Positions 1-64,000 of a stretch of 64,000 nt of DNA are shown here, piece by piece. The position numbers and the translations under genes were made by a program. Below the pieces are notes generated by a model that was not told the origin of the DNA, did no database searches, and was given only the letters and a program-made list of their open reading frames with translations. The number at the start of each line of letters is the position of its first letter. The first letter of the stretch is position 1. The stretch is from Candidatus Bathyarchaeota archaeon (GTDB lineage Archaea; Thermoproteota; Bathyarchaeia; Bathyarchaeales; Bathycorpusculaceae), in assembly GCA_963828195.1 (NCBI GenBank), contig CAWHDT010000001.1, positions 128,001 to 192,000 of the forward strand. The letters are read 5' to 3'.

Positions 1-608
1 GTGTCTATGCCTTCGAAGCGTAAGTCGGTTAATTCGATGCCTAAGCGTTTAAAGTAATCCATGACAGAGTTTTTAACGATAATGGAAGTTTCCTGAAGCC
101 TTGTGAAGACTGTAATTAGGTCGTAGTGGGAAAGTTCTGCAATTATCTTTTCATTCAGGAAACCTCGTAGGAAGTTGTTGACGCCGTCGGTGTCGAAAAC
201 ATTTTGTCCACCCACAACCTCATTAACGAACAGCGTTGCATCCTCGATTTTGAAGAGGAATTGCCCAAACACTTTGAGCGGAGCCAACTCTGTGGTTTGT
301 GCACTTGTGCCCCATTTGCCGTTGAAAACTTTAGTGGCGATATAGATGACCATCGCCGTAAAAGGCTTGTTGGTGCCGAACCCTGCTATTCGGGTCAACG
401 CATTTGTAAGCAGAGGCAGATTCAAAGTTGTAAGCGTGTGCCTGCCAGCGCCGAAAACATCGTAGGCTTTTCCGTCCCTGAAGAATACTGCCATCTCATA
501 CTCGTGCACGATGAGTTGGGCACCCCATGTAATGTCTTCATTTTGATATCTCCAAACTATGGCGTCTGGACCCGCATCTTTAGTTGTCCATTCGATTACC
601 TGTGGCAT
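1..608 (-). CDS. SPFH domain protein (YdjI/virion-core-like), C-terminal part runs off the window edge
   Basis: Not in the ORF track. Manual translation from ATG at 608: MPQVIEWTTKDAGPDAIVWRYQNEDITWGAQLIVHEYEMAVFFRDGKAYDVFGAGRHTLTTLNLP, the typical YdjI-type SPFH N-terminus. Starts 2 nt after the stop of 610..1146. Confidence 0.85.
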   Translation of the reverse strand, partial: MPQVIEWTTKDAGPDAIVWRYQNEDITWGAQLIVHEYEMAVFFRDGKAYDVFGAGRHTLTTLNLPLLTNALTRIAGFGTNKPFTAMVIYIATKVFNGKWGTSAQTTELAPLKVFGQFLFKIEDATLFVNEVVGGQNVFDTDGVNNFLRGFLNEKIIAELSHYDLITVFTRLQETSIIVKNSVMDYFKRLGIELTDLRFEGID

Positions 609-609
609 T

Positions 610-1146
610 TTAATTCACTCCTAACATTACTTCATTACGTTGATCAAACGTGTTTTCTAAACTTTCAAGCTTGTCAGTTACATTCTCGACCCTAGTTTTT
701 AGGTTCGCAGTTGCGCCGCTGGCTAAATCTGCTTTGAAAGCATCAATTTCAGTAGCCAACCCGGTTATTCCATCTACAAGTTTATTATCGAAAGCTATCA
801 TATGGTCAAGACTGTCTTCTTTGACTTTGACGGCGTCAAAGAACCCGCTGTACCCGTAGGGGGCATGATTAACTTTTTCAACAACACGGTCCATCTTTGC
901 AAGCAGGCGATCCATATCCGTCAATACGTCGAAGTACCTGCGGTCAGCCAGCTTCTGCTCAATTTCTCTCAGGTCATTCTTTTCTGTGGATAATTTCATG
1001 TAAAGGTGATTTCTAATTAGCCTGTCGCTTTCACGGCGCAGTTCCTTCTCTTTGTAACCGCGGAAACCAGGAACAAACGCGGCTATCCGCTCAGGAAGCG
1101 ACATTTGACCTTGAACCTTTGATAAAACATCATTATTATCGCTCAT
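610..1146 (-). CDS. Conserved helical hypothetical protein in SPFH operon
   Basis: 178 aa with PGFRGY..KE.RRE.D motif, predicted all-helical; tightly linked to the SPFH gene. Confidence 0.75.
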   Translation of the reverse strand: MSDNNDVLSKVQGQMSLPERIAAFVPGFRGYKEKELRRESDRLIRNHLYMKLSTEKNDLREIEQKLADRRYFDVLTDMDRLLAKMDRVVEKVNHAPYGYSGFFDAVKVKEDSLDHMIAFDNKLVDGITGLATEIDAFKADLASGATANLKTRVENVTDKLESLENTFDQRNEVMLGVN

Positions 1147-1221
1147 TTTACATACCCGACTTTTTGTGTTATTCGTTGATAATAAAAGGTCGCTTTTAAA
1201 GTTTGTTAGAACATATCAGAC

Positions 1222-1968
1222 TTAGAAGCGGGTAGAGGGGATATCACCTTTTAGGGCAGTTCCACCTGTCCCCTCAATAATCAACTGGTAAATTTTTCCT
1301 TTGTACTCGTATTTGATGAACCAGATGGGCGCATGCAAATAAACCTCTTGTTTAGCGGTGACTTCAGTTTCCATTTCAACAATTTTATCCACGTCTTGCT
1401 GAAGAAGAAAGCGATGGTGATCCTCGATTTGCTGCTTGGCAATTTCCAACGCGGTATCACGGTTCATTTCGCTGTTTAAGAGTTTGGCGAATCCTTCGAT
1501 TTTGCGGAAATCAAAGGGGATTTTCCCTTCCAAAGGAACCAAGTATTCACGTGTGGGGAAACCGGAAGCTTCCCGCGCCAAAACAAGCCATTCATACTCC
1601 TTTGAGATTGTGCCCTCTTTAACGATGGCTGGAGCTATACGCTCAAATATGCCCTTGTAAGTGCTTTTAGCCTCCACTGAAACAACCCAAAACGGCAGAT
1701 AGATGAGGTCTTTCTCGGAAATCTTTGATTTCTTTGCGAGGTCGCCTGGTTTGAGGAAGCCGCCGCGCATCCAATCCTGAATCGGCCCCTCTATGCTTTT
1801 GAGGTCAAACCTGTTTAGAATAAGCGAATGCTCAAAGGTGAATGCTTGCCCTGTCTCGATGACGGTGGTGAAGCCGCAGTATTTGCAGGTAGCAATTATT
1901 TCGCCCGGTTTAAATTCAATTGGAGCGCCGCAGTGGCTGCACTTGATTTCTTGAGCGATAGCACCCAT
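1222..1968 (-). CDS. Zn-ribbon protein (YdjG-like)
   Basis: N-terminal CSHC...CKYC ribbon; YLPFW and LHAPIW motifs; same strand as the SPFH gene. Confidence 0.75.
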   Translation of the reverse strand: MGAIAQEIKCSHCGAPIEFKPGEIIATCKYCGFTTVIETGQAFTFEHSLILNRFDLKSIEGPIQDWMRGGFLKPGDLAKKSKISEKDLIYLPFWVVSVEAKSTYKGIFERIAPAIVKEGTISKEYEWLVLAREASGFPTREYLVPLEGKIPFDFRKIEGFAKLLNSEMNRDTALEIAKQQIEDHHRFLLQQDVDKIVEMETEVTAKQEVYLHAPIWFIKYEYKGKIYQLIIEGTGGTALKGDIPSTRF

Positions 1969-1971
1969 TGT

Positions 1972-3354
1972 TTAAGCACTCAAATGTTCACGTTTTAAGA
2001 TTTCCCGAGCAACTATTACGCCTGAAGCTGAAGCTTGAATTAGACCGCGGGTTACGCCTGCACCGTCGCCGATGGTGAACATGTTTTGGATTTTGGTTTC
2101 TAACGCGTTGTTTAGTTGCAAGTGTGAAGAGTAAAATTTGACTTCTATGCCGTAGAGCAGTGTATCTCTTGAGTGGACTCCTGGCGCTATCACATCTAAC
2201 GCTTGAAGCATCTCACGTATGTCTGCTAAGTAACGGTAAGGCAAAACGAAGCTTAAATCGCCTGGCGTAGCATTCTTCAACGTTGGAACAACCACGCTTC
2301 TGGAGAGGCGTTCGGGAGTTGAACGGCGGCCACCGACCAAATCGCCTAGCCGCTGAACCATCACGCCGCCGCTTAGCAGATTTGAAAGTCTGGCGACATA
2401 TTTGCCGTAAGCAATGGGTTCTTTGAACGGCTCCGTGAAGGAGGTGCTGACCAGAATGGCGAAGTTTGTGTTGTCAGTTTTTCTTTCAGCGTAGCTTCCG
2501 CCGTTAACGGTTAAGACGCCATCGTATGATTCCGTGGTGACTTCGCCGTAAGGGGATACGCAGAATGTGCGGACTTGATCATCGAAAAGGCGCGAATAAT
2601 AAACTAGTTTTGGCTCATAGAGGGCTTTGGTTAGGTTCTCCATTACAGATGCTAAAACTTCAACGCGCACGCCGATGTCAACTGGGTTGTTTATGGTTTT
2701 TAATCCTCGAACCTGAGCCTCTGTCTGAAGCCATTCTGCGCCGCTTCTGCCAGGAGCAATTATGACGTATTTTCCAAGGATTTTTTCGCCATCTACTGTT
2801 TCCACTCCTTGGATAAGGTGGTTTTCAGCAATCAAGCCTTTCACGTCTGTTTTTGGTCGGAAAGTGATTTTGCCGTTGAGTTCTTTGCGCATTCTTTGGA
2901 GAGTTTCTAGGCATTTATCGGTGCCCATGTGGCGAACTTCTTGCTTGATAAGTTTTAAACCTGCAAGTGAAGCTTGGCGTTCGATTTCATCTACTTTTTC
3001 GCTGTCTCCACCGTAAACTTGCTCGCTTGCCCCGAATTTCAGGTAGATTCTGTCAACATATTTCACTAAAGCCTGAAGCTCTTTTGTTGAGACATACTGG
3101 TTTAGCCAACCGCCAACCTCTGTTGACAAAGTCAGTTTTCCGTCACTGTAAGCGCCTGCTCCACCCCAGCCTGAAAGAACTGAGCACGGTTCACAATGCA
3201 CACATTCGAACCCTCGGCTGGACGGGCATTTACGTTTATCTATATCTGCTCCTCTATCGAGTATCAGGACGTTTAAGTTTGTTTTCTCCGTCAACTCTAA
3301 CGCTGAAAAGATGCCGGCTGGCCCCGCACCCACAATTATTACGTCATATTTCAT
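1972..3354 (-). CDS. NAD(P)/FAD-dependent oxidoreductase (COG2509-like)
   Basis: MKYDVIIVGAGPAG Rossmann motif, GWGGAGAYSDGKL, GDGAGVTRG. ATG at 3354 preferred over 3399. Confidence 0.9.
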   Translation of the reverse strand: MKYDVIIVGAGPAGIFSALELTEKTNLNVLILDRGADIDKRKCPSSRGFECVHCEPCSVLSGWGGAGAYSDGKLTLSTEVGGWLNQYVSTKELQALVKYVDRIYLKFGASEQVYGGDSEKVDEIERQASLAGLKLIKQEVRHMGTDKCLETLQRMRKELNGKITFRPKTDVKGLIAENHLIQGVETVDGEKILGKYVIIAPGRSGAEWLQTEAQVRGLKTINNPVDIGVRVEVLASVMENLTKALYEPKLVYYSRLFDDQVRTFCVSPYGEVTTESYDGVLTVNGGSYAERKTDNTNFAILVSTSFTEPFKEPIAYGKYVARLSNLLSGGVMVQRLGDLVGGRRSTPERLSRSVVVPTLKNATPGDLSFVLPYRYLADIREMLQALDVIAPGVHSRDTLLYGIEVKFYSSHLQLNNALETKIQNMFTIGDGAGVTRGLIQASASGVIVAREILKREHLSA

Positions 3355-3508
3355 AGGAACTGCCCCTTGGAACCCAGAAGTACATGTAACAGGTGCCATA
3401 TATTTGTTGGTGAATTAATCATTGAAGCAGATTACATGTTCTTGGGAATTGACAGAGGACTTCAAGCGTATGGAAGAACATTTATAATAACAAAAATTCC
3501 AATAATGC

Positions 3509-4009
3509 ATGAAGAAAAACATGCCCGACAAGACACAGTCCGAAAACATAGATGAATTAATCTCCGATTTCTCGCGTTTCTACATACTTACCATACTGTA
3601 CGAGGGACCAGCCTACGGCTACAGCATAATCAGCAGATTCAGAAAAAGAGTCAAAAAAGAAGTGAGCCCAAGCCTAGTTTACCCGTTTCTGCAGCAACTA
3701 GAAGAAAAAGGCTTAGTTAAACACACGGTAAAACCGGTGGGCGAGAAGGAAAGAAAAATCTTTGAGCTAACACAGGCAGGCAGAGAATTATGCACTGACC
3801 TTTTCAAGCGCTTCGCCGAGCTGGTGGCAATCGCTATTGAACCAAGCCTGTACGTTTGTGCTCACTGCGGATGCAAAGTCTACGAAGGCGGCTACCGAGA
3901 GGTCATCGAAGGCAGAGAAACAGCGTTCTGCTGCATACATTGCGCAATCGCGTATAAAGAAGCAAAGAAACTGGCAAAACAACTGACAGGAACCGAGAAG
4001 GAAACATGA
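3509..4009 (+). CDS. PadR-family transcriptional regulator with C-terminal TRASH-like metal-binding domain
   Basis: PadR wHTH (YGYSII...SLVYPFLQQLEEKGLV...RKIFELT) plus CAHC...FCCIHC. Confidence 0.85.
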   Translation: MKKNMPDKTQSENIDELISDFSRFYILTILYEGPAYGYSIISRFRKRVKKEVSPSLVYPFLQQLEEKGLVKHTVKPVGEKERKIFELTQAGRELCTDLFKRFAELVAIAIEPSLYVCAHCGCKVYEGGYREVIEGRETAFCCIHCAIAYKEAKKLAKQLTGTEKET

Positions 4010-4031
4010 AGATAGAACAATCTTAGGGCAT

Positions 4032-4721
4032 TCAGGAATACCATGCAATTATCACTGGCGTTAATTGAGAGTTCAAGTCTTGTGTAAGCGCGTTTATTTG
4101 ATCGCTGCTCAACGGGCTTTGAGCATATAATCCAAAGCAAGATGTGGTTAAATTTCCATTGTAGTTTCCAACGCAAAACATCAATGACGTGGTATTGGTT
4201 CCGCCCAGTGAATAATTAGGAATATTCCGAGTTAATAAGTCAGGATACTTAGCCACCAAAGGCTCCAGTGCCGGATCAAAATTGTCGCCGGGCAAAGCTG
4301 TTGGAGTTAAATTTGCCATAGTAATATTCCAAGTGTAGCATATAACGTTTGAAACTGTTTGATTATTGGCCGCATCATAATAAGGGCCCCTTACGAGTCC
4401 CAACACGCCTGCTGCACCAACATTCATACCATTATATGTTATAGTTACTGTGGGGGATGGCGACGCGGACGGCGTTGGCTGAGCGGTATAATTTACCCCG
4501 TTGATATTTACACTACTAAAGTTGTCCGCGTTTATCTGCAAGTTTAAAGTGCCATTACTTAAAGTCACGTTCTCAATTACCGTACTATTGCTAATATTCG
4601 TGTTGATGTTTGCATTTGAGTTTGTAATGTTTATTAAGTAACCGCTTTCCTGAGCATAAACTAAGCCAACACTCACGATTAAAACCAGCGAAAAAACCGC
4701 GATAACGAGTTTTCTCTTCAT
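4032..4721 (-). CDS. Secreted Asn/Thr-rich hypothetical protein
   Basis: Signal peptide MKRKLVIAVFSLVLIVSVGLVYA; many N-x-S/T sequons; Pro/Ser/Thr linker. Confidence 0.7.
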   Translation of the reverse strand: MKRKLVIAVFSLVLIVSVGLVYAQESGYLINITNSNANINTNISNSTVIENVTLSNGTLNLQINADNFSSVNINGVNYTAQPTPSASPSPTVTITYNGMNVGAAGVLGLVRGPYYDAANNQTVSNVICYTWNITMANLTPTALPGDNFDPALEPLVAKYPDLLTRNIPNYSLGGTNTTSLMFCVGNYNGNLTTSCFGLYAQSPLSSDQINALTQDLNSQLTPVIIAWYS

Positions 4722-4854
4722 TTTTTGTCTAGATACATAAGGGATTGCTTTGATTTTAGTTTTTTGCCTTTTTTCAAATGCTAAAACAAAGAAAAATTCT
4801 CTTAAAAAAGTAACTATTTTAAGCTTGGGAAAAGAAAACAGTTCTTTGTTCTCA

Positions 4855-5133
4855 TTAATCTTTTATGGCTTCAATAAAACTCATGACGTTCCAGAGTTTT
4901 ACCCGTGTGTAGGGCGGCATGTTTGGGTCTTGCAGAATTTCATCCAGAAGTGACACGGCGTTTGAAGCTCTCACTGCAGGGGTGTATTCTGAGCTTTGCA
5001 GGGAATTCATAGCGTCTTTTGCGGAACGCCTGATGTTCCGTGGTGTTGTGCTATCCTCGGAGACTTCGCCAAGCACCTGTAACGCTTGATTTATTTTGGC
5101 TTCGTATTCTTCAGCTTTTTTCTTTCGAACCAT
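4855..5133 (-). CDS. UPF0147 family protein
   Basis: D.TTPRNIRR.A ... LDEI..DPNMP..TR signature. Confidence 0.9.
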   Translation of the reverse strand: MVRKKKAEEYEAKINQALQVLGEVSEDSTTPRNIRRSAKDAMNSLQSSEYTPAVRASNAVSLLDEILQDPNMPPYTRVKLWNVMSFIEAIKD

Positions 5134-5212
5134 AAACGGGCACTACCTACTGCAAGTCACGCAGTAATTGCTTATATAAGCATTGATACGTATTTACTTT
5201 GGGGTTCTAAAA

Positions 5213-5578
5213 TTGCCAGAAAAAAAAGAAAACACGCCAATTAAACGCATGGCTGAACTGTTAACTCAAGGCGCCACCCTAACCGATTTGGCCTGCCCAG
5301 TCTGTTCGTCGCCACTTTTCAGGCTCAAAGACGGCACATTGTGGTGCGCAAAAGACGAAAAAAAAGTGATCATAGTTAAGGAAGGCGAAGAACCGCCAAA
5401 ACAAACCCAAGCCAACGCAACCTATGATAAGCTTGAGGCAACACTTTTAGCAAAGATTCAGGATTTACAGTGCAGAATCGAAAAAACCGAAGACTTAGAT
5501 GAACTGCAAAAACTCAGCGCTGCACTATCTGAACTGCTTAACAGTCTGGAAAAGATCAGAAATATGAAAAAACCCTGA
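5213..5578 (+). CDS. UPF0148 / autoantigen p27 (SSSCA1) Zn-ribbon protein
   Basis: MAELL..GATLTDLACPVCSSPLF signature. TTG at 5213 preferred because a TATA-like CTTATATAAG lies at 5171-5180. Confidence 0.85.
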   Translation: MPEKKENTPIKRMAELLTQGATLTDLACPVCSSPLFRLKDGTLWCAKDEKKVIIVKEGEEPPKQTQANATYDKLEATLLAKIQDLQCRIEKTEDLDELQKLSAALSELLNSLEKIRNMKKP

Positions 5579-5589
5579 GCAGAACCATC

Positions 5590-6096
5590 GTGACGCTGGG
5601 TTTTTACGAAAATTTCCCCTTAAACATTCACATGGTTGAGAGTTTTAATTCGACACTTTCAAGCAAACAACTTCAACAAAGGCTAATCCAAGTTTTGTAT
5701 GAACTAAACAGAAAAGAATTCAGTTTTGAAGAAGCAGCCAACCCAACTATACCCGATTGCAAATTAATTTTTGAGTTCGGCTTGGCAGATGCGGAAGGCT
5801 TCAACTTCATCGATGAGGAAGAAGTGGAAAAAGTCATGGATGTGCTGGGAAAAGACCAGTTGTCCACGATGGATTTTTTCTGCGTCATACGTTATTACAA
5901 GGGTGAAAAAAAGAAGGCGTTAAAATTTGATTATTACCTTTTTCGAACTATTTATGCCAAGGATATTTTGGAAATTCAAGTTTTCCATAAAAAGGGGCCA
6001 AGATACATTTCGCCAGAAGATTTAATGTTGTTTATTTTTAACAAAGTAAATGGGGCATCGAACAGGAAGATTTTGAAAAAGCAAGCCTCTGACTAA
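5590..6096 (+). CDS. Hypothetical protein
   Basis: 168 aa ORF 11 nt after the previous gene; globular composition. Confidence 0.7.
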   Translation: MTLGFYENFPLNIHMVESFNSTLSSKQLQQRLIQVLYELNRKEFSFEEAANPTIPDCKLIFEFGLADAEGFNFIDEEEVEKVMDVLGKDQLSTMDFFCVIRYYKGEKKKALKFDYYLFRTIYAKDILEIQVFHKKGPRYISPEDLMLFIFNKVNGASNRKILKKQASD

Positions 6097-6149
6097 CGTT
6101 AAGACTGTTAAGTGCGGGTTTGTGATTCTGGATGGATAGGTTTAAAGAG

Positions 6150-6183
6150 TTAATGACTAACAGTCATTAACAGACTTAAAGTC
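6150..6183. promoter_or_regulatory. Putative TetR operator (two palindromes) just downstream of TATA box
   Basis: Perfect TTAATGACT-aac-AGTCATTAA (6150-6170), second site GACT-taa-AGTC (6173-6183), TTTAAA at 6141-6146; directly upstream of the TetR gene. Confidence 0.75.
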
Positions 6184-6204
6184 ACATAATGGATGTAGGT
6201 CATA

Positions 6205-6858
6205 ATGTCAACTTTGGAAAGAAGAGAAAAAGAGAAAGAACAACGTCGCAAGCTCATCTTAGACGCTGCCCAGACGCTTTTTTTCTCTAAACATTATGAC
6301 GAAATAACAATAGAGGAAATTGCGGAGAAGTCACAGCTTGCAAAGGGCACATTATACCTGTACTTCAAGAGCAAAGAGGCTTTGTACTCGGCGGTCGCTT
6401 TAAGAGGAGCCCGCATAATGAACGCCATGTTTAAAGACGCAACAGACAAAAGACAAAACGGGTTGGAAAAAACCGGCTCAATAGGCCAAGCCTATTATGA
6501 GTTCTACAAGCGCCACCCCCAATATTTTCGCATGTTAGTAGAAGCCGAAAACCTGCTCGTTGCCTCCAGCGATGACGTAAATGCGGCGAAATTAATCAAA
6601 GAAGGCCACGAAAGCCTCAAAATACTATCAGACGCTATTGCCTTGGGCATAAAGGACGGCTCCGTAAAACCTGACTTGGACCCGATTCAAACATCGATTT
6701 TCCTGATTCAGTCAACAAGATCCATGATACTGCTTCCGCTGGGTTTTGAGATGATTCTGAAAAGGTCAAACGCAGGGAAAGATGCCACGTTTAAGTTCAC
6801 GCTGCAAGCATTAGGCCTTTTGCTTGAGAACACCCAAACCAAAAAATTGGAGGACTAA
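6205..6858 (+). CDS. TetR/AcrR family transcriptional regulator
   Basis: ILDAAQTLF...TIEEIAEKSQLAKGTLYLYFKSKEAL HTH. Confidence 0.95.
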   Translation: MSTLERREKEKEQRRKLILDAAQTLFFSKHYDEITIEEIAEKSQLAKGTLYLYFKSKEALYSAVALRGARIMNAMFKDATDKRQNGLEKTGSIGQAYYEFYKRHPQYFRMLVEAENLLVASSDDVNAAKLIKEGHESLKILSDAIALGIKDGSVKPDLDPIQTSIFLIQSTRSMILLPLGFEMILKRSNAGKDATFKFTLQALGLLLENTQTKKLED

Positions 6859-6861
6859 AAA

Positions 6862-7434
6862 ATGAAAGCAGTAATCTTTAACGGCGCCAAAGTAGGTGAT
6901 CTGACCATTAAAGCAGTAGAAAAAGCGATTGCCAGCCGATTGGCTAAAGAAGGGTGGGATGTTGAGCCTATCGAACTGCGTGACGTGCAGATTGCTAATT
7001 GCATTGGCTGTTTTGGCTGTTGGGTTAAGACTCCGGGAACGTGTGTGATTGATGATGATGGACGGGAAACCACCAGAAAAGCTTTCCAGAGCGACCTGTT
7101 GGTTTGGCTGACTCCAGTTACGTTCGGCGGATACTCCTCCGACCTTAAGAAGGCGCTTGACCGCATTATCCCGATTTTACTGCCGTATTTCCAAATATAC
7201 CAAGGGCAAATCCACCATGAATTGCGCTACAAGAAATATCCAAAGCTGATCGTCATCGGAGTGCAAGAACCCGGCGTTGACTATGATGAAACCTTCATAG
7301 AGCTGGCTGAACGGAACATGCTTAATTTTCGGCCTCCTGCCCATGCTGCAGGGGTTTTCAAGCGAGATAAAAAGCCAGAAACTATACCCGCCTTTGTTGA
7401 GGAGCAACTAAAGAAGGTGGAGGTAATATCATGA
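6862..7434 (+). CDS. Flavodoxin-family (iron-sulfur flavoprotein-like / NADPH-dependent FMN reductase) protein
   Basis: CIGCFGCW...C..DD motif, TPVTFGGYS. Confidence 0.85.
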   Translation: MKAVIFNGAKVGDLTIKAVEKAIASRLAKEGWDVEPIELRDVQIANCIGCFGCWVKTPGTCVIDDDGRETTRKAFQSDLLVWLTPVTFGGYSSDLKKALDRIIPILLPYFQIYQGQIHHELRYKKYPKLIVIGVQEPGVDYDETFIELAERNMLNFRPPAHAAGVFKRDKKPETIPAFVEEQLKKVEVIS

Positions 7435-8222
7435 GCCAACCGAGAAACGTCCTGTTATTAATTGGAAGCCCAAGAATCGAAAGAAGCAATTCTTATGCGA
7501 TTGGAAAATTTTTAGCAGAGAAACTGGAAGAAAAAGGCCTAGTTTCTAAAGAAGCCTATACAGTACGCTTAGTTAACACGCCTGAAGGCACAGAGAAATT
7601 ACTTGGCTCGGTTGACAACGCGGACATAATAGTCCTTGCAACGCCATTATACGTTGACAGCTTCCCCTCGCCAACAATCAAAGCCTTGGAACTAATTCAT
7701 GAACATCGAAAAGCCGTAACGACAACGAAATCCCAGATGTTTGTTGCAATCATGAACAGCGGATTCCCAGAAAAGGAGCATATGGATATTGCCATCAAAA
7801 TCATTCGAAACTTTGCTGAAGCGTCAAATTTCACGTGGGGAGGAGGAATACGCGTTGGCTGGGGTATGGCTCTGAACAATGAACCGCTGAACGAAAAGAA
7901 AGGCATGACTCGAAAACTTACGAGAGGTCTAACTTTAGCGTCCATCAACCTTTCAGCTGGTCAACCCATATCAGAAGAAGCTGAAGAGTTAGCCTCTGCC
8001 CTTTTTGTTCCTCTTTTTCTGGCGAAGACTATGGCGCGCATGTTCGGCAAAAGAGGCTGGAACAAACTTGCAAAAGAAAATAATGCCAACGCGAAAATGT
8101 ATGATCAGCCATACGAGCTCAATCGGCAAGAAGCGGGTTCGGAATCCGCTCTACAAGGTAAAACCGAAACCCAGAAAAAGGCAGACTTACAAAATAACCA
8201 TGAAAACTGGAGGAAAAGTTAG
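7431..8222 (+). CDS. Flavodoxin-fold NAD(P)H-dependent oxidoreductase
   Basis: GSPR...SNS, ATPLYVDSFP, NSGFPE motifs. Confidence 0.8.
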   Translation: MSQPRNVLLLIGSPRIERSNSYAIGKFLAEKLEEKGLVSKEAYTVRLVNTPEGTEKLLGSVDNADIIVLATPLYVDSFPSPTIKALELIHEHRKAVTTTKSQMFVAIMNSGFPEKEHMDIAIKIIRNFAEASNFTWGGGIRVGWGMALNNEPLNEKKGMTRKLTRGLTLASINLSAGQPISEEAEELASALFVPLFLAKTMARMFGKRGWNKLAKENNANAKMYDQPYELNRQEAGSESALQGKTETQKKADLQNNHENWRKS

Positions 8223-9194
8223 ATGGCTCCAATAGAAGTTTCTGCTCTCAAAAAATGCTACGGAGACCTAAAAGCCGTAGATGAAATCTCTTTCACGGTT
8301 AACGAAGGGGAAGTTTTCGGTCTTTTGGGTCCAAACGGCGCAGGCAAAACCACCACTATAGAGATTTTAGAAGGATTGCGACAAAGGGACGGAGGCGACG
8401 TACGAGTTCTCGGTCTTGACCCGTGGAAAAACGGCTATGAGCTTCACCAGAAAATCGGCGTCATACCTCAAGAATTCACTTTTTTGGAAAAAATAACGCC
8501 CAGAGAAGCCATAATATACTATACTGATCTTTTCAACGTTAAAGTTAATCCTGACGAAATTTTAAAAGAGGTTTTGCTTGAGGAATCTGCGAAAACCAAT
8601 TTTGACAGCCTATCCGGCGGGCAGAAACAGAAAACTGGTCTTGCTCTTTCACTGGTTAACACTCCCGAAATGCTCTTTCTTGACGAGCCCACCACTGGAT
8701 TAGATCCGAATGCCCGTAGAGCAATTTGGGACGTCATACGTGGATTGAAAGCGAAGGGAAAAACAATCATTTTAACCACTCATTACTTGGATGAAGCCCA
8801 ACAGTTAGCGGACAGAGTAGCCATCATGGACCACGGGCACATTGTTGCTATAGGAACTTCAGATGAAATCATTGCGCAGCACGGTTCAGGTGAAAGACTT
8901 GAAATTCACGGATCCGAACTATTAGCACAATACATCAAAGCAAACACTAAACTGCAGGTTGCGTACGATAAACAAAGAAACGTGATTAGCATAACGCTTA
9001 AACAGAAAATCGATGCTTTGGCAGCTTTGACAGCGGCTGATCAATCGAAAATGGACTATGGAGACATTCAGACGCGTCGGGACAGCTTAGACGACGTTTT
9101 TGTCAAACTTGTCAGTGGAAAAGTAGATGAGCATGGCGAGATCATCGGGGACGATGAAAACAAAAATAAAACGGATAATCAACAGAGGCGTTAA
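8223..9194 (+). CDS. ABC-2 type transporter ATP-binding protein
   Basis: GPNGAGKT, LSGGQ, LFLDEPT, TTH motifs. Confidence 0.95.
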   Translation: MAPIEVSALKKCYGDLKAVDEISFTVNEGEVFGLLGPNGAGKTTTIEILEGLRQRDGGDVRVLGLDPWKNGYELHQKIGVIPQEFTFLEKITPREAIIYYTDLFNVKVNPDEILKEVLLEESAKTNFDSLSGGQKQKTGLALSLVNTPEMLFLDEPTTGLDPNARRAIWDVIRGLKAKGKTIILTTHYLDEAQQLADRVAIMDHGHIVAIGTSDEIIAQHGSGERLEIHGSELLAQYIKANTKLQVAYDKQRNVISITLKQKIDALAALTAADQSKMDYGDIQTRRDSLDDVFVKLVSGKVDEHGEIIGDDENKNKTDNQQRR

Positions 9195-9196
9195 AG

Positions 9197-10318
9197 ATGG
9201 GTAGCGGAAAAAGAATCCTATCAGATTTCAAAGTATTCAGCCGCGGTTATTTAAGAAACAGGTTTGGATTATTCTTCGGATTAATATTCCCAGTAATTCT
9301 GATCTTAATTTTCGGCGCAATTTTCTCGGGAAGCGGCACCAGCGCTGTCAACGTTTATGTTCAGAACCGAGACGTCGGACCTTTTGCGTCACCCCAAATG
9401 GATATAGCCCAACAGTTTTTAACCTCGCTTAACAATACTGGCGTAATTAAAATCACGATGGTACCTGATTCGGAGAATTTTTCAAAGTACCTAGCGTCTC
9501 AGTCAGCATCTGACGGCATTATTATTCCTGAAAACTTCTCGGCTGACTATTTAGCTGGTAATCCGGTAAATGTGATTGTCTATGGTAATCCAACATCAAG
9601 CACCAGCAGTATCGTTAACGGAGCAGTTAATGGAGTTATAAACTATTTCAATCTGAACTATTACAAGCAAAACGCTACACCCATCATCAGCGTAACCCAG
9701 ACTACGGTGAACACTCAGCAAACCAAATACATTGACTTTCTAGTTCCAGGCTTGATCGGTTTCGCCATACTTGTAAGCCCAATGTTCTCGATGGTTAACA
9801 TTTCCTCAGAGTACAAGAAGACAAAAATCTTTAAGCAACTATCACTAACACCGCTTACAAAAAATGAGTGGCTGACCTCTAAAATAATGTGGTACATTTC
9901 CCTGGGGGTCTTCAGCTTCTTACTCATGGTTGCCGTAGGAATCTTGCTGTTTGGCGCGCACATAACGTTAACTGTCTGGCTTATACCCTTCCTAATTCTG
10001 GGTCCAATGATGTTCTGTTCGTTAGGCATGCTGGTTGGAACCATAACAAAGAACCCTGAAACAGCAGGCGTGATAGGTAACGTGGTTACGTTTCCAATGA
10101 TGTTTCTCTCTGGCACATTCTTCCCGATCAGCATCATGCCGCAGTACTTGCAGAGCATCGCTCACGTGCTACCGTTATTCTACATAATTCAGGGCTTAAA
10201 CAACGTCATGGTCTACGCAAACTACAGCGGAGCAATAATCGACCTAGCAGTTACTGCCGTGATAACAGCTGTGTTCTTCGTTTTGGCAGTCAGACTCTTC
10301 AAATGGAGAGAAGACTAA
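9197..10318 (+). CDS. ABC-2 type transporter permease
   Basis: One N-terminal TM, extracellular loop, then C-terminal TMs with YIDFLVPG and LSGTFFP. Confidence 0.9.
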   Translation: MGSGKRILSDFKVFSRGYLRNRFGLFFGLIFPVILILIFGAIFSGSGTSAVNVYVQNRDVGPFASPQMDIAQQFLTSLNNTGVIKITMVPDSENFSKYLASQSASDGIIIPENFSADYLAGNPVNVIVYGNPTSSTSSIVNGAVNGVINYFNLNYYKQNATPIISVTQTTVNTQQTKYIDFLVPGLIGFAILVSPMFSMVNISSEYKKTKIFKQLSLTPLTKNEWLTSKIMWYISLGVFSFLLMVAVGILLFGAHITLTVWLIPFLILGPMMFCSLGMLVGTITKNPETAGVIGNVVTFPMMFLSGTFFPISIMPQYLQSIAHVLPLFYIIQGLNNVMVYANYSGAIIDLAVTAVITAVFFVLAVRLFKWRED

Positions 10319-10329
10319 ACCAAACTTCC

Positions 10330-10977
10330 TCATTTTTTTAGTTGCAATTCACACATTTTAAGTAAACCCAAAACTTCCAAGAACAATGCATCCGCGACCG
10401 CTGCTACTGGTTTATCCCCGTCTACCCGAACAAGTTCGCCTTCATCTACAAATTTAAGGTAGACGTCGCGAACTTTTTGCTGTATTTCCAAAGTTTCCAT
10501 AACAGACTTCTTTCTCTGCAAACGCTCCAGCACCCGTTCCGGAGATACATCGATGAAGATGCTGAAGTCTGGTTGCAGTGCACGAGCATTAATAGTTTTG
10601 ATCCATGCCAAGCTGAGACCTGCGCTGCCTTGGTAGGCTAAAGACGAGTAAATATAGCGGTCGCAAAGCACTATCTTCCCTTCGGCTAAAGCGGGAGCGA
10701 CCTCATTTTGCACGTGCTCAATGCGGTCAGCCGCAAACAGGAGCGCTTCAGCCTCTGTGGGAAGACGTTTCCCTTCATAAAGACAGCATTCCCGTATGAA
10801 AGTGCCTATTTTGCCTCGGCTGGGTTCTGCAGTGTAAATGGCGGCGTATTCTTTAGAGAGCTTTTCGGTTAGGAGTTGTGCCTGTGTGGTTTTTCCGCTT
10901 CCGTCTAAGCCTTCGATGCATATGAAAACGCCTTTTTTGACCATATTTTTCAACTTGGCTTTTTTAGCGTTAGACAT
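10330..10977 (-). CDS. tmk: Thymidylate (dTMP) kinase
   Basis: IEGLDGSGKTT, LFAADR, CDRYIYSSLAYQG; start may be the ATG at 10947. Confidence 0.95.
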   Translation of the reverse strand: MSNAKKAKLKNMVKKGVFICIEGLDGSGKTTQAQLLTEKLSKEYAAIYTAEPSRGKIGTFIRECCLYEGKRLPTEAEALLFAADRIEHVQNEVAPALAEGKIVLCDRYIYSSLAYQGSAGLSLAWIKTINARALQPDFSIFIDVSPERVLERLQRKKSVMETLEIQQKVRDVYLKFVDEGELVRVDGDKPVAAVADALFLEVLGLLKMCELQLKK

Positions 10978-11291
10978 TGTGGGGAGATAGATAAATAGAA
11001 GTTCCTATTAAATCGCCTTTTGTAGCTTCATTTTGAGACAACATTCCCTTATATTCTCTAACGCCGTAAGAGGGCTAACAAGAAAGGATAACAATCAGGT
11101 CTCATTTGTTGAACGGGTCTGACTGCTAACGTGTGAAAAAGGCGCACCCCTGCTTTTTTTGCCACCTATCACTGTTGGCGCACGGTTAAATCCGCTTAAT
11201 CACCTTTTTGCCCTATTTGCTCCGATGTTGTCTTTTTTATAAAAACTATTATATAGCGAGACACCGCTATGGAAGTTTTGGGGACGTACAC

Positions 11292-11510
11292 TTGAATCGG
11301 CTTGAAGCTATGGCTATGTTAAAGAATTAGTGGCTGGTAACTTAGTAAACCCTGATTACGTGAACATTGTACGAAGAGACGATAATAGTCATTACCAGAT
11401 TCAAATTACATGTGATTACAAAGGAAGAGATAGAAGCGTACGCAAAAAAAAGACAGTTGACTATAACAGAGGATAAGGAACGAAAATACTTGCTCATTTA
11501 CAAACCTTGA
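11292..11510 (+). pseudogene. Small hypothetical gene with two apparent frameshifts (or assembly indels)
   Basis: Joined frames give MNRLEAMAML/KELVAGNLVNPDYVNIVRRDDNSHYQIQITCDY/KEEIEAYAKKRQLTITEDKERKYLLIYKP*; TATA-like and GGGGAC elements upstream. Confidence 0.55.
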
Positions 11511-11632
11511 CTTGCTTTCCACCGCTAAGTTGCTGTGGCTTGAAATTAGAGGATTTACTCAAATCCACAATTTATCATTTGAAGAAAACATAGCGCAGGG
11601 ATATCTGGCATTTTTTAAGCTATAGAAAGGCT

Positions 11633-11757
11633 CTATCTTACATCTTTGAAACAGCAATTACAATTTTTACATGTGTAAACTTCAATGTGGAAAAAAAAGT
11701 TTTTAAGTGATTTGCCGGGCTTAGAAACTTCTTTGCCAAGTTTGGACATTTAGCCAA
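11633..11757 (-). pseudogene. Small Zn-ribbon protein gene with one apparent frameshift
   Basis: Restoring one G near 11738 gives MAKCPNCGKEVSKPGKSLKNFFFHIEVYTCKNCNCCFKDVR* with two CxxC pairs. Confidence 0.55.
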
Positions 11758-11966
11758 ATAAGTCATCCTTCAAACCGATAGCTCAACGTTAGACCATGGC
11801 GATTATTATAAGGATTTATTGGTAGCAAAAGGATACAACTTACCAGACCCTTGAGTCTTATTTTCTATGTTTATTCTATGCTATGCTGATTTTAATGGCA
11901 AAAAACTACGGAAAGATTTAACGATTAAATAGATACATCATAAATATAACTTACAAACTGTGAGGC

Positions 11967-13253
11967 TTGCTTGTGCCTAAGGTTTACTGGGGAGAAATAA
12001 AGGATCCCGTTCACGGGTACGTGTACATAAGTGAAACAGAAAAAAACATTATTGACTCTTATCCGATGCAGCGGCTCAGGCGGCTGAGGCAGCTGGCGGG
12101 TTCAGAATACGTTTACCCAGGCGCTAACCACACCCGCTTCGAACACTGCGTCGGCGTCATGTACCTGGCAGGCGAAGTTTTAGAAAACCCAAACATTTCA
12201 CAGTTAGTAAGCGATGAAGAAGTCCAAATGTGCCGGATTTCAGCGCTGCTTCATGATTGCGGGCATGGACCTTTCTCCCATGTTTTTGAGCATTTATTGA
12301 TAAAAGACTTGGAAAAAACGCATGAAGACATCACCTCATGGATAATTGAAAAAAGTGAAGTGGGCGAAAAACTGGCTAAAATGGGCTACAACCCCAAGGA
12401 AGTGGGTGGACTCGCCGTTGGGAAACTGCAAAAACATGGCAAAGCCTTCCTTGACCAGATAATAAGCAGCGCCGTCGACGTTGACAAACAGGACTTCATA
12501 GTCAGAGATACCTACCACACAGGCGCCGAATATGGATTCATCGATGTTTTCCGCATCATACATGCGCTTGACGTTTTAGGCGAAAATCTAGCCGTAGAAC
12601 TAGGTGCACTGTCAGCGTTAGAAGTGTTCATGATTGCAAGGATCGAATCTTTTAAGAGCATTTATTTTCATCGCGTCGGCAGGGCAGCGCAGATTATGTT
12701 GGCAACCGCCATGGAAAAAGCAAACAGCGAGTTAGGATTGACTGCGTTTAAAACACCTGAAGAATACATGGCGCTTGACGACTACACAGTTTGGGCGTCG
12801 CTCAAAAAATGTGAAGCTTCGAAAGAAATAATCGGCAACTTAGAAAGGCGCAGAATGCTAAAGTGCGCTTATGAACGGACCTTCTACGAGAAGGACACTA
12901 TGATATCGAACATTTTCGGTCGCGAGTCATACCGACGCCAGATGCAAAGCGAAATCGCCAAAGAAGCAGGCGTCAACATTGAATCAGTGATAATTGACGT
13001 GCCCACCGTGCCCTCCGTACCCTACCACCATGCCGTACTAATGGAGTCTATGGAGATTCCTGTTTTCAGCAGAAGCCAAACGGGAGAAAAAACCCCGCAG
13101 CGATTAAGCGAGATTTCAAAGATTTTCGAAACACTCAAAGGCTTCATGAACATACTGCGAGTGTACACAGATGCAGATGACCGCGAAAAAGTAGAAAAAG
13201 CAACAGCAAAAATCTTGGGAAAAATCCCATCCGCAGCAAAAATCTCATTTTAG
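11967..13253 (+). CDS. HD-domain phosphohydrolase (COG1078, SAMHD1/dNTPase-like)
   Basis: DPVHG, QRLRRLRQL, YPGANHTRFEH, LLHDCGHGPFSH, DVDKQD. Confidence 0.92.
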   Translation: MLVPKVYWGEIKDPVHGYVYISETEKNIIDSYPMQRLRRLRQLAGSEYVYPGANHTRFEHCVGVMYLAGEVLENPNISQLVSDEEVQMCRISALLHDCGHGPFSHVFEHLLIKDLEKTHEDITSWIIEKSEVGEKLAKMGYNPKEVGGLAVGKLQKHGKAFLDQIISSAVDVDKQDFIVRDTYHTGAEYGFIDVFRIIHALDVLGENLAVELGALSALEVFMIARIESFKSIYFHRVGRAAQIMLATAMEKANSELGLTAFKTPEEYMALDDYTVWASLKKCEASKEIIGNLERRRMLKCAYERTFYEKDTMISNIFGRESYRRQMQSEIAKEAGVNIESVIIDVPTVPSVPYHHAVLMESMEIPVFSRSQTGEKTPQRLSEISKIFETLKGFMNILRVYTDADDREKVEKATAKILGKIPSAAKISF

Positions 13254-13401
13254 CACTTGCAAATATTGAGCTGGGGCGACGCGCTATTTGCTGTAGGAAA
13301 ATGGTTGTAAATAGTAGGGGGAGGCTGCTCGAATGAATGGAATGAGGGGTAAAACAGCGGCTGCTAAATGCAATCTGATGATTTTTCTTAAATACTAGTC
13401 C

Positions 13402-13956
13402 TTGCTTAACAAGAAAAGCAGAGAACGAAGGCTGGGAAGAGAAATGGAGAAAAATTCTGAAGACAAGAAAGTTATAAGCGTGAGAATCAAAAAGAAACCT
13501 GAACTTAAAGCGGAGCCAACTTTACTTTTTAGCCAAAAAGACATCCGAAAATATGTCACTGAATTTGTTTCTTCCTGGATCAGAGGAGACCTTGTAATCC
13601 GTTTTCCCACAGCGGCTGAATTAGCTAAGAAGACGCCTTTGAGCATAGCATTCCCGACCGATCCATCTGTTAACGCGGAGTTAAAAATTAAGGAGCATTA
13701 TGTGGATCAGCTATCAGTTATTGCTGGAATAAAGCCTGCGTCAGTTGACGAACAAGAAAAAGCAATTGCAGATGTTTTCAGAATGCTGCTGATGTTCCGC
13801 AGCGCTAACAGAATTGAAGGCAAAATCATCTCAAATGATCTGGAAAAGAGGATAGAGGAACTTGAGAAAATAGCCAAGAACCAGGGAAAACTTGTTGATC
13901 AAATAACTGGATTTTTGTTCAAGCCAAAAAACGAAACCAATAAAGCGCCAAGCTAG
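13402..13956 (+). CDS. Hypothetical protein with C-terminal coiled coil
   Basis: 184 aa ORF (start may be ATG 13444); LEKRIEELEK heptads. Confidence 0.6.
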   Translation: MLNKKSRERRLGREMEKNSEDKKVISVRIKKKPELKAEPTLLFSQKDIRKYVTEFVSSWIRGDLVIRFPTAAELAKKTPLSIAFPTDPSVNAELKIKEHYVDQLSVIAGIKPASVDEQEKAIADVFRMLLMFRSANRIEGKIISNDLEKRIEELEKIAKNQGKLVDQITGFLFKPKNETNKAPS

Positions 13957-14030
13957 CTGAAAGCCCCCTTCTTGAAGGGTAAGGTTTATTCGAAGGAAAA
14001 AGCATTCTGCTTGGTGCTTTTAGGCAAAGG

Positions 14031-14108
14031 GCTCCGGTAGTATAGTCCGGTCAAGTATACTGGCCTTTCGAGTCGGCGACCCGGGTCCAAATCCCGGCCG
14101 GAGCACCA
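14031..14108 (+). tRNA. tRNA-Glu(TTC)
   Basis: Acceptor GCTCCGG/CCGGAGC, anticodon arm CTGGC-CT TTC GA-GTCGG, T arm CCGGG-TCCAAAT-CCCGG, encoded ACCA. Confidence 0.95.
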
Positions 14109-14316
14109 ATCATTCTTCCTCAAAGAAATCGGTCAAAGAAGACATTCTGCAGCAAACGTAGCGAACTTAGAGCGATTCAAACTTGTAATGCCGATTCCAT
14201 TCGGGGTCGGGAGGTACATTTTTAACAATTGAAAATAGGTCTAAAAAGAGGTATAGTGCAGTTGGAACGGCAAATTTTGTGTGATTGATTAAATAGCAAA
14301 AATAAAAAAAGGGTTT

Positions 14317-14991
14317 TTATTGTGGCAATGGTTTTCCGCAGTTGGGGCAAAAAGCGGTGTTTGGCTTTACAGGTGCGCCGCAGTTTGGGCAGTATCGTGT
14401 TGTTTGGGTTGGCTGGGCTGCTGGTGCTTGGGTTGGCTGTGCGCCTGGTTGTGCAGGAGGTGGAGCATAACCAGATGTTGGTGAACTATATTGTTGCTGT
14501 GGTTGAAGTTTCATGGAGAAGAAGCCTATTGTGGCAAATATCCAAGCGATGAATATCAGTATTAAGCCAACAAAAACAATCGTCAATATGGCGCCCCACC
14601 AAAGTAAGGTGCCAGCGGTTGAAAACGAGTGGTCTCCCGATTTTTGTGCAAGTAATTCGAAAGTTTTTCTTAAGCGACCGGCTGCAAGTACATAGAATAT
14701 AAATGCAACGATTAGGCCTAGAAAGAAAAATACTACGCCGATTATAGATAAGCCAGTTGCCAATGAAATAACGGCTACTGCCGCCGCAACTACAGCGATT
14801 ATGTAGTATATGACGCCCGTGACTGAATCCTGATAGATTTCGTTACTTTGATAGTAACTTGCAAGTCCCTTGATACCCAAAAGGAACAAGATTATACCGA
14901 CGATACCTAAGAAAGGAACTATGCTGAGTATAAGCAATATTGAGCCGACGCCAGCCATTGTCTTACTAGATTCTGCATTACTACTACTCAT
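14317..14991 (-). CDS. DUF996 membrane protein with C-terminal zinc ribbon
   Basis: GVGSIL..LS, F.TAG.L.WWGAILTI TM motifs; P/Q linker; CPNCG...CPNCG. Confidence 0.85.
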   Translation of the reverse strand: MSSSNAESSKTMAGVGSILLILSIVPFLGIVGIILFLLGIKGLASYYQSNEIYQDSVTGVIYYIIAVVAAAVAVISLATGLSIIGVVFFFLGLIVAFIFYVLAAGRLRKTFELLAQKSGDHSFSTAGTLLWWGAILTIVFVGLILIFIAWIFATIGFFSMKLQPQQQYSSPTSGYAPPPAQPGAQPTQAPAAQPTQTTRYCPNCGAPVKPNTAFCPNCGKPLPQ

Positions 14992-15110
14992 TTGACTTTT
15001 CCCTCAATAAATTGGCGTTTGTTGTTAAATAAAAGCTTTTTCAATCAGATTAGCGTCAATTTGACTATTGCGGAGAGTAAAATAAACTGCGTTCAGTATA
15101 AAATGTAGGA

Positions 15111-16646
15111 GTGACCAAAGTGACCATCATTCGGTCTTATAACGAACTAATATCAAAAACTAAAGATGCCACAGTGTTCGGAACCGCTGAGGGCATAATT
15201 CACTGGGACATGGAAACCATGATGCCGCCTGGTGCAGTAGACCAAAGAAGCCTGCAATTGTCCTTATTTAGTCGTATTCATCACCAGATGAGCACTGACC
15301 CACAAATAGGAAAACTTTTAGCCACAATACAAGCAGCCCCCGAGTATAAAGGACTGGGGCAAGCCGAGAAACGCAATATTTTTTTAATCAACAAAAACTA
15401 CCGCGAACAAACTGCTTTACCAGAAAAACTCGTCGCTGAACTCGCCAAGCAAGAAGCAATAACAGTGAACGTTTGGAAAAAAGCCAAAGCCCAAAAGAAT
15501 TTTGGCTTCTTCAAAGCGGATCTGCAGAAACTTTTAGAGTTAAACAAGCAAGCTGCAGAAATCCTTATGAAGGTTAAGGAAACCAAAACGCCATATGAGG
15601 CGTTGATTGATAATTTTGAGCCTAAAATGACTACGGACCAGATTGCGGAAACATTTAATCAGCTTCAGCGGGGCTTAAAGCCGCTAATAAGCAAGGTGCA
15701 AGCCGGCTCAAACAAGCCAGATACCTCAATACTTTATCAACCGGTTCCAGTTGAGAATCAACGCAAAATTGCACAATTTTTAACAAAAACATTAGGCTAC
15801 GACACTGCCTCGTCTGCCGCACATGGGAGAATTGACGAGACAGAACACCCCTTCACCACAGGCTACTACGACGACGTACGGATAACGACCCATTATTACC
15901 CAAACAACTTTGCCAGCTCAATCTTCTCTGTGATGCATGAGAGTGGGCACGCGCTCTACGAGCAGAACCTTAACCCAAAATGGAAATATCAACCAGTAGG
16001 CTCCACATGCTCCTATGGCATACATGAGTCACAATCGCGGTTTTACGAAAACGTAATTGGCCGCTCAGAAGAGTTCTGGACAAGCTTTATGCCTAAACTC
16101 AAAAAAGCAGCCCCGGGCCTCGCAAACGTTGAATTAGACAGGTTTGTTAGAGCCGTCAACAAGGTGGAGCGTTCAAAAATCCGCATTGAAGCCGACGAGG
16201 TGACATACAACTTGCATGTGATTATCCGCTTTGAAATTGAAAGAGACCTTTTCGCGGATAAAATCGCGGTCAACGAACTCCCTGAGGTGTGGAACCAGAA
16301 ATACGCTGATTATCTCGGCGTGAAAGTTGAGGATGACTCGGAAGGAGTGATGCAGGACACACATTGGGCTAGCGGCTTATTTGGTTATTTTCCAAGCTAC
16401 GTGCTTGGGAACATTTACAGTGGGCAAATAACTGAAGCAGTGACAAGAGATCAGCCTGATTGGCGCATTCAACTTGCATCGGGGAAACTAAAACACGTTA
16501 ATGATTGGCTAAAGAAAAACATTCACATGCAAGGAGACCTCATGGATCCAGAGGAACTAATTGGGAAAGCAACTGGCAGAAACCTGAATTCTGAACCGTA
16601 CCTGAAATACCTGAATGAAAAATACAGCAAAATTTACGGATTTTAG
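15111..16646 (+). CDS. Carboxypeptidase M32 (Taq-type)
   Basis: WDMETMMP, HPF, DVRITT, HESGHALYEQ, HESQSR, IRIEADE, QDTHW, GYFPSY. Confidence 0.95.
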   Translation: MTKVTIIRSYNELISKTKDATVFGTAEGIIHWDMETMMPPGAVDQRSLQLSLFSRIHHQMSTDPQIGKLLATIQAAPEYKGLGQAEKRNIFLINKNYREQTALPEKLVAELAKQEAITVNVWKKAKAQKNFGFFKADLQKLLELNKQAAEILMKVKETKTPYEALIDNFEPKMTTDQIAETFNQLQRGLKPLISKVQAGSNKPDTSILYQPVPVENQRKIAQFLTKTLGYDTASSAAHGRIDETEHPFTTGYYDDVRITTHYYPNNFASSIFSVMHESGHALYEQNLNPKWKYQPVGSTCSYGIHESQSRFYENVIGRSEEFWTSFMPKLKKAAPGLANVELDRFVRAVNKVERSKIRIEADEVTYNLHVIIRFEIERDLFADKIAVNELPEVWNQKYADYLGVKVEDDSEGVMQDTHWASGLFGYFPSYVLGNIYSGQITEAVTRDQPDWRIQLASGKLKHVNDWLKKNIHMQGDLMDPEELIGKATGRNLNSEPYLKYLNEKYSKIYGF

Positions 16647-16825
16647 CTTGCGGGTTTTTTAGTTATTTCCTTGTAAATGTATATAGCAAGATAGGCGAAA
16701 ATTGCGCCGATGAACATGTAAACGCCAGTGTAGCCTATGATTGCGTTATAAATGTTGGCGCCGACGAGGAATAGCAGAAAGCCAAGTAGGAATATTCCCA
16801 AGCATGCCCAGTCAGTCCAAGACAT
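16643..16825 (-). CDS. Small two-TM membrane protein
   Basis: 60 aa with two hydrophobic helices; ATG start. Confidence 0.7.
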   Translation of the reverse strand: MSWTDWACLGIFLLGFLLFLVGANIYNAIIGYTGVYMFIGAIFAYLAIYIYKEITKKPAS

Positions 16826-17041
16826 CCGATTGCCTCATAGGATGCATTCAATAAAACTACAAGGTATATAGATTTACCGCCAAAGCTCTTACATTAATAT
16901 CTTGATGCTACAGCCCTAACCCCAAAAAAAAATTATAGCGAGAGACCGGTAAATTTCATCCCGACATCTTCAAATGTTTTTCGGAGCATCCGACATTCTT
17001 ATATACAAGATAATATAATGGAAAGCCCTGAAGGTAATTAA

Positions 17042-18484
17042 ATGTCGGGAGCAGATGTTAAGAAGCCAGAAACGCGGGAAGAACTTGTTAAAACGTTGAC
17101 GGAAGCAGCAAAAAAAGAGGTTGGCTCAAAAAATAAGCCGTCAAAACCGACAATAGTTGGAACGGCAAAAGAAATGGAGATTCACAGGGATACACTTTAT
17201 AGTTGGTTGAAGGAGTTCAATGTCGATTTTAAAGAAATTACTGACCACATACCGACAGATGTTGCCGATGCCCCTGAAGAAAAATCGGGGAAAACTTACC
17301 TAATCGGCGAATCTCTAGTCGGAGAAGGAAACGAAGTTGCACATATTGACCTTATGATCGGCGATAAGGATGGCCCGGTAGGTCAAGCATTCGCCAACGG
17401 CATGACAAGCTTGTCAGCAGGCCACACGCCGCTTCTGGCAGTCATAAGACCAAACTTGCCTCCGAAACCCCACACGCTAATAGTTCCCAAAGTAACCGTT
17501 AAGAACATGGCGGACACGGGAAAAATTTTTGGTCCCGCTCAAGCGGCGGTTGCCAAAGCCATCGCGGATTCAGCTGAAGAGGGAATCATCCCCCGTGAGC
17601 ATCTTGACGATTGGGTCATAATCTGCAGCGTCTTTATCCATCCCCAAGCAGTCGATTACAGAAGGATTTATCAGTACAATTACGGCGCAACAAAAATGGC
17701 GCTTCAACGGGCACTGAAGAATTACCCAACGTATGAAAAGATGATCTACGAAAAAGACCGCTCAAAACACCCGATCATGGGCTTCAAAGTACCACGCCTA
17801 TGGAGACCACCATACCTACAAATTGCGCTTGATGCACCCTCACTTGAAGCGGCGAAGAAGGTTCTTGAACAACTGCCAGGAAGCGACAGAATCATTATTG
17901 AAGCCGGAACTCCATTGATCAAACGCTATGGCACCAAAGTGATCAGCGAATTGCGGCAGATAGCCAAAGAAAAATTCATAATAGCTGACCTCAAAACGCT
18001 TGATGTAGGCAAAGTCGAAGTAGACATTGCATACGAAGACACGGCGGACGCAGTTGTTGCAGCAGGCTTAGGTCCAGCGGAAACTCTTGACGCTACAGTC
18101 AGCGAAGCCAGACGCATGGGAATCTACTCGGTCATCGACATGCTAAACGTGGAAGACGTCCTCGCAAAGCTTAAATCAGTTAAAGACCTGCCAGACATTG
18201 TTATCCTGCACAGAGGCATCGACATGGAAAACGGCAGAACCTGCGGGCTCGAACGCATAAAGATGATACGCCAAGCTTTCCCAAACAAAAAACTCCTCAT
18301 TGCAGTTGCAGGCGGCATCGTCCCAGAAACAGCCAAAGAAGCCTTGGAACAGGGCGCAGACATCCTAATCGTCGGCAGATACGTCACCCAGAGCAAAGAC
18401 ATCGAACGCAGCGTACGCGACTTTCTTGAGCTAACGCCAGCCATGCGGGAAGACATCGACCTCTACAGAGTCCACACAGAATAA
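17042..18484 (+). CDS. fae-hps: Bifunctional formaldehyde-activating enzyme / 3-hexulose-6-phosphate synthase with extra N-terminal HTH-like domain
   Basis: Fae: GESLVGEGNEVAHIDL...GHTPLLAV.RPNL..KP. Hps: LQIALD, IEAGTPLIK, ADLKTLD, LHRGID, AVAGGI. About 85 extra N-terminal residues. Confidence 0.92.
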   Translation: MSGADVKKPETREELVKTLTEAAKKEVGSKNKPSKPTIVGTAKEMEIHRDTLYSWLKEFNVDFKEITDHIPTDVADAPEEKSGKTYLIGESLVGEGNEVAHIDLMIGDKDGPVGQAFANGMTSLSAGHTPLLAVIRPNLPPKPHTLIVPKVTVKNMADTGKIFGPAQAAVAKAIADSAEEGIIPREHLDDWVIICSVFIHPQAVDYRRIYQYNYGATKMALQRALKNYPTYEKMIYEKDRSKHPIMGFKVPRLWRPPYLQIALDAPSLEAAKKVLEQLPGSDRIIIEAGTPLIKRYGTKVISELRQIAKEKFIIADLKTLDVGKVEVDIAYEDTADAVVAAGLGPAETLDATVSEARRMGIYSVIDMLNVEDVLAKLKSVKDLPDIVILHRGIDMENGRTCGLERIKMIRQAFPNKKLLIAVAGGIVPETAKEALEQGADILIVGRYVTQSKDIERSVRDFLELTPAMREDIDLYRVHTE

Positions 18485-18817
18485 ACCGAGATGAGGTCAC
18501 CAACCTTTTCTTTTATCTTATTTAATTTCTCCGCATCGACAGTGATAAAAAATGATTTATGCAATTTTTGAATAAACCAAACAACCTCAGTTTCTTAACG
18601 CTTATGCGCTTGCCTATTTGGCTCCTGTAGATGCGGCAATTAGGCAAATCCAGCAGTTTATTCTCCTTTTCGCCCGTAAGCTAGCCTGATATAACTGCGT
18701 TTAAAGCCCTGAACCAAAAAAGCAACTTAAGACAAACTTTGCTCAAATCTGCTTACCCTATAGACCGACCTATTATTTGTTCCAAAAAATCGCCACAAAT
18801 ATGGCTTAAAACTTTGT

Positions 18818-20056
18818 CTACCGGAACAGTTTCAAGGTTAGGAAGGCGACTAAGAAGACGATTGCGGTGATGATGAACATTGGAACGTAATCTAGCTTGA
18901 AGGCGAGATATGGCCCAAGGAAAGCGCCTATTGCGCCGCCTAAACCAACGAGCCCATCGAAGAAGCCGGTTTTTCCTGCAGGTATAACCTCCATAGAAAG
19001 AGAAAGCATCATGATATAGTACATGGCGTAGGCAAATCCGAGGAAGATAAGCAAGACGCCGGTCATCACTGCTGGCGAAAAAGCAAACAAAATTACCGCA
19101 ACAAGCACAAAAATCAGTAAGCTACGCAGTAGCACAAAGCGGGGCATTTGCTTGCCAATATTCATCGATTGTGCCCTTCCGCGGATCAGGAAGTAGCCCG
19201 CTGTTGCTCCTGCTGAGTTCAAGATGTATGCGATGTAAACGATGCTCATCGGCAAATGTAAGCCTTCGTTTAGAAAGATGGGCAGAGGTGTGAAGAAGAG
19301 GCTTGTTGCCAAAGCAAACAGAACTATGGCTAATGCGAAGCCTGTGAAGCTTTCTTGTTTAAGAGAACCATCCCAGGGCAGCCCATCCATGAGCCTAGAT
19401 GAGCCTTCAACGCCGCGGTGAGTGTACTCTAGCTTTTTCTCTATGCTTACCAATCGTCGCTCAAAAATCAGCAATGGGTCAGCAATCAAAGCTAAAGCCA
19501 GCGCGAAGGCAACCACGCTTAAAGCGCTGCAGAGGTAAAAAGTGTAAGTTACTGTTACTGAAGCAAAGGAAAGAGTAACGGTTGATGCAAACACGAAAAG
19601 GCCGATAGCGTAACCAATAATCGTGCCGATTTCGGTGAGTCCCTCGTAGAACCCGAAGGCTCTTTCCCAGTCGCTGCGGCTGTAATGCTCTGTGACAAGC
19701 ACGTTTTTGGGTGATTCATGCGCCACATGAAGCATCTGCATGACCACGTACAGGGCAACAAAAACGATTAAGTTCTGGGCGAACGGAAGCGTCATGAGGA
19801 AAAGAATTGCAGCTATTGAAGCGAAAGAAAGGAGAATAAACACTTTGTAGTGGCGGGTGGCGTCGCAGAGGTATCCCCAGAGAAATGAGGCGGGAATAGA
19901 GCAGAATATTGCGATTGACATCATTACTCCCAGGGCAAGCAGCGGTCCGCCTAAGAGGCTGGTATTTTTAAAAACAATTACGTAGAGCGGTATGAATACG
20001 GTTAGTAATCCGAAAGCCATATCATGGAAGAAGAACCCTAACCGCCACATAGCCAA
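18818..20056 (-). CDS. MFS transporter
   Basis: About 12 TM segments; WGYLCD..RH motif-A-like loop. Confidence 0.88.
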   Translation of the reverse strand: MAMWRLGFFFHDMAFGLLTVFIPLYVIVFKNTSLLGGPLLALGVMMSIAIFCSIPASFLWGYLCDATRHYKVFILLSFASIAAILFLMTLPFAQNLIVFVALYVVMQMLHVAHESPKNVLVTEHYSRSDWERAFGFYEGLTEIGTIIGYAIGLFVFASTVTLSFASVTVTYTFYLCSALSVVAFALALALIADPLLIFERRLVSIEKKLEYTHRGVEGSSRLMDGLPWDGSLKQESFTGFALAIVLFALATSLFFTPLPIFLNEGLHLPMSIVYIAYILNSAGATAGYFLIRGRAQSMNIGKQMPRFVLLRSLLIFVLVAVILFAFSPAVMTGVLLIFLGFAYAMYYIMMLSLSMEVIPAGKTGFFDGLVGLGGAIGAFLGPYLAFKLDYVPMFIITAIVFLVAFLTLKLFR

Positions 20057-20198
20057 AGAACGGCTTCAAGTATGCATTAAAGCTTTTGCATAAATAATCT
20101 AAATCCCTTAAATAGACCGCATTGAACGAATAAACTTCATAAATCCTTAATAGAGAGACCAGCCAATTTCATTCTCCGCTGGAGAGTTAATCAGCAAA

Positions 20199-20600
20199 AT
20201 GGCAAAATTCAAGGTAATAGTATCAGATCCCGAATCGGGAACTTCAAAAGTTGTTGAGCTGGAAGAAGCACGCGCAGCGCCGTTCATAGGCCGAAGAATT
20301 GGGGAAATAATAGACGGCACCGCAGTAGATTTGCCAGCGCATAAAGTGCAGATAAGAGGCGGCTCAGACAAAGACGGCGTCCCAATGAGGGGAAACGTTC
20401 ATGGCGGTGTCCGCCGAGCTGTGGTGCTTAGCGGTGGAGCAGGTTTTAACCCCAAGAAAAGCGGAGAAAGAAGGCGCAAAACAGTTCGGGGAAGCACAAT
20501 AACAGATGAAATTGTCCAGATTAACATGAAAATTGTGGAAAAGCCAGCTGCGAAAACTACGCCTGAAGCTAAAGCTCAACCTGTTGCAAAACCAGCATAA
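20199..20600 (+). CDS. rps6e: 30S ribosomal protein S6e
   Basis: FKVIVSDP, IRGGSDKDGVPM, GERRRKTVRG. Confidence 0.97.
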   Translation: MAKFKVIVSDPESGTSKVVELEEARAAPFIGRRIGEIIDGTAVDLPAHKVQIRGGSDKDGVPMRGNVHGGVRRAVVLSGGAGFNPKKSGERRRKTVRGSTITDEIVQINMKIVEKPAAKTTPEAKAQPVAKPA

Positions 20601-20682
20601 GTTTAACGATGCACATCTTAAACCTTATAAACATCCATAGTTCTTTCATAATTCATTAAATTTATTTAAAGAAGAGAACAAG

Positions 20683-21933
20683 ATGAGTGACGCGAGTAAA
20701 GCCTTGCCTAAGCAGCCAGAAGTCAACATTGGCACTATAGGTCATGTAGACCATGGGAAAACCACGTTGGTGCAAGCGTTAACTGGCGTTTGGGCGTCAA
20801 GGCACAGTGAAGAACTAAAAAGAGGCATCACCATAAAACTCGGCTACGCCGACATGCCTATTTACAAATGCCCGAAATGTGAACCCCCAAAAAACTACAC
20901 AATTAAACCGTTTTGTGAATTCTGCAATTCTAAAGCGGAATTCGTTCGGGCGATAAGTTTTGTTGACGCGCCAGGCCATGAAGCGCTGATGGCCACTATG
21001 CTTTCAGGCGCAGCCATAATGGATGGCGCAATTTTGGTTATTGCAGCTGATGAACCGTGTCCTCAACCGCAGACGCGAGAGCACCTTGCAGCCGCTGAAG
21101 TTAGCGGCATAAAGAACCTAATTATCGTTCAGAACAAGATTGATATTGTAGATGAGAAAAGAGCGCTGGAAAGCTATAAAGAAATCAAAAACTTCGTTAA
21201 AGGCACAGTAGCGGAGAAAGCGCCGATCATTCCAATATCAGCCCAACGCGGAATAAACATCGACGTACTCCTCAACGCGATCGAAACAGTTATTCCCACG
21301 CCCCAACGCGACGAAACTAAACCGCCGCTCATGTATATTATTCGCTCCTTCGACGTTAACAAGCCGGGAACCACCATCGACGAGTTGGAAGGAGGCATCG
21401 TCGGCGGAACAATAGCTCAGGGAAAATTTGTTGTTGGAGAAGAAATAGAAATTCGCCCAGGCATCAGCGTTGAAAGAGAAGGCAAAACCGTTTACGACCC
21501 GTTAATCAGCGAAATAGTCAGTTTGAACGCTGGCGAACGAAACGTGAAAGAAGCCACATGCGGGGGCCTAATTGGAGTGGGAACATGTCTGGATCCATCG
21601 TATTCAAAGGCAGACGGCTTAACAGGCAGCATTGCTGGAAAAGCAGGATTGCTTCCGCCGACATTGACGGAACTTACTTTGGAAACACACGTTTTGGAGC
21701 GTGCAGTTGGAACAAAAGAGCTTTTGAAGGTTGAAAAATTTAATCCTGATGAAGCGTTGCTGCTTCACATTGGTGCAGCTGTAAACGTTGGAAAAATCGT
21801 TTCAATAAAGCAAAACGTGATTAAAGTAAAGTTGACCAGACCGATTTGCGCATTGCCAGAGTCCAGAGTTGCAATCAGCAGAAAAATCACTGCCCGCTGG
21901 AGACTTATCGGATACGGATTAATCGTAAAGTAG
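20683..21933 (+). CDS. eif2g: Translation initiation factor 2 subunit gamma
   Basis: QPEVNIGTIGHVDHGKTT, HSEELKRGITIKLGYA, DAPGHE, QNKID, WRLIGYG. Confidence 0.98.
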   Translation: MSDASKALPKQPEVNIGTIGHVDHGKTTLVQALTGVWASRHSEELKRGITIKLGYADMPIYKCPKCEPPKNYTIKPFCEFCNSKAEFVRAISFVDAPGHEALMATMLSGAAIMDGAILVIAADEPCPQPQTREHLAAAEVSGIKNLIIVQNKIDIVDEKRALESYKEIKNFVKGTVAEKAPIIPISAQRGINIDVLLNAIETVIPTPQRDETKPPLMYIIRSFDVNKPGTTIDELEGGIVGGTIAQGKFVVGEEIEIRPGISVEREGKTVYDPLISEIVSLNAGERNVKEATCGGLIGVGTCLDPSYSKADGLTGSIAGKAGLLPPTLTELTLETHVLERAVGTKELLKVEKFNPDEALLLHIGAAVNVGKIVSIKQNVIKVKLTRPICALPESRVAISRKITARWRLIGYGLIVK

Positions 21934-21941
21934 AGTAGAGT

Positions 21942-22379
21942 TTAATCCGTTAATTTTATTATGCCGTTTTTCTTGAGGAAATCGTGTGCTTTCTGCATAA
22001 CGTCTTTGGCATTTTTAAAAGTCAGTTTTTCCATTGCATGCTGGTAATCGAGCCAAGTGTAGCCCACATGCTCAAATGACAACTCAACCTTATCGGTGAA
22101 TGACTCCATCACGAAGAATACAACTTCTTTATGGACGGTTAAGCCCTGTCTCCTGTAAAAATACGCGATTGCCTCCCTGAAACCATCTAAAAATTGGGCT
22201 TCAGTTATGCCTGTTTCCTCTTTCAGTTCGCGGGTAACGGTTTCTTTTTCGCTTTCATTGGGTTCAACGTTTCCCTTAACAAAATCCCAGTGGCCCGCTG
22301 CGTAATTAAGCAGAAGATATTTTGTAGCTTCATCCTTTTTTATGAATATAACTGCGCCACAAGATTTCTCTCGGAGCAT
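21942..22379 (-). CDS. NUDIX hydrolase (Ap4A hydrolase-like)
   Basis: HWDFVKG plus Nudix box GNVEPNESEKETVTRELKEETG; LSFEH. Confidence 0.92.
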   Translation of the reverse strand: MLREKSCGAVIFIKKDEATKYLLLNYAAGHWDFVKGNVEPNESEKETVTRELKEETGITEAQFLDGFREAIAYFYRRQGLTVHKEVVFFVMESFTDKVELSFEHVGYTWLDYQHAMEKLTFKNAKDVMQKAHDFLKKNGIIKLTD

Positions 22380-22519
22380 TCATTCACCCAGCCGATGCTC
22401 AATTCATTTACTCAAGGTATTTAAACTGATAGTTAATCTGAAGGGCAAGCTGAGATACCAACTGAAACAATAGGGATAAACGAAATGTTTAAGCTTGCAA
22501 AAAACAATTTTTTTGGGTT

Positions 22520-22960
22520 GTGGAGCCGTTGCAAGTGCCAGTTTCAACAAGTAGCAGAAACCAACCGGTAAAAGTCATCTTGGATTCAAACGCGTTGTTT
22601 GTGCCCTTTGAATTCAAACTTGATATTTTCTCTGAAGTCAAGCAGTTGTTAAACCGCAATGTTGACTTCATTTTGCTCTCGCCCGTTAAACGCGAACTCG
22701 AATTGCTCTCTGCCAATGGATCCCCCAAAATTCGCAGGGAAGCAGCTTACGCGTTGAAGCTGGCTGAAAAATGCAAATATGTTGCGGTTGAAGAACAGGA
22801 GAAGCTGTCAACTGACGACGCCATAGTTAAGGTAGCAAAAGCATGGAGTTCGCCCGTGTTCACCAACGATAAGGAGCTAAGGAGGAAGCTAAGAGATATA
22901 AGCGTGCCAGTGATTTATTTGAGACAAAAATCGCGTCTAGAGATTGACGGGTTGATATAA
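22520..22960 (+). CDS. PIN-domain protein (Utp24/Fcf1-like)
   Basis: VILDSNAL, V..ELE, TDDAI, VFTNDKELRRKL; conserved position before rpo7. Confidence 0.9.
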   Translation: MEPLQVPVSTSSRNQPVKVILDSNALFVPFEFKLDIFSEVKQLLNRNVDFILLSPVKRELELLSANGSPKIRREAAYALKLAEKCKYVAVEEQEKLSTDDAIVKVAKAWSSPVFTNDKELRRKLRDISVPVIYLRQKSRLEIDGLI

Positions 22961-22963
22961 ACT

Positions 22964-23548
22964 ATGTTTAAGCTCATAACATTACAGGATACTATCCGTA
23001 TTCCCCCAGAAACCTTCGGCAACCCCCTAGAAAAAGTCGGTCGGGAACAAGTCAAGCAGAAGTACGAGGGAGTCGTAGACGAGGAATTAGGATACGTCAT
23101 AGCAGTCACAACTATAGAGGTAAGCCCCATCGGCAAAATAATTCCAGGCGACGGAGCAACATATCACAAAGTATCTTTTTCGCTTTTAACGTTCTACCCG
23201 GTAATTCAAGAAGTCGTAGAAGGAGACGTCGTTGAAATCGCTGATTTCGGCGCCTTCGTACGCATCGGACCAGTAGATGCGCTCCTGCATGTTTCACAGC
23301 TCATGGACGATTACATCTCTTACGACGAAAAACAAGGAGTCCTGCAGGGAAAAGAAACCAAAAGAAAACTGTCCACAGGCGACCAAGTACGTGTCAGGAT
23401 AACCGCGGTTTCGCTTGGCAGAGCAGGAAGTTCAGGAAAAATCGGTGTAACCGCCCGGCAACCGTTTTTAGGTAAACTTGACTGGTTAAAAGAGGCAGCT
23501 GAGGCGCCTGCAAAGAAACCGGCGGAAACCAAAGAGAAAGCGGAGTAA
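22964..23548 (+). CDS. rpoE1: DNA-directed RNA polymerase subunit E' (Rpo7)
   Basis: IRIPP..FG, GKIIPGDGA, S1 domain FGAFVRIGPVDALLHVSQ, RQPFLGK. Confidence 0.97.
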   Translation: MFKLITLQDTIRIPPETFGNPLEKVGREQVKQKYEGVVDEELGYVIAVTTIEVSPIGKIIPGDGATYHKVSFSLLTFYPVIQEVVEGDVVEIADFGAFVRIGPVDALLHVSQLMDDYISYDEKQGVLQGKETKRKLSTGDQVRVRITAVSLGRAGSSGKIGVTARQPFLGKLDWLKEAAEAPAKKPAETKEKAE

Positions 23549-23564
23549 ACAGGAGCGAACTGTA

Positions 23565-23750
23565 ATGAGCGAAAAAGCATGTGCTAACTGTCATTTCATA
23601 ACCAAAGAGAACGTGTGCGTCAGATGCAGGTCAACTAGTTTTAGCGAGGACTACGCCGGCTTAGTCGTCATGTTTGACCCTGAAAACTCGGTTATCGCAA
23701 AAGCCATGAACATAAAAGAAAAAGGCAGATACGCCCTAAAAGTGCGCTAA
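23565..23750 (+). CDS. spt4: Transcription elongation factor Spt4 (RpoE'')
   Basis: KACANC...CVRC...DPENS.IAK...G.YALKVR. Confidence 0.95.
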   Translation: MSEKACANCHFITKENVCVRCRSTSFSEDYAGLVVMFDPENSVIAKAMNIKEKGRYALKVR

Positions 23751-23816
23751 GCTGCTTTTAAGCATAGAACGGTAACTTCATACAACCCTAAACTGTTTGT
23801 TTCGATAGGTGAAACC

Positions 23817-24365
23817 TTGACTGTAGTCTACAGTGTAACACCGGAGCTTCGAGAGAAATTCAAAGAACCATTCGGGATCCTGATCCAAGGCTCATTTAAC
23901 GAAACCATGGGCAAAATGAAGGAGTTGGTGGATAAAGAGAAGCCGCCGAGAACAATTTCGGTGGGAGACGTAGTTAGCCGCAACCTTCACGAGCACAACA
24001 TTCATCCCCAACTAACAATTATCGACAATAAATTTCTCAGAAGCCAAACCATGCCCCAGAAAGCTTCAGCGGAAAGAACAATCCATGTGAAGAACCCACA
24101 GGGAACAATAACTCAAGAAGCAATTTCCGCGATCAAGGAAGCCTTAGAAAAAAAAGAGCATACACACATTGTCGTCAACGGCGAAGAAGATTTACTTACA
24201 CTCATAGCCGTTTTGTACGCTCCAGAAAACTCTTTTGTGGTCTATGGGCAACCCTATTCGGGCATCGTTGTCGTTAAAGTTTCTTCAGAAAAAAAGGCTC
24301 AGGCCAAGGAATTCCTGAAAGCCATGAAAATCTTCGAAAAGCTAAATAGGAAGAAAACTGTATGA
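23817..24365 (+). CDS. GTP-dependent dephospho-CoA kinase (DUF359)
   Basis: SVGDVV, NPQGTIT, GEEDLL, YGQP motifs; conserved synteny. Confidence 0.92.
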   Translation: MTVVYSVTPELREKFKEPFGILIQGSFNETMGKMKELVDKEKPPRTISVGDVVSRNLHEHNIHPQLTIIDNKFLRSQTMPQKASAERTIHVKNPQGTITQEAISAIKEALEKKEHTHIVVNGEEDLLTLIAVLYAPENSFVVYGQPYSGIVVVKVSSEKKAQAKEFLKAMKIFEKLNRKKTV

Positions 24366-24378
24366 ACTTACGCCTTAA

Positions 24379-24699
24379 GTGAATATAATGCAACTCAAAA
24401 TAGAATCAACCAATAACAATCCGCTTCTGAAACGGAAAGAAGTAGTCTTCACGATTATCCAAGGTCCAAAAGAAAAAACTCCGCCGAGGCTAGAAGTGAA
24501 AAAAGCCTTAGCCGTCGAAATGAAAATCGGCGACGACGTGGTTTTTATCAAAAGAATGCATACAAAAACGGGAACAAGCATAACGCAGGGAGATGCTAAC
24601 GTGTACCAAACAGTCGCGCAGGCTAAACTCGTCGAGCCTGAATACATCAGGAAACGCAATAGCCCACCTGAAAAGCCCAAAGAAGAGGCGACAGCATAA
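24379..24699 (+). CDS. rps24e: 30S ribosomal protein S24e
   Basis: NPLLKRKEV, TPPR, G.A.VY, EPEYIRKRN. Confidence 0.95.
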   Translation: MNIMQLKIESTNNNPLLKRKEVVFTIIQGPKEKTPPRLEVKKALAVEMKIGDDVVFIKRMHTKTGTSITQGDANVYQTVAQAKLVEPEYIRKRNSPPEKPKEEATA

Positions 24700-25004
24700 T
24701 GTCAAAGAAACCAGCACCCCCGCCAAAGAAAGAAGAGAAACCCGCAGCAGCACCGAAGAAAGAAGAGGCAAAACCAGCTGCAGCTGCTGAAGGAGCGCCA
24801 AAACCGCAAAAGGCTGAGAAAGCAAAACATGAAAAGAAGCATCGGGAAGAAAAGGGTGTCCATGCAATGTACAAGGTTGAAGAAAGCAAGGTCAGCCGTG
24901 CACGTCCAACCTGCGAGCGGTGTGGAGCAGGATTCTTCATGGCAGACCACCATGACAGGTACACATGCGGACACTGCGGTTTTACTCGTTACAAGCAGAA
25001 ATAA
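24699..25004 (+). CDS. rps27ae: 30S ribosomal protein S27ae with K/A/P/E-rich N-terminal extension
   Basis: CERCGAGFFMADH.DRYTCGHCG. Confidence 0.95.
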   Translation: MSKKPAPPPKKEEKPAAAPKKEEAKPAAAAEGAPKPQKAEKAKHEKKHREEKGVHAMYKVEESKVSRARPTCERCGAGFFMADHHDRYTCGHCGFTRYKQK

Positions 25005-25047
25005 GCAGTTTTAAATCTCCCGTCACGATTAGTTCTGGTGACCTGAT

Positions 25048-25476
25048 ATGCTTAGAGTTAACGTTGTGATAACCAGCATCACTGCAGAACGCTTCTGGGA
25101 CATACGAAAACCCATCCCCCCAATCCAGATAAACACGAACATCAACGTGGTCGGCATGGAAAAGAAACAGGACGAATCCTTAGAAGTACCGTTTGTTCTG
25201 TCAATCGCGTTTAACCCCTCCATCGCACAAATGAGCATAAAAGGAAACGCCTACGTGACCGGCGAGAAAAACGAAGTTGAAAAAACCCTCAAAGACTACG
25301 AACAAAAAAAGCCCCCGCCACAAATAATAATCCAATCAGTATCAAACGTCGTCTTCATCGAAGCCGTACTCATATCAAGAATACTAAATATTCCCCCGCC
25401 TGTTCCGCTCCCGCAGATTCCTGAAGCTGGAAAACAACCAAGCGCTAAGCCCCAAGGAAGAGACTACAGCCAATAA
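25048..25476 (+). CDS. Conserved archaeal hypothetical protein (possible SecB-like fold)
   Basis: Beta-rich N-terminal part, helix, then IPPPVPLP; fold assignment is tentative. Confidence 0.7.
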   Translation: MLRVNVVITSITAERFWDIRKPIPPIQINTNINVVGMEKKQDESLEVPFVLSIAFNPSIAQMSIKGNAYVTGEKNEVEKTLKDYEQKKPPPQIIIQSVSNVVFIEAVLISRILNIPPPVPLPQIPEAGKQPSAKPQGRDYSQ

Positions 25477-25599
25477 CAGCCTCTTTTAGTCGCCTTTCAC
25501 TATTTTTTTCGTTAATGTCTGGGTTCATTTTTTCCGTTGATGTTGCCATTTGGAGTTTTAGGTTCATTCTTTTGGCATAGCTAATCCCGCTAAGCACGG

Positions 25600-25863
25600 T
25601 TATGGGTGTTTTCTCTGGTTTGAAACAAAATCAATAACAAAAATGAGAAATAAAATAATTCCAACAACCGTTAATCCTACGCCAAGATAAGTTACTAAGC
25701 CACTATCTAAGCGGTTTGTGCGTCTTGAAGACCTTAAGTAACCAACCTGTGTGATAACTATTCCAGTGAGCAGTAAAATGACGCCTACTCTACCAACAAT
25801 CGTTCCATACCCTTTGGACATCTTTTTTCCTTCGTGCCAATCTTTGAGCAGGTTGTTCCCCAA
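25600..25863 (-). CDS. Small two-TM membrane protein
   Basis: Two hydrophobic helices; start may be ATG 25821. Confidence 0.6.
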   Translation of the reverse strand: MGNNLLKDWHEGKKMSKGYGTIVGRVGVILLLTGIVITQVGYLRSSRRTNRLDSGLVTYLGVGLTVVGIILFLIFVIDFVSNQRKHP

Positions 25864-25920
25864 ATAGTTTTGCGGCGAGCTTCTGCCATTTTTGGCTGGT
25901 TTGTTGGTTGTAACCCGCTT

Positions 25921-27420
25921 TTACAGGAACCCTTTGGATCTTCTGGCAACTGCGTCGGCAATTTTCAATTCAATTGGGAACGAAAATGACCTGTGTTTCC
26001 ATCGGTATTTCTCGATTTTGTTCATTATTGTGTAAGCTGTTTTGAATGCGAAGTCGCGTTCTTTTATTCGCTCTTGAGGATAGAAGGCAAGTCGGCTGAC
26101 AGCTGAGATCGTGTGTAGTTTTGCTACTTGTTTTTTGCTGTGCCATGGGGGGTCGAAATGGAAAACGTGGATGCTTCCCCACTCTTCTAGCGTTTGAGGC
26201 GGTGTATAGCCTGGGGGTAAAATTTGGGTTAGGGGGCTTGGGAAGGGTGTGTAGACGAATATGCCGTAGTGCTGGGTCTTGGGGTTTACTTCAGTCATTT
26301 TGTCCATGAGGTCGAAGGTTTGGTTTAGGTCTTGGTCTGTTTCGCCTGGTAAGCCGCTCATCCATGACACGTAGGGTTCGATGGTGGGTGCCCATGCCTT
26401 GAGGTTTGAAACTGACTGGAGCATTTGGTCCGCCGTCACGTCCTTGCATATGAGCTCCTGCAGACGTGATGAACCCGATTCGCCTCCGAAATCAAGCTCG
26501 ACGCAGCCAGCCCGCTCCAGAAGCCCGAGGAATTCCCTGTCGTAAGTGGACAGGTAATCGAATCGGCAGTTAGCCCGCCACCGAACGTCGAGTTTCCGAT
26601 CCAAAATGCCTTGGCAGATTTCTCTGACCCGCTGTTGATCCACAAAAACGTTGTCGTCAATGGGATCGATTATTTTGACGTTGGGAAACCGCTTCAGGAT
26701 GTAGTCTATTTCGTCAAGAACCCGTTTCGCGCTTTTTCCACGCCACCTTTTCTTGTTGAATTGGGTGTTGTAGCAGAAGCCGCATCGGTGGGGGCAGCCT
26801 CTGCTTGTTTGGATGTGGAATCTGCCTGATTTCACCGAGGGGTACCGTTCCATTTCTAGGAGATTGTAGGGCAACTCGATGGGGATTTGGTCTAAGTCGA
26901 TTACTTCGCCGTCGGGGTTGCTTTTGACTTCGGCGCCGACCCGGTAGGTTACGCCTGCAACGTTGTTAAGCGGCTGACCAGAAGCAAGGGCGTTTGCCAA
27001 GTCCTTGATTATCAGTTCTCCTTCTCCGCGGACAACCACGTCGACGAGGGGGTTGCTTGCGGTTTGCTGAGGCAGCAGGGTTGGATGTACGCCGCCCCAG
27101 ACCAGCGGGCACGACGGGTTCTGCGTCTTGGCGGAACAGGCGAATTCCAAGGCGTACTTGATTTGTAAGCCGCTCATGCAGGTTATGCCGATGAAGAGGG
27201 GGTCGCCGATTTTGATTTGCCGGTAGTCTTGGAGGCGCATGTCAAGAATTCTGACGGCGTAGCCTTCTTGCTGGAGGGATGCGGCGATGTGGAGGAGGGC
27301 CAACGGAACCTGGGGGTCGGGGGCTTTGAATTTTCCGGGGAAAACAAGCAGAACGTCTCTTTTGGGGTTACCGAGGTCTAAACTGCAGAAACGGGATAGG
27401 CATGCTCGGGAAAATGACAA
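25921..27420 (-). CDS. Cobalamin-binding radical SAM protein (class B methyltransferase-like)
   Basis: B12-binding WGGVHPT, RGEGE; TSRGCPHRCGFC; GGESGS; GLPGET. Confidence 0.92.
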   Translation of the reverse strand: MSFSRACLSRFCSLDLGNPKRDVLLVFPGKFKAPDPQVPLALLHIAASLQQEGYAVRILDMRLQDYRQIKIGDPLFIGITCMSGLQIKYALEFACSAKTQNPSCPLVWGGVHPTLLPQQTASNPLVDVVVRGEGELIIKDLANALASGQPLNNVAGVTYRVGAEVKSNPDGEVIDLDQIPIELPYNLLEMERYPSVKSGRFHIQTSRGCPHRCGFCYNTQFNKKRWRGKSAKRVLDEIDYILKRFPNVKIIDPIDDNVFVDQQRVREICQGILDRKLDVRWRANCRFDYLSTYDREFLGLLERAGCVELDFGGESGSSRLQELICKDVTADQMLQSVSNLKAWAPTIEPYVSWMSGLPGETDQDLNQTFDLMDKMTEVNPKTQHYGIFVYTPFPSPLTQILPPGYTPPQTLEEWGSIHVFHFDPPWHSKKQVAKLHTISAVSRLAFYPQERIKERDFAFKTAYTIMNKIEKYRWKHRSFSFPIELKIADAVARRSKGFL

Positions 27421-27601
27421 CTCTAAAAAGCCTCATTATATAATGGGGAGATTGCCCTTTTAATCCTTCCTAAATCCAACCCGCCTGTGAAGCTTAAAAA
27501 TCTAAGCATAAATCAAGCTCTAACCCAGAAAATCAATTAGAAACCAGCCCTGACTCTAAACAACCTCTCCTAAAGAAGGGTCTACTATTTGTGCCAAAAA
27601 C

Positions 27602-27753
27602 CAGCCGCAAAAAGAAACAGGACAAAGAAGAAGAAGAAAAACGATTTCACGGAGCTTCTTCTTCTTTTAAAAATAATTTTTTAGATGGCTGCATTAAATC
27701 CGGGTTCTTTAGAAGAACAACATTTGAATTCCAGGTGTTGTTGTTCTTTTAAA
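27602..27753. repeat. Two tandem long hairpins in the intergenic region downstream of rps19
   Basis: AAAGAAGAAGAAG (27624-36)/CTTCTTCTTCTTT (27655-67); TTTAGAAGAACAACA (27708-22)/TGTTGTTCTTTTAAA (27739-53). Confidence 0.7.
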
Positions 27754-27905
27754 ATTTAAAAATCAGCAACAAAAAGCCAGCCACAAAAAAACGCACGCAA
27801 AAGACTTCTCCTACCCCCACAACCTAGAACCAGTCACCACAAAAAACGGCGGCAAAGCTAAAGTGAATAAAAGCAATAAAGAAGTGGAAAAGCCGAAACG
27901 GGGCT

Positions 27906-28310
27906 TTATTTTAGCGGCACGTACATTGATGATCGTGATGCGCCGATGCCTGGGGTTCCATGCCTGACTGGTTTGTTAGTTACTGCGAATTCGCCTAGAT
28001 AGTGCCCGATCATTTCAGGTTTCATTTCGACGCTGACGAATTCTTTGCCGTTGTGGATCTGGATTTTGATGCCGACCATTTCGGGCAGGATAATGAGGTC
28101 GCGAACGTGGGTTTTTAGGTTGACTTCTTTGCCTTGTTTCTGGGCTTCTTTAGCTTCTCTTAGCTTCTCGAGCAGTATGCGTTGTTCAGGAGTTAACCCG
28201 CGCTGCAGACTTCTTCTTTGGCGTGAGGGAAGCAGGTTGATGAATTCGTCCATAGACATTCCTGTCAAACTGTTTAAGCTGTGTCCGCGGTAACTGAATT
28301 CTTTAGGCAT
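27906..28310 (-). CDS. rps19p: 30S ribosomal protein S19
   Basis: [35 protein letters not shown]. Confidence 0.98.
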
Positions 28311-28363
28311 TTTTCATCTTCACCTTAAACTTATATTAAACGCTATAAACCTTCTGCCACTTC

Positions 28364-29104
28364 TTAGCGGATTGCGCGCTTCTTTTTCTGTCCTGGTCCC
28401 CTTGCCGCGATCAACCCTACTTTTTGTCCTGGTGGAGCCCCATGCGAGGTTGTTGTGCATCTGCGGGAGCTGCGTTTGCTGCTGCCGAAGGGGTGGCATG
28501 CTGGAACCATTTTGCGTCCGCTGACTCGTGGATACTTGTGGCCTTTAGCTTTCATTCTATGGAACATCGATCCTGCTTTAAGGAAAGGCTTCTCGATTCG
28601 CCCAGCGGCTGAAACCACGCCTACAGTTGTCAAACAGAAGTCGTTAACGTACCTTGTTCTGCCAGAAGGCAAACGAATCATCGTGCCCTGCGGAGTATGA
28701 CCTACGACGGTAGCGTAGGCACCGGAGGACTTGGCCATTTTGCCGCCGTCGCCTGGACGAAGCTCCAAATCGCAAACAATTGTTCCTTCAGGCACTTTTC
28801 CCAAAGGAAGAATGTTGCCTATTTCAGCCGGAGCTTTTCCGCCGTAGTGGATTTGCTGTCCGATGAAAAGGCCTTCTGGGACAACGGTGTAGCAGGATAA
28901 GCCGTTTTCGAATTTAACAAGTGAGATCGGCGCTCCGCTGCCAGGGTTATGCAGAAGAGCTTCGACTTTGCCAGTTAATGAAGCTTCAAATGATTCTTTC
29001 GGGGCTATGGTAGGATACTTTGCAGGAGCAACTCTCTTATGAGTTGAAGCTCGCCAGTTGATTCCGCCACGACCGCGTCTTTGAACACGAATACGTTTTC
29101 CCAT
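28364..29104 (-). CDS. rpl2p: 50S ribosomal protein L2
   Basis: MGKRIRVQRRGRG, GDGGK.A.SSG, PPGQKVGLIAAR. Confidence 0.98.
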   Translation of the reverse strand: MGKRIRVQRRGRGGINWRASTHKRVAPAKYPTIAPKESFEASLTGKVEALLHNPGSGAPISLVKFENGLSCYTVVPEGLFIGQQIHYGGKAPAEIGNILPLGKVPEGTIVCDLELRPGDGGKMAKSSGAYATVVGHTPQGTMIRLPSGRTRYVNDFCLTTVGVVSAAGRIEKPFLKAGSMFHRMKAKGHKYPRVSGRKMVPACHPFGSSKRSSRRCTTTSHGAPPGQKVGLIAARGPGQKKKRAIR

Positions 29105-29124
29105 AAGTCATGCCTTCAATTAGT

Positions 29125-29385
29125 TTAGAGTATTCCAAGTTTAATGGCGACGTCTGAAGCCTTGTATTCAGGTGTCAGCTTCACAAAAGCTTTTTTTACG
29201 CCTTGAGGAGTAATCAGCATGTTCACTTTGCTGACTTTAACTTCGTAAAGTTCCTCAACCGCTTTTCTTACGTCGCTTTTTCCCGCTTTCAAGTTAACTA
29301 CGAATATGAGTTTGTTATCCCGTTCAACCATTACGCTTGCAGATTCAGTCATTAACGGGAAAGATATAACTTCGTTGCTGTCCAC
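29125..29385 (-). CDS. rpl23: 50S ribosomal protein L23
   Basis: P..TE, NKLIFVV, KKAFVKL. Confidence 0.97.
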   Translation of the reverse strand: MDSNEVISFPLMTESASVMVERDNKLIFVVNLKAGKSDVRKAVEELYEVKVSKVNMLITPQGVKKAFVKLTPEYKASDVAIKLGIL

Positions 29386-30179
29386 TATGCAGTTCCTCCT
29401 TCACCATAAAGCTTACCCAATCTTTCGATAGCGCCGTTAGTCCAAAGCGTTAACCGTCCCGGATGAGTTCCCGGAGCCAACATTTCCGTGTTAAGATTAG
29501 CAACCGTGGTAACTTCAACGCCTGGAACGTTACTTGCAGCGTTCACCAAGCCTTTATTTTCAGCCACTACAATGAGGGGCCCAACGGCTTGCTTCATTTT
29601 TCGTCCTCTGTGCTTGCCTTTGCCAGCGCGGATTTTCCGGCTGTCCCGCACCCGGGTAATATCTTGCAAGATGCCTAGGCTTGTGAGGGTTTCCTCGACT
29701 TCTTTAGCCTTCATTAAACCTTCAATAGCGTCTTCAACTATCAAGGGTATCTGAACAACATTTTCGATCTTGTGACCACGTGAAGCCACGGTTTCCTTCT
29801 GCGATGTAGCTGCAATCGCCGAAAATAACGCGAGTTTAGCCTCTTTCTTCGGGATACTTTTTAGTATTTTCTTTTCAGCTCTTGGCGGATGAGGCTGCCT
29901 TCCTTTAACTGTGCTTGGAGCAAAAGCTGCTCTTCCACTGCCGCCTTTGATACGTGGAACTCTTGCAATTGCGCTGCCTGTTCCGCGTGATTCCGCAGTG
30001 GTTCTTTTTCCAGCCATGGGGTCTCTGCCTTGAGGTTGTATGCTGCTGGATTGGATGGCTAGTACCGCACGTTTTATCACGTCGGGTCTTAGCGGCGTTA
30101 AAAATATGTCAGGAAGAGCTATTTTTCCTGTTGATTTACCTGTTAAGTCAAAAATTTCTGCTGTTTTTTGTGGTGCCAT
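29385..30179 (-). CDS. rpl4p: 50S ribosomal protein L4
   Basis: RPDVIKRA, AG.RTTAES.G.G..IARVPR, RAGKGK.RGR, LAPGTHPGRLT. Confidence 0.98.
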   Translation of the reverse strand: MAPQKTAEIFDLTGKSTGKIALPDIFLTPLRPDVIKRAVLAIQSSSIQPQGRDPMAGKRTTAESRGTGSAIARVPRIKGGSGRAAFAPSTVKGRQPHPPRAEKKILKSIPKKEAKLALFSAIAATSQKETVASRGHKIENVVQIPLIVEDAIEGLMKAKEVEETLTSLGILQDITRVRDSRKIRAGKGKHRGRKMKQAVGPLIVVAENKGLVNAASNVPGVEVTTVANLNTEMLAPGTHPGRLTLWTNGAIERLGKLYGEGGTA

Positions 30180-30190
30180 GGCTTTTCAAC

Positions 30191-31204
30191 CTATTTTCCT
30201 TGTGGAGATTCCAGCGATATATATGTGATTTGCGGTGCGGCCTCTGGAATTTCTGTTGGTGGACGCGCAGGAACACGTAGGCGAATTTGGCGTTTTTCTG
30301 TTCCAGGAATGCTTCCTTCGATCAAAACGTAGGGTCCTTTTACTTCGCCATACCTGATGTATCCGCCTTTAACGGTTACTTCTTTGCCGTCTTTACCGAT
30401 TTTCAGTATGCGTTTGTTGAATTCTATGCGTTGATGATAACCCATTTGGCCTGCTCTTGGAATCGAGTACATTAAGTGATGTGGATTCCATGGGCCTAAA
30501 GTGGCGATGCCACGTTTTGTTTTTCTGCCCTTATGCTGCAGGCACGTTACGCCCCAACGTTTTACTGGCCCCTGGAAGCCTTTGCCAACTGTGACTCCGC
30601 CAATATCGATGTATTGTCCGTCTTTGAATACTTCTTCAGGCGCCACTGTTTTGCCGAGCAGTTGTTTGGCGTATTCAAATTGCTGCTGAATTGTGCCTCC
30701 GCCGATTTGGACTTCGCTTACTTCAGGCTTTTTCTTTGAAAGGCTGGTTTGAGATGGCTGTGTAGCGGTTATAACTCGGATTGCGGAGGTTACTTCTATG
30801 TTTTCCTGGATTTTCTCAAGCATCTCTTCAGTGTTAAAGGTTTCTGGAAGAACCAGCGTTCGGTCAAGGATTGCCGGTGGCTCTTTCATCCATGCTTCCG
30901 AAATGTTCTGGAGTCCATAGGGTGTTTTTGTGTAAGTTCGCATTCCGCAGATGAGAATCGGCGGTGTTTCCAGTATGGTTGCGGCTTTCATGACTTCTTT
31001 GCCAAAGTGAGGTGAACGTTTGCGGTCTTCAATTGTGAAGACGTAGGTCATTCCTGCTTTGTAGGCTGAAAAACCCAAAAGCTTCGGAGAGTCAGATTTT
31101 ATTTTTGGCCAAAAACGGATTCGCGCAACCGGTTTCTTAGCGCGTTTCCTAGGTAAATAAGAAAGTGAACCATGTTTTGGAGCGTGAGTTTTCCGATGTC
31201 CCAT
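30191..31204 (-). CDS. rpl3p: 50S ribosomal protein L3
   Basis: P.HGSL..LPRKRA, YKAGMT, GKGFQGPVKRWG, RAGQMGYHQR. Confidence 0.98.
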   Translation of the reverse strand: MGHRKTHAPKHGSLSYLPRKRAKKPVARIRFWPKIKSDSPKLLGFSAYKAGMTYVFTIEDRKRSPHFGKEVMKAATILETPPILICGMRTYTKTPYGLQNISEAWMKEPPAILDRTLVLPETFNTEEMLEKIQENIEVTSAIRVITATQPSQTSLSKKKPEVSEVQIGGGTIQQQFEYAKQLLGKTVAPEEVFKDGQYIDIGGVTVGKGFQGPVKRWGVTCLQHKGRKTKRGIATLGPWNPHHLMYSIPRAGQMGYHQRIEFNKRILKIGKDGKEVTVKGGYIRYGEVKGPYVLIEGSIPGTEKRQIRLRVPARPPTEIPEAAPQITYISLESPQGK

Positions 31205-31328
31205 TTTACTTCAGCTTCGCGCCCTATGCAAATATAAAATAACGTTATAAACGTTCCCATCCAAAACAGGAAACCGCCGCAGATTTGAGCATCTAGCCAA
31301 ATTCGCTTTATTGTTTCCCACGGATTTT

Positions 31329-31459
31329 TAAGTTGCGACTTTTGTGTTGGCGTAAGTTGCGACTTTCCGCTCTGGGTCTTTGTGTTTTGGGTTGCTTTTT
31401 TGGTTTGGGGCTTGAGTGCGTTTGCGTGCTGCGACTTTAGGATGGGCGGATGCGACTTT
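31329..31459 (+). repeat. Four dispersed copies of TGCGACTTT (two as TAAGTTGCGACTTT)
   Basis: Copies at 31329-42, 31353-66, 31430-38 and 31451-59 in a G/T-skewed intergenic region. Confidence 0.75.
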
Positions 31460-31723
31460 CCATGTTGGCTTTATGCTGCGGTTATTGTCGGTTTTGGGCG
31501 CGGCGGCTTTCTCTGTCCAGGTTCCGTTTGCTTAGGTTTTGGTTTTCAAATTGGGAAGCGTGGAGGGTTGGCGGCTGCATCTTTCGCAACAAGGGTTAAC
31601 TGTATGCTGTTCAGTTCGAGGGCTTTAAGCGTTGATTAACCATCACACCCGTGCACCCCTCCCGCAGCCTGCAGCCTCCGTTAGAAAACATTTTTACATC
31701 CCAAACACAAATCCTATACCTGC

Positions 31724-31853
31724 GCCGGGGTGGCAGAGTGGTTAATGCGCCAGCCTCGAGATCCAAATTTGCACAAAAGGGGCTGTGCCAAAATCGACAA
31801 GCCAGCTGGTGGGCTTCGCGCCCGCAAGGGTTCGAATCCCTTCCCCGGCGCCA
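31724..31853 (+). tRNA. tRNA-Ser(CGA) with 43-nt intron at 37/38 (31761-31803)
   Basis: Acceptor GCCGGGG/CCCCGGC, G discriminator + CCA; anticodon stem CCAGC/GCTGG with loop CT CGA G^A; long variable arm GGGCTTCGCGCCC; T arm AAGGG-TTCGAAT-CCCTT. Confidence 0.93.
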
Positions 31854-32024
31854 ATTTTTAGAGCTAATTTCAAGGCTATTTTATAGAAAGGAGCATGATT
31901 TTGCCTTATTTGGCATTGCCCAGAAAAAGGTTAAAATTCGAGAAGCATTTTTTACTAGTAAAAGTTGAGCGAATTCGCAACTTAGTTCTATTCAGGACAA
32001 ATATCGTTCGTTATAGAATTTAGT

Positions 32025-32159
32025 CGGTGAAGCCGCTGGGTCTAAGACCCAAAAAGGGTTCGGAACTTTTTATATTACTGGACGGGGGAAACTAGCACCA
32101 ATTTACCAGTAAAACCACAGAGCTATGTTCCAATTAGTGGAACCGTTGGGATTTGAACG
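32025..32159 (-). repeat. Three inverted degenerate tRNA-3'-end/att scars
   Basis: Minus strand: GGGTCTTAGACCCAGCGGCTTCACCG (32025-50); TGTGGTTTTACTGGTAAATTGGTGCTAGTTTCCC (32086-32119); CGTTCAAATCCCAACGGTTCCACTA (32135-59). Confidence 0.6.
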
Positions 32160-32323
32160 TGCACTCTTGTTGAGTTCACCAAAGGGTTTCTCTTTTCTAA
32201 TTAAAAATTCAAGGCAAGAATCTCATTTTCTAATATTTTGTTTTGAGTTCTAAAAAGACTTTGGAACTCTAAGTGTAATAACTGCGCCAGCCCGTTGCTA
32301 ATTTGATTGGTTTGTAATTAGTT

Positions 32324-33145
32324 TCAGTTCTTGCTGTTAGTTTTCTTTTGGGTCTTGGTTGGAGTTGCTGTCGCCCATTTCATTTTGAAATAATCATGCA
32401 AAAGTTCAACAACGTCGCAATTGTTTGACCATATGTCTGGAGCCCCGGCGTATGCTGATTTTGCCGATGTGCTTAGTCTTATTTCTTTTCCGTCGTAAAT
32501 CCCAAAATTACCTGGAAGAGGGAGCGGGAGAGTTCTAACTTCAAAACAATCAGATTTGTCTAAACCCTCTAATATTTTCTTCAGCTCGATTTCATTTTCA
32601 CTTTGCTCAGTGATAATTTGGAAGCTGACTTTTCTCTCAATTGCTTTGTTAAATGCTTTAAAAGAATTTGTCAGTACTGGTCCAAGCTTTTTTAAAGGAA
32701 TCATTAAGAGCATTTCTTCTTTCGCGCTATCCAATGCTTTGGCTCTTTCGCGGATAAGCATCTCTTTTTCAGGAATCAAAATGAATTGATTAAGTTTTTC
32801 TTTAGAGACATTCTTTTCGAAAGTGTTGTACTTTTCAATCAAAATATCTGCTTTTTCAGATAGTTCTGACTGGTCTTTTCTCTTCCTCTGGAGCAGCATC
32901 GATAGGGCGTCAAAAATTGGTATAGCGGTAAACTCATTTGGCGAGGCGACAATTTTTTTAGCTAAACCTAAATCTTGGAGTTTGGAAATCGTTCGATACA
33001 CATCGGGTCGTGAAACACCGGAAACTTTGGCAATTTCAGGCGCCCTTGATGAACCATTCATGACAAGCGCTAGGTAAACTCTTGCCTCTGTGATCGTTAA
33101 TCCTAATCTAGAAATTGTCTGGGCATCTTCGTTTCCGTTAAGCAG
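32324..33145 (-). CDS. TrmB-family transcriptional regulator (probable CTG start at 33145)
   Basis: The frame stays open upstream of ATG 33061 and encodes the TrmB N-terminus LGLTITEARVYLAL, then EIAKVSGVSRPDVYRTISKL.DLGL; C-terminal PLD-like domain (FGIYDGKE). Confidence 0.85.
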   Translation of the reverse strand: MLNGNEDAQTISRLGLTITEARVYLALVMNGSSRAPEIAKVSGVSRPDVYRTISKLQDLGLAKKIVASPNEFTAIPIFDALSMLLQRKRKDQSELSEKADILIEKYNTFEKNVSKEKLNQFILIPEKEMLIRERAKALDSAKEEMLLMIPLKKLGPVLTNSFKAFNKAIERKVSFQIITEQSENEIELKKILEGLDKSDCFEVRTLPLPLPGNFGIYDGKEIRLSTSAKSAYAGAPDIWSNNCDVVELLHDYFKMKWATATPTKTQKKTNSKN

Positions 33146-33275
33146 AATAAAGCCCCATTGTTCAAGTATTAATTAACAATTAACAATATACTTCTTGCAG
33201 GGATTTATCTTTTTTCTCATTATTCTATTTATAACCAATATTTTGCGTGATGGCTTTATAATCGTGTGATTTGAC

Positions 33276-33306
33276 GGTGGGTCACCCACCAACAAATGCT
33301 TTATAC
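33276..33306 (+). promoter_or_regulatory. Perfect palindrome upstream of TATA box; candidate TrmB-binding site
   Basis: GGTGGGT-C-ACCCACC at 33276-33290; CTTTATAC at 33299-33306; lies between the divergent TrmB and secreted-protein genes. Confidence 0.6.
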
Positions 33307-33377
33307 TCCCCTAAAACTATGTTTTATTACTTATTTTTGAGCGTTTTTAAACAATAGACATGAAAGGATGAAAAAAC

Positions 33378-34439
33378 ATGAAGAAAATACAAATCCTAAC
33401 AATAGTATTTCTAATTTCGTTAGCAATCTCCGCATTCGCGGGCATACAAGTCAAAGCTCAACCAAATACGTATCCAGTGACTTTTTTTAGTACAGGTCTT
33501 GGCTCTGATGCTACTGGGAACTTGATGACTTTCATGGTTACTGGCGGTTCATATTCTGGTGCTTCTAGTCCGATTGCCGTGGCTGGCGGTCCTGGCCCGG
33601 TTGACGCCGGTTCCATCCTTGTTGACATTACCGCAATAGTTACAGTGACTTTCGTTGATCCTATTCCGAGTACTATCCCTGGTGAACAGTATCGACTTAG
33701 CAGCGTTGATGGCAATGTTACCGGCAATCCTTCCTCAATTCTTAACATAGCTGATGGTGCCCTTCAAATTGTTACTGCTAACTATGTGCTTCAGGACAAT
33801 GTGGTCTTTACTGCTTCAGCCAACGTCCTGGGCGATAGTTCCGCAACGATTGTCACATCTGACAGTTTCTCCTACACCTTGGGCGTAAACACCGCTGGAA
33901 CTACTATGGTTAGCAGTGCCTCCTATGCTGCATCTGCTTTGCCCTACAAAGTTTGGGTTGACGACAGCACTCCAATTGCCTACAGTTTTGCAAGTCCTGT
34001 GGCTTCTTCTACATCGCCATCTACTATTCAGTATGTTTGGAGCAGCACCAGTGGGCTTGATATGTCTCAGTCGGATTCTTTCACTGTTCTTAGCCCAGGC
34101 ACGGTTACCGGCAACTATGTGTCTCAGGCTCCCTATTCTGGTCTTTCACCTGGGTTTTGGAAGCACAACATTGGCGTTTACTGCGGGACAAGTCCGGGAA
34201 GTTACAGCTCTCCACAACCAGGTCTGCCACATGAAACAGCCGCATCAATGCTATCCCTTGCCACGACAATTCTATCCACACATCCCGCCGGCGTGCCTCC
34301 AACTGTAACAACTGCATCTGATTTCCTATTCTGGGCTGACACCCAAATGAACAATCCAGCACTGAAAAACGTGGCCCCAACTTGGCTCACTATTGCCAAC
34401 TGGTTCAACGCAGCAGCAGGTTATACTCCATACCCATAA
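33378..34439 (+). CDS. Secreted S/T-rich protein with two beta repeats and C-terminal SPGFWKH-motif domain
   Basis: Signal peptide MKKIQILTIVFLISLAISAFAGIQVKA; two similar repeats (V.F...LG.D......VD.....F..P..S....QY...S..G). Confidence 0.8.
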   Translation: MKKIQILTIVFLISLAISAFAGIQVKAQPNTYPVTFFSTGLGSDATGNLMTFMVTGGSYSGASSPIAVAGGPGPVDAGSILVDITAIVTVTFVDPIPSTIPGEQYRLSSVDGNVTGNPSSILNIADGALQIVTANYVLQDNVVFTASANVLGDSSATIVTSDSFSYTLGVNTAGTTMVSSASYAASALPYKVWVDDSTPIAYSFASPVASSTSPSTIQYVWSSTSGLDMSQSDSFTVLSPGTVTGNYVSQAPYSGLSPGFWKHNIGVYCGTSPGSYSSPQPGLPHETAASMLSLATTILSTHPAGVPPTVTTASDFLFWADTQMNNPALKNVAPTWLTIANWFNAAAGYTPYP

Positions 34440-34690
34440 GTAGCTGACTAAAAATAGCTCTCCTTTTTTCTTTTTGTTAAAAATCTATCTTTTTCCTGAT
34501 AACTTCCGCGCGTGGTTCTTCAGACCCTTTTCCTCCAATTGCCGCCTATTTATTTTTGCCCTTCAGCCACTGAAGCGTACAAGCCTTGAATGGCCTAACT
34601 CTATCGGCCATCTGTTTCTTAGAGTTTGAACCATAAGCAAAATACCAAACCGTGTTCGTCTGAGACTCGATTTTTGTCGGATACGAAACA

Positions 34691-34825
34691 TCATGCCTGC
34701 ACTTGTCCATTTTCAGTATTTCCGTATACCAAGTTTATGTATGTGAACAGTTGCGCAAACGAGATATCTAACATTTGCTGTAAATTGGCTGCTTTTATGC
34801 CCCAAAATCGCTTGCTTCTTTCCAT
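34691..34825 (-). CDS. Possible small protein (44 aa)
   Basis: MERSKRFWGIKAANLQQMLDISFAQLFTYINLVYGNTENGQVQA*, preceded by a perfect GAGGTGA (34836-42). Confidence 0.35.
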   Translation of the reverse strand: MERSKRFWGIKAANLQQMLDISFAQLFTYINLVYGNTENGQVQA

Positions 34826-35191
34826 CAAAGAGTTTTCACCTCTCGCGAATGTTTTTTTGTTAGTTTAATGTTCGGTGCGATAAAAATTACAGTACAATCT
34901 ATAAAGTCATAATAAGCTATAGACATAACATTTATGTTCTCTAGATACTATCATAAAATAAGCAAAATATTCTCCGAATCTTGTTGTAAGAGGCTGAAAT
35001 TCTGTGAAAAAAATTTCTTTAATTAAGGTATTTAAATCGAGCCGAGCTCATAGAAGGCGCGCTTGGTTGCTTACAAAAGCTGTCGTATTATCGAAAGTTA
35101 CAATTAACAAGTCTCTGATCTGGACTATAAGTTTGAAGAAACATGGCGGAATTGAATCAAGGTTTGTCTCGTTAAGGAGGTCAACTCCGTC

Positions 35192-38100
35192 ATGACCCGT
35201 GTGGTTGTAGCAGGATCACAGTTAAGCTCAAAATTCGCAGTAATAGACTTCACGAACCCTAACAATCCAACCGTTGTGAAAACTGACGCTGGATGGCAGG
35301 GGGGTGCTCAAGTCACCTTAGATGGCAGCAACTTGTTTGTGGGCAACCTCCTCACCGGCGAGGTCCAGCTGTATGATGTTTCGAACCCAGCGACGCCGAC
35401 GCCGATGGGAAGCATAACGACAACTCTGAACGGCATAGGAGCAATCGCAGCAAAAGGAAACTTGGTGACGGTTGGAGAGTGGCAGAGCCTATCTGGGGCG
35501 CTGGTTGACTTGATAGACTTCTCGACCCCGAGCAACCCAAACATTATCGGTCAAGCCATAACACCAATTACCACAACCCCTACGACTAGCGGGACTAACC
35601 CTAATCCAGGTGCGATAACTTCAATTGCGTTCTTGAGCAATAATGTCGTAGTAGCCGCTGGGAATGGTCACTACAACGTCGTAGTCGTCGATTTTACGAA
35701 TCCGAACAGCCCAGCCGTCAATGAATTCAATCCATACCTGCAGGGAGCAGGCCCTCAAATCGATGCAGATTCCAAGGCAAATCAGATAGTCGCGGGTGAC
35801 TCTGGTCAAAGTGGAATAATCGAGCTCTTTGACGGAACCTCCCCATATAACAAAATAGGAACAGCGAATACGTCATTAACGGCTATAACGTCAATAGCGC
35901 TATCCCAAGGACTAACAATAGCCGGGAGCTCGTTTGATTTAGGACAGGCAGTACTAGTTGACTTTACCCAGAATCCTGCGACCAAAACGCCGATCACCAC
36001 GATATTCGGCGGCGCGAGCACTGTTGCAATCGACGGGACTACGGGAGCTTGTGGAGATGTCAATGGCAGCACTGTTCAGCTTTTCGACCTCACGCAATCC
36101 CCGCCTGCGCCTTTGGGCAGCATAGATTCCCAGGTCCAATCCATTGGAACCCTTTATACAAAATCGTTCACCGCCCCCGTTCCACAGACTCCCAAAATTT
36201 CCGTTAGCCCGACAGCTCTTGCCTTCGGCAACGTCAGAGTGGGAAGCCCTTCGCAGCTTGTGCTGAAGATCCAAAATACAGGGAACGCGCAACTCAAAGT
36301 AACAGCAATAAAGTCCTCGGACCCTCATTTCGTCCCATCACAGACGGGGCCAGTCAATATTGCAGCAGGACAATCCTCTTCACTTAATATCACTTATACA
36401 CCGACCTTGCAAACGGTCAATAACGCAAATCTGACCATCAATTCGAACGCCGCCAACGGAACGCTAAACGTTCCTCTCTCGGGAACCGGAGGTCTTCCTC
36501 AGATCTCCATATCCCCTACGAGCTTGAATCTGGGGAACGTTCCGGTCTGCGAGTCCGGAACTTCAACGATGATGATTACCAACAGTGGCGGCATCCCTTT
36601 GAACGTGACCTCGATTATCTCCAACAACGGCGCATTTAGCCCGAGTGTCCCGAGTCATACTAGCGCGATTGTTCAGCCTAATGGCTCATTGATAGTTACT
36701 GTAACGTTCAAACCTCAAGCTATAGGAGCGGCGAATGGTGCGCTCACCGTAGCCTCAAACGACCCTACCACGCCTTCGGCAAACGTCACATTGACAGGCA
36801 ACGGATTGCCAACCCCTCCCCCAAGCGTCACGGTAAACCCAACCTCAGAAAACTTCGGCCCCATCCCAGTGAATTATGGTGTCGGAAAAAGAATCACGGT
36901 TGCAAACTCTGGACCCTGTCAGGCGCTTCAAGTGACACTGACATCAAGTGGCCCCCCATTCTACATAACGATAGCTGCCCCGATATCTCTTCCGCCAATG
37001 AACCCCCCCCGTCGTCGATACCATAGGCCCCAACAGCTCTACCCAGTATGTCGTGACCTACTGGCCGACGAAGGTAGCAAACGATTTCGGCACTCTGACA
37101 ATTGCCAGCAACGATCCTGCAAATCCGAGCATCCAGGTTAACCTCTCAGGAAATGGCATCACACTATCACCCATCACCGCTGAGCTAGTACTTGACAAGT
37201 CGGGAAGCATGCAAGGAGCTGCAGCGGGAGGCGTGACCAAAATGACCGCGCTTCAGTCCGCCGTTGACCTCTTTGCCGATCTCGTCCAGACCGGCCAGAG
37301 CAACTCCGTCGGAGCCGTCGAGTTCGACAGCACCTCCTCGGTACTTACTCCCCTTGCATTATATACAGCAACTCAGCAGAGTGGGTTGGAAACCGCCGTT
37401 GGAACCCTCACTCCAGGTCAAACCACCTCTATAGGCGGGGGACTGCAGCTAGGTCAGAATCAACTCCCCACTGGTCAAGCCCCTCGAAACGTGTTAATCG
37501 TCTTCACCGATGGAATGGAGAATACCCCTCCCATGATCGCTACAGTCGAACCGGGCGTCCTTGCAACGGGCAGTCAGATTTTTGCCGTGGGATTGGGTCA
37601 ACCTCAAAACATCTCAAGTCAAGCACTCGCCGAACTCGCAGCCAGCAGTGGTGGTAAGTACTTCCAGACCGATGACACTCTTGTACTCAAAAAAGATTTC
37701 GTTGAGGTGCTCGCAGACGCATTCGCCAACAATCTAGCCGCAGACCCAATCATCACGCTCACCCCAGGACAAGTTTCAGACACCCCCGTTTCGATAACCA
37801 CATGTGAGCAGAGACTCACATTTACTCTGAACTGGGATAACCCATTGTTAACCCTGGCCTTGAGCATAATTGCGCCGGACGGCACGACCTATTCATCCAC
37901 ATCTCCTGGGAACAACCTCTTGGTCAGGTATGGCAGTTGACCCGGATACATCTATTATCAGATCGCCCTCCCCCCAATCGACCCCGGCTCCGGACTCGTA
38001 ATAGGGCCAAGAATCGTTGGCAACTGGATCATGCGAATAAACGCAGTTGGCTTGGCCAGCTCCTCCGAACGGTGTGCGACCACAGTCATGGTAGAAAGCA

Positions 38101-38576
38101 TCCTGAAAATGAGCTCTCAAGTCAATCTAGTTGACGCCGACACTCCAATGCAAATCTCCGCCCAACTCCTTAAAGACGGGGCCAAAATCACAAACGCACA
38201 AATACTCTTGTCAGTGATGGCACCTCTAAAGTCACTCGCAGCCACCATGACACCCGCGGTGGTTTTGCGAGCCAGGCAGGCCGACCAGCATCCTATAAAC
38301 GCTGGACAACCTCCGATGATTCCGACTGTAACCCATAAATACCGCCTCAAACCGAATCAAGATGGCATATTCCAGATAGAATTACCACCGCAAATCATCG
38401 ACGGTATCTATAAATTAACATTAGAAGCCACTGGCAGCGCCTGCGGCGGGCAGTTCCAGCGTCACGCAACTCAAAGCGTGTACTTGGGGAGTCGTAAGGC
38501 GCTTTATACCCGTCCCGAAGTGGCGATACCAGCTACACCAATCCTCACGAAAACCACAAATACTGTGCCCCTATAA
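35192..38576 (+). pseudogene. Large LVIVD-like repeat / ASPM-SPD-2-Hydin (choice-of-anchor D) Ig repeat / vWA protein interrupted by a frameshift and an in-frame TGA
   Basis: ORFs 35192-37141, 37053-37940 and 38031-38576 join: one extra C in C8 at 37003-37010, and TGA at 37938-40 followed in frame by PGYIYYQIAL...MRINAV. vWA MIDAS DKSGSM, TSIGGG, FTDGMEN. Confidence 0.8.
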
Positions 38577-38936
38577 CGCTCAAATGGGCTCTCTCAATAG
38601 TCAGTCTAAATTTGATCGATAAATCGACGATTTGGAAACCCCCAGTCGCCCTCTTGAATCTAAATTTGAGTATGCTTTTTAGGGTGAAGGATTTCGACTC
38701 AAACGATGCTGTTCAGGGTAATTCATTAAACCATAAAACCGTAACTGACGCCTCACATAGGGATTGGAACCAAAAGAAGTTCTGAAACCCGAATTCTTGA
38801 ATGGACAACTGTGGAACCACTTATGGCTCTTCTACATAAAGAATTAGTCCCTTGACTTAAGAGATTAGAACATTGAAAACGGTAAGTCTCTAATTGGACT
38901 TGCCCCCAAACAAAGTATAAGTCAATAGATTGTGGG

Positions 38937-38976
38937 TTTACTAGTAAACTGGGGCTCGAATCCCTTCCCCGGCGCC
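38937..38976 (+). repeat. att-like repeat R1 (palindrome + tRNA-Ser 3' end)
   Basis: TTTACTAGTAAA-CT-GGGGC then TCGAATCCCTTCCCCGGCGCC, identical to tRNA 31832-31852 over 21 nt. Confidence 0.92.
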
Positions 38977-39294
38977 CTCTTGAGGCTTGATTTTGTTACT
39001 TGAAGGATAAGCGAGTAGAAAAGAGTAAAGAGGTTTGATTATCATCGTGCATTAAGGGTTCGCTATCGTTATGGAACAGGCTATTGGTCAGAAGAATGCA
39101 AACGCTTTGGTATGGCGACACTGAAGCTGAATCTGATTTAACCAGAATCTTTTCCAACTCATACCTTTTCTGAGGTCTCAGAATAAAAGTTCGAACCTAA
39201 CAATTGGAAGATTTGTCAACAACCTACACATTTTATATTTATAGATTAAATAGGTTTTAGATAGCACTGCTGTATTTTTTGCCAATGCATTGGT

Positions 39295-39753
39295 TTATGG
39301 AATTTCGTAGAAACCACACAGTACATAAGTATTTTCTAAAGTTTTCATTATCTCTTTTGAATAGTAAATAGGGACAAGGGATTGGCAGCTATTTACTATG
39401 CTTAACTCATCTGACTCCAGCGTGTTACCGTTAATCCTCATGTTAGTGCATATCGCCGTAATCGAGTTATGAAAAAAGAAGTTCAGCCTGTCATTGCCAT
39501 TAATCATTTTTTTCAGTTTTTCGTTAACTTCATTGTCAACTGCAGGGGATTGTCTTGCGTTTTCCTTGAAGAGCGTTCGGTCTTTTATTCCAGTAATTGA
39601 AACACAGTCCTTAGGCAGCAGTGCAGCTAAAATAATATTTGCCTCGCCAACTTTCATGCGTAGATGCATATTAGGAACTAGATTGAAGTAACACCTAACT
39701 ATATTTTCAACGGCATTTTGAGCATTCATGAAAATCACAAATCTTGAGGTCAC
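39295..39753 (-). CDS. Hypothetical protein
   Basis: 152 aa ORF inside cassette 2, divergent from the Lrp gene; no recognised motif. Confidence 0.5.
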   Translation of the reverse strand: MTSRFVIFMNAQNAVENIVRCYFNLVPNMHLRMKVGEANIILAALLPKDCVSITGIKDRTLFKENARQSPAVDNEVNEKLKKMINGNDRLNFFFHNSITAICTNMRINGNTLESDELSIVNSCQSLVPIYYSKEIMKTLENTYVLCGFYEIP

Positions 39754-39942
39754 TAAGGCTCCGAAGCACTAAGCAAGTTATCAAGATATATGTATAAGCT
39801 TTTCGTGCTATTGTAAAAAAAACCAAAATAAGTGGAATATATGCTCAATAAAAGTTTACTAAATTGGTTTTTCTGTAGAACATTGAAGCAATAATTCGTT
39901 CTTAAATGAATACATTAATTAGCTACTTCAAAAAATGAAGTT

Positions 39943-40929
39943 TTGATGACAAAAGGAATTGATGTAATAAACGCTAAAATTCTAAAAGAACTGCTCAAAG
40001 ACGGACGAAAAAGCTTTGTAGAAATTGCGAAAGAGTGCAGCACATCAAAATACGTCATCGCAAAGCGCTACAAACAAATGAAGAGCAGGGGCATTATAGT
40101 CGGAGCACCAATCCAAAATAGCCCTGCTTGTTATGGTTGCAACCTGACTGCAGACATCCACATCTACACTCACCCTGATAAAGCGGACTCTCTACCTGAA
40201 CTGATTTCTAAAATTCCGCAAGTCTTTGCCGTTTATCACATTGGAATAAACCCAAGTTTAGCGACCATAGTGATAATGAAAAACATAAAGGAATTGGATC
40301 AAGTCAAACAATCAATAAAGAAACTGCCGTTCATTTTGGGAGTCGACACAAAGGTTTGGACGGGTATAAGAAACATTCCAGATAATTTATCGGTACTAAC
40401 GCTTCAAGAAGCAACTGGCAAAGCTGAGAATGAAAATGTAAATGCAAAAAACTCAATCGAAAAATTAGCGATTAAAATTGATGAAATAGATAGTCGGATA
40501 ATTGAAAAACTAGCAATAAATGCGCGCATGCCCTTTAAGACAATCGCTACGGAACTGGGAGTATCAACTGACACTGTGGTAAGAAGATATGAAAGACTGA
40601 AGAAAAACGGCGACCTTAAGGTGGTAGTACAAATCAACCCAACAAAAATAGGGTATTATGCTTATGCCACTTTCAAAATAGCTGTTATGTCTCAAGATAA
40701 TTTGCCTGATAAGTTAGAGAGCCTCGCCAAGATTCCAGATGTCAATAACATACTTAGAACAAGCGGCAATTTTGATTATATGATAAGTTTGATGGTAAGG
40801 GATATAAAACAGCTGACAGCCATTAAAGAAGAAATCGCCAGTATGCCTGGTGTTACAACTATGGAAACAAACGTAGAAAAACTGTTCAGCGTTTGGCCCC
40901 TTCCCAGAGAGTTCATATCAACAGTCTAG
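39943..40929 (+). CDS. Tandem (double) Lrp/AsnC transcriptional regulator
   Basis: Two HTH-RAM units: ID.I..KIL.EL.KDGRKSF.EIA and IDEID.RII..L..NARMPF..IA.ELGVS..TV.RR. Confidence 0.92.
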   Translation: MMTKGIDVINAKILKELLKDGRKSFVEIAKECSTSKYVIAKRYKQMKSRGIIVGAPIQNSPACYGCNLTADIHIYTHPDKADSLPELISKIPQVFAVYHIGINPSLATIVIMKNIKELDQVKQSIKKLPFILGVDTKVWTGIRNIPDNLSVLTLQEATGKAENENVNAKNSIEKLAIKIDEIDSRIIEKLAINARMPFKTIATELGVSTDTVVRRYERLKKNGDLKVVVQINPTKIGYYAYATFKIAVMSQDNLPDKLESLAKIPDVNNILRTSGNFDYMISLMVRDIKQLTAIKEEIASMPGVTTMETNVEKLFSVWPLPREFISTV

Positions 40930-40962
40930 TTTTATTTCAATGATTTAAGCACAATAGATTAA

Positions 40963-40998
40963 TTTACCACTAAATTAGGTTCGAATCCCTTCTCCGAC
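40963..40998 (+). repeat. att-like repeat R2
   Basis: TTTACCACTAAA-TTA-GGTTCGAATCCCTTCTCCGAC; also shares upstream CAATAGATT with R1. Confidence 0.85.
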
Positions 40999-41061
40999 TT
41001 CAACAGCAGCTAAGCAACCTTATAGGCTACGTTTGATATCTATTGTGTTAAAGGAATCTTC

Positions 41062-41355
41062 ATGTCTGAAACAATCACTCTAAGATTGCCGCCTCAAACA
41101 GCCAAGAAACTCCAAGAAATTGCCAGAAAAGAAGGCAAAGACCGCTCAAAGCTCATTCGGGAAATCCTCGAGAAGGGCGTCAAACAGAAAAGTATAGAGC
41201 AAGCCGTTGAACTTTACCGAACCGGTCAGGTTACAGCGTGGAAGGCTGCTCAGTTATCGGAGGTTTCGTTGTGGGCATTCTACAAAATATTAGAAGATGA
41301 AGGGGTCACTTTTCAGTATTCTGAACATGATTTAGAGGAAGACTTGAAAACATAA
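41062..41355 (+). CDS. Antitoxin, RHH + UPF0175 family
   Basis: TITLRLP...DRSKLIREIL (RHH); AVELYRTGQVTAWKAAQL (UPF0175). Confidence 0.88.
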   Translation: MSETITLRLPPQTAKKLQEIARKEGKDRSKLIREILEKGVKQKSIEQAVELYRTGQVTAWKAAQLSEVSLWAFYKILEDEGVTFQYSEHDLEEDLKT

Positions 41356-41372
41356 GAGGCTGAAAAACACAG

Positions 41373-41906
41373 TTGCAGACTGTCTCAAACACTAGCCCAC
41401 TTATCTGGCTCGCAAAGATTGGCAAACTCAGCATACTAAAAGAGTTGTTTGGTGAAGTCCTCATTTCAGAACAAAGTTATAAAGAAGCAGTCGAAAAAGG
41501 TTTAGAAGAGGGATTTAGCGATGCGTTGGTAATCAAAGACGCATGCGACCTAGGCTGGATCAAGGTCAAGCATCTTAGTGAGCGCCAAGTTGAACTTTGC
41601 CAGAAAATAACGCGGCACAGTTTTGAACTGCATCTAGGTGAAGCCCAAGCTATAGTTTTGGCACGTGAGATCGGTAAGGATGCGCTTTTGTTGATGGATG
41701 ACTCCAGTGGCCGAGCCTTCGCTGAAACGTGGGGTCTAAAAGTCAAAGGGACACTATATGTTATAATGACCGCGCTGCGAAGTGAATTATTAGATAATGC
41801 GGAGGCAAATGAGACAGTGCTAACTTTAGTGCGGAAAGGGTTCAGAATTGAATCAAAGTTACTGGCAAGAACTATACAAGAAATCGAAAAGTGCACGGAA
41901 CAATAA
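41373..41906 (+). CDS. PIN-domain toxin, DUF3368 family
   Basis: SNTSPLIWLAKIG, LHLGEAQAIVLA, LLMDD, GLKVKGTL. Confidence 0.9.
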   Translation: MQTVSNTSPLIWLAKIGKLSILKELFGEVLISEQSYKEAVEKGLEEGFSDALVIKDACDLGWIKVKHLSERQVELCQKITRHSFELHLGEAQAIVLAREIGKDALLLMDDSSGRAFAETWGLKVKGTLYVIMTALRSELLDNAEANETVLTLVRKGFRIESKLLARTIQEIEKCTEQ

Positions 41907-41932
41907 GCCTATCGGTTTTAATTGATCTTGTC

Positions 41933-41971
41933 TTTTCTGGTCACAGGGACTCGAATCCACTCCCCGGTGCC
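41933..41971 (+). repeat. att-like repeat R3
   Basis: TTTTCTGGTCAC-A-GGGACTCGAATCCACTCCCCGGTGCC, a degenerate copy of the R1 unit. Confidence 0.8.
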
Positions 41972-42003
41972 CCACTTCGAATTAATCGGTTCGCTTAAGA
42001 GAG

Positions 42004-42321
42004 CTATTGAGTTCTGAGCCCGCTGAGTCTCTTGCCGAGTTCGTCGAAGATAATTTGCTTTTTCTCTTTGGTTAAGTTGAAGAGAACTTTGTTAGCCATT
42101 TCATTTGAGATAGTGAAGATATAGTTTAGTTTTATAACGCTGTCTTTTATGGCTCCTTCACTTTTGGTTAGGGGTATTCCTTTCATTTTGAGATTGCTTG
42201 TTATGCCTGCGATCACAACATTGCCAAGCTCTTCAAAAAGAACCACCGCTGGCCGAACTTTTACCTCATCTGTGTCCGTGAACTGCACGCTTGCCAGAAT
42301 AACGTCACCAGGCTTAAGCAT
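42004..42321 (-). CDS. mazF: PemK/MazF family toxin
   Basis: KPGDVILASVQFTD...KVRPAVVL...ITS; start 42321 overlaps the antitoxin stop (alternative 42336). Confidence 0.9.
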   Translation of the reverse strand: MLKPGDVILASVQFTDTDEVKVRPAVVLFEELGNVVIAGITSNLKMKGIPLTKSEGAIKDSVIKLNYIFTISNEMANKVLFNLTKEKKQIIFDELGKRLSGLRTQ

Positions 42322-42547
42322 CTTCCCAAGCCTCATCCTCCTCGTTACCCCATAATTCTTTCATCTTCGCCTGCTGAATCCTGTGGAGAAACTCGTCGTA
42401 TTGCCTACTCTTTCCAGATTCTTTCGCAGTTTTTATTAAAGTCAAGATTGTTTCGTTGTAGGTTTCTCGCGGGTATTTCCTGATGTTTTTTAGTTCTTTA
42501 ACTACTGATTTCTTAAGTTGAATGGTGGTAACATCTTTGTCTGTCAT
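42314..42547 (-). CDS. Putative antitoxin (archaeal VAPB/DUF7557-like N-terminus, acidic LW..EEDEAWE tail)
   Basis: TTIQL...L...RKYPRETYNE.I; directly upstream of and overlapping mazF. Confidence 0.8.
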   Translation of the reverse strand: MTDKDVTTIQLKKSVVKELKNIRKYPRETYNETILTLIKTAKESGKSRQYDEFLHRIQQAKMKELWGNEEDEAWEDA

Positions 42548-42620
42548 TATAGGCTCGCTATAAGTATCTATGACGCATTATAATATATCTGTATCGCCAA
42601 GCTGCCTTAATTAAAAAATA

Positions 42621-42671
42621 GGGACTTCGGGTTCGCAGAGATTCGAATTTCTTCTCCGGCACCAATTTTTA
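42621..42671 (+). repeat. att-like repeat R4 (long copy including variable arm and 3' trailer)
   Basis: GGGACTTCGGGTTCGCAGAGATTCGAATTTCTTCTCCGGCACCAATTTTTA vs tRNA 31811-31860 GGGCTTCGCGCCCGCAAGGGTTCGAATCCCTTCCCCGGCGCCAATTTTTA. Confidence 0.85.
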
Positions 42672-42840
42672 AGTGTTTTCTGGGACGTTTCGGCTAAATA
42701 GTGACAATTTCTGGTTATGTAGAAACACCTCCGAAACAATCGAAATCTGGAGCAAAATTTTGCAAATGAAAAATATGAAAAGTGCGCGCCAAGAAAAGGC
42801 GACGCGGCATTGAACGATTTTTGTGAGTACAGAGATTGTT

Positions 42841-44556
42841 TTATTGGCTTCTGGAGTTTGCTCTGTTCGCTGCCATTTGCTTTCTCATTTGTTCGAGGGC
42901 TTTTTGGTCAAGGTAGTATTTTCCGTTGACTTCTTGGAAAACTTTTGTTTGTCCTGCACGTCTCTCCATGAAATCTTCAAATCGCGGCGGCAAGCCAAGT
43001 TGTTCGGCGGTCATGGCTTTTTCTGGGATAGTGGCTCCTTTCTGCTGGAAAGTGCTGACCAGTCGGCGGAATCGCTCTATACGCTCTTGTTGGCTTAGTA
43101 GTCTCTGCTGTGTTTGCTGAGTGGGTTGGGCGGCTTGGGTTGGGGTTTGTTGCGTCTGGATAGTTGGTGGTGGAGGTGCAACGTTAGGTTGGTTTGAAGT
43201 CACCTCGCTTTCTTCTGCTGCGCCGCTTCCATCATCGTTGTTTTTTGGATTTGAGGTGCTGACGCTTGATGAGCTAGCTGATCCTGCTGAGCTTCCAACT
43301 GCTCCACCTGATCCTTTTCCTCGTGTAAACTTGAAACCTACAATAGCAACGACAACTACGACTGCAACGACTCCGATGATTATGAACAGAAGACTGTTGG
43401 AGCTTGATGAGGGTGCGGTGGATGATGCGGGGGTGCTTGTTGGAGCTGAGGAGATAGCGGGGGTTGAAGTTGCAGTGGTTGAGGTTCCAGTGGCCGAATC
43501 CGACAGATATGAGACTGCGTTGGAGCCACCGTCAACTATGAATATCTCGCTTTTTGCAGAATCGTAAGCTACACCTAGTGCAAGGGGTCCATTGGAATCC
43601 GCACTTATTGGTAACTGAACAAGAGGAGCATACGCCACAACGTTGTTGCTTGAATCGGATATTGCAACGATGTAGGTGCCAGTTTCTTCGAATATTTCGG
43701 CCTTGCTAGTATCATAGGTTAAATCTGTAGGATTTCCTGAGTAGGTTGCAGATGCCAAGGTGTTAGTTGCGACAACGGAGTTGGAGCTATCAGATATTAC
43801 TTCGAACCCGCCGTCAACCTCGTCGGCTACGTATATTTCTCCTTTAGTTGAATCGTAAGCTAGCCCTTCTGGACCGTTTCCCGCGTTCACGGTTTTAACC
43901 ACCTGATTGTTGCTGTCTGTTATTACGGAAACGGTGGATGACAATTCGTTGGAGACAAATATTTCGTTTTTACCTTGATCATAAGCGACGCCGATTGGGC
44001 CGACTCCTACGGTTATGGTTGCTATCTCGGTGTTTGAGCTATCTGAGATGACTGAAACTGTGGATGGCGGAGGATTGGATTCTTGACTAGCCGCGTTATA
44101 ATTGGAATTTGCTACGAACAACTCGCCTTTTCCAGAATCATAAGCGATACCTTCGGGGCCTATTCCCACTGTAATGGTTTGAACTACAGAGTCAGAGCTG
44201 TCTGATATGACAGCTACCGAGCCATTGGTTGAGCCGTCGCCCTCATCAGTTACAAACAACTCTCCCTTCTGAGAATCATAAGCGATACCAGTGGGATATT
44301 GCCCTACTCCGCTTATAGTTTGAACCACTGAATTAGAGCTATCAGATATGACCGAGACTGTGCCGCCGCCCTGATTAGTTACAAATATTTCTCCTTTTAC
44401 AGAATCATAGGCAGCGTATTCTGGACTGCTCCCAACTGTTATTGTTGGTGGAACAGAAAGCTGCGTGACAGCGTGAACCATATTGGCCGCTGACAGGGCA
44501 AAAACCACAATTAATAAGGCACATAATAGTTTCCAAACTTTGACTTTCATAAACAT
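42841..44556 (-). CDS. YVTN/YncE beta-propeller cell-surface protein with TM anchor and cytoplasmic C-terminal domain
   Basis: Signal peptide; about 7 repeats TITVG..P.GIAYDS.KGE.FV.N....VSVISDSSN; S/T linker; TM LLFIIIGVVAVVVVVAIVGF; about 160 aa cytoplasmic tail. Confidence 0.9.
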   Translation of the reverse strand: MFMKVKVWKLLCALLIVVFALSAANMVHAVTQLSVPPTITVGSSPEYAAYDSVKGEIFVTNQGGGTVSVISDSSNSVVQTISGVGQYPTGIAYDSQKGELFVTDEGDGSTNGSVAVISDSSDSVVQTITVGIGPEGIAYDSGKGELFVANSNYNAASQESNPPPSTVSVISDSSNTEIATITVGVGPIGVAYDQGKNEIFVSNELSSTVSVITDSNNQVVKTVNAGNGPEGLAYDSTKGEIYVADEVDGGFEVISDSSNSVVATNTLASATYSGNPTDLTYDTSKAEIFEETGTYIVAISDSSNNVVAYAPLVQLPISADSNGPLALGVAYDSAKSEIFIVDGGSNAVSYLSDSATGTSTTATSTPAISSAPTSTPASSTAPSSSSNSLLFIIIGVVAVVVVVAIVGFKFTRGKGSGGAVGSSAGSASSSSVSTSNPKNNDDGSGAAEESEVTSNQPNVAPPPPTIQTQQTPTQAAQPTQQTQQRLLSQQERIERFRRLVSTFQQKGATIPEKAMTAEQLGLPPRFEDFMERRAGQTKVFQEVNGKYYLDQKALEQMRKQMAANRANSRSQ

Positions 44557-44872
44557 TCCTCAACATATTTTTCTGAAACAAACTAGATGTACTGAATTGT
44601 TTATTCATGCGTAACCTTCCCCACAAGCGGGTATATTTTTTGGAATTTAAAGCTTGCGCTAGCCTGATTCCATTAGGTTCAAGTAATTCACCGTCCGCTT
44701 AATATGTAAAATTTTTATAAAGTATAGATTAGTAAAAAGCAAAAAAAATCAAATTTTAATAAATTCTGATACCCTCCCAAAAAATGGCAAGTAATCAATT
44801 GCAGGTAATCTTCTATATGTTGGTTGAAATAATAGTCTTAAGTGATGAGATCGTGAAGCGTCTCTACCATCT

Positions 44873-44904
44873 TGGTGGCTCTGCTAGGTTTGAACCCAAT
44901 TTTT
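44873..44904 (-). repeat. Inverted degenerate 3' end of a different tRNA
   Basis: Minus strand AAAAATTGGGTTCAAACCTAGCAGAGCCACCA: T-loop-like plus ACCA end, back-to-back with R5. Confidence 0.6.
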
Positions 44905-44912
44905 AGGCTCTT

Positions 44913-44953
44913 GTTATCGGTAAATTGGGGTTCTAATCCCTTCCTCGGCGCCA
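44913..44953 (+). repeat. att-like repeat R5 (distal border of the array)
   Basis: GTTATCGGTAAA-TTG-GGGTTCTAATCCCTTCCTCGGCGCCA; 24/26 identical to tRNA 31828-31853. Confidence 0.9.
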
Positions 44954-45101
44954 AACTCGCATGCACCGCATCTCCAAAGACTCGATTTTTCGGCAACCAT
45001 TATGCTCAAAATCAATACTCAATGAATCACAGCAGATTTCCATAATGTTTTTCTTCTCACAAGACGAAGGCTTGTAGTTGCATATCCTGAAGTGGAATTA
45101 A

Positions 45102-45642
45102 ATGGTGGAAAATACGGTGAAGGACCCTGGCCCAATCTGGATAAGCCGAGAATTCGCAAAATGCAGCGGCTGCCGCAAATGCGAGATCGCGTGCTCTCTG
45201 CATCATGAAAATAAAATCTGGCCTGAAGCCTCAAGAGTTCGCGTGTTCATGCCTAGTTCCAGGCACAGAATTCCCTCATTTATGCACTCAATGCGAAGAT
45301 TACCCGTGTGTTAGAGCTTGCCCCTTTAAAGCTCTGGATATAAACAAGGAAACCAGCGCAGTAACCGTTAACGTGGACAAGTGCAAGGGCTGTGGCAAAT
45401 GCGTGGATGCTTGCCCGGGGAAAGTTCCGCATGTTCACCCAGAGAGTAAGAAGATTTTGATCTGTGACTTGTGTGGCGGAGATCCGAAGTGCGCCAAAGT
45501 ATGCCAAGAAGGCGGCTGGAACTGCTTAAAAGCGGTTGACCGTGGAGATCACGAGTTCAAACTTTATGCGCGTATCCCCGAGGAGACTGCAAGAAACCTC
45601 GCCACTAAGTTGTATGGCGAGAAAGCGGAGGAGTTTTTCTGA
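45102..45642 (+). CDS. 4Fe-4S dicluster ferredoxin-like subunit (AOR partner), apparent frameshift near 45252
   Basis: CSGCRKCEIAC (45102 frame) continues as CTQC..PCVRACP, CKGCGKCVDACP, CDLC...PKC...C (45205 frame); removing one C in ATGCCTAGTT joins them. Confidence 0.85.
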
Positions 45643-47510
45643 TGCTTGGCTACGCTGGAAAATTCTTGGAAGTGGACCTGTCAACTTCAACCGTTAAAAA
45701 CACGACGGTTCCTGACGAGTGGCTAAAAGACTTCATGGGGGGCAGGGCGTTAGCCGTTAAAATCCTAAGCGAAAGATTAATCGATAAATGGGAGAAGGTT
45801 GACCCTCTTGGACCCGAAAACCTGCTGTTGTTAATGACTGGGCCTTTCACAGGGTATTTTCCAGGTGGTAGAACATGCGTCACAGGCAAATCGCCCCAAA
45901 GCAACGGCGTAGTTGGCTCTACGGTCGGCGGCGAATTCGGAGTTGAGCTTAGATGCGCAGGTTACGACGGCGTAATAGTGTCGGGAAAAGCTGAGAAACC
46001 AGTTTACCTGTTCATAAAGGATTCTGATGTGGAACTCAGGGACGCCGGCGACATCTGGGGCAAAGATGGCAAACAAACCGATGCCTTGTTGAACCGCGAA
46101 TGCCGACGCTTGCTGTCTGAGCGCTACCCGCACGTGGGTGTTTGGAAGGAGCCGGCTAAACTTTACATTGGACCTGCTGGTGAACGGAAAGTTCGACCCT
46201 CGGTTGTTGTGGCTAAATGGACTCACGCTGCAGGTTACGGCGGATACGGCGCAGTTATGGGGTCAAAAAACCTTAAAGCCGTCGCTGTTAAAGGCACGGG
46301 ACCGCTTCCTGAAGTTGCGGATTTGGAGAAAGTCAAGCAAATGATTGATGAAGTCTGCAAAGGCGCCTATAGGAACGTGTTGTGGCGCAGGTGGGGAACT
46401 GGGGGAGGAGGCTACAGTTTCGGAGCCGAAACCAGTTCTGAACCTATTCGCAATTGGCAGGAAGAATGGCATGACCAGAGAAGCTACGGTGTAGACCAGT
46501 TTGAGAGCAAAGTTTGGGTTAAACCTGCATGGAGCGATTTCGGCTGCCCCACAAACTGCTTGAAAATCAGCTGCATCCGCGCGGGAAAATACAAGGGTGC
46601 TATAACAGATAATCCTGATTATGAGCTGCAGGCTTTTCTGGGTCCAAATTTGGGTTTGTTTACACCTGAAGAAAACGTGCATTTGTCCTCGCTTATTGAA
46701 GATTTAGGTATGTGTGGCATCCAAGCTGGCAGCGTAATGGGTTTTGCAGCTGAGCTTTTTCAACGCAGCATCTTAACCAAGGCTGATCTGGAGGGGTTGG
46801 AGTTGAAATGGGGCGACATCGACGCTTTCGCAGCTTTGGCAAAGAAAATCGCTTATCGAGAAGGCATAGGCGACTTACTGGCTGAAGGGACATACCGAGC
46901 TGCACTCAAAATTGGGAAGATGAAAAACAAAAACCTCTTACCCTACACTGTAACAAGCAAAGGCATCAGTATCGGTGCCCACGGCATCAGAAGCGGAAGA
47001 GACTTCTCAAGAGAAATAGGCTACGCCTGCAGCGTTCAGGGCGGCGACCATTCATCCATGACGGATTTGCCCATTGACGGATGGGGCAGTGAGATTTGGC
47101 AAATATTTAACGATTCAGCAGTAATGTGCATTTTCACTTCTTTCAGCATATCACCGAGCTTTAGATATGAATTCTACAATGCCGTGACAGGTCAAAGTTT
47201 AAGTCGCAATGGATGGCTAAACGGCGGAGGAATGAAAACGCTGCAGATACAGAGGGCTCTTCTGCTTTTTGGTGGACCCGATTTAAAGTGGAACCCGAAA
47301 GTTGACGATGATAACCCAGAGAGGTTCTATGAGCCGCTGCCTTCGGGACCATGCAAGGGGCAAGCCGCTGACAGGGCAAGTGTAAAGCAGAAAGTGCGTC
47401 AATATTACGAGCAAGCAGGGTGGGACCAAAGCGGCACACCTACATCTGAGACACTACGCAAACTGAATTTAGAATATGTAGATAAAAACTTAAACAGGGT
47501 AAGAAGTTAA
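45642..47510 (+). CDS. aor: Tungsten-dependent aldehyde:ferredoxin oxidoreductase family protein
   Basis: GYAGKFLEVDLS, KSP, GPAGE, GAVMGSKNLKAV, PDYE, GIGDLLAEG. Confidence 0.92.
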   Translation: MLGYAGKFLEVDLSTSTVKNTTVPDEWLKDFMGGRALAVKILSERLIDKWEKVDPLGPENLLLLMTGPFTGYFPGGRTCVTGKSPQSNGVVGSTVGGEFGVELRCAGYDGVIVSGKAEKPVYLFIKDSDVELRDAGDIWGKDGKQTDALLNRECRRLLSERYPHVGVWKEPAKLYIGPAGERKVRPSVVVAKWTHAAGYGGYGAVMGSKNLKAVAVKGTGPLPEVADLEKVKQMIDEVCKGAYRNVLWRRWGTGGGGYSFGAETSSEPIRNWQEEWHDQRSYGVDQFESKVWVKPAWSDFGCPTNCLKISCIRAGKYKGAITDNPDYELQAFLGPNLGLFTPEENVHLSSLIEDLGMCGIQAGSVMGFAAELFQRSILTKADLEGLELKWGDIDAFAALAKKIAYREGIGDLLAEGTYRAALKIGKMKNKNLLPYTVTSKGISIGAHGIRSGRDFSREIGYACSVQGGDHSSMTDLPIDGWGSEIWQIFNDSAVMCIFTSFSISPSFRYEFYNAVTGQSLSRNGWLNGGGMKTLQIQRALLLFGGPDLKWNPKVDDDNPERFYEPLPSGPCKGQAADRASVKQKVRQYYEQAGWDQSGTPTSETLRKLNLEYVDKNLNRVRS

Positions 47511-47550
47511 ATCTACCAAAAAATAGGCAGAGAATTTTGGGGAAAAAGTC

Positions 47551-47838
47551 TTAGCCCATGAATGTTGGGTGTGCGTCTTCCTCGTTAATGTGGTGCATAA
47601 CATGAATAGCTAGTCCAGTGGCGGCGCCTGCGGAAAGCCCCAAAAGCAAATCGGTGACAGCTGCAATTTGTCCGACTAACCCTAAAACTACAAGCGCATC
47701 GAAAACTAAAGCAACGCCCAAATAACCTGCACACCACATTTTGACGCTCATTCCCCGCGGCTTGTTTATGCCTATGCCGCCTAAGAAACCGAACATAATC
47801 AGGAAGCCGATTAAAGCGAATATCCAATCGTAACTCAA
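47551..47838 (-). CDS. Small three-TM membrane protein
   Basis: 95 aa, three hydrophobic segments; AGGTGA SD upstream of the TTG. Confidence 0.75.
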   Translation of the reverse strand: MSYDWIFALIGFLIMFGFLGGIGINKPRGMSVKMWCAGYLGVALVFDALVVLGLVGQIAAVTDLLLGLSAGAATGLAIHVMHHINEEDAHPTFMG

Positions 47839-47988
47839 ATTTTTTCACCTGTCAGTCTGGCTATGTTCATTTAGAGCTTTATTAGCTTATCGAATTCAAG
47901 TCTGATAAAGGAAGCATGATTTGAAATTTGAGGATACATACCGCTAGGTTTTATTACCTTCATCGAAGAATCTTAACTACCTTAGGAT

Positions 47989-50100
47989 GTGGATGACTTA
48001 ACAAAATTCGATGCGGAGCAATGCCATAAGTGGGCTCAACTTTTACTTGCAAGGCAACAAAAACTCAACAATGCCCTAACCGCAATAACGGCAGAAGACT
48101 TTGATTTAGCAAAGAAGTTGTTTTCTCAAATTTTTATGGGAGTAAACGGCGGCGGCAAACAGGCTGACCCAGGCATGGCTGGCGCGCTCTTGTACCATAT
48201 GGCTATGGTTACAAAGATGGAGTCGGAAACACAGGTGCTTATTGACGAGTTGCACATAGACTTACCCGATGTATCTAATGAACTGGGCAAGATTTACAGT
48301 GATTTTGAATCTGACGCGGAAGAACTCACCAAAAAAATTGTCCCTTTCACTTTAGACCTTCACCGAATAGCATCAACGCCACATCTTGAAACCGTGGAAA
48401 AAATCAATCTTTTTACAAGTTTAACTAAGGAAAACAAATCAGTCGAAAACCTACTAAACAACAAAAAACCTGAGGCGGCTACTGAACTAAAAAAATTGTT
48501 CGGTCTGTGGGCGCATCAGATCATACGAATGCGTTTGATTCAAGAATACGAAACAATAAGGGGTTTACTGGTTACAGCTGAACTGGCAAAAAACATCGGT
48601 GTGCCAGCGCTTGAAAATACAATGCAGAGGATACAGGACAAGTTTGGTCAAGAAACTGTCAACATAGCTCTGGACGTAACGCTTAAAGTTGGAATGAAGC
48701 GGGAGAAACTGCAGTCAGTCATGTTGAGCGACCACTTCATAAATTACACGATGTCCGCGGACACTTTGGATGGGAAAATGGAGTTTTTGAATTGCCCGAT
48801 TTTTGGAAGCCACAAATATGCTGAGGAGAAATATGGTGTAAGCTCTGGAGCAGCGTCTCTTTTCTGTACCCATTTCTGTTTTGCTCACGCCAAAGCAATG
48901 CTGGATACAGTTCTTCCTTTTCCATTTACGCTTTGGCAGCTTAAACGGATGGCGACTCATGGCAACTGCGTGTATTACCTGAAACTTGCTCATTCCCCGC
49001 TGGCGGAGGCGGCTGAACGGTTTGTTCCGCTGGTTATGTCGTGGAACGTCACGCGCGAATGCAACATGAAATGTTCCCATTGCTACATTAACGCAACGGA
49101 CAAAAAACTTGAGAACGAATTAACCACTCAAGAAGCCAAAAATCTTATGGACCAAATCTACCAAGTTAGCGCACCACTGTTAATATTGAGCGGCGGTGAG
49201 CCTCTTTTGCGCCGAGACATTTTTGAACTCATAAGCTATGGCTCAAAGAAGGGTTTGAAGATGGGGCTAGGAAGCAACGGAAGCCTCATTGATGCGACAG
49301 TGGCGAAAAAACTTAAGGATGCTGGAATAGCAACTGTTTCAATTAGCTTGGATTCCAATATTCCTGCGCAGCATGACGAGTTTAGGGGAGTGGCTGGCGC
49401 ATGGGAAAAAGCAGTTGAAGCCTGTAAGGCTTTGAGAAAAAACAATGTGCTTGTTCAAGTAAACGCAACCTTAACACAGCAAAACTACAATCAGATAGAT
49501 GACATAATGTCATTGGCTGAGAGCATAGGTGTTGAAAATTTCCACTTGTTTTTCCTTGTTCCAACGGGCAGAGGCACAAAATTAACCGATATTTCCCCAG
49601 AAAAATATGAAGAAATGATAACAAAAACTTTCGCGAAAACTGCGAATCACAAGCTAAATGTGAGGCCTTCCTGTGCGCCCCAGTTTATGCGGATATCCAA
49701 AGACATGGGTTTGGACATGCGACAGTGGATTCGGGGTTGCATGGCAGGACTATACTATTGCCGCATTTACGCAAACGGAGATGTTACACCCTGTCCTTAC
49801 CTGCCAGTTAAACTGGGGAATGTACGGGAGAAGAGTTTTAAAGACATATGGTTTAACTCAAAAGTCTTCCAAACGCTAAGAGATCCCAATCAGTTGAAGG
49901 GCAAATGCGGAATCTGCGAATACCGGTCCTTATGTGGGGGCTGCCGAGCACGCGCCTATGGTCTCTCAAACGACTTCATAGATTTCTGCGGAGATCTCCA
50001 TGAACCCGCAGAGTTAAAAAGTGATTATCTCGCTGAGGATCCATGGTGCGTCTATCAGCCAAAAACGAAGCAAAAAGCAACAGATAACCAAAGCAAGTAA
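47989..50100 (+). CDS. Radical SAM/SPASM protein (NirJ/AhbD-like) fused to a ~345 aa N-terminal domain
   Basis: SWNVTRECNMKCSHCY, SGGEPLLR, FFLVPTGRG, CAPQF, GC.AG, G.V.PCPY, CG.C.Y...CGGCRARAY, DPWC.Y.P. Confidence 0.9.
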   Translation: MDDLTKFDAEQCHKWAQLLLARQQKLNNALTAITAEDFDLAKKLFSQIFMGVNGGGKQADPGMAGALLYHMAMVTKMESETQVLIDELHIDLPDVSNELGKIYSDFESDAEELTKKIVPFTLDLHRIASTPHLETVEKINLFTSLTKENKSVENLLNNKKPEAATELKKLFGLWAHQIIRMRLIQEYETIRGLLVTAELAKNIGVPALENTMQRIQDKFGQETVNIALDVTLKVGMKREKLQSVMLSDHFINYTMSADTLDGKMEFLNCPIFGSHKYAEEKYGVSSGAASLFCTHFCFAHAKAMLDTVLPFPFTLWQLKRMATHGNCVYYLKLAHSPLAEAAERFVPLVMSWNVTRECNMKCSHCYINATDKKLENELTTQEAKNLMDQIYQVSAPLLILSGGEPLLRRDIFELISYGSKKGLKMGLGSNGSLIDATVAKKLKDAGIATVSISLDSNIPAQHDEFRGVAGAWEKAVEACKALRKNNVLVQVNATLTQQNYNQIDDIMSLAESIGVENFHLFFLVPTGRGTKLTDISPEKYEEMITKTFAKTANHKLNVRPSCAPQFMRISKDMGLDMRQWIRGCMAGLYYCRIYANGDVTPCPYLPVKLGNVREKSFKDIWFNSKVFQTLRDPNQLKGKCGICEYRSLCGGCRARAYGLSNDFIDFCGDLHEPAELKSDYLAEDPWCVYQPKTKQKATDNQSK

Positions 50101-50461
50101 GAGAAAACGGTTTAGCTGAAAACTCTCGCGGCAGAAACTATTTAAACCATCATTGTCTTTCAAAAACTTTAATCGGCAGTTAAAATGGCTTTGGCAGCCC
50201 GCAAACACAGAAATAGGTAAACTGTGGACCGCCAACTGAACGTGAGGGTGACTAAATGGTTAGAGTCCACAAATCAACAAATACCAAAGAGGGTACTTTA
50301 GGAACAGCTTCGATAATTAAGGTAAGAAGGCACTTTGATTTTCTTCAAGGGGCATTCAATAATTTTCCGAATTTAATTAGAAAAAACATTTTCCGCTCCT
50401 TTGAAACTTAACGGAGGCAACCGGGATTTCAAATGGCAGCCTTTCCAAAAGTTTCAGAGGA

Positions 50462-51625
50462 ATGTTCAAAGAGACCGCCTTAGCTTACTCGTTTGACATA
50501 GCGGGTTTGCTTGCTGGTTTTCTTATTGCTTATCAACTCAACGTTTTCAGGCTTTCACCTTGGGCGTTGGCCCTTTATCCAGCGCTAATAAGCATAAGAG
50601 TAATTAACGGGTTGCTTAGTGGACGCTTAAGCACTGCACTGCATCTTGGAACGATTTATCCGCGGTTTTCTGGAAACACGAAAAGCTTCAACAAATTAAT
50701 CCATGCCGTAATCGTTTTGACTTTGGTAACAAGCTTAACGGTGAGTGTAGTTTCGCTGCTTTTCGGTTACTTGCTTTGGGGAATAACTTTGGCCGATTTC
50801 CCTGCGATAGTGGCAGTGATGGTTTCAACTTTGGCTATCGGTTTGGTTTTTTCTGTCGTGACGATTAAACTTGCTTTTATCTCGTTTCAACGAGGATTAG
50901 ACCCAGACATCATCGTTTACCCAATAATATCAACTGCATCCAGCATTTTCATTACATTCTGCTACATTGGGGTTTTAAACTTGTTTTTCTTTTTGCCACT
51001 TGTTGGCCGTGTAGCAATCGTCGCTTTCGGCTTAACGCATGTGCTTCTTGTTTTGTATTTAGTGGCGAAGGACGGTCATGAACCCGAATTTGTAAAAACT
51101 ATACGTGAATCCTTGATTATGTTAATGTTTGTAGCGCTAATTTTAACTCTAACTGGAACGATTTTCAAGGGGATAGATCGCGTGGCTGAAAACAGAAAAG
51201 AAATTTACACGATTTACCCAGCTTTAATTAATATGGTTAGTAATGTAGGTTCAGTTGTAGGCTCCACAGCTAACACCAAGCTTTCTTTAGGATTACTTAA
51301 GCCCTCTTTCTCCTCGATAAAAAATCACGCCAGAAACATCGGCAGCGCGTGGGTAGCTTCACTTTTAATTTTCACCGTTTTAGCCTTAATATCGTTAGCT
51401 ATTAACCGTGTGTTTCTACCAGCCAGCGTACTTGATTTTTTGGCCATAATTGTGGTATCTAACATTATAGCTGTTACTGCAATAGTTATTTTATCCTACT
51501 GGATTTCGATAGAAACGTTCAGAAGGGGCTTAAACCCTGAGAATTTTGTTATACCGATTGAAACGTCAGTTGCGACCATTATTACTTCAACCGCCTTGCT
51601 AATCGCAATTGTTTTAATACTGTAG
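50462..51625 (+). CDS. MgtE/SLC41-type divalent cation transporter (integral membrane domains)
   Basis: Duplicated membrane domain: RLSTALHLG, GLDPD..VYPI and GLNPENFVIPI. Confidence 0.85.
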   Translation: MFKETALAYSFDIAGLLAGFLIAYQLNVFRLSPWALALYPALISIRVINGLLSGRLSTALHLGTIYPRFSGNTKSFNKLIHAVIVLTLVTSLTVSVVSLLFGYLLWGITLADFPAIVAVMVSTLAIGLVFSVVTIKLAFISFQRGLDPDIIVYPIISTASSIFITFCYIGVLNLFFFLPLVGRVAIVAFGLTHVLLVLYLVAKDGHEPEFVKTIRESLIMLMFVALILTLTGTIFKGIDRVAENRKEIYTIYPALINMVSNVGSVVGSTANTKLSLGLLKPSFSSIKNHARNIGSAWVASLLIFTVLALISLAINRVFLPASVLDFLAIIVVSNIIAVTAIVILSYWISIETFRRGLNPENFVIPIETSVATIITSTALLIAIVLIL

Positions 51626-51664
51626 GTTGGAGCATGATTAAAATATTTCAGAACACATTTTATT

Positions 51665-52882
51665 TTGGAGAACGAATACATGGCTACACCCAGATTTGAA
51701 AAAATCGAGTATAAACCTATTCCAGTCAGAGAGCTTTTGCTTGAAATGAAAAATCTGTCGGAGCTAATGATTGATTTAGCGTATTCCGCGGCGTTGTACA
51801 ATGATAAAGATCTTGCTGAAGACGTACTTCAGCTTGAAAGCCGAGTAGATACGTTGGCGTACCTTTTAGAAATGGAAATAATGGTTGCTTCAAGAGACCC
51901 AAAAGACGCAGAAGCAATGGTTGGCATCTCCAGAGTTGCTTCCGCCACAAATAAAATTTCGGATGCAGCCGCCGATATTGCAGCCATAGTTACGCGGAAT
52001 ATTGGCATTCACCCTATCGTTGGTGAAATCTTTGAGAAAGTGGAAGAGCGGTTAATGAAAGTTACTGTTAAAGCTGATTCGGCGATTGTTAAGAAAAGTA
52101 TAGAAGAACTCCATTTGGCTGCAACTATGGGTGTTGACATTATCGCTATCCGACGAAATAGTGATTGGATACTTAATCCCAAGAAAACGGAGAGAGTGTT
52201 CCAAGGCGATATTCTGATTACTCGTGGAGCCCAATTAGGCATTGAAGAGTTTAAAGATTTAGCCGAGGGGAAACTCGCAAAATTAAACGTTGAAGAACGC
52301 GCCAAGTTCGAGGAAATCGTAACAAGATTTGTGGAGCTTAAAGACACCTCGGAGTTAATGTTGGATTTAGCGTATTCTTCCCTTATACTGAACAGTAAGG
52401 AACTATCTGAAGAAGTCGAACGGCTCGAAGAGCGCATGGATCAATTGCACACTGATTTTGAATTGCTTGCTTTAACCAGTGACTTCAAAAAAGAGGAAGC
52501 TTCAGGTTTTCTGGGTTTAATTCGGCTTGGTGTGGCAACAGAAAAAATCGCGGATGCCGCAGCTGATATCGCCGAAGTCGTTTTAAGAGGTATCGAACCG
52601 CACCCTATTTTGAAGCTGACAATTACGGAGGCTGAGGAAACAGTTGCCCAGGCATGTGTGACCGCGGATTCTCCACTTGTAAACAAGACACTAAAAGAAG
52701 CGCGTGTGCATGAGGATACAGGCATGTGGGTTTTAGTGATTAAAAGAGGAGAGAAATGTCTGCGTCCTAGGGCAGACTCAAAAATCGAAGTTAGCGACGT
52801 ATTAGTTGCTTCTGGATACGCTGAAGGTGCTGATAGCTTAAGGAAGCTGGCTTCCCCAGCCCAAAAATGCTCTATTGAATAG
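51665..52882 (+). CDS. PhoU + TrkA-C (RCK_C) domain protein, tandem duplicated
   Basis: EMKNLSELMIDLAYSA and ELKDTSELMLDLAYSS repeats; GVDIIAIRR and GMWVLVIKR TrkA-C motifs. Confidence 0.9.
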   Translation: MENEYMATPRFEKIEYKPIPVRELLLEMKNLSELMIDLAYSAALYNDKDLAEDVLQLESRVDTLAYLLEMEIMVASRDPKDAEAMVGISRVASATNKISDAAADIAAIVTRNIGIHPIVGEIFEKVEERLMKVTVKADSAIVKKSIEELHLAATMGVDIIAIRRNSDWILNPKKTERVFQGDILITRGAQLGIEEFKDLAEGKLAKLNVEERAKFEEIVTRFVELKDTSELMLDLAYSSLILNSKELSEEVERLEERMDQLHTDFELLALTSDFKKEEASGFLGLIRLGVATEKIADAAADIAEVVLRGIEPHPILKLTITEAEETVAQACVTADSPLVNKTLKEARVHEDTGMWVLVIKRGEKCLRPRADSKIEVSDVLVASGYAEGADSLRKLASPAQKCSIE

Positions 52883-52961
52883 TTAGCCTCGTTATTTCAG
52901 ATTCATTAACACTATAAGCCAGTAAGCACTATTCAGAATGAAGATTAGACGTCATGACTAA

Positions 52962-53317
52962 ATGGAAAACGAGGGAAAACAACGTTTAGCTGCCAAAATC
53001 CTGCATGTAAGAAAGAGTTCAATACGCCACTTAAAACATTAAATATACAGCAGGATCCAGAGGAGACATACCCCGCGTGCCCATTCTGTTTAACAAAAAT
53101 AACTGAAACACAAATTGACGATAGTGATAAACCAGAAAAAACGGAAATTGAACCAGTTCTCTCCAAGGAGAAGCCAATTAAAACCAAAGAAAAACCACTC
53201 TCATGCCAATATCACCTGGGTTATTTGAGTGAACGAGAAAAAAATCAGCAAATCTCTGACGAATGCATAATGTGCAAAGATATCGTCGAATGCATGCTTA
53301 GGAAAATGAGAAGCTAA
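52962..53317 (+). CDS. Cys-rich (two Zn-finger) small protein, apparent frameshift near 52976
   Basis: Not in the ORF track: MENEGK/TTFSCQNPACKKEF...YPACPFC...SCQYHLGYL...DECIMCKDIVEC*. Adding one A to the A-run at 52976-79 restores the frame. Confidence 0.7.
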
Positions 53318-53399
53318 TTAAAAGTAAAGTTTCATTTTTCGATGGCGAAACGTTAAAATTAAAAAAATTAAAGAATAAAGATAGGAAAAATTTTTCAGT

Positions 53400-53738
53400 T
53401 TATTTCTTTTTCTTAGTTGTTGTGTCGGTGGTTGATGCGTCGTCAGTTTTGGCTTCGTCTGCTTTTGGTTCTTCTTTTTTCTCTTCAATTTCAGTTGTTA
53501 TTTCTTCGATTGGCTTTGGGGGCGGTGTTGTTGCCATTGTCCAACCTATCCATGCACCGATTGCAAGAATAGCTATAAATGCTATTGTAACCAGAACCAC
53601 TACTGCATACAGCCTGACGTCATTTCCAGAATGAGAAGTAATTAAGCCAGGATCAATCACTAAAACGAGGAAAGCTACAGCGACTATAACGCACACTGCA
53701 AGTATTGCTCCACCTATACCTTGATCTTTGCTAACCAT
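53400..53738 (-). CDS. Conserved two-TM membrane protein
   Basis: SKDQGIG.AIL...; AWIGWTMATTPPPKPIEEI motif; charged tail. Confidence 0.85.
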   Translation of the reverse strand: MVSKDQGIGGAILAVCVIVAVAFLVLVIDPGLITSHSGNDVRLYAVVVLVTIAFIAILAIGAWIGWTMATTPPPKPIEEITTEIEEKKEEPKADEAKTDDASTTDTTTKKKK

Positions 53739-53812
53739 TTAAGTCACCACTTTATAGCCATGTATTATGTCAAGCAATTTAAAGTTTGTCATGGTTTTAA
53801 GCATGCCCTTGT

Positions 53813-55066
53813 TTACGTAGTTCCCATTTCCCAGGTCGAAAGGTACTTTTTCTGTTCAGCCGTAAGCTCATCGATGTTTATGCCCATCGTTTTCAGTTTT
53901 AGCTCTGCAACTTTTTCGTCAATTTCTTTGGGAACAGTGAACACTTTTGGCGTTAACTTTGCTGTTTTCGCTATGTATTCTGAGCACAAAGCCTGATTAG
54001 CGAATGACATATCCATAACTTCGGATGGGTGCCCTTCTGCCGCTGCCAAGTTTACTAGTCTGCCTTCGGCTAAGAGGTATAGTTTTCTGCCGTCCTTGAG
54101 GGTATACTCTTCCAGGTTGGGGCGCATTGTTCTATGAGCGGTTGACAGCGATTCCAAATCTTTTATGTTTACTTCCACGTTGAAGTGACCGCTGTTAGCC
54201 ATTATGGCTCCATCCTTCATTTTTTGCATATGCTCTTTACGTACAACACTGATGTCTCCCGTGGCAGTTACAAATATGTCGCCAATAGCGGCTGCTTCAG
54301 CCATTGGCATGACCCGCAACCCATTCATGACTGCTTCTAGCGCCCGAGTAGGTTGGACTTCTGTTACTATGACGTTGGCGCCGAACCCTTGAGCGCGCAT
54401 GGCTATACCTCTTGAGCACCAACCGTAACCTCCAACTACAAAGTTTTTGCCCGCTATCAACGTGTTTGTGGCCCTCAAGATGCCATCCATGGTGCTTTGC
54501 CCTGTTCCATATCTATTGTCGAAGAGGTATTTTGTGTAGGCATCATTTACGGCGACGATTGGGTACTTGAGGCTGCCGTCTTTTTCCATCGCTCTTAAAC
54601 GAATAACGCCCGTCGTTGTTTCTTCCGTTCCACCCTTAACGTTTTTTAATTCAGCCGGGCGTTTGCTGTGAAGGGTGCCGACTAAATCTGCTCCGTCATC
54701 AAGAGTTATGGATGGCTTGTAATCTAACGCGTTGTTTAGGCACTTGTAGTATTCTTCGGTGTTTTGTCCTCTCCAAGCGAAAACATGAACTCCATCAACA
54801 GCTAACGCGGCAGCAACATCATCCTGAGTGGAAAGAGGGTTAGAACCGCATAGCGCCACCTTGGCGCCTCCGGCAATTAACGCATGAACTAGAACTGCCG
54901 TTTCTTTTGTTACGTGAAGGCAGGCGCCTAAAGTTAAACCTTTTAAGGGTTTTTCTTTTTCGAACCTATTTTTAATCAGGTTTAACACGGGCATATGGCG
55001 TGATGCCCATTCGATCTGTAAGTGACCTTGGGGCGCTAAACTTTTATCTTTAACTTGGAAGTCCAT
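53813..55066 (-). CDS. ahcY: Adenosylhomocysteinase
   Basis: [52 protein letters not shown]. Confidence 0.98.
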
Positions 55067-55224
55067 GAATATTCCTTCTTTTCAGAAAGAATGTGTCTTC
55101 TCCCTATTTAGAATTTACTTCGAAGTAAAAACCAGTTGAAAATAATTTAGCCCATACCGCGATTTATGAGCTGGAAAAAGTTTAATTATACCCGTCAAAA
55201 GCTAACAGTAAGAGGGTTGTATAA

Positions 55225-55830
55225 TTGAAGGAATCTTTTGCCAAATTTATTAACAAAAATTTGGGTCAAAAAACATTGCTAATTACAACTGGATTGCCTG
55301 GAACTTGGAAAACAGAAACTTCAGAGGAAATCTCCAAAATCAAAGGCTACCCAATTCTTCGAAGCGACATAATCCGCTTAGAAGTTCTCAAAAACGAGGA
55401 TGTTTTTGATGCAAAAGTAGCGGGAAACATGACTAAACGCCTATCTGTTTATGACGAAGTTTTTCGGAGAGCAGACGATTTAGCTAAAAAGGAAGAAGCT
55501 GGCATAATTTTGGATGCAACATTTGTCACTCAAGATTTGAGGCGGCGTGCAGCTGAAATTGCAGCCAAGCACGACTGGACTTTTGTAATTTTACAGACAA
55601 GCTGCCCTGAAGAAGTGTCAGTTGCTAGAATTGAAAGGCGGACTAGAGATAAGTACGAATCAAATGCTTTGACGGTGGATGCGTATCTCGCCAACAAGAA
55701 AAAGTTTGAACCTGTAAACATTGAGGATATAAAGAAAATGTATCCTGCGTTAAAGATAATTCATCTAACTGTTGACACCTGCCATGATAACGCTGAGGAT
55801 TGGTACGTCATAGGGATGGAGAAAAAGTAA
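55225..55830 (+). CDS. AAA_33 / gluconate kinase-like P-loop protein (COG0645)
   Basis: ITTGLPGTWKT (atypical Walker A), LRSDIIR, IILDATF...RR. Confidence 0.85.
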   Translation: MKESFAKFINKNLGQKTLLITTGLPGTWKTETSEEISKIKGYPILRSDIIRLEVLKNEDVFDAKVAGNMTKRLSVYDEVFRRADDLAKKEEAGIILDATFVTQDLRRRAAEIAAKHDWTFVILQTSCPEEVSVARIERRTRDKYESNALTVDAYLANKKKFEPVNIEDIKKMYPALKIIHLTVDTCHDNAEDWYVIGMEKK

Positions 55831-55847
55831 AGGGACAAAGCTCGACA

Positions 55848-56714
55848 ATGATAATTGACCTGCATATTCACTCGAACGCCTCCGACGGCAAACTAACTAT
55901 TCAAGAAATTTTTAAGGAAGCGAAAAACCGAAACATCGGTCTTATGGCGATTACAGATCATGACTCGATCAGCTGCCAAACTCAAGCCATCGCCACCGCA
56001 AAAAAAGAAGACATCAGATACATTACAGGCGTTGAACTTAACGTAACCTTCAGTCACCCAAATTATCATGAAGGCAAAGCAGTTTCACTAGATTTTCTTG
56101 GCTACCAATTTAACGCCAACGATAAAGCATTTGAAAGCAAGCTTGAAATAATGGCAAAATACAGGGAAGAAAGAGCCTCCAAAATCCTAAACAACCTTAA
56201 CATTGAATTTAAAAAAGAAGGTATTCCTGAGTTAACAAAGGACGATTTAAGACGGATCGAAGAATCTGTTGACGGAGTGCTTGGCCGACCTCACATTGCA
56301 GATTATTTGGTGAAAAAGGGTATCGTTAAAACACGGCAAGAAGCCTTCGACAAATACCTTGTAAAATGTGACGTGCCTAAGTACCCGCTTTACCTTGAAG
56401 AAGCATCAAAGCTAGTGCGGGGCGCGGGCGGAAAACTTGTTTTGGCTCACCCTAATGACCCTCATGGAACGTCGCTTGCTGCATTAACTAAATCCTTAGT
56501 TGAGCAAACAGAGATTATCCGAGAAAAAATGTTGCCCTGCATTGACGGCGTTGAATGCTGGCACTCAAGAAACACTCCCGAAACAACAAAATACTACGTG
56601 GCATTCGCAAGGAAGCAGGGGTTAATTATGACGGGCGGAAGCGATTGCCACCAAAAACCAATCATTATTGGCTCAGTTCAGGTACCCGATTGGGTAGCTA
56701 ACCAATTTACATAA
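55848..56714 (+). CDS. PHP domain phosphoesterase (TrpH/YciV-like)
   Basis: IDLHIHSNASDG, AITDHD, GVEL, GRPHIA, LAHP, GGSDCH; ATG 55848. Confidence 0.92.
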   Translation: MIIDLHIHSNASDGKLTIQEIFKEAKNRNIGLMAITDHDSISCQTQAIATAKKEDIRYITGVELNVTFSHPNYHEGKAVSLDFLGYQFNANDKAFESKLEIMAKYREERASKILNNLNIEFKKEGIPELTKDDLRRIEESVDGVLGRPHIADYLVKKGIVKTRQEAFDKYLVKCDVPKYPLYLEEASKLVRGAGGKLVLAHPNDPHGTSLAALTKSLVEQTEIIREKMLPCIDGVECWHSRNTPETTKYYVAFARKQGLIMTGGSDCHQKPIIIGSVQVPDWVANQFT

Positions 56715-56718
56715 AGGC

Positions 56719-57729
56719 TTACATTTTTTCGGCGTAGTCGGCAGCCAGTTTGAAGTAAGCTTGTGCTTCTTTGGTTGCCACTGTTTTTTCTGCGCCGCCA
56801 ACATTGGGGTCGTCTAGTTTGAAGCTGATTACTTTGCCACGGACATATGCTCGATAGCACTTATAGAAGGCAAGCACTTGCGTTAATTGCTGGTCTTTGG
56901 AATAAGCTATGTACCTTTCTATTAGGCAGTCTGATAGGTCCGATCTCTTTTGAAAGCCCAGGTCCATAGCTAAAAACGCGATGTCTGAAGCCACATCAGA
57001 GTATCTGAAGCGGTCGTTGAATTCTATAGCGTCAAAAATGCAGATTTTATCAGTTATAAAGATGTTTCCTGAATGCAAGTCACCATGGCAGTCTCTAATT
57101 TTGCCATTGTTTATCCTGCTTTCAAAAAGCACCTTACTGTTTTCCATGAAGTTGTTGACTTTATTTTGAATAAATTCGTAGTCAGCGTCTGGTACTGTTT
57201 GGTTGAGGTATTTTTGGGTTTGAGCAAAGTTTTCGTCCCAGTTAAGCTTTATGATTTTGAGGGAACCATACTGGTTTATTTCACTGCCCGTTTGCGCGTT
57301 GGAATGGAATTGAGCGATTATTTTTGATAATTCATCAATTGTCTCATTGTCTACTTTGTTTTCTTTAAGAAGCACGGTCATGATTTTTTCTTGAGGAAGA
57401 CGCTTCATCTTTAACGCGTACTCAACTGCTTCTCCAGCCCCGTCTATTTTGATAATGTTTGATTTGTTAATTGATATGACTTCAAGGTAAATATCTGGGC
57501 AAAGTCGTCGATTGAGCTCTAACTCTTTTTCGCAGAAGAACCGCCGTTTTTCAAGAGTAGAAAAATCTAGAAAGCCGAAGTTCACGGGTTTTTTTACTTT
57601 GTAAACGAAATTGTTAGTTAAGAAGACAAAGGATATGTGGGTTTGAATTAACTCGATTTTGCCTGGATTTTCCGGGTAGGCTTCTGGAGTCAGAAGGGCT
57701 TCAACCACTTGTTTTTGGGCTTGCATCAT
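56719..57729 (-). CDS. Aminoglycoside phosphotransferase-like kinase (COG2187)
   Basis: IQTHISFVFL, YKVKKPVNFGFLDFSTLEKR, CHGDLH, FDAIEFN, YRAYVRGKV. Confidence 0.9.
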   Translation of the reverse strand: MMQAQKQVVEALLTPEAYPENPGKIELIQTHISFVFLTNNFVYKVKKPVNFGFLDFSTLEKRRFFCEKELELNRRLCPDIYLEVISINKSNIIKIDGAGEAVEYALKMKRLPQEKIMTVLLKENKVDNETIDELSKIIAQFHSNAQTGSEINQYGSLKIIKLNWDENFAQTQKYLNQTVPDADYEFIQNKVNNFMENSKVLFESRINNGKIRDCHGDLHSGNIFITDKICIFDAIEFNDRFRYSDVASDIAFLAMDLGFQKRSDLSDCLIERYIAYSKDQQLTQVLAFYKCYRAYVRGKVISFKLDDPNVGGAEKTVATKEAQAYFKLAADYAEKM

Positions 57730-57910
57730 TTGTTCTTCCTTAAACCTATAAGCTTCTAAGCGGCACCCAATAAATGTGGGTATATCTATTTTAAGCGGTC
57801 GCTTAATTGAGATATTAACAGGGGATAGAAAGTGGAGAAGGGCAAACTAAAGAGCCTCAAGAAGACGCTTTTACAGAGCGGTTATTCCAAGGGAACTGCA
57901 GAGAAAATAG

Positions 57911-58546
57911 TTAAGTGGTATTCTTAGCCTCTTGAAAGCTTTTCACGTAACCCAAAACGTCAGTTGCTTGCTTTTTTGAAATGTATCCATTCTGAGACAG
58001 CGAATTAACGATATCCGAGATTTTTGCTAAAGCATGAACTTTGAAGCCAAGCTTCTCCAAGTTCTCTTTGCCGCCCTGCTCCCGGTTTACAACAACCAAC
58101 AGGTGCTTAACTTTTCCGCCTAGCTCTTGCAGTGGCTTGATGCCTTCTATCTTGGACAGCCCCTCGCTTATGACATCATCAAAAAACAAGATGCTGTCGC
58201 CATCCACCACGTCGGCCCCTGCAATTCTACCTGTAACGCCGTAGGCTTTTTCCTCTTTCCGCACAATTATGCAGGGCAAGTTGACTTTGCAGGCGATGCT
58301 GGGAACTATCAGCGCGCCTTTGAGTTCAATAGAAGCCAATTTGTCTATTCTGACAGAAGTCGTTATCTGGTTAATCTGTTCTGCGGCCAAATCGGCTATA
58401 ATGCATAACTGTTTGGGTGAAGAAAGCAAGCGGGCAAGGTCGATGTAATATGGGCTGGTTGCTCCAGACTTTATTTTGAAGCTTCCAAACTTTAAGCATC
58501 CAGAAGTGTATAGAGCGTTAGCGACTTTATCGGTAATACTTGACAT
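57911..58546 (-). CDS. pyrE: Orotate phosphoribosyltransferase
   Basis: FG.F..KSG..SPYYID, RKEEKAYG, PRPP motif FFDDVISEGLS. Confidence 0.93.
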   Translation of the reverse strand: MSSITDKVANALYTSGCLKFGSFKIKSGATSPYYIDLARLLSSPKQLCIIADLAAEQINQITTSVRIDKLASIELKGALIVPSIACKVNLPCIIVRKEEKAYGVTGRIAGADVVDGDSILFFDDVISEGLSKIEGIKPLQELGGKVKHLLVVVNREQGGKENLEKLGFKVHALAKISDIVNSLSQNGYISKKQATDVLGYVKSFQEAKNTT

Positions 58547-58616
58547 ATGAGTTATCCCTAATGTGGATGTTAACTATAAAATTTAACCCTTTACCAACCC
58601 AAAAAAGGTGAAAGAA

Positions 58617-59606
58617 TTAAACGACCAGATCTGCTAGGTCCACGCTGTGCTCATAAATCTGCCTGAGTAAGGAAACGGTTGCTAAAATTTGAGGCATCAA
58701 ATCTACAGAAGCCTCCTTTGCTACTGTTTCAATAATTGTGGAGGTTTCATCGATTTTTCCTCGGAGATTACGCACGTTTTCAGCCAAAGCTATGTCCTTA
58801 TTTACGAAGGATTTCAACGCTTGCTCATGAGCTTCGTAACAAATCGTTTGTAAATCAATCAGCAACTTCTGTTGGTCTCCGGGCAGCTTCAATCCATTGA
58901 GCGCTATGGTTTTTGCAGCAACCTGGACGCATGCGTCGCCTATACCTTCAATTAAACTTGCTGCCAAACGATAATCCAAACATTCTATTGAAGTAATTCG
59001 AAGCTTTTCACTTAAACGAGGGTTTTGAATTATTGTCCTCAAAATCCTAACCAACAAAAAATACAGCTTATTACTCTCAGCATCTCTCTCGATTACGTTC
59101 TTAGCCAACTCTACGTCGCCGTAAATAAAGGAGTTAGCGGCATCACGAATCATCCCAGCTACAATGGCATAATTGCGCTGTAAAATCTTCTCAGGAATAA
59201 ATCCAGAGGGCTGCTGCATTAGAGTTTGTAAGGAAATTTTTGAAATCGTTTCTTCAACTATCTCTAAACCAGCCAGAGAACTCGCAGTCAACTTCACTAC
59301 TTTTCTAATAGAAGAGTCAATGCGGTCTTTTGCCAGAATATCAATACAATCATACCCCAGGAGATAACGACCGATAATCTCTCGTCCAAGATAAGGACCG
59401 ACGTTTAAAGAAGTAACCTTAGGTGTCGGCTCTACGGCGGCTTGTGTATCAACAAGGAGTTTGCCGTCGCTAGTAACGTCCAGACTGACTGAAGCGCCCT
59501 TTTTTAAACCATTTTTTATAGCCCAGTCTTTGGGTAAACAAACAAAAAAGGTTCCAGTTGGTGTTTGTTGAATCTTACGCGATTCACCCATAATCGACAC
59601 TCTCAA
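58617..59606 (-). CDS. AbrB-PhoU phosphate uptake regulator
   Basis: RKIQ.T..GTF.V.LPK.W (AbrB), YLLGYD, tandem PhoU repeats (E.IGD). Confidence 0.9.
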   Translation of the reverse strand: MRVSIMGESRKIQQTPTGTFFVCLPKDWAIKNGLKKGASVSLDVTSDGKLLVDTQAAVEPTPKVTSLNVGPYLGREIIGRYLLGYDCIDILAKDRIDSSIRKVVKLTASSLAGLEIVEETISKISLQTLMQQPSGFIPEKILQRNYAIVAGMIRDAANSFIYGDVELAKNVIERDAESNKLYFLLVRILRTIIQNPRLSEKLRITSIECLDYRLAASLIEGIGDACVQVAAKTIALNGLKLPGDQQKLLIDLQTICYEAHEQALKSFVNKDIALAENVRNLRGKIDETSTIIETVAKEASVDLMPQILATVSLLRQIYEHSVDLADLVV

Positions 59607-59809
59607 GAGATATAATTAATCTAAACTACACAGCAATTATATAAACTAAGTTCATTTTGTCCAATGAACACTTAATGCCAGAGCTGAAAAACGATATGCA
59701 AAACTTGTCTAATCAGTCACTGAAAATCTTACCCAAACCTTTCCTGCAAAAAGAAAAACAGTAAATAACTCAAGAGCGTAAGAGCCTAACCATAAAAACA
59801 TTCTATAAA

Positions 59810-61396
59810 ATGTACAGGGAAGCAAGAACTCGGTCAATGAGCGAAAAAGGAAAATTACAACAAGCACTTGAAGCAACAATGGCAGCTGGATATCAATTAA
59901 ACAGTGACGCTTTTGAATTTTTAAGGCAAAACTCAGAAACCACCGACCCAGTCGGCATCATGGATTTAGCGCTTCAAATAATAGAAGAATTGCCGGAGAA
60001 ACCGATGTTCATAGGCAGAGTTTTCTTAGAGGCAATATTGGAACAGCTTAAATCGCCAACTCCAAAGGTTAACCCCCCGCTACCGCCAGTAGTCTTGGAG
60101 CAACCAATAACGCAGCAAGCAAATTCAGTCGAAACCATTTTTTATCCCTACGCAAAGGACATGAAATCCGACTTCAGTATTCTTGAAGACGCAACTGGAA
60201 AACTCAGTTCTAACGGCACTCTTGAAGAATACCTGGAATATTTTCAGGACAGGTTTAAACGGATTGAACGTCTGTTTAGGCAAAGAATCGACGTTAAAGC
60301 TGCAACACCAATACTTGAAGCACTCAAATCACCTGCTAAAACAAAACTCAAAATAATCTGTATGGTAACCGAAAAAAGAGAATCGAAAAACCAAATGATA
60401 CTCTCGGTTGAAGATTTGTTGGGGAGCGCAACCGTTTTAGTGCCTCAAAAAGCGCCTGAAGAAGTCCGCAAAAAAGCGCTGCTTCTTTTGCCTGACCAAG
60501 TGGTGTGTTTAGCTGTGATAAAGACAAGAACTAATCTTTTTTTGGCTGAGGACATTATTTTTCCAGAAATAGGTAGAAAAACTCAGCAACGAGCTCAAGA
60601 ACAGGTTTACGCCGTTTTAACATCGGATCTGCACATCGGAAGCACTAAATTCCAAAAAGAAGCATTCAAACGGTTCATTCTCTGGCTGAAAGGCAAATAC
60701 GGGGACGAACAAATGAGGGAAATAGCAGGCAAAGTAAAGTATCTCCTGATCGCAGGTGACATTGTTGACGGTGTTGGAGTGTACCCCAACCAAGCCAAAG
60801 AACTCTCCATACGAGACGTTCATAAACAATACAATTTTGCGGCGAAATATCTGGAAAAAATCCCTGAGTACATCGAAATATTCATTTCTCCAGGTAATCA
60901 CGACGCATCACGCAAAGCCCTGCCTCAACCTGCTATACCGGAGGGTTACTTGACGGGGATGCAGGGTAAAAAGAACATTCACTCTGTTGGTAGCCCCTGC
61001 CTGTTAAGTCTTCACGGTGTTGAAGTTTTAATGTATCATGGACGCAGTTTAGATGATATTATCTCGGTTTTGCCCGGCATGGATCATGATCACCCGGAAA
61101 AAGCAATGCGGCTGCTTATGCAAAGCCGACATTTAGCTCCGGTCTACGGTGGAAAAACCATGTTGTCTCCAGAAAACCGTGATTATTTGGTTATCGAGAG
61201 GGTTCCAGACATCTTTCACGCGGGGCACATCCACGTCTTGGGTTACTGCAATTATCGCGGAGTGTTAGTGGTTAATTCAGGCGGGTGGCAGGAACAGACT
61301 GATTACATGGAGAAATTAGGGTTGGTTCCAACGCCTGGCAAAGTTCCAGTTGTAAATTTACAAACGTTGGAAACAACTATTCTCTCTTTTAACTAA
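59810..61396 (+). CDS. polB: DNA polymerase D small subunit DP1 (proofreading exonuclease)
   Basis: SDLHIGS, AGDIVDGVGVYPNQ, PGNHD, YHGRSLDD, RHLAP.YG, GHIH, NSG.WQ.QT; start may be 59837. Confidence 0.96.
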   Translation: MYREARTRSMSEKGKLQQALEATMAAGYQLNSDAFEFLRQNSETTDPVGIMDLALQIIEELPEKPMFIGRVFLEAILEQLKSPTPKVNPPLPPVVLEQPITQQANSVETIFYPYAKDMKSDFSILEDATGKLSSNGTLEEYLEYFQDRFKRIERLFRQRIDVKAATPILEALKSPAKTKLKIICMVTEKRESKNQMILSVEDLLGSATVLVPQKAPEEVRKKALLLLPDQVVCLAVIKTRTNLFLAEDIIFPEIGRKTQQRAQEQVYAVLTSDLHIGSTKFQKEAFKRFILWLKGKYGDEQMREIAGKVKYLLIAGDIVDGVGVYPNQAKELSIRDVHKQYNFAAKYLEKIPEYIEIFISPGNHDASRKALPQPAIPEGYLTGMQGKKNIHSVGSPCLLSLHGVEVLMYHGRSLDDIISVLPGMDHDHPEKAMRLLMQSRHLAPVYGGKTMLSPENRDYLVIERVPDIFHAGHIHVLGYCNYRGVLVVNSGGWQEQTDYMEKLGLVPTPGKVPVVNLQTLETTILSFN

Positions 61397-61412
61397 TCGG
61401 GCAGGCGGCTAG

Positions 61413-62651
61413 CTAAGTATCATTTGCGCCTTTACGTGAGGATTGTAGAGAATAATTAAGCAGGCTGCAAAACCGGTTATCGCTGCCAAACACATCCCTT
61501 ATGAGACTTCGTGCAATTTCAAGCCTGATTTTTTTGGTTCTGCCATATCGCCCCATACTTACAACCTTCGCGTTCACAAGCCCCATGGAGTCAAGTTCGT
61601 TAATCAATGTGCCTAACCGACGTTGGGTCAGAAGACCAGAACCCATTTCACCGCACAATTCATTGTAGACATCGTATATTTCGCCTGTAGTCGCACTTGA
61701 CTTATTCAAGTGGTAAACGCTAAGGAGCACCAACTTTGAGTGCAAAGTCAAGTTTTTGAGCGCTTCAACCACTCGGTTGTGTTCAATATGTTTTTCTGCT
61801 TGACGCACATGCTCTTCAGTAATCAAAGTGGCTCCTTGTCGCTCAGCAACTTCTCCAGCAACACGTAGCAAGTCCAAGGCTCGTCTCGCATCTCCATGCT
61901 CTGCAGCAGCCAAAGCTGAGCAAATACTCAACGCCGGGTCAGACAAAACGCCATCTTGAAAAGAGAGTTTTGATCGTTCAAGGAGAATGTTCCGAAGCTC
62001 AGCTGCGTCATATGGTCTGAAAACTAGTTCTTCCTCGCTAAGAGAACTGAAAACTCTGGGGTCCAAAAATTCCTTCAGTCGGAGATCATTGGATATGCCG
62101 ATTATCGAAACTTTGCTCTTGCTTAAAGTCTCATTTATCCTTGTTAGCTCATACATGAAAGCGTCTCCGCGGTCTTTAATCAGGGCATCAATTTCATCGA
62201 GAATAATTATGAAAAGTATTCTCGAAGAGTCCAAACCAGCTCTGAATCTATCAAAAACTTCACCGACAGATAAGCCTGTAAAAGGGATAGTCATACCAAG
62301 GTTTTGGCTTAAACTTGCAAAAACGCGGTATTCTGAACCAGTCATGCGGCAATTTATATAACAAAACTTTACGGGCGCTCCATATTCCTTGGCCTTAGAT
62401 TCCAGGTGACTTAATACATATTTTGTTACTGCCGTTTTTCCTGTTCCAGTTTTTCCATAAATAAAAATGTTAGAGCATCTTTCATTCTTTAGGACAGGTG
62501 CGACGGTTTGCCCTAATAACCTTATTTGGTCTTCTCTATGCGGTAATTTTTCAGGAAGGTAATCGTGCCTGAGAACTTCTCTATCTTTAAACAGCCGAAC
62601 CCCATTAACGAAGCTTTCGAATACATCATCTAATACGCTTGGATTTCCCAT
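61413..62651 (-). CDS. cdc6: Orc1/Cdc6 replication initiator
   Basis: YLPEKLPHRE, YGKTGTGKT, ILDEID, GDARRALDLLR, GRYGRT. Confidence 0.97.
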   Translation of the reverse strand: MGNPSVLDDVFESFVNGVRLFKDREVLRHDYLPEKLPHREDQIRLLGQTVAPVLKNERCSNIFIYGKTGTGKTAVTKYVLSHLESKAKEYGAPVKFCYINCRMTGSEYRVFASLSQNLGMTIPFTGLSVGEVFDRFRAGLDSSRILFIIILDEIDALIKDRGDAFMYELTRINETLSKSKVSIIGISNDLRLKEFLDPRVFSSLSEEELVFRPYDAAELRNILLERSKLSFQDGVLSDPALSICSALAAAEHGDARRALDLLRVAGEVAERQGATLITEEHVRQAEKHIEHNRVVEALKNLTLHSKLVLLSVYHLNKSSATTGEIYDVYNELCGEMGSGLLTQRRLGTLINELDSMGLVNAKVVSMGRYGRTKKIRLEIARSLIRDVFGSDNRFCSLLNYSLQSSRKGANDT

Positions 62652-62656
62652 TACCC

Positions 62657-63268
62657 CATCCCCTCGATTTCAGAGGCTCAACCCTTATTTCGTGTGGAAC
62701 AGATAAAGGATGTAGTACAAAAAACTGGTCTTAAAGCACAATAATCCTAAAAAACAATGGGAACCTTAGATAACAAATGGGCAAATTAAGAGCAAGACAC
62801 ACCCCAAAGTTTCTACTGGAAAAAATTCTTGCATTAACGTAAAAAACATCTATTTATAATAATTAGATAATATACTCTGATAGGTAAGTAACAATTTTAT
62901 ATATTAACAGTTGCTATCCAAGTTTTTAGATAAGTTTGCTGCAAATATTTTTTCGACTTTTCTTCACTTTGTTTTTCCCTGAAAACTTCGAGAGGAAACG
63001 TAGGGGTGTGGGTAAAAGGATTTTTAGCGTCATAAATGGGCTTAATTTAAGTGAAAACTTGAAGTTATTCAAAGCAGCCCCAACCTATTCAAGGCTAAAA
63101 AATTTTTGGGAATTTTTTCTTTAACCATCCCTATTTTTCGTTCACAAAACTGTGAATGCATGTTAAACTGCATTAAATCTGCCGCTTAAACAGTTTGCTT
63201 TTACAGCATAATACGTTTTTCTTGTCTATTTACTGTGAACAAGCCACCCCTATGCTTCTACTGGAAAC
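62657..63268. other. Replication origin (oriC) with ORB elements and AT-rich DUE
   Basis: ORBs: 62682-62700(-) GTTCCACACGAAATAAGGG; 62802-62822(-) TTCCAGTAGAAACTTTGGGG; 62986-63007(+) TTCGAGAGGAAACGTAGGGG; 63247-63268(-) GTTTCCAGTAGAAGCATAGGGG. AT-rich stretch ~62825-62935; adjacent to cdc6. Confidence 0.9.
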
Positions 63269-63462
63269 ACAGAATCAAACGGTAACGTTAGCTTTCCAGT
63301 TATTCCGATTCACAGTGAAGCTCGTTATGTTGGACGGATTGCAAATCATAGCTGGTTAGCTATAATAAGCTCGTAATTGCCTTTTCACTTATTCAGCTTT
63401 CACCATAACAGCTATAAGCAGTGAAGTGTAAAGTTGTGAACAACACTTGCGGTGTACACCAA

Positions 63463-63894
63463 ATGCCAGCTCGTAAAATGCGTGTTGAGCTGTTCGATAG
63501 CGACGGTAATCGATACACTATTGCTTTCGAGGGTCAAGTAACACGCGATAAAGCTCTGCGCCTCTTGGATCTTGTTGAATTGCTAGGTGGCGCACCGAGT
63601 GAGGGCACAACTGTCGGTGCAGGGGCTTCATTACCAAATCGCGTGCCTTCACGGTTTGAAAAAGTTCAGCTGGTAATTCAGAAAAGTTTTCCGCTGATTT
63701 GGTTTTCCTCAAAGGATATTCAGTCAGTTTATGAGCAGGAGCTTAAGGAGCCAGTCAGCCTAAGTACCGTTTCAACCTACCTTTCCAGGATGACAAGCAA
63801 AGGTTTGCTATTGAGGACCGGCGGATCAAATAATTTGAAGTATAAAGCTGTCTTAAATATTCCTCAAGCTACAATAAAACAACGCATAAAGTAA
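63463..63894 (+). CDS. Conserved protein with C-terminal winged HTH, next to oriC
   Basis: MPARKMRVEL.D..G..Y.I.FEG; WFSSKDI..VYE.....VSLSTVSTYLSRM..KGLL.R wHTH; ATG 63463 preferred. Confidence 0.85.
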   Translation: MPARKMRVELFDSDGNRYTIAFEGQVTRDKALRLLDLVELLGGAPSEGTTVGAGASLPNRVPSRFEKVQLVIQKSFPLIWFSSKDIQSVYEQELKEPVSLSTVSTYLSRMTSKGLLLRTGGSNNLKYKAVLNIPQATIKQRIK

Positions 63895-64000
63895 CCTGCC
63901 TAATCCGCGCCAGATAATACCGCTCAAATTACCTAAGAGTTAAATGCGGAAAGCTATGTTGGCTGAGTGTTTTCCGGTTTCTTTAGCAGTTTTTCCATCT

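Follow-up and report, generated by a model that had tools for sequence, protein, structure and literature searches.

A five-unit array bounded by copies of a tRNA-Ser end in a Bathyarchaeota genome, probably left by accretion and decay of integrating elements

The tRNA-Ser(CGA) locus and its repeats

The window, a stretch of 64,000 nucleotides, stems from a Bathyarchaeota genome (G000; other G numbers denote relatives) and harbours a tRNA-Ser(CGA) gene with an encoded CCA (Table 1). The Rfam search of the window returned RF00005 with 50.4 bits for positions 31724-31850; ARAGORN called the gene only with its intron option and gave no call by default. This gene is the intact integration target and represents the attL side. 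It adjoins L3, a neighbourhood shared by 11 of the 18 regions compared from relatives.

Table 1. Features of the tRNA-Ser(CGA) locus, in positions of the window. Mismatches of copies c1 to c5 were scored over 25 nt against the tRNA end 31829-31853.
Feature	Position	Strand	Basis or remark
L3	30191-31204	-	
tRNA-Ser(CGA), 43-nt intron	31724..31853	+	Rfam RF00005, ARAGORN with introns
Unit 1, 7.1 kb	31854..38952	mixed	Pfam, ORFs
TrmB-like regulator	32324-33061	-	Pfam
353-aa protein	33378-34439	+	no Pfam family
Ig-like ORF	35192-37141	+	Pfam
vWA ORF	37053-37940	+	Pfam
181-aa ORF	38031-38576	+	
Copy c1	38935..38977 (core 38953-38977)	+	2/25 mismatches
Unit 2, 2.0 kb	38978..40977		Pfam
Truncated AIPR gene	39295-39753	-	Pfam, profile positions 1-91 of 308
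Double Lrp/AsnC regulator	39943-40929	+	Pfam
Copy c2	40978..41002	+	4/25 mismatches
Unit 3, about 0.95 kb, toxin-antitoxin (TA) pair	41003..41947	+	Pfam
RHH/UPF0175	41062-41355	+	Pfam
DUF3368	41373-41906	+	Pfam
Copy c3	41948..41972	+	6/25 mismatches, most decayed of the five
Unit 4, about 0.7 kb, TA pair	41973..42621	-	Pfam
PemK/MazF	42004-42336	-	Pfam
Antitoxin	42314-42547	-	Pfam
Copy c4	42622..42671 (core 42640-42664)	+	core 5/25 mismatches; 50-nt match to tRNA, 78%
Unit 5, 2.3 kb	42672..44928	-	Pfam, ORF
NHL-repeat surface protein	42841-44556	-	transmembrane-like and low-complexity tail
Copy c5	44929..44953	+	2/25 mismatches
Ferredoxin	45205-45642	+	Pfam
Aldehyde:ferredoxin oxidoreductase (AOR)	45642-47510	+	Pfam

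A repeat search of the window revealed a six-member direct repeat family that consists of the tRNA-Ser end and five copies. The preliminary description had listed these decayed copies and had placed them between genes, dividing the region into integrase-free units of 7.1, 2.0, 1.0, 0.7 and 2.3 kb; comparison with the ORFs, the Pfam content of each unit and the integrase searches below bear this out. With up to 3 mismatches allowed the window yielded three matches against none in 100 shuffles, and with up to 6 mismatches the stretch 31854-44953 yielded five against none in 300 mononucleotide shuffles. The copies agree in their T-arm and acceptor part and diverge 5' of the T-arm. In c1 the core is preceded by an AT-rich hairpin, TTTACTAGTAAAC, where the tRNA has its variable arm. 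The left part of c5, GTAAATTGGGG, resembles that of c1; an AT-rich left part of this kind is also present in G019, G004 and G003. The similarity of c4, in contrast, takes in the GC variable arm together with a trailing AATTTTTA that is also found 3' of the tRNA. This is how attR junctions arising from different attP sites would be expected to look. In G016 a variant resembling c2 is found at a distance of 1.9 kb from the tRNA, and a degenerate orthologue of c5 is found upstream of the ferredoxin gene in G019 and G004. Throughout G000, 15 same-strand copies of tRNA 3' ends lie downstream of their tRNA and none upstream, and tRNA 5' ends used as a control query gave a single match genome-wide. 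These data support the earlier view that site-specific integration into the 3' end of the tRNA left the copies as scars.

Unit 1 opens with 470 bp that contain no ORF of at least 60 aa. Its Ig-like, vWA and 181-aa ORFs look like a single gene split by frameshifts, and the combination of TrmB with a large surface protein is recurrent cargo in other att-bounded units. Unit 2 has a GC content of 0.362 compared with 0.44 for the window. Homologues of unit 4 with 70-92% identity are present in 27 of the 60 other genomes of the genus, and att-like flanks were seen by eye at 4 of 23 other loci of this type that were inspected.

Core genes had been thought to resume directly after c5, which is not the case: ferredoxin and AOR genes occupy this place in only four genomes of the genus comparison (G000, G019, G003 and G004), and genus-wide homology begins at 47543-47555 (47551) with the end of a conserved minus-strand gene. 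At genus level, the stretch 44954..47550 still belongs to the variable region. Within the genus, between about 1.5 and 16 kb separate the tRNA from the conserved flank; measured as far as the conserved 703-aa gene, the interval is about 1.5 kb in G070, 1.8 kb in G012 and 16 kb in G000. In G019 the TA unit has suffered an internal deletion, and all that is left at the locus is a DUF3368 fragment of 170 bp and a degenerate copy. The comparison of related genomes that the preliminary description had proposed reveals a unit content that varies, often at att copies. The tRNA-Ser locus is hypervariable.

Tyrosine integrases here and in relatives

No integrase was detected in the array, including the 470 bp 3' of the tRNA, either with PF00589 at E<=1 or by tblastn at E<=10. 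The six PF00589 matches of G000 are located on contigs C3, C5, C6 and C7. A relative, G013, codes for a PF00589 protein (70.6 bits) that ends 40 bp from the same tRNA-Ser and is convergent with it; the protein is apparently intact, with its N-terminus cut by the contig end. When it was used as tblastn query against G000, the sole hits were a fragment of 79 aa (C9) and a paralogue with 31% identity (C3); the genome has no intact cognate integrase. Among the best 80 of 408 relatives of this integrase in Bathyarchaeia genomes, a convergent tRNA lies 28-93 bp past the integrase stop at 60; the remainder have only a T-loop-like fragment (6), nothing (6) or a contig that runs out (6), or are missing the C-terminal match (2). 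For integrases of at least 82% identity within these best 80 of 408, tRNA-Ser(CGA) is the site in nine of ten cases. Judged by gene position, relatives among the Bathyarchaeia carry a conventional tRNA-integrating tyrosine-integrase system.

Stages of decay are found directly 3' of tRNA-Ser or one of its copies, where G011, G045 (two loci), G059 and G066 carry a broken or truncated integrase and G001 a weak remnant (E 0.004). The unit of G059 has a length of 2.5 kb, exact copies and merely 110 aa of integrase. In G045, three units with copies at 0-1 mismatches are followed by an element with a recognisable integrase pseudogene. The three units themselves contain no integrase trace, and none of the five units of G000 has yielded an integrase remnant; both observations speak against a reading of units as remnants. 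Integrase remnants inside each unit had been named beforehand as the mark of ordinary decayed elements, which would refute the cassette reading; this is borne out only in part, as they were found at unit heads in relatives and not inside the units of G000.

Probable accretion and decay, and the alternatives

We consider it probable that the array arose by tandem accretion of tRNA-integrating elements, a known process, and that these elements decayed to CIME-like, att-bounded remnants that are now inert. The locus would be an integration hotspot for the Bathyarchaeia integrase family, whose members would recombine with the tRNA 3' end from T-arm to CCA. Each integration would restore the tRNA and leave its former 3' end further downstream in the form of a partial copy; a series of such insertions, into the tRNA itself or into a copy already there, would give five tandem units. 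The units would then have lost their integrase, unit 2 at least as a deletion derivative, and retained cargo that was useful or hard to lose, namely regulators, surface proteins and two TA pairs; they would therefore represent cis-mobilizable elements (CIMEs) in the streptococcal sense, att-bounded remnants without integrase. The data show the repeats, their descent from the tRNA, the cognate integrase family with the position of its gene, and the turnover of the locus in relatives. That every unit of G000 formerly possessed an integrase, or travelled with one, is inferred, as is the sequence in which the insertions took place. Decay is visible in unit 2, which starts with the truncated AIPR gene exactly at the position expected for an integrase; this ORF, next to c1 and ending 317 bp before it, halts at profile position 91 of 308. 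In G000 the array is probably inert, its copies having drifted by 2-6 mismatches per 25 nt and an intact cognate integrase being absent from the genome. A CIME definition and an accretion model are given in PMC5704250, integrase loss after integration and tandem integration are reported for archaea in PMC8371274, and remnants of 13 insertions at tRNAs are described for S. islandicus in PMC3718332.

The small units fit this scheme less readily. In units 3 and 4, as in many similar TA units, only 16-171 bp separate the genes from the att copy on either side, which random deletion does not predict, although genome compactness and the 350-bp limit of the search favour such short margins. No TA pair lies beside the distal att copy in the two large elements checked (G011 and G062, n=2), so the idea that TA pairs are the usual last survivors at an element end is unsupported. 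A possible, though less likely, explanation is that the small units, and in particular those of roughly 1 kb with one TA pair, constitute separate non-autonomous modules that carry one att each when circular and never owned an integrase. Integrases of the same family, encoded elsewhere or by a neighbouring element, would excise them and use tRNA 3' ends or existing copies as sites of insertion, and arrays would thus grow and shuffle. TA units of this size with closely adjoining tRNA-end copies do recur at several tRNAs and in many genomes. TA pairs of the unit 3 type are flanked on either side by tRNA or att copies at 4 of 17 other loci of the genus (G024, G042, G004 and G063) and at 5 of 27 fully flanked metagenome loci (for example L135, whose repeat spans 45 nt with a single mismatch, and L141, 26/26), with unit lengths of 943-1066 bp. 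The layout in G024 is tRNA-Ser(CGA), 61 bp, TA pair, 49 bp and copy; the pair of G042 is found at tRNA-Ser(GGA), whose end is the one copied there. In G016 a degenerate copy separates two PIN TA pairs 3' of the tRNA; it scores 28, where the 99th percentile of 300 random windows is 23. One of the two pairs recurs alone between two copies in G063. A search for att-bounded units of up to 1.1 kb that used no TA query found nine (in G000 units 3 and 4 and those designated Ala, Met and Thr; two in G016; G063:C24; G070), eight of the TA family and one with an EVE domain. Inheritance of the unit 3 type is not vertical, the toxin standing at 71% in G004 (L3 96%) against 79% in G024 (L3 85%), and the integrase-free units of G045 are closed by near-perfect copies. 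The tiny TA blocks may still be mobile.

However, no circular or excised form was seen in the contigs examined, where only a relative with a reduced array was found, and no near-identical unit was found at two places, the best other copy of the unit 3 type being 80% identical. The sequence between att copy and TA promoter is not conserved among units, and att flanks are missing from homologous TA pairs at 4 of the 17 loci in the genus, at 21 of the 27 from metagenomes and at most loci of the unit 4 type. Tight margins are to be expected in compact genomes anyway; units 1, 2 and 5 are not minimal, unit 2 is truncated, and the cognate integrase is absent from G000. The preliminary description had deduced insertion in trans from the lack of a recombinase, a step that is undercut by the cognate integrase right after the same tRNA or its copies in relatives and gains no support from the truncated gene at the integrase position of unit 2 or from a genome with no intact integrase. 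Its overall interpretation is supported in part: for the integration scars, the missing integrase, the differing unit content of relatives and the recurrence of single TA units, but not for the step to insertion in trans or for the likeness to integrons.

It is very improbable that the copies are instead chance matches, locally duplicated tRNA pseudogenes or 3' halves of split tRNA genes. The T-loop motif is common to many tRNAs, so that weak matches can arise, and some archaea have split tRNA genes; yet none of the 300 shuffles gave even one match, and copies throughout the genome keep to the downstream side and the strand of their own tRNA. The acceptor-strand changes of c2 to c4 would break pairing with the tRNA 5' strand, the copies begin at the variable arm or T-arm and not past the anticodon, and integrase genes abut such copies in relatives.

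Hardly credible, and rejected here, is a true integron or homologue, in which an integrase by an attI-like site captures promoterless cassettes with folded attC sites behind a common promoter: the superficial layout, in which a repeat ends each short unit and some units are TA pairs, recalls chromosomal integrons (PMC13108822), and integrons with IntI and attC are reported from archaeal MAGs (10.1101/2022.02.06.479319), but the features tested contradict it, with no integrase in the array or beside the tRNA, repeats that are tRNA 3' ends and not attC sites, and genes on both strands. Moreover, TA units of the unit 3 type share a conserved upstream AT-rich, TATA-like and palindrome-bearing sequence that resembles a promoter and operator belonging to the units themselves, and the cognate integrase of relatives heads ordinary elements, convergent with the tRNA.

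Comparison with known systems

The array resembles decayed islands of the streptococcal CIME, ICESt1 and ICESt3 type, for which PMC5704250 describes site-specific integration at a gene 3' end, often of a tRNA, decay to an att-flanked unit without integrase, and a three-step model in which later elements enter one att site to form arrays. In contrast to these, the present host is an archaeon, no conjugation genes were seen, and five units stand in a row, with several single TA pairs of 0.7-1.0 kb. Streptococcal CIMEs are cis-mobilizable, and the present units are likened to them in their sequence layout. Elements of Sulfolobus, Thermococcales, Methanococcales and Thaumarchaeota share tRNA 3'-end targets and direct repeats of a tRNA part at their borders, and the same reports describe tandem integration and ascribe integrase-less elements to gene loss (PMC8371274, PMC6563490, PMC3718332). 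Whereas an SSV-type integrase splits its own gene, the Bathyarchaeia integrase gene is whole and lies 28-93 bp from the tRNA. The literature found gave no account of such arrays, or of the tRNA specificities of this family, in Bathyarchaeia.

Integron arrays, too, are ordered series of short units with a recombination site at the end of each and TA pairs among them (PMC13108822, PMC4889954, PMC5027507); here there is no adjacent IntI and no attC, the repeats copy the target tRNA, and the units are neither promoterless nor co-oriented. The dif modules of Acinetobacter plasmids are small, include TA pairs and are bounded by recombination sites without carrying a recombinase, and they are reported to be shuffled between replicons (PMC6449649, PMC13141974). 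They depend on XerC/D sites of alternating orientation and the host Xer, whereas the present units are bounded by direct copies of a tRNA end, on which the acting enzyme is likely an element-borne integrase.

The array and its tRNA-Ser(CGA) anchor

The array begins at an intron-containing tRNA-Ser(CGA) gene, directly preceded in the window by the ribosomal protein genes L2, L4 and L3. ARAGORN recognised the tRNA when introns were allowed and missed it in its default run. A repeat search of the window returned a direct-repeat family with six members, the tRNA end and five copies of it (c1-c5), so named in the table. All five copies are intergenic and on the plus strand. The region begins with the target tRNA, which is intact, and its units (units 1-5, the blocks between the copies) are bordered by direct repeats of the 3' part of this tRNA. 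In shuffled sequence there was no match with three or fewer mismatches, and none with six or fewer in 300 shuffles. Repeat family, mismatch counts and shuffles agree with the preliminary description, which had reported five such intergenic, same-strand copies.

Positions of the features discussed (window positions unless a contig handle is given; mismatches are counted against the 25-nt tRNA end)
Feature	Position	Strand	Detail
Four copies of TGCGACTTT	31322-31460		between L3 start and tRNA
Break region of many metagenome contigs	31377-31415		T/G-rich
tRNA-Ser(CGA), 43-nt intron	31724-31853	+	ARAGORN with introns
Rfam tRNA match	31724-31850		50.4 bits
Ig-like, vWA and third ORF	35192-38576		649, 295 and 181 aa
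c1	38953	+	2/25 mismatches
c2	40978	+	4/25 mismatches
c3	41948	+	6/25 mismatches
c4	42640	+	5/25 mismatches
c5	44929	+	2/25 mismatches
Conserved right border	47551		end of a conserved minus-strand gene
Two inverted tRNA-Ser(CGA) end copies	G000:C1:237391-241602		4 and 2 mismatches; outside window, about 68 kb past c5
Second tRNA-Ser(CGA), 35-nt intron	G000:C2:42707-42829
tRNA-Leu, 951-nt intron	G000:C7:257869-258912		ARAGORN
L228	G016:C8:206836-210252
L192/L193	G074:C1:383500-407500		two exact 24-nt copies, 21.7 kb apart

The T-arm and acceptor strand are common to the tRNA and its copies, and the copies diverge upstream of this part. In c1 and c5 an AT-rich hairpin takes the place of the GC-rich variable arm of the tRNA, and this AT-rich left part is also present in three other genomes of the genus (G019, G004 and G003); c4 retains a variable-arm-like stretch and even AATTTTTA, which is found 3' of the tRNA. 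Junctions between a tRNA and the att sites of different elements would be expected to look like this. Within the units no further degenerate copy scored over the 99th percentile of random windows, and no att copy was found at the conserved right border.

The gene list of the five units, as previously given, matches the Pfam results, and each unit is bounded by copies and free of integrase similarity, a trait of cis-mobilisable-type (CIME) remnants. Unit 2 opens with an AIPR ORF that ends at profile position 91/308, 317 bp from c1; this truncation sits where the cognate integrase family places its integrase gene and may reflect an origin by deletion. Units 1, 3, 4 and 5 show no trace of a parent element. 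The array is probably a fossil, now inert, because the copies have drifted by two to six mismatches and the integrase is missing.

Several observations were made beside the array. Three same-strand ORFs that overlap or abut look like one surface-protein gene split by frameshifts or assembly errors; one X2 contig has a one-base insertion after 37002 which, by arithmetic, does not restore the Ig/vWA frame. Between the two inverted end copies farther along the contig lie genes for a TrmB-like regulator and a PQQ/Ig-like surface protein of 884 aa; this cargo is of the kind found in unit 1, and the segment may represent a displaced piece of an array. The stretch between the start of L3 and the tRNA carries a fourfold repeat, and many metagenome contigs break in its vicinity. 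The second tRNA-Ser(CGA) of the assembly could be a true duplicate, element-borne or a contamination (the tool's contamination figure is 3.5%), and the tRNA-Leu with the 951-nt intron is probably an artefact.

Copies of tRNA ends are not confined to tRNA-Ser(CGA). When the 24 nt at the 3' end of every tRNA predicted in the genome under study (G000) were searched over a range of 30 kb, 15 downstream copies were found on the same strand, 0 upstream and 3 on the opposite strand, and the control with tRNA 5' ends gave 1 match. A Val(CAC) copy (5 mismatches, 19 kb) may be due to chance. Besides the array, copies border small units at ten tRNAs; by Pfam, these hold a PIN gene with a small ORF (tRNA-Ala), DUF433 (tRNA-Met), a HicB-like gene with a nucleotidyltransferase (tRNA-Thr), an archaeal ATPase (tRNA-Asn), a TIG-domain protein (tRNA-Val) and an AAA ATPase (tRNA-Leu). 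At locus L228 of a related genome, a PemK/MazF toxin-antitoxin (TA) pair of the type of unit 4 (u4-type), an exact tRNA-Ser(CGA) end copy, a HicAB pair and a reversed tRNA-Thr(GGT) end copy follow each other, so that att scars of two tRNAs stand side by side; its HicB part is 81% identical to the tRNA-Thr unit of G000. The ORFs between the two copies of L192/L193 look by eye, from their N-terminal sequences, like enolase, phosphoglycerate kinase and pyruvate kinase; a pair of copies need not delimit an island.

Integrases and turnover of the locus among relatives

In agreement with the claim that the array lacks an integrase, a six-frame search for PF00589 at E<=1 gave no match in the array of the window or beside the tRNA, and tblastn with the integrase of the related genome G013 at E<=10 found no remnant in the array. 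The whole-genome scan for tyrosine recombinases, suggested as a check, did return six PF00589 matches, none of them within 4.7 kb of a tRNA; the cognate type is represented only by a 79-aa fragment on contig C9, plus a 31%-identical paralogue on C3. In relatives, this tRNA does have the element-edge integrase that is missing here. The tyrosine integrase of G013 (PF00589, 70.6 bits), convergent with the tRNA, stops 40 bp past it and is apparently intact, with at least 292 aa present and the N-terminus lost at the contig end. Remnants directly 3' of tRNA-Ser or a copy of it occur in five genomes: a frameshifted pseudogene in G011, pseudogenes at two loci in G045, 110 aa within a 2.5-kb unit having exact copies in G059, 154 aa in G066 and, weakly, 26 aa (E 0.004) in G001.

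For the family, 408 relatives were detected in species-representative genomes, nearly all titled Bathyarchaeia or Bathyarchaeota. For the best 80 of these 408 we classified the sequence downstream of the integrase stop: a convergent tRNA gene follows within 28-93 bp at 60 loci, a T-loop-like fragment alone at 6, nothing within 300 bp at 6, the contig ends at 6, and 2 lack a C-terminal match. Among the same 80 the target tRNA tracks integrase similarity; tRNA-Ser(CGA) is the site of 9 of the 10 integrases with at least 82% identity, and other targets are tRNA-Cys (21), tRNA-Arg(CCT) (6), tRNA-Ala(TGC) (5) and more. On sequence grounds, this is a conventional integrase-tRNA system. The analysis thereby identifies which integrase family is responsible for such accumulation of genes behind tRNAs and at which tRNAs it integrates (Cys, Ser, Arg, Ala and at least ten others).

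L3 was searched in 24 genomes of the genus, and 18 regions were fetched; in 11 of them tRNA-Ser follows L3 as in G000. As the preliminary description had proposed to examine, the locus indeed differs across genomes: a conserved gene of 703 aa lies about 1.5 kb from the tRNA in G070, against 1.8 kb in G012, 2.7 kb in G001 and 16 kb in G000, and the genes in between are unrelated. The statement that core genes resume right after the last copy did not hold, since the ferredoxin and AOR genes past c5 were detected only in G000, G019, G003 and G004, and the flank common to the whole genus begins at the conserved right border. In G019 (L3 95% identical) the tRNA is followed by the first 19 bp of a unit of the type of unit 3 (u3-type, an RHH/UPF0175 and DUF3368 TA pair), the last 170 bp of DUF3368, a degenerate copy and ferredoxin, an arrangement that reads as an internal deletion of the TA unit; in G004 this unit is intact and is likewise followed by the degenerate copy and ferredoxin. 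In G024 a u3-type pair, a copy and a u4-type pair lie between the tRNA and the conserved gene, and in G045 three integrase-free units of 4.2, 2.2 and 3.3 kb, whose copies have 0-1 mismatches, precede an integrase pseudogene.

Assembled (Logan) contigs of four public runs, with fragmentary cover, showed neither circles nor precise excision in the parts that they cover. One of them, at depth 21 in X1, connects 31870 with 41020 and 41050 with 45034; these joints are not at att borders, and the contig is from a relative with a reduced array rather than an excision product. The tRNA-Ala and tRNA-Thr/Leu loci are rearranged and mosaic in five close relatives of G000, and no clean empty site of their small units was readable there.

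We therefore regard it as probable that conventional tRNA-integrating elements accreted at the locus as an array, and that they have decayed to CIME-like remnants which are now inert in G000. Such elements would integrate at the tRNA 3' end by means of a tyrosine integrase, decay to att-flanked, integrase-less remnants, and be joined in tandem by further elements at the site. The locus illustrates the accumulation of accessory genes downstream of tRNA genes in the Bathyarchaeia, an abundant uncultured archaeal class.

Toxin-antitoxin units as possible mobile modules

The best-surviving alternative concerns the TA units, which might be discrete integrase-less modules moved among tRNA ends by this integrase family. 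Homologues of the u3-type pair (57-79% identity) were found at 17 other loci of the genus and their flanks searched up to 350 bp, a limit that biases towards tight margins of TA units. A tRNA or tRNA-end copy stands on both sides at 4 of the 17 (G024, G004, G063, and G042, where the site is tRNA-Ser(GGA) and the copy is of that tRNA's end), and a tRNA-like sequence on one side, by eye, at another 4. A different, non-tRNA-like repeat of about 50 bp flanks the pair on both sides at 3 loci and upstream only at 2; no flanking repeat was seen at the remaining 4. Among metagenome contigs with full flanks, 5 of 27 have tRNA-type direct repeats on both sides, among them a 45-nt repeat with one mismatch by an intact tRNA-Ser(CGA) (L135) and one identical in 26/26 positions (L141). 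The u3-type units range from 943 to 1066 bp in length, and their genes lie 16-171 bp from the copies. They have in common an upstream sequence of their own that is TATA-like and palindromic.

The non-tRNA direct repeat starts GTGCCGTCATCATTCTCCA and was seen at loci L065, L066 and L068 (both sides) and L069 and L070 (upstream only), from G001, G012, G058, G059 and G045. No Rfam family matches it, the window lacks it, and it may be another att type.

Both-side tRNA-type flanks fit the module reading, as do the two PIN pairs parted by a degenerate copy in the 1.9 kb past the tRNA of G016, of which one stands alone between two copies in G063. So does the content of nine units of at most 1.1 kb found without a TA query (8 of TA families, 1 with an EVE-domain gene). 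The order of identities also conflicts with host relatedness, as L3 is 96% and the toxin 71% identical in G004, and 85% and 79% in G024. However, the same data would fit addictive genes that survive selectively where genomes are compact, many homologous TA pairs lack att flanks, no two near-identical copies of a TA unit were found, and the run contigs showed neither a circle nor precise excision. No TA pair was found at the distal end of the large elements of G011 or G062 (n=2). We consider it possible, though doubtful, that the smallest integrative elements known are single TA operons about 1 kb in length, perhaps along with other units of one or two genes. They would be integrase-less, would carry one tRNA-mimicking att site, and would be moved in trans or cis among existing att copies and the 3' ends of different tRNA genes by this large family of tRNA-specific tyrosine integrases of the Bathyarchaeia. 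The earlier proposal of cassettes inserted in trans thus survives in part, the TA units being compatible with it, but the relatives show a conventional element-borne integrase at this tRNA.

If the module reading were true, tRNA tails of Bathyarchaeia would be platforms for cassette capture that work in the manner of integrons or dif-module plasmids but rely on ordinary recombination between integrase and tRNA. Units movable without an integrase of their own would amount to an archaeal cassette-type capture route that needs no more than a standard integrase and tRNA ends; this would matter to research on mobile elements and could supply tools for site-specific integration. If they are immovable, the locus is a clear yet ordinary case of accretion and decay.

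Comparison with known systems

A non-integrative origin of the copies is very improbable; the analysis weighed split-tRNA halves, tRNA-like processing signals and local duplication and set them aside. The integron analogy drawn at first finds no support. Integrons carry IntI beside attI at the head of the array, whereas no PF00589 match lies in the array or beside the tRNA in G000; their cassettes are closed by attC imperfect inverted repeats, whereas these units appear to be closed by copies of the tRNA T-arm and acceptor; and their cassettes are mostly promoterless, co-oriented and served by a common promoter, whereas genes here lie on both strands and u3-type units have upstream promoter-like sequence of their own. 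Judged from the sequence, the integron fails on every defining feature tested, and a true integron can practically be dismissed. The dif modules offer a functional analogy only.

Titles and abstracts of the literature yielded no description of such arrays, or of the tRNA targets of this integrase family, in Bathyarchaeia. Tandem integration at one site and integrase-less integrated archaeal elements are known from PMC8371274 and PMC6563490, where a missing integrase is ascribed to gene loss, and in S. islandicus 13 insertions at tRNA genes are reported to have left remnants (PMC3718332). The closest match to the G000 array is the three-step CIME model of integration, decay to an att-flanked, integrase-less CIME and further accretion, as PMC5704250 presents it for streptococci.

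Follow-up and report, generated by a model that had tools for sequence, protein, structure and literature searches.

The DNA analysed here is a 64,000-nt stretch of an archaeal contig (the window), in which an intact, intron-bearing tRNA-Ser(CGA) gene is followed by four cassettes, each terminating in the palindrome TTTACYRGTAAA, or a decayed copy of it, then 5-6 nt and a tRNA fragment that runs from the T-loop to the acceptor stem (Table 1). The tRNA gene was missed by default ARAGORN and was found, at C1:159724-159853, when introns were allowed. The gene upstream of it encodes ribosomal protein L3 in the window and PNP in relatives, and 3' of the last junction (R5) lies a conserved host flank (ferredoxin, AFOR) that is common to congeners. 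The 3' end of the tRNA forms a direct repeat, a 25-mer (≤3 mismatches) at 31829, 38953, and 44929 with an expectation of 0, and relatives have a similar repeat. According to Pfam, cassette 1 carries a TrmB-like regulator (32324-33061, minus strand), secreted Ig-like and VWA proteins, and two family-less ORFs. Its left arm is found as a near-identical string behind two fragments in the array of a relative (G153) and can be aligned with the arms behind tRNA-Ser in other genera.

Table 1. Features of the tRNA-Ser(CGA) array, with positions in the window
Feature	Position	Strand	Evidence
Intact intron-bearing tRNA-Ser(CGA), array anchor (attB/attL side)	31724..31853	+	Rfam tRNA 50.4 bits; ARAGORN with introns
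Cassette 1	31854..38936	+	Pfam; no integrase
Left (P') arm of cassette 1, ATTTTTAGAGCTAATTTCAAGGCTATTTTATAG	31854..31900	+	Sequence comparison with relatives
Perfect palindrome TTTACTAGTAAA in non-coding head of cassette 1	31951..31962	.	Weak nhmmer match
Inverted decayed module copy (TTTTACTGGTAAATTGGTGCTAG...)	32094..32114	-	nhmmer E = 0.0004
R1 junction: TTTACTAGTAAA 38937-38948, gap CTGGGG, T-loop CTCGAAT 38955-61, T-loop-to-acceptor fragment 38955-77	38937..38977	+	
Cassette 2: AIPR (abortive-infection) fragment (39295-39753, minus), tandem Lrp/AsnC regulator (39943-40929)	38978..40962	+	Pfam
R2 junction: TTTACCACTAAA 40963-40974, gap TTAGG, T-loop TTCGAAT 40980-86, acceptor decayed	40963..41000	+	
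Cassette 3: RHH/UPF0175 antitoxin (41062-41355), DUF3368 PIN toxin (41373-41906)	41001..41932	+	Pfam
R3 junction: decayed palindrome TTTTCTGGTCAC 41933-41944, gap AGGGA, T-loop CTCGAAT 41950-56, acceptor diverged	41933..41973	+	
Cassette 4: PemK/MazF toxin (42004-42336, minus), NHL-repeat secreted protein (42841-44556, minus)	41974..44912	+	Pfam
R5 junction, array end: GTTATCGGTAAA 44913-44924, gap TTGGGG, T-loop TTCTAAT 44931-37, acceptor and CCA to 44953	44913..44953	+	

All of the strings quoted in a preliminary description of this DNA are present in the window, with perfect copies of the palindrome at 31951-62 and 32102-13, and the near-fixed spacing to tRNA fragments that it reported is borne out by a palindrome-to-T-loop gap of 5-6 nt at 4/4 junctions. 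The copy at 32102-13 does not stand free, being the start of the inverted decayed module on the minus strand (32114-32094). Beside the copy at 31951-31962 the T-loop-like word has decayed, and nhmmer matches the palindrome part only (E = 9.4); R1 is the best nhmmer match of the genome (E = 6.6e-8; profile of 31 nt, built from 130 sites). The regions upstream of R1 and R2 do have CAATAGATT in common. The palindrome of R3 departs from the motif at 4 positions, and R2, R3, and R5 have decayed; because the window copies are partly decayed, their present-day activity is doubtful.

Between the same flanks, array length varies among congeners (0.33, 5.2, and 13.1 kb), and in two genera the array is flanked by PNP and a mevalonate-decarboxylase-like gene; in one congener (G157) no tRNA fragment was found in the 5.2 kb behind the tRNA. 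A split or permuted tRNA 3' piece was also considered and does not agree with the intact upstream tRNA-Ser(CGA) of the window and of relatives; the start of the pieces lies in the T-arm, and many of them have a mutated T-loop.

Recurrence of the module over genomes, phyla, and tRNA targets

With at most one mismatch, TTTACYRGTAAA has five matches in the window against 0.87 expected, a count that 0/100 shuffles reached; for the T-loop word TCGAATCCC alone there is no enrichment (10 occurrences against 11.65 expected). Three of the five exact palindromes in the 2.83-Mb genome fall within a 7-kb stretch of the array. A scan of 151 related genomes found 299 exact sites versus 86 for the reversed control, and 13/16 further palindromes, the 16 being hand-picked for inspection, adjoin tRNA-3'-like sequence. 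The 28-nt module (≤3 mismatches) was found in 28 of the 151 genomes and in 21/70 genera of the same Bathyarchaeial family, with 0 matches for its reversed control. Chance or an assembly artefact could be argued from the fact that the genomes are metagenome-assembled, and the two copies on contig C9 do match the ∼1.3 sites expected from base composition; against this stand the shuffles and the empty reversed control, and the module recurs in independent assemblies, single-contig genomes included, so that we regard this explanation as practically negligible.

A GTDB-wide exact scan returned 56 stretches which, classified by their record labels, comprise ∼36 from Bathyarchaeia, 10 from Thermoplasmatota, 2 from Hadarchaeota, 4 from one "Nitrososphaerota" MAG, 2 from "uncultured archaeon", and 2 small contigs labelled bacterial. 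At least 121 stretches came from a metagenome scan for the module, which was not found in 2.9 million viral contigs; no free circular form of a cassette was seen. In a set of 130 unique sites, at least 10 different tRNA 3' ends were found attached to the module, with targets that include Ser-CGA, Ser-GGA, Leu-TAA/CAG, a tRNA with a CAT anticodon and, in a complete Thermoplasmatales genome, Leu-CAA. Cargo is diverse across sites and in other phyla much of it resembles ordinary metabolic genes. The claim, made from the window, of a cassette-side element common to unrelated cargo is supported, and the element recurs in the 28 genomes and in other phyla. The RHH/UPF0175-DUF3368 pair of cassette 3 adjoins palindrome sites in at least five other genomes, at 65-72% protein identity, a level between genera that is too low to indicate recent transfer of this toxin-antitoxin cassette.

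Over 69 sites the information content stays near 0 on the upstream side and increases sharply one base in front of the palindrome; as positions 0-27 were the search pattern, this boundary is the only informative part of the profile. That base is a T and creates a TTTT run, a ATAAATAG-like (TATA-like) word lies 15-25 nt upstream in 20/129 sites, and of the two palindromes that the genome has outside this locus, one sits just before an RHH gene. All of this could point to an expression signal, in which case the palindrome would work at the ends of cassettes as a terminator, an operator, or a part of a promoter and would play no role in recombination. Such a signal seems improbable to us, given that the sequence after the junction is unrelated between sites (host genes, other cassettes, either strand), that the distance is fixed to the tRNA fragment and not to a gene start or stop, and that the TATA-like word occurs at a minority of sites.

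The element had also been called an attC/attP-arm equivalent, but a folded, attC-like structure finds no support: single-strand folds of the sites are no better than those of shuffles (z = 0.30, 0.08, -0.35, 1.88, and 0.43). Rfam matched tRNAs alone on the window; on 20 related loci (E ≤ 1) it gave four tRNA-model matches and one tRNA gene that scored, below the gathering score, under the related tmRNA model, and left the module uncovered.

Position of the palindrome and of the proposed crossover

The palindrome is missing from the tRNA, as had been noted, and a G+C-rich variable arm occupies that position; the alignment of R1 with tRNA-Ser starts at GTGGG, reaches the end, and has a block of 14 nt where the tRNA has its variable arm of 13 nt. 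Fragment and tRNA differ in the arm up to YTSR and are identical from AATCCC onward to the 3' end; the identity thus begins within the 7-nt T-loop or directly behind it, which is consistent with the earlier proposal of a crossover in or near the T-loop. The half-sites TTTAC/GTAAA are dyad-symmetric around a free YR pair (TG 52, TA 51, CA 15, and CG 11 of 129 sites), and a distance of half a helical turn separates the palindrome from the T-loop.

That the palindrome sits exactly where R1 would have the variable arm of tRNA-Ser is also what would be expected of a functionless relic, in which the module is the 5' remnant of an older, longer att site with a copy of the 3' portion (variable arm, T-arm, acceptor) of a class II tRNA from an earlier host. 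The palindrome would descend from the hairpin of the variable arm and YTGGKG from the 5' strand of the T-stem; the palindrome would then travel with the cassettes because the crossover lies to its right. The identified targets are mostly class II tRNAs (Ser, Leu), and archaeal att sites of 29-69 bp, on record in a passage of PMC6563490, count for this reading as well. We nonetheless consider it unlikely. The palindrome also occurs downstream of tRNA ends, where a variable arm is impossible, and is joined to a class I tRNA (anticodon CAT), and no intact tRNA with a palindrome arm was seen in the 56 GTDB stretches (by printed flanks) or the family loci (by tRNA scan). Its sequence is conserved in three phyla whereas the flanks are not, and the commonest T-loop variant, CTGAAAT (49/129 sites), is not tRNA-like.

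In another arrangement the palindrome itself would be the crossover site, for a central-dinucleotide cutter or a host Xer-like recombinase; cassettes would then have palindromes as their bounds, and the tRNA fragments would just be carried along. Palindromes are found on two sides of the tRNA core, ∼42 bp apart, and there are "zero-cargo" forms consisting of tRNA, palindrome, and fragment (L063, L317) that resemble palindrome-to-palindrome deletions; the central pair varies freely, and a conserved host enzyme would suit the spread across phyla. One contig from another run agrees with the window to the right of 38937 but not to the left of it, breaking exactly at the left edge of the R1 palindrome. 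Against this stands the repetition of the tRNA fragment at every array junction, which a crossover inside the tRNA explains directly. A full or half palindrome lies by the left arm, within ∼16 nt past the tRNA end, in only 16/117 sites (1/117 controls), and most sites lack a full one. Known Xer and serine-recombinase sites are, to our knowledge, longer than 5+2+5. The layout of dif is given as 11+6+11 in a passage of PMC8371274. We judge a crossover at the palindrome to be rather improbable.

A candidate docking signal and its relation to known systems

No tyrosine integrase (PF00589) was found in the window, and of the 140 ORFs that lie up to 2 kb from the sites in the 56 GTDB stretches none encodes an integrase (0/140). 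The integrase-family HMM matches 6/166 palindrome loci, mostly at broken genes downstream, and four distinct arrays (five loci; G153, L091, L097, L008) have a broken integrase directly next to their final palindrome junction. Nor did any unknown protein family recur near the sites. A tRNA-adjacent tyrosine integrase family is present in 129/151 genomes, and its elements have a P-arm motif of their own, unlike the palindrome, that is kept across different tRNA targets at 7/8 far ends, with a related motif at three more; since it is kept in this way, a shared arm here would mark the att sites of one recombination system. This family was rejected as the cassette recombinase, the palindrome being missing at 11/11 far ends of its elements. 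Short words (TTTTGGACAAA, GGCTATTTTGG) recur in the left arms of cassettes and of integrase elements, a tentative likeness; the right arms differ. The single common recombinase that the preliminary description had postulated thus did not emerge, with no candidate beside the sites and a different arm motif in the resident integrase family.

Given its fixed distance to the tRNA tails and its recurrence in several archaeal phyla, the palindrome looks like the docking signal of cassettes without a recombinase of their own. Our best explanation, to which we assign a probability of about one in two, is that the palindrome and the next 5-6 nt (T-TTTACYRGTAAA-YTGGKG) act as the P arm, carried by integrase-less cassettes, of a tRNA attachment site of the T-loop type. 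A circular cassette, consisting of the palindrome, YTGGKG, a copy of the tRNA from the T-loop to CCA, and the left arm, would recombine with the stretch of a tRNA gene from the T-loop to the 3' end. The copy on the cassette would rebuild the tRNA and the old tail would be displaced downstream, now with the palindrome in front of it, and repeated insertions would yield an array of tRNA, cassette, palindrome and fragment, cassette, palindrome and fragment. As the cassettes lack a recombinase, the enzyme would have to act in trans. The palindrome would most likely serve as the double-strand binding site of a candidate dimeric protein that helps to assemble the recombination complex, which might be an accessory factor, a directionality factor, or the DNA-binding domain of a recombinase. 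Such integrase-less cassettes are probably a widespread class, and binding of a dimeric protein to their palindrome is likewise probable. In favour of this explanation we count the spacing and rarity of the palindrome, its spread over genomes, phyla, and tRNA targets, its sharp left boundary, the palindromes on both sides of the tRNA core, the position of arrays between conserved flanks, and the arm motif kept by the integrase-bearing elements. Against it weigh the failure to find a recombinase or a recurrent protein family near the sites, the different arm of the resident integrase family, the absence of the module from the viral contigs and of free circles, the low identity of the toxin-antitoxin cassette between genera, the decayed junctions of the window, the 5.2 kb without a fragment in G157, and the metabolic look of much cargo in other phyla. 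Array lengths that differ among congeners are an indirect sign of recombination at the site, and one low-confidence contig joint from another run has sides of 28-31 nt.

The cassettes resemble elements at the T-loop-type tRNA attachment sites of tyrosine integrases in having a second copy of the tRNA 3' segment behind the intact gene, an identity that sets in at the T-loop, and a tRNA that insertion would restore; sublocation classes of tRNA attachment sites are said to have been set out by Williams in 2002. As in tandem arrays at one tRNA gene, re-use of the same site would give an array, and a passage of PMC6563490 states such arrays of integrated elements for both archaea and bacteria; tRNA stem-loops correspond to core sites according to part of PMC8371274. 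The cassettes differ from those elements in having no integrase and in using one short arm at many tRNA targets in three phyla, and this arm is unlike that of the integrase-bearing elements in the same genomes.

Integrase-less DNA flanked by att sites also piles up in tandem beside an integrase-bearing element in CIMEs, reportedly by accretion at att sites in streptococci, and in the tandem ssrA genomic islands reported from Dehalococcoides. CIMEs have both arms in common with their parent ICE, whereas the right arm of the palindrome cassettes differs from that of the integrase-bearing elements; moreover, these systems are bacterial and the palindrome cassettes archaeal. The likeness to integrons lies in a promiscuous cassette array in which each cassette ends in a common recombination signal beside one anchor and the recombinase would act in trans, but the anchor is a tRNA gene without an IntI beside it. 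In contrast to attC, the module is conserved in sequence and not in fold, its single-strand fold not being significant, and each cassette holds several genes, on both strands, with its own regulators. IMEX are likewise recombinase-less integrative DNA relying on a host enzyme, which would fit the wide host range; they insert at dif with dif-like 28-bp sites, whereas the palindrome cassettes target the tRNA 3' end, and by eye a dif-like 11+6+11 symmetry is not evident in the module.

A more far-reaching reading, which is speculative and which we hold to be unlikely, is that archaea of at least three phyla own a tRNA-anchored, integron-like platform, in which small integrase-less cassettes with a universal palindromic signal, read by a candidate recombinase or accessory protein that is possibly host-encoded, insert serially behind Ser, Leu, and other tRNA genes. 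The cargo of such cassettes would include toxin-antitoxin pairs, regulators, transporters, and surface proteins.

At about one-quarter of the sites a back-to-back unit is seen, made up of a reversed tRNA-Gln tail, the palindrome, and a second tRNA tail. Should this unit serve as a dual attachment site, a single cassette might be able to use either of two tRNA genes for docking.

Cassette junctions behind tRNA-Ser(CGA)

The window (G000:C1:128001-192000) belongs to a 2.83-Mb archaeal genome (nine contigs, 44% G+C), in which the upstream neighbor of an intron-bearing tRNA-Ser(CGA) gene, overlooked by ARAGORN under default settings and recovered by Rfam and by ARAGORN run with introns, is the gene for ribosomal protein L3. 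Each of the four cassettes behind this tRNA is closed by a junction in which a 12-base palindrome is followed by a spacer and a tRNA fragment running from the T-loop to the acceptor end, a unit that we refer to as the module. All strings quoted in the preliminary description are present in the window, and the near-fixed spacing that it described between palindrome and fragment is borne out, the spacer being 5–6 nt long at four of four sites. With at most one mismatch allowed, the palindrome matches the window five times against 0.87 expected, a number reached by 0 of 100 shuffles, and the exact palindrome occurs at five sites genome-wide, three of them at this locus. The module copies in the window are partly decayed. 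R1 and the tRNA differ by a single base (C versus T) at the first T-loop position.

Features of the tRNA-Ser(CGA) locus and of related sites. Plain numbers are window coordinates (for R1–R5, of the palindrome); G000 is the window's genome, C1, C2 and C9 are its contigs, and L-numbers are loci from the scans.
Feature	Position	Palindrome	Spacer	T-loop	Content or evidence
Dispersed repeat, ∼180 bp	31323-31540
tRNA-Ser(CGA), intron-bearing	31724-31853				Rfam, 50.4 bits; ARAGORN with introns
Inverted, decayed module copy	32102 (palindrome)
R1, closing cassette 1	38937-48		CTGGGG	CTCGAAT	TrmB-like regulator; secreted Ig-like and VWA proteins
R2, closing cassette 2	40963-74	TTTACCACTAAA	TTAGG	TTCGAAT	AIPR fragment; tandem Lrp/AsnC regulator
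R3, closing cassette 3	41933-44	TTTTCTGGTCAC	AGGGA	CTCGAAT	RHH/UPF0175 and DUF3368-PIN toxin-antitoxin pair
R5, closing cassette 4	44913-24	GTTATCGGTAAA	TTGGGG	TTCTAAT	PemK/MazF toxin; NHL-repeat protein
Third junction	G000:C1:237404-241600	TTTACAGGTAAC	GTGGGG	TTCGAAT...
Second array, tRNA-Ser(GGA)	G000:C1:413806-419134				Response-regulator and histidine-kinase-like ORFs
Second tRNA-Ser(CGA)	G000:C2:42707-42829				ARAGORN
Defense-like stretch (L006)	G000:C9:4258-11481
Back-to-back unit	L079:1930-2045

Comparison with related genomes points to insertion behind the tRNA. The genes for ferredoxin and aldehyde:ferredoxin oxidoreductase (AFOR) lie ∼13.1 kb downstream of the window's tRNA-Ser(CGA), and this distance varies within the genus, being 5.2 kb in one congener (G157) and 0.33 kb in another (G171). 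The 0.33 kb consist of a truncated PIN gene and then a decayed palindrome junction; no tRNA fragment was detected in the 5.2 kb. In two genera the array is bracketed by one PNP gene and one mevalonate-decarboxylase-like gene, the same in both. The window's RHH-PIN cassette, too, stands next to palindrome junctions in five or more other genomes, where the left arms (the cassette sequence directly after the tRNA end) are homologous. In a relative (G153), three cassettes stand behind tRNA-Ser with the module at the end of each. One carries a zinc ABC transporter and the regulator of this transporter, another a 346-aa ORF overlapping a 210-aa ORF, and another a 541-aa ORF with a small regulator (no family was assigned to the 346-, 210- and 541-aa ORFs); the left arm after the window's tRNA is nearly identical to the start of two of these three. 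When 760 ORFs around 130 sites were clustered, a PIN toxin was the most recurrent cargo (7 sites), followed by its antitoxin (6) and a RelE-like toxin (5), and one host flank gene recurred at 5 of the 130 sites.

We also compared contigs from four soil or bog metagenome runs with window positions 31000-46500. None spans the whole array. A single contig, with short sides and so no more than a hint, matches from the first base of the R1 palindrome rightwards, its left part being unrelated. One contig of run X1 links 31870 to 41020 and 41050 to 45034, connecting the tRNA flank with short stretches located after R2 and R5. It hints at most that some relative has a shorter array; the sides of this joint are 28–31 nt at 90% likeness, and such matches often come from other organisms.

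Two further observations concern the gene and its surroundings. The ∼180-bp repeat in the L3–tRNA intergenic region has copies in congeners and about two dozen more (76–89% identity) spread over the contigs of this genome, and looks like a MITE-like dispersed repeat. The second tRNA-Ser(CGA), on contig C2, has a different acceptor end and could be a duplicate gene or stem from a mixture of strains in the assembly, for which contamination is put at 3.5%.

The module across tRNA targets and genomes

A profile of the nhmmer type, built from 130 sites of other genomes with the tRNA-specific tail left out, was scanned against the window's genome and returned R1 as its top match (E = 6.6e-8). The second match (E = 0.0004) placed the palindrome at 32102 at the head of an inverted, decayed module copy, and R5 was recovered at E = 0.08. 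The profile also locates a junction behind tRNA-Ser(GGA) at 413.8 kb of contig C1, where that gene is followed by one ∼5.2-kb cassette terminating in TTTACGGGTAAA and a fragment identical to the tail of the same tRNA. A third junction, at 237.4 kb of C1, is preceded by a TrmB-like regulator and an 884-aa secreted protein, resembling cassette 1 of the window, and a tRNA-Ser-like 3' end, at which ARAGORN makes no call, lies 4.2 kb upstream. The remaining two exact palindromes of the genome are both in the defense-like stretch of C9, among two large ATPase-like ORFs (no family assigned), a small RHH-antitoxin-like ORF and a paralogue of the window's RHH-PIN pair; no tRNA fragment stands beside them in the sequence read, and the two fit chance expectation.

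Beyond this genome, a 28-nt pattern (palindrome, YTGGGG, T-loop and CCC, with up to three mismatches) occurs in 28 of the 151 genomes scanned from this family, representing 21 of 70 genera, and its reversed control gave zero matches in all 151. A PWM scan of this and related genomes had been proposed as a check on the palindrome. The palindrome alone is enriched, at 299 sites versus 86 for the reversed control (summed over the 151 genomes). Sequence resembling a tRNA 3' end adjoins 13 of 16 further palindromes inspected, a non-random set of hand-chosen pairs and CCGG-centered examples. Scanning one genome per GTDB species for exact matches yielded 56 stretches, which by record title comprise ∼36 from Bathyarchaeia, 10 from Thermoplasmatota (in 8 MAGs), 2 from Hadarchaeota, 4 from one 'Nitrososphaerota' MAG, 2 from an unclassified archaeon and 2 on 4–5-kb contigs binned as bacteria, which we infer to be mis-binned. 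At least 121 stretches with the module were found in metagenomes, and viral contigs gave no match.

The tRNA fragment is the variable part of the module. Across 130 unique sites the palindrome and spacer are followed by many different tRNA tails, those assigned being Ser-CGA, Ser-GGA, Leu-TAA, Leu-CAG, Leu-CAA (on a complete Thermoplasmatales chromosome, with two junctions 13.7 and 28 kb behind the gene) and one tRNA with anticodon CAT. Conservation over 69 sites starts at the T preceding the palindrome, with none upstream; columns within the search pattern are conserved by construction. The central pair of the palindrome is free (TG 52, TA 51, CA 15 and CG 11; n = 129). The commonest spacer variant is TTGGTGCTGA (49 of 129 sites), and in these sites identity to the tRNA starts at AATCCC because the T-loop there is not tRNA-like. 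A palindrome or half-palindrome also lies within ∼16 nt after the tRNA end at 16 of 117 sites versus 1 of 117 controls, and zero-cargo forms exist in which tRNA, palindrome and fragment follow in direct order.

A proposed recognition element and candidate recombinases

The preliminary description took the palindrome to be a cassette-side recognition element, equivalent to attC or to an attP arm, for one common recombinase. Its core, that the palindrome is recognized on the cassette side, is the best-supported reading, and we give it roughly an even chance (about 0.5); no candidate for the single recombinase came to light next to the sites, and in structure the analogy with attC fails. As single-stranded DNA the module folds no better than shuffles on either strand, and the hairpin of the palindrome is worth ∼-1.5 kcal/mol. 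This makes a folded site of the attC kind unlikely, and a protein site on double-stranded DNA would be the simpler reading of the palindrome. No Rfam family matches the module.

Other origins were considered and rejected. A split integrase of the SSV type is opposed by reading frames through R1, R2 and R5 that, by eye, are closed or not shared; a C/D-box sRNA reading of CTGA, by the limitation of that word to one spacer variant; a retroelement primer-binding site on the tRNA-complementary strand, by a cargo devoid of reverse transcriptase; and a MITE or transposon, by the lack of terminal inverted repeats or a fixed target duplication, the tRNA segment excepted.

With regard to the recombinase, the four window cassettes contain no integrase, and all five PF00589 matches of the genome are on other contigs. 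The 140 ORFs located up to 2 kb from the 56 GTDB stretches include no integrase, and the sole recombinase cluster among the 760 ORFs consists of integrase fragments at three sites. In a congener, a tyrosine integrase (PF00589 with a weak zinc-ribbon-like N-terminal match) adjoins tRNA-Ser(CGA). Its family is present in 129 of the 151 genomes, abuts a tRNA gene at 27 of 30 loci, in its five closest members always tRNA-Ser(CGA), and belongs to elements of at least 25 kb with a primase-polymerase. Far ends were located for 11 integrase-bearing elements (3 at Ser-CGA and 8 at Cys, Ser-GGA, Pro, Arg and Ala), and none of the 11 has the palindrome, so the palindrome arm marks a different class of site. 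Instead, AAAAAAGAGG...TGCGGGAGA is common to 7 of the 8 far ends outside Ser-CGA, with a related motif at the three Ser-CGA ends, and stands ∼20–45 nt before the T-loop whatever tRNA is targeted (for example at L286, L278, L284, L300 and L302); it is a candidate arm-type site of this integrase family. The co-resident family thus uses a different arm.

Bacteria are known to have att-flanked elements that lack an integrase and accrete beside ICEs. In four distinct arrays a broken integrase of the tRNA-adjacent family stands directly after the last palindrome junction, in the usual convergent position, and on inspection short words are common to the left arms of cassettes and of integrase-bearing elements. 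Both observations would be compatible with mobilization in trans by resident elements, short of proof.

Transfer RNA genes are the main entry points of foreign DNA in archaea, and in uncultured lineages most DNA behind them is unannotated. As a mark of cassette borders in Bathyarchaeia, Thermoplasmatota and Hadarchaeota, the 28-nt signal offers an easy means of delimiting such accessory DNA across thousands of metagenome-assembled genomes, and it points to a recombination system separate from the common tRNA-adjacent integrases. Should a binding protein be identified, this short, well-defined site might serve as a recombination tool for archaea without genetics; even as a mere relic, the module would remain useful for tagging a single ancient element family in phylogenies. 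That tRNA stem-loops match core sites is textbook knowledge (PMC8371274), and the arrays share with archaeal and bacterial tyrosine-recombinase elements the known re-use of one tRNA site (PMC6563490). Our literature search found no account of such cassettes in Bathyarchaeia, and in main texts the palindrome strings appear only in unrelated contexts, such as primers; in a review of archaeal tyrosine recombinases the terms 'arm-type', 'Bathyarchaeota' and 'T-loop' are absent. The search likewise returned no published precedent for one short palindromic arm common to integrase-less cassettes with many tRNA targets in several archaeal phyla, or for such an arm distinct from that of a co-resident integrase family.

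Extended and variant junctions

An extended unit stands before the palindrome at 35 of 129 sites. It combines the tRNA-Gln(TTG) 3' end, in reverse complement, with a word resembling ATAAATAG, so that the order is reversed tRNA-Gln end, ATAAATAG-like word, palindrome, TTGGTGCTGA and a second tRNA tail. This back-to-back unit (for example in L079 and L055) is attached to seven or more different tRNA tails, and another conserved word lies on the far side of the Gln end. It may represent either a nested junction or a dual attachment site. Of the tRNA-Gln-type unit, R1 and R2 have a diverged piece upstream, the word CAATAGATT. A second kind of junction (L019, L028, L285, L332 and others) is without TTTACYRGTAAA; there, GATTTAAAC / GTTTAAAT words flank the tRNA fragment on one or both sides and may represent another class of arm.
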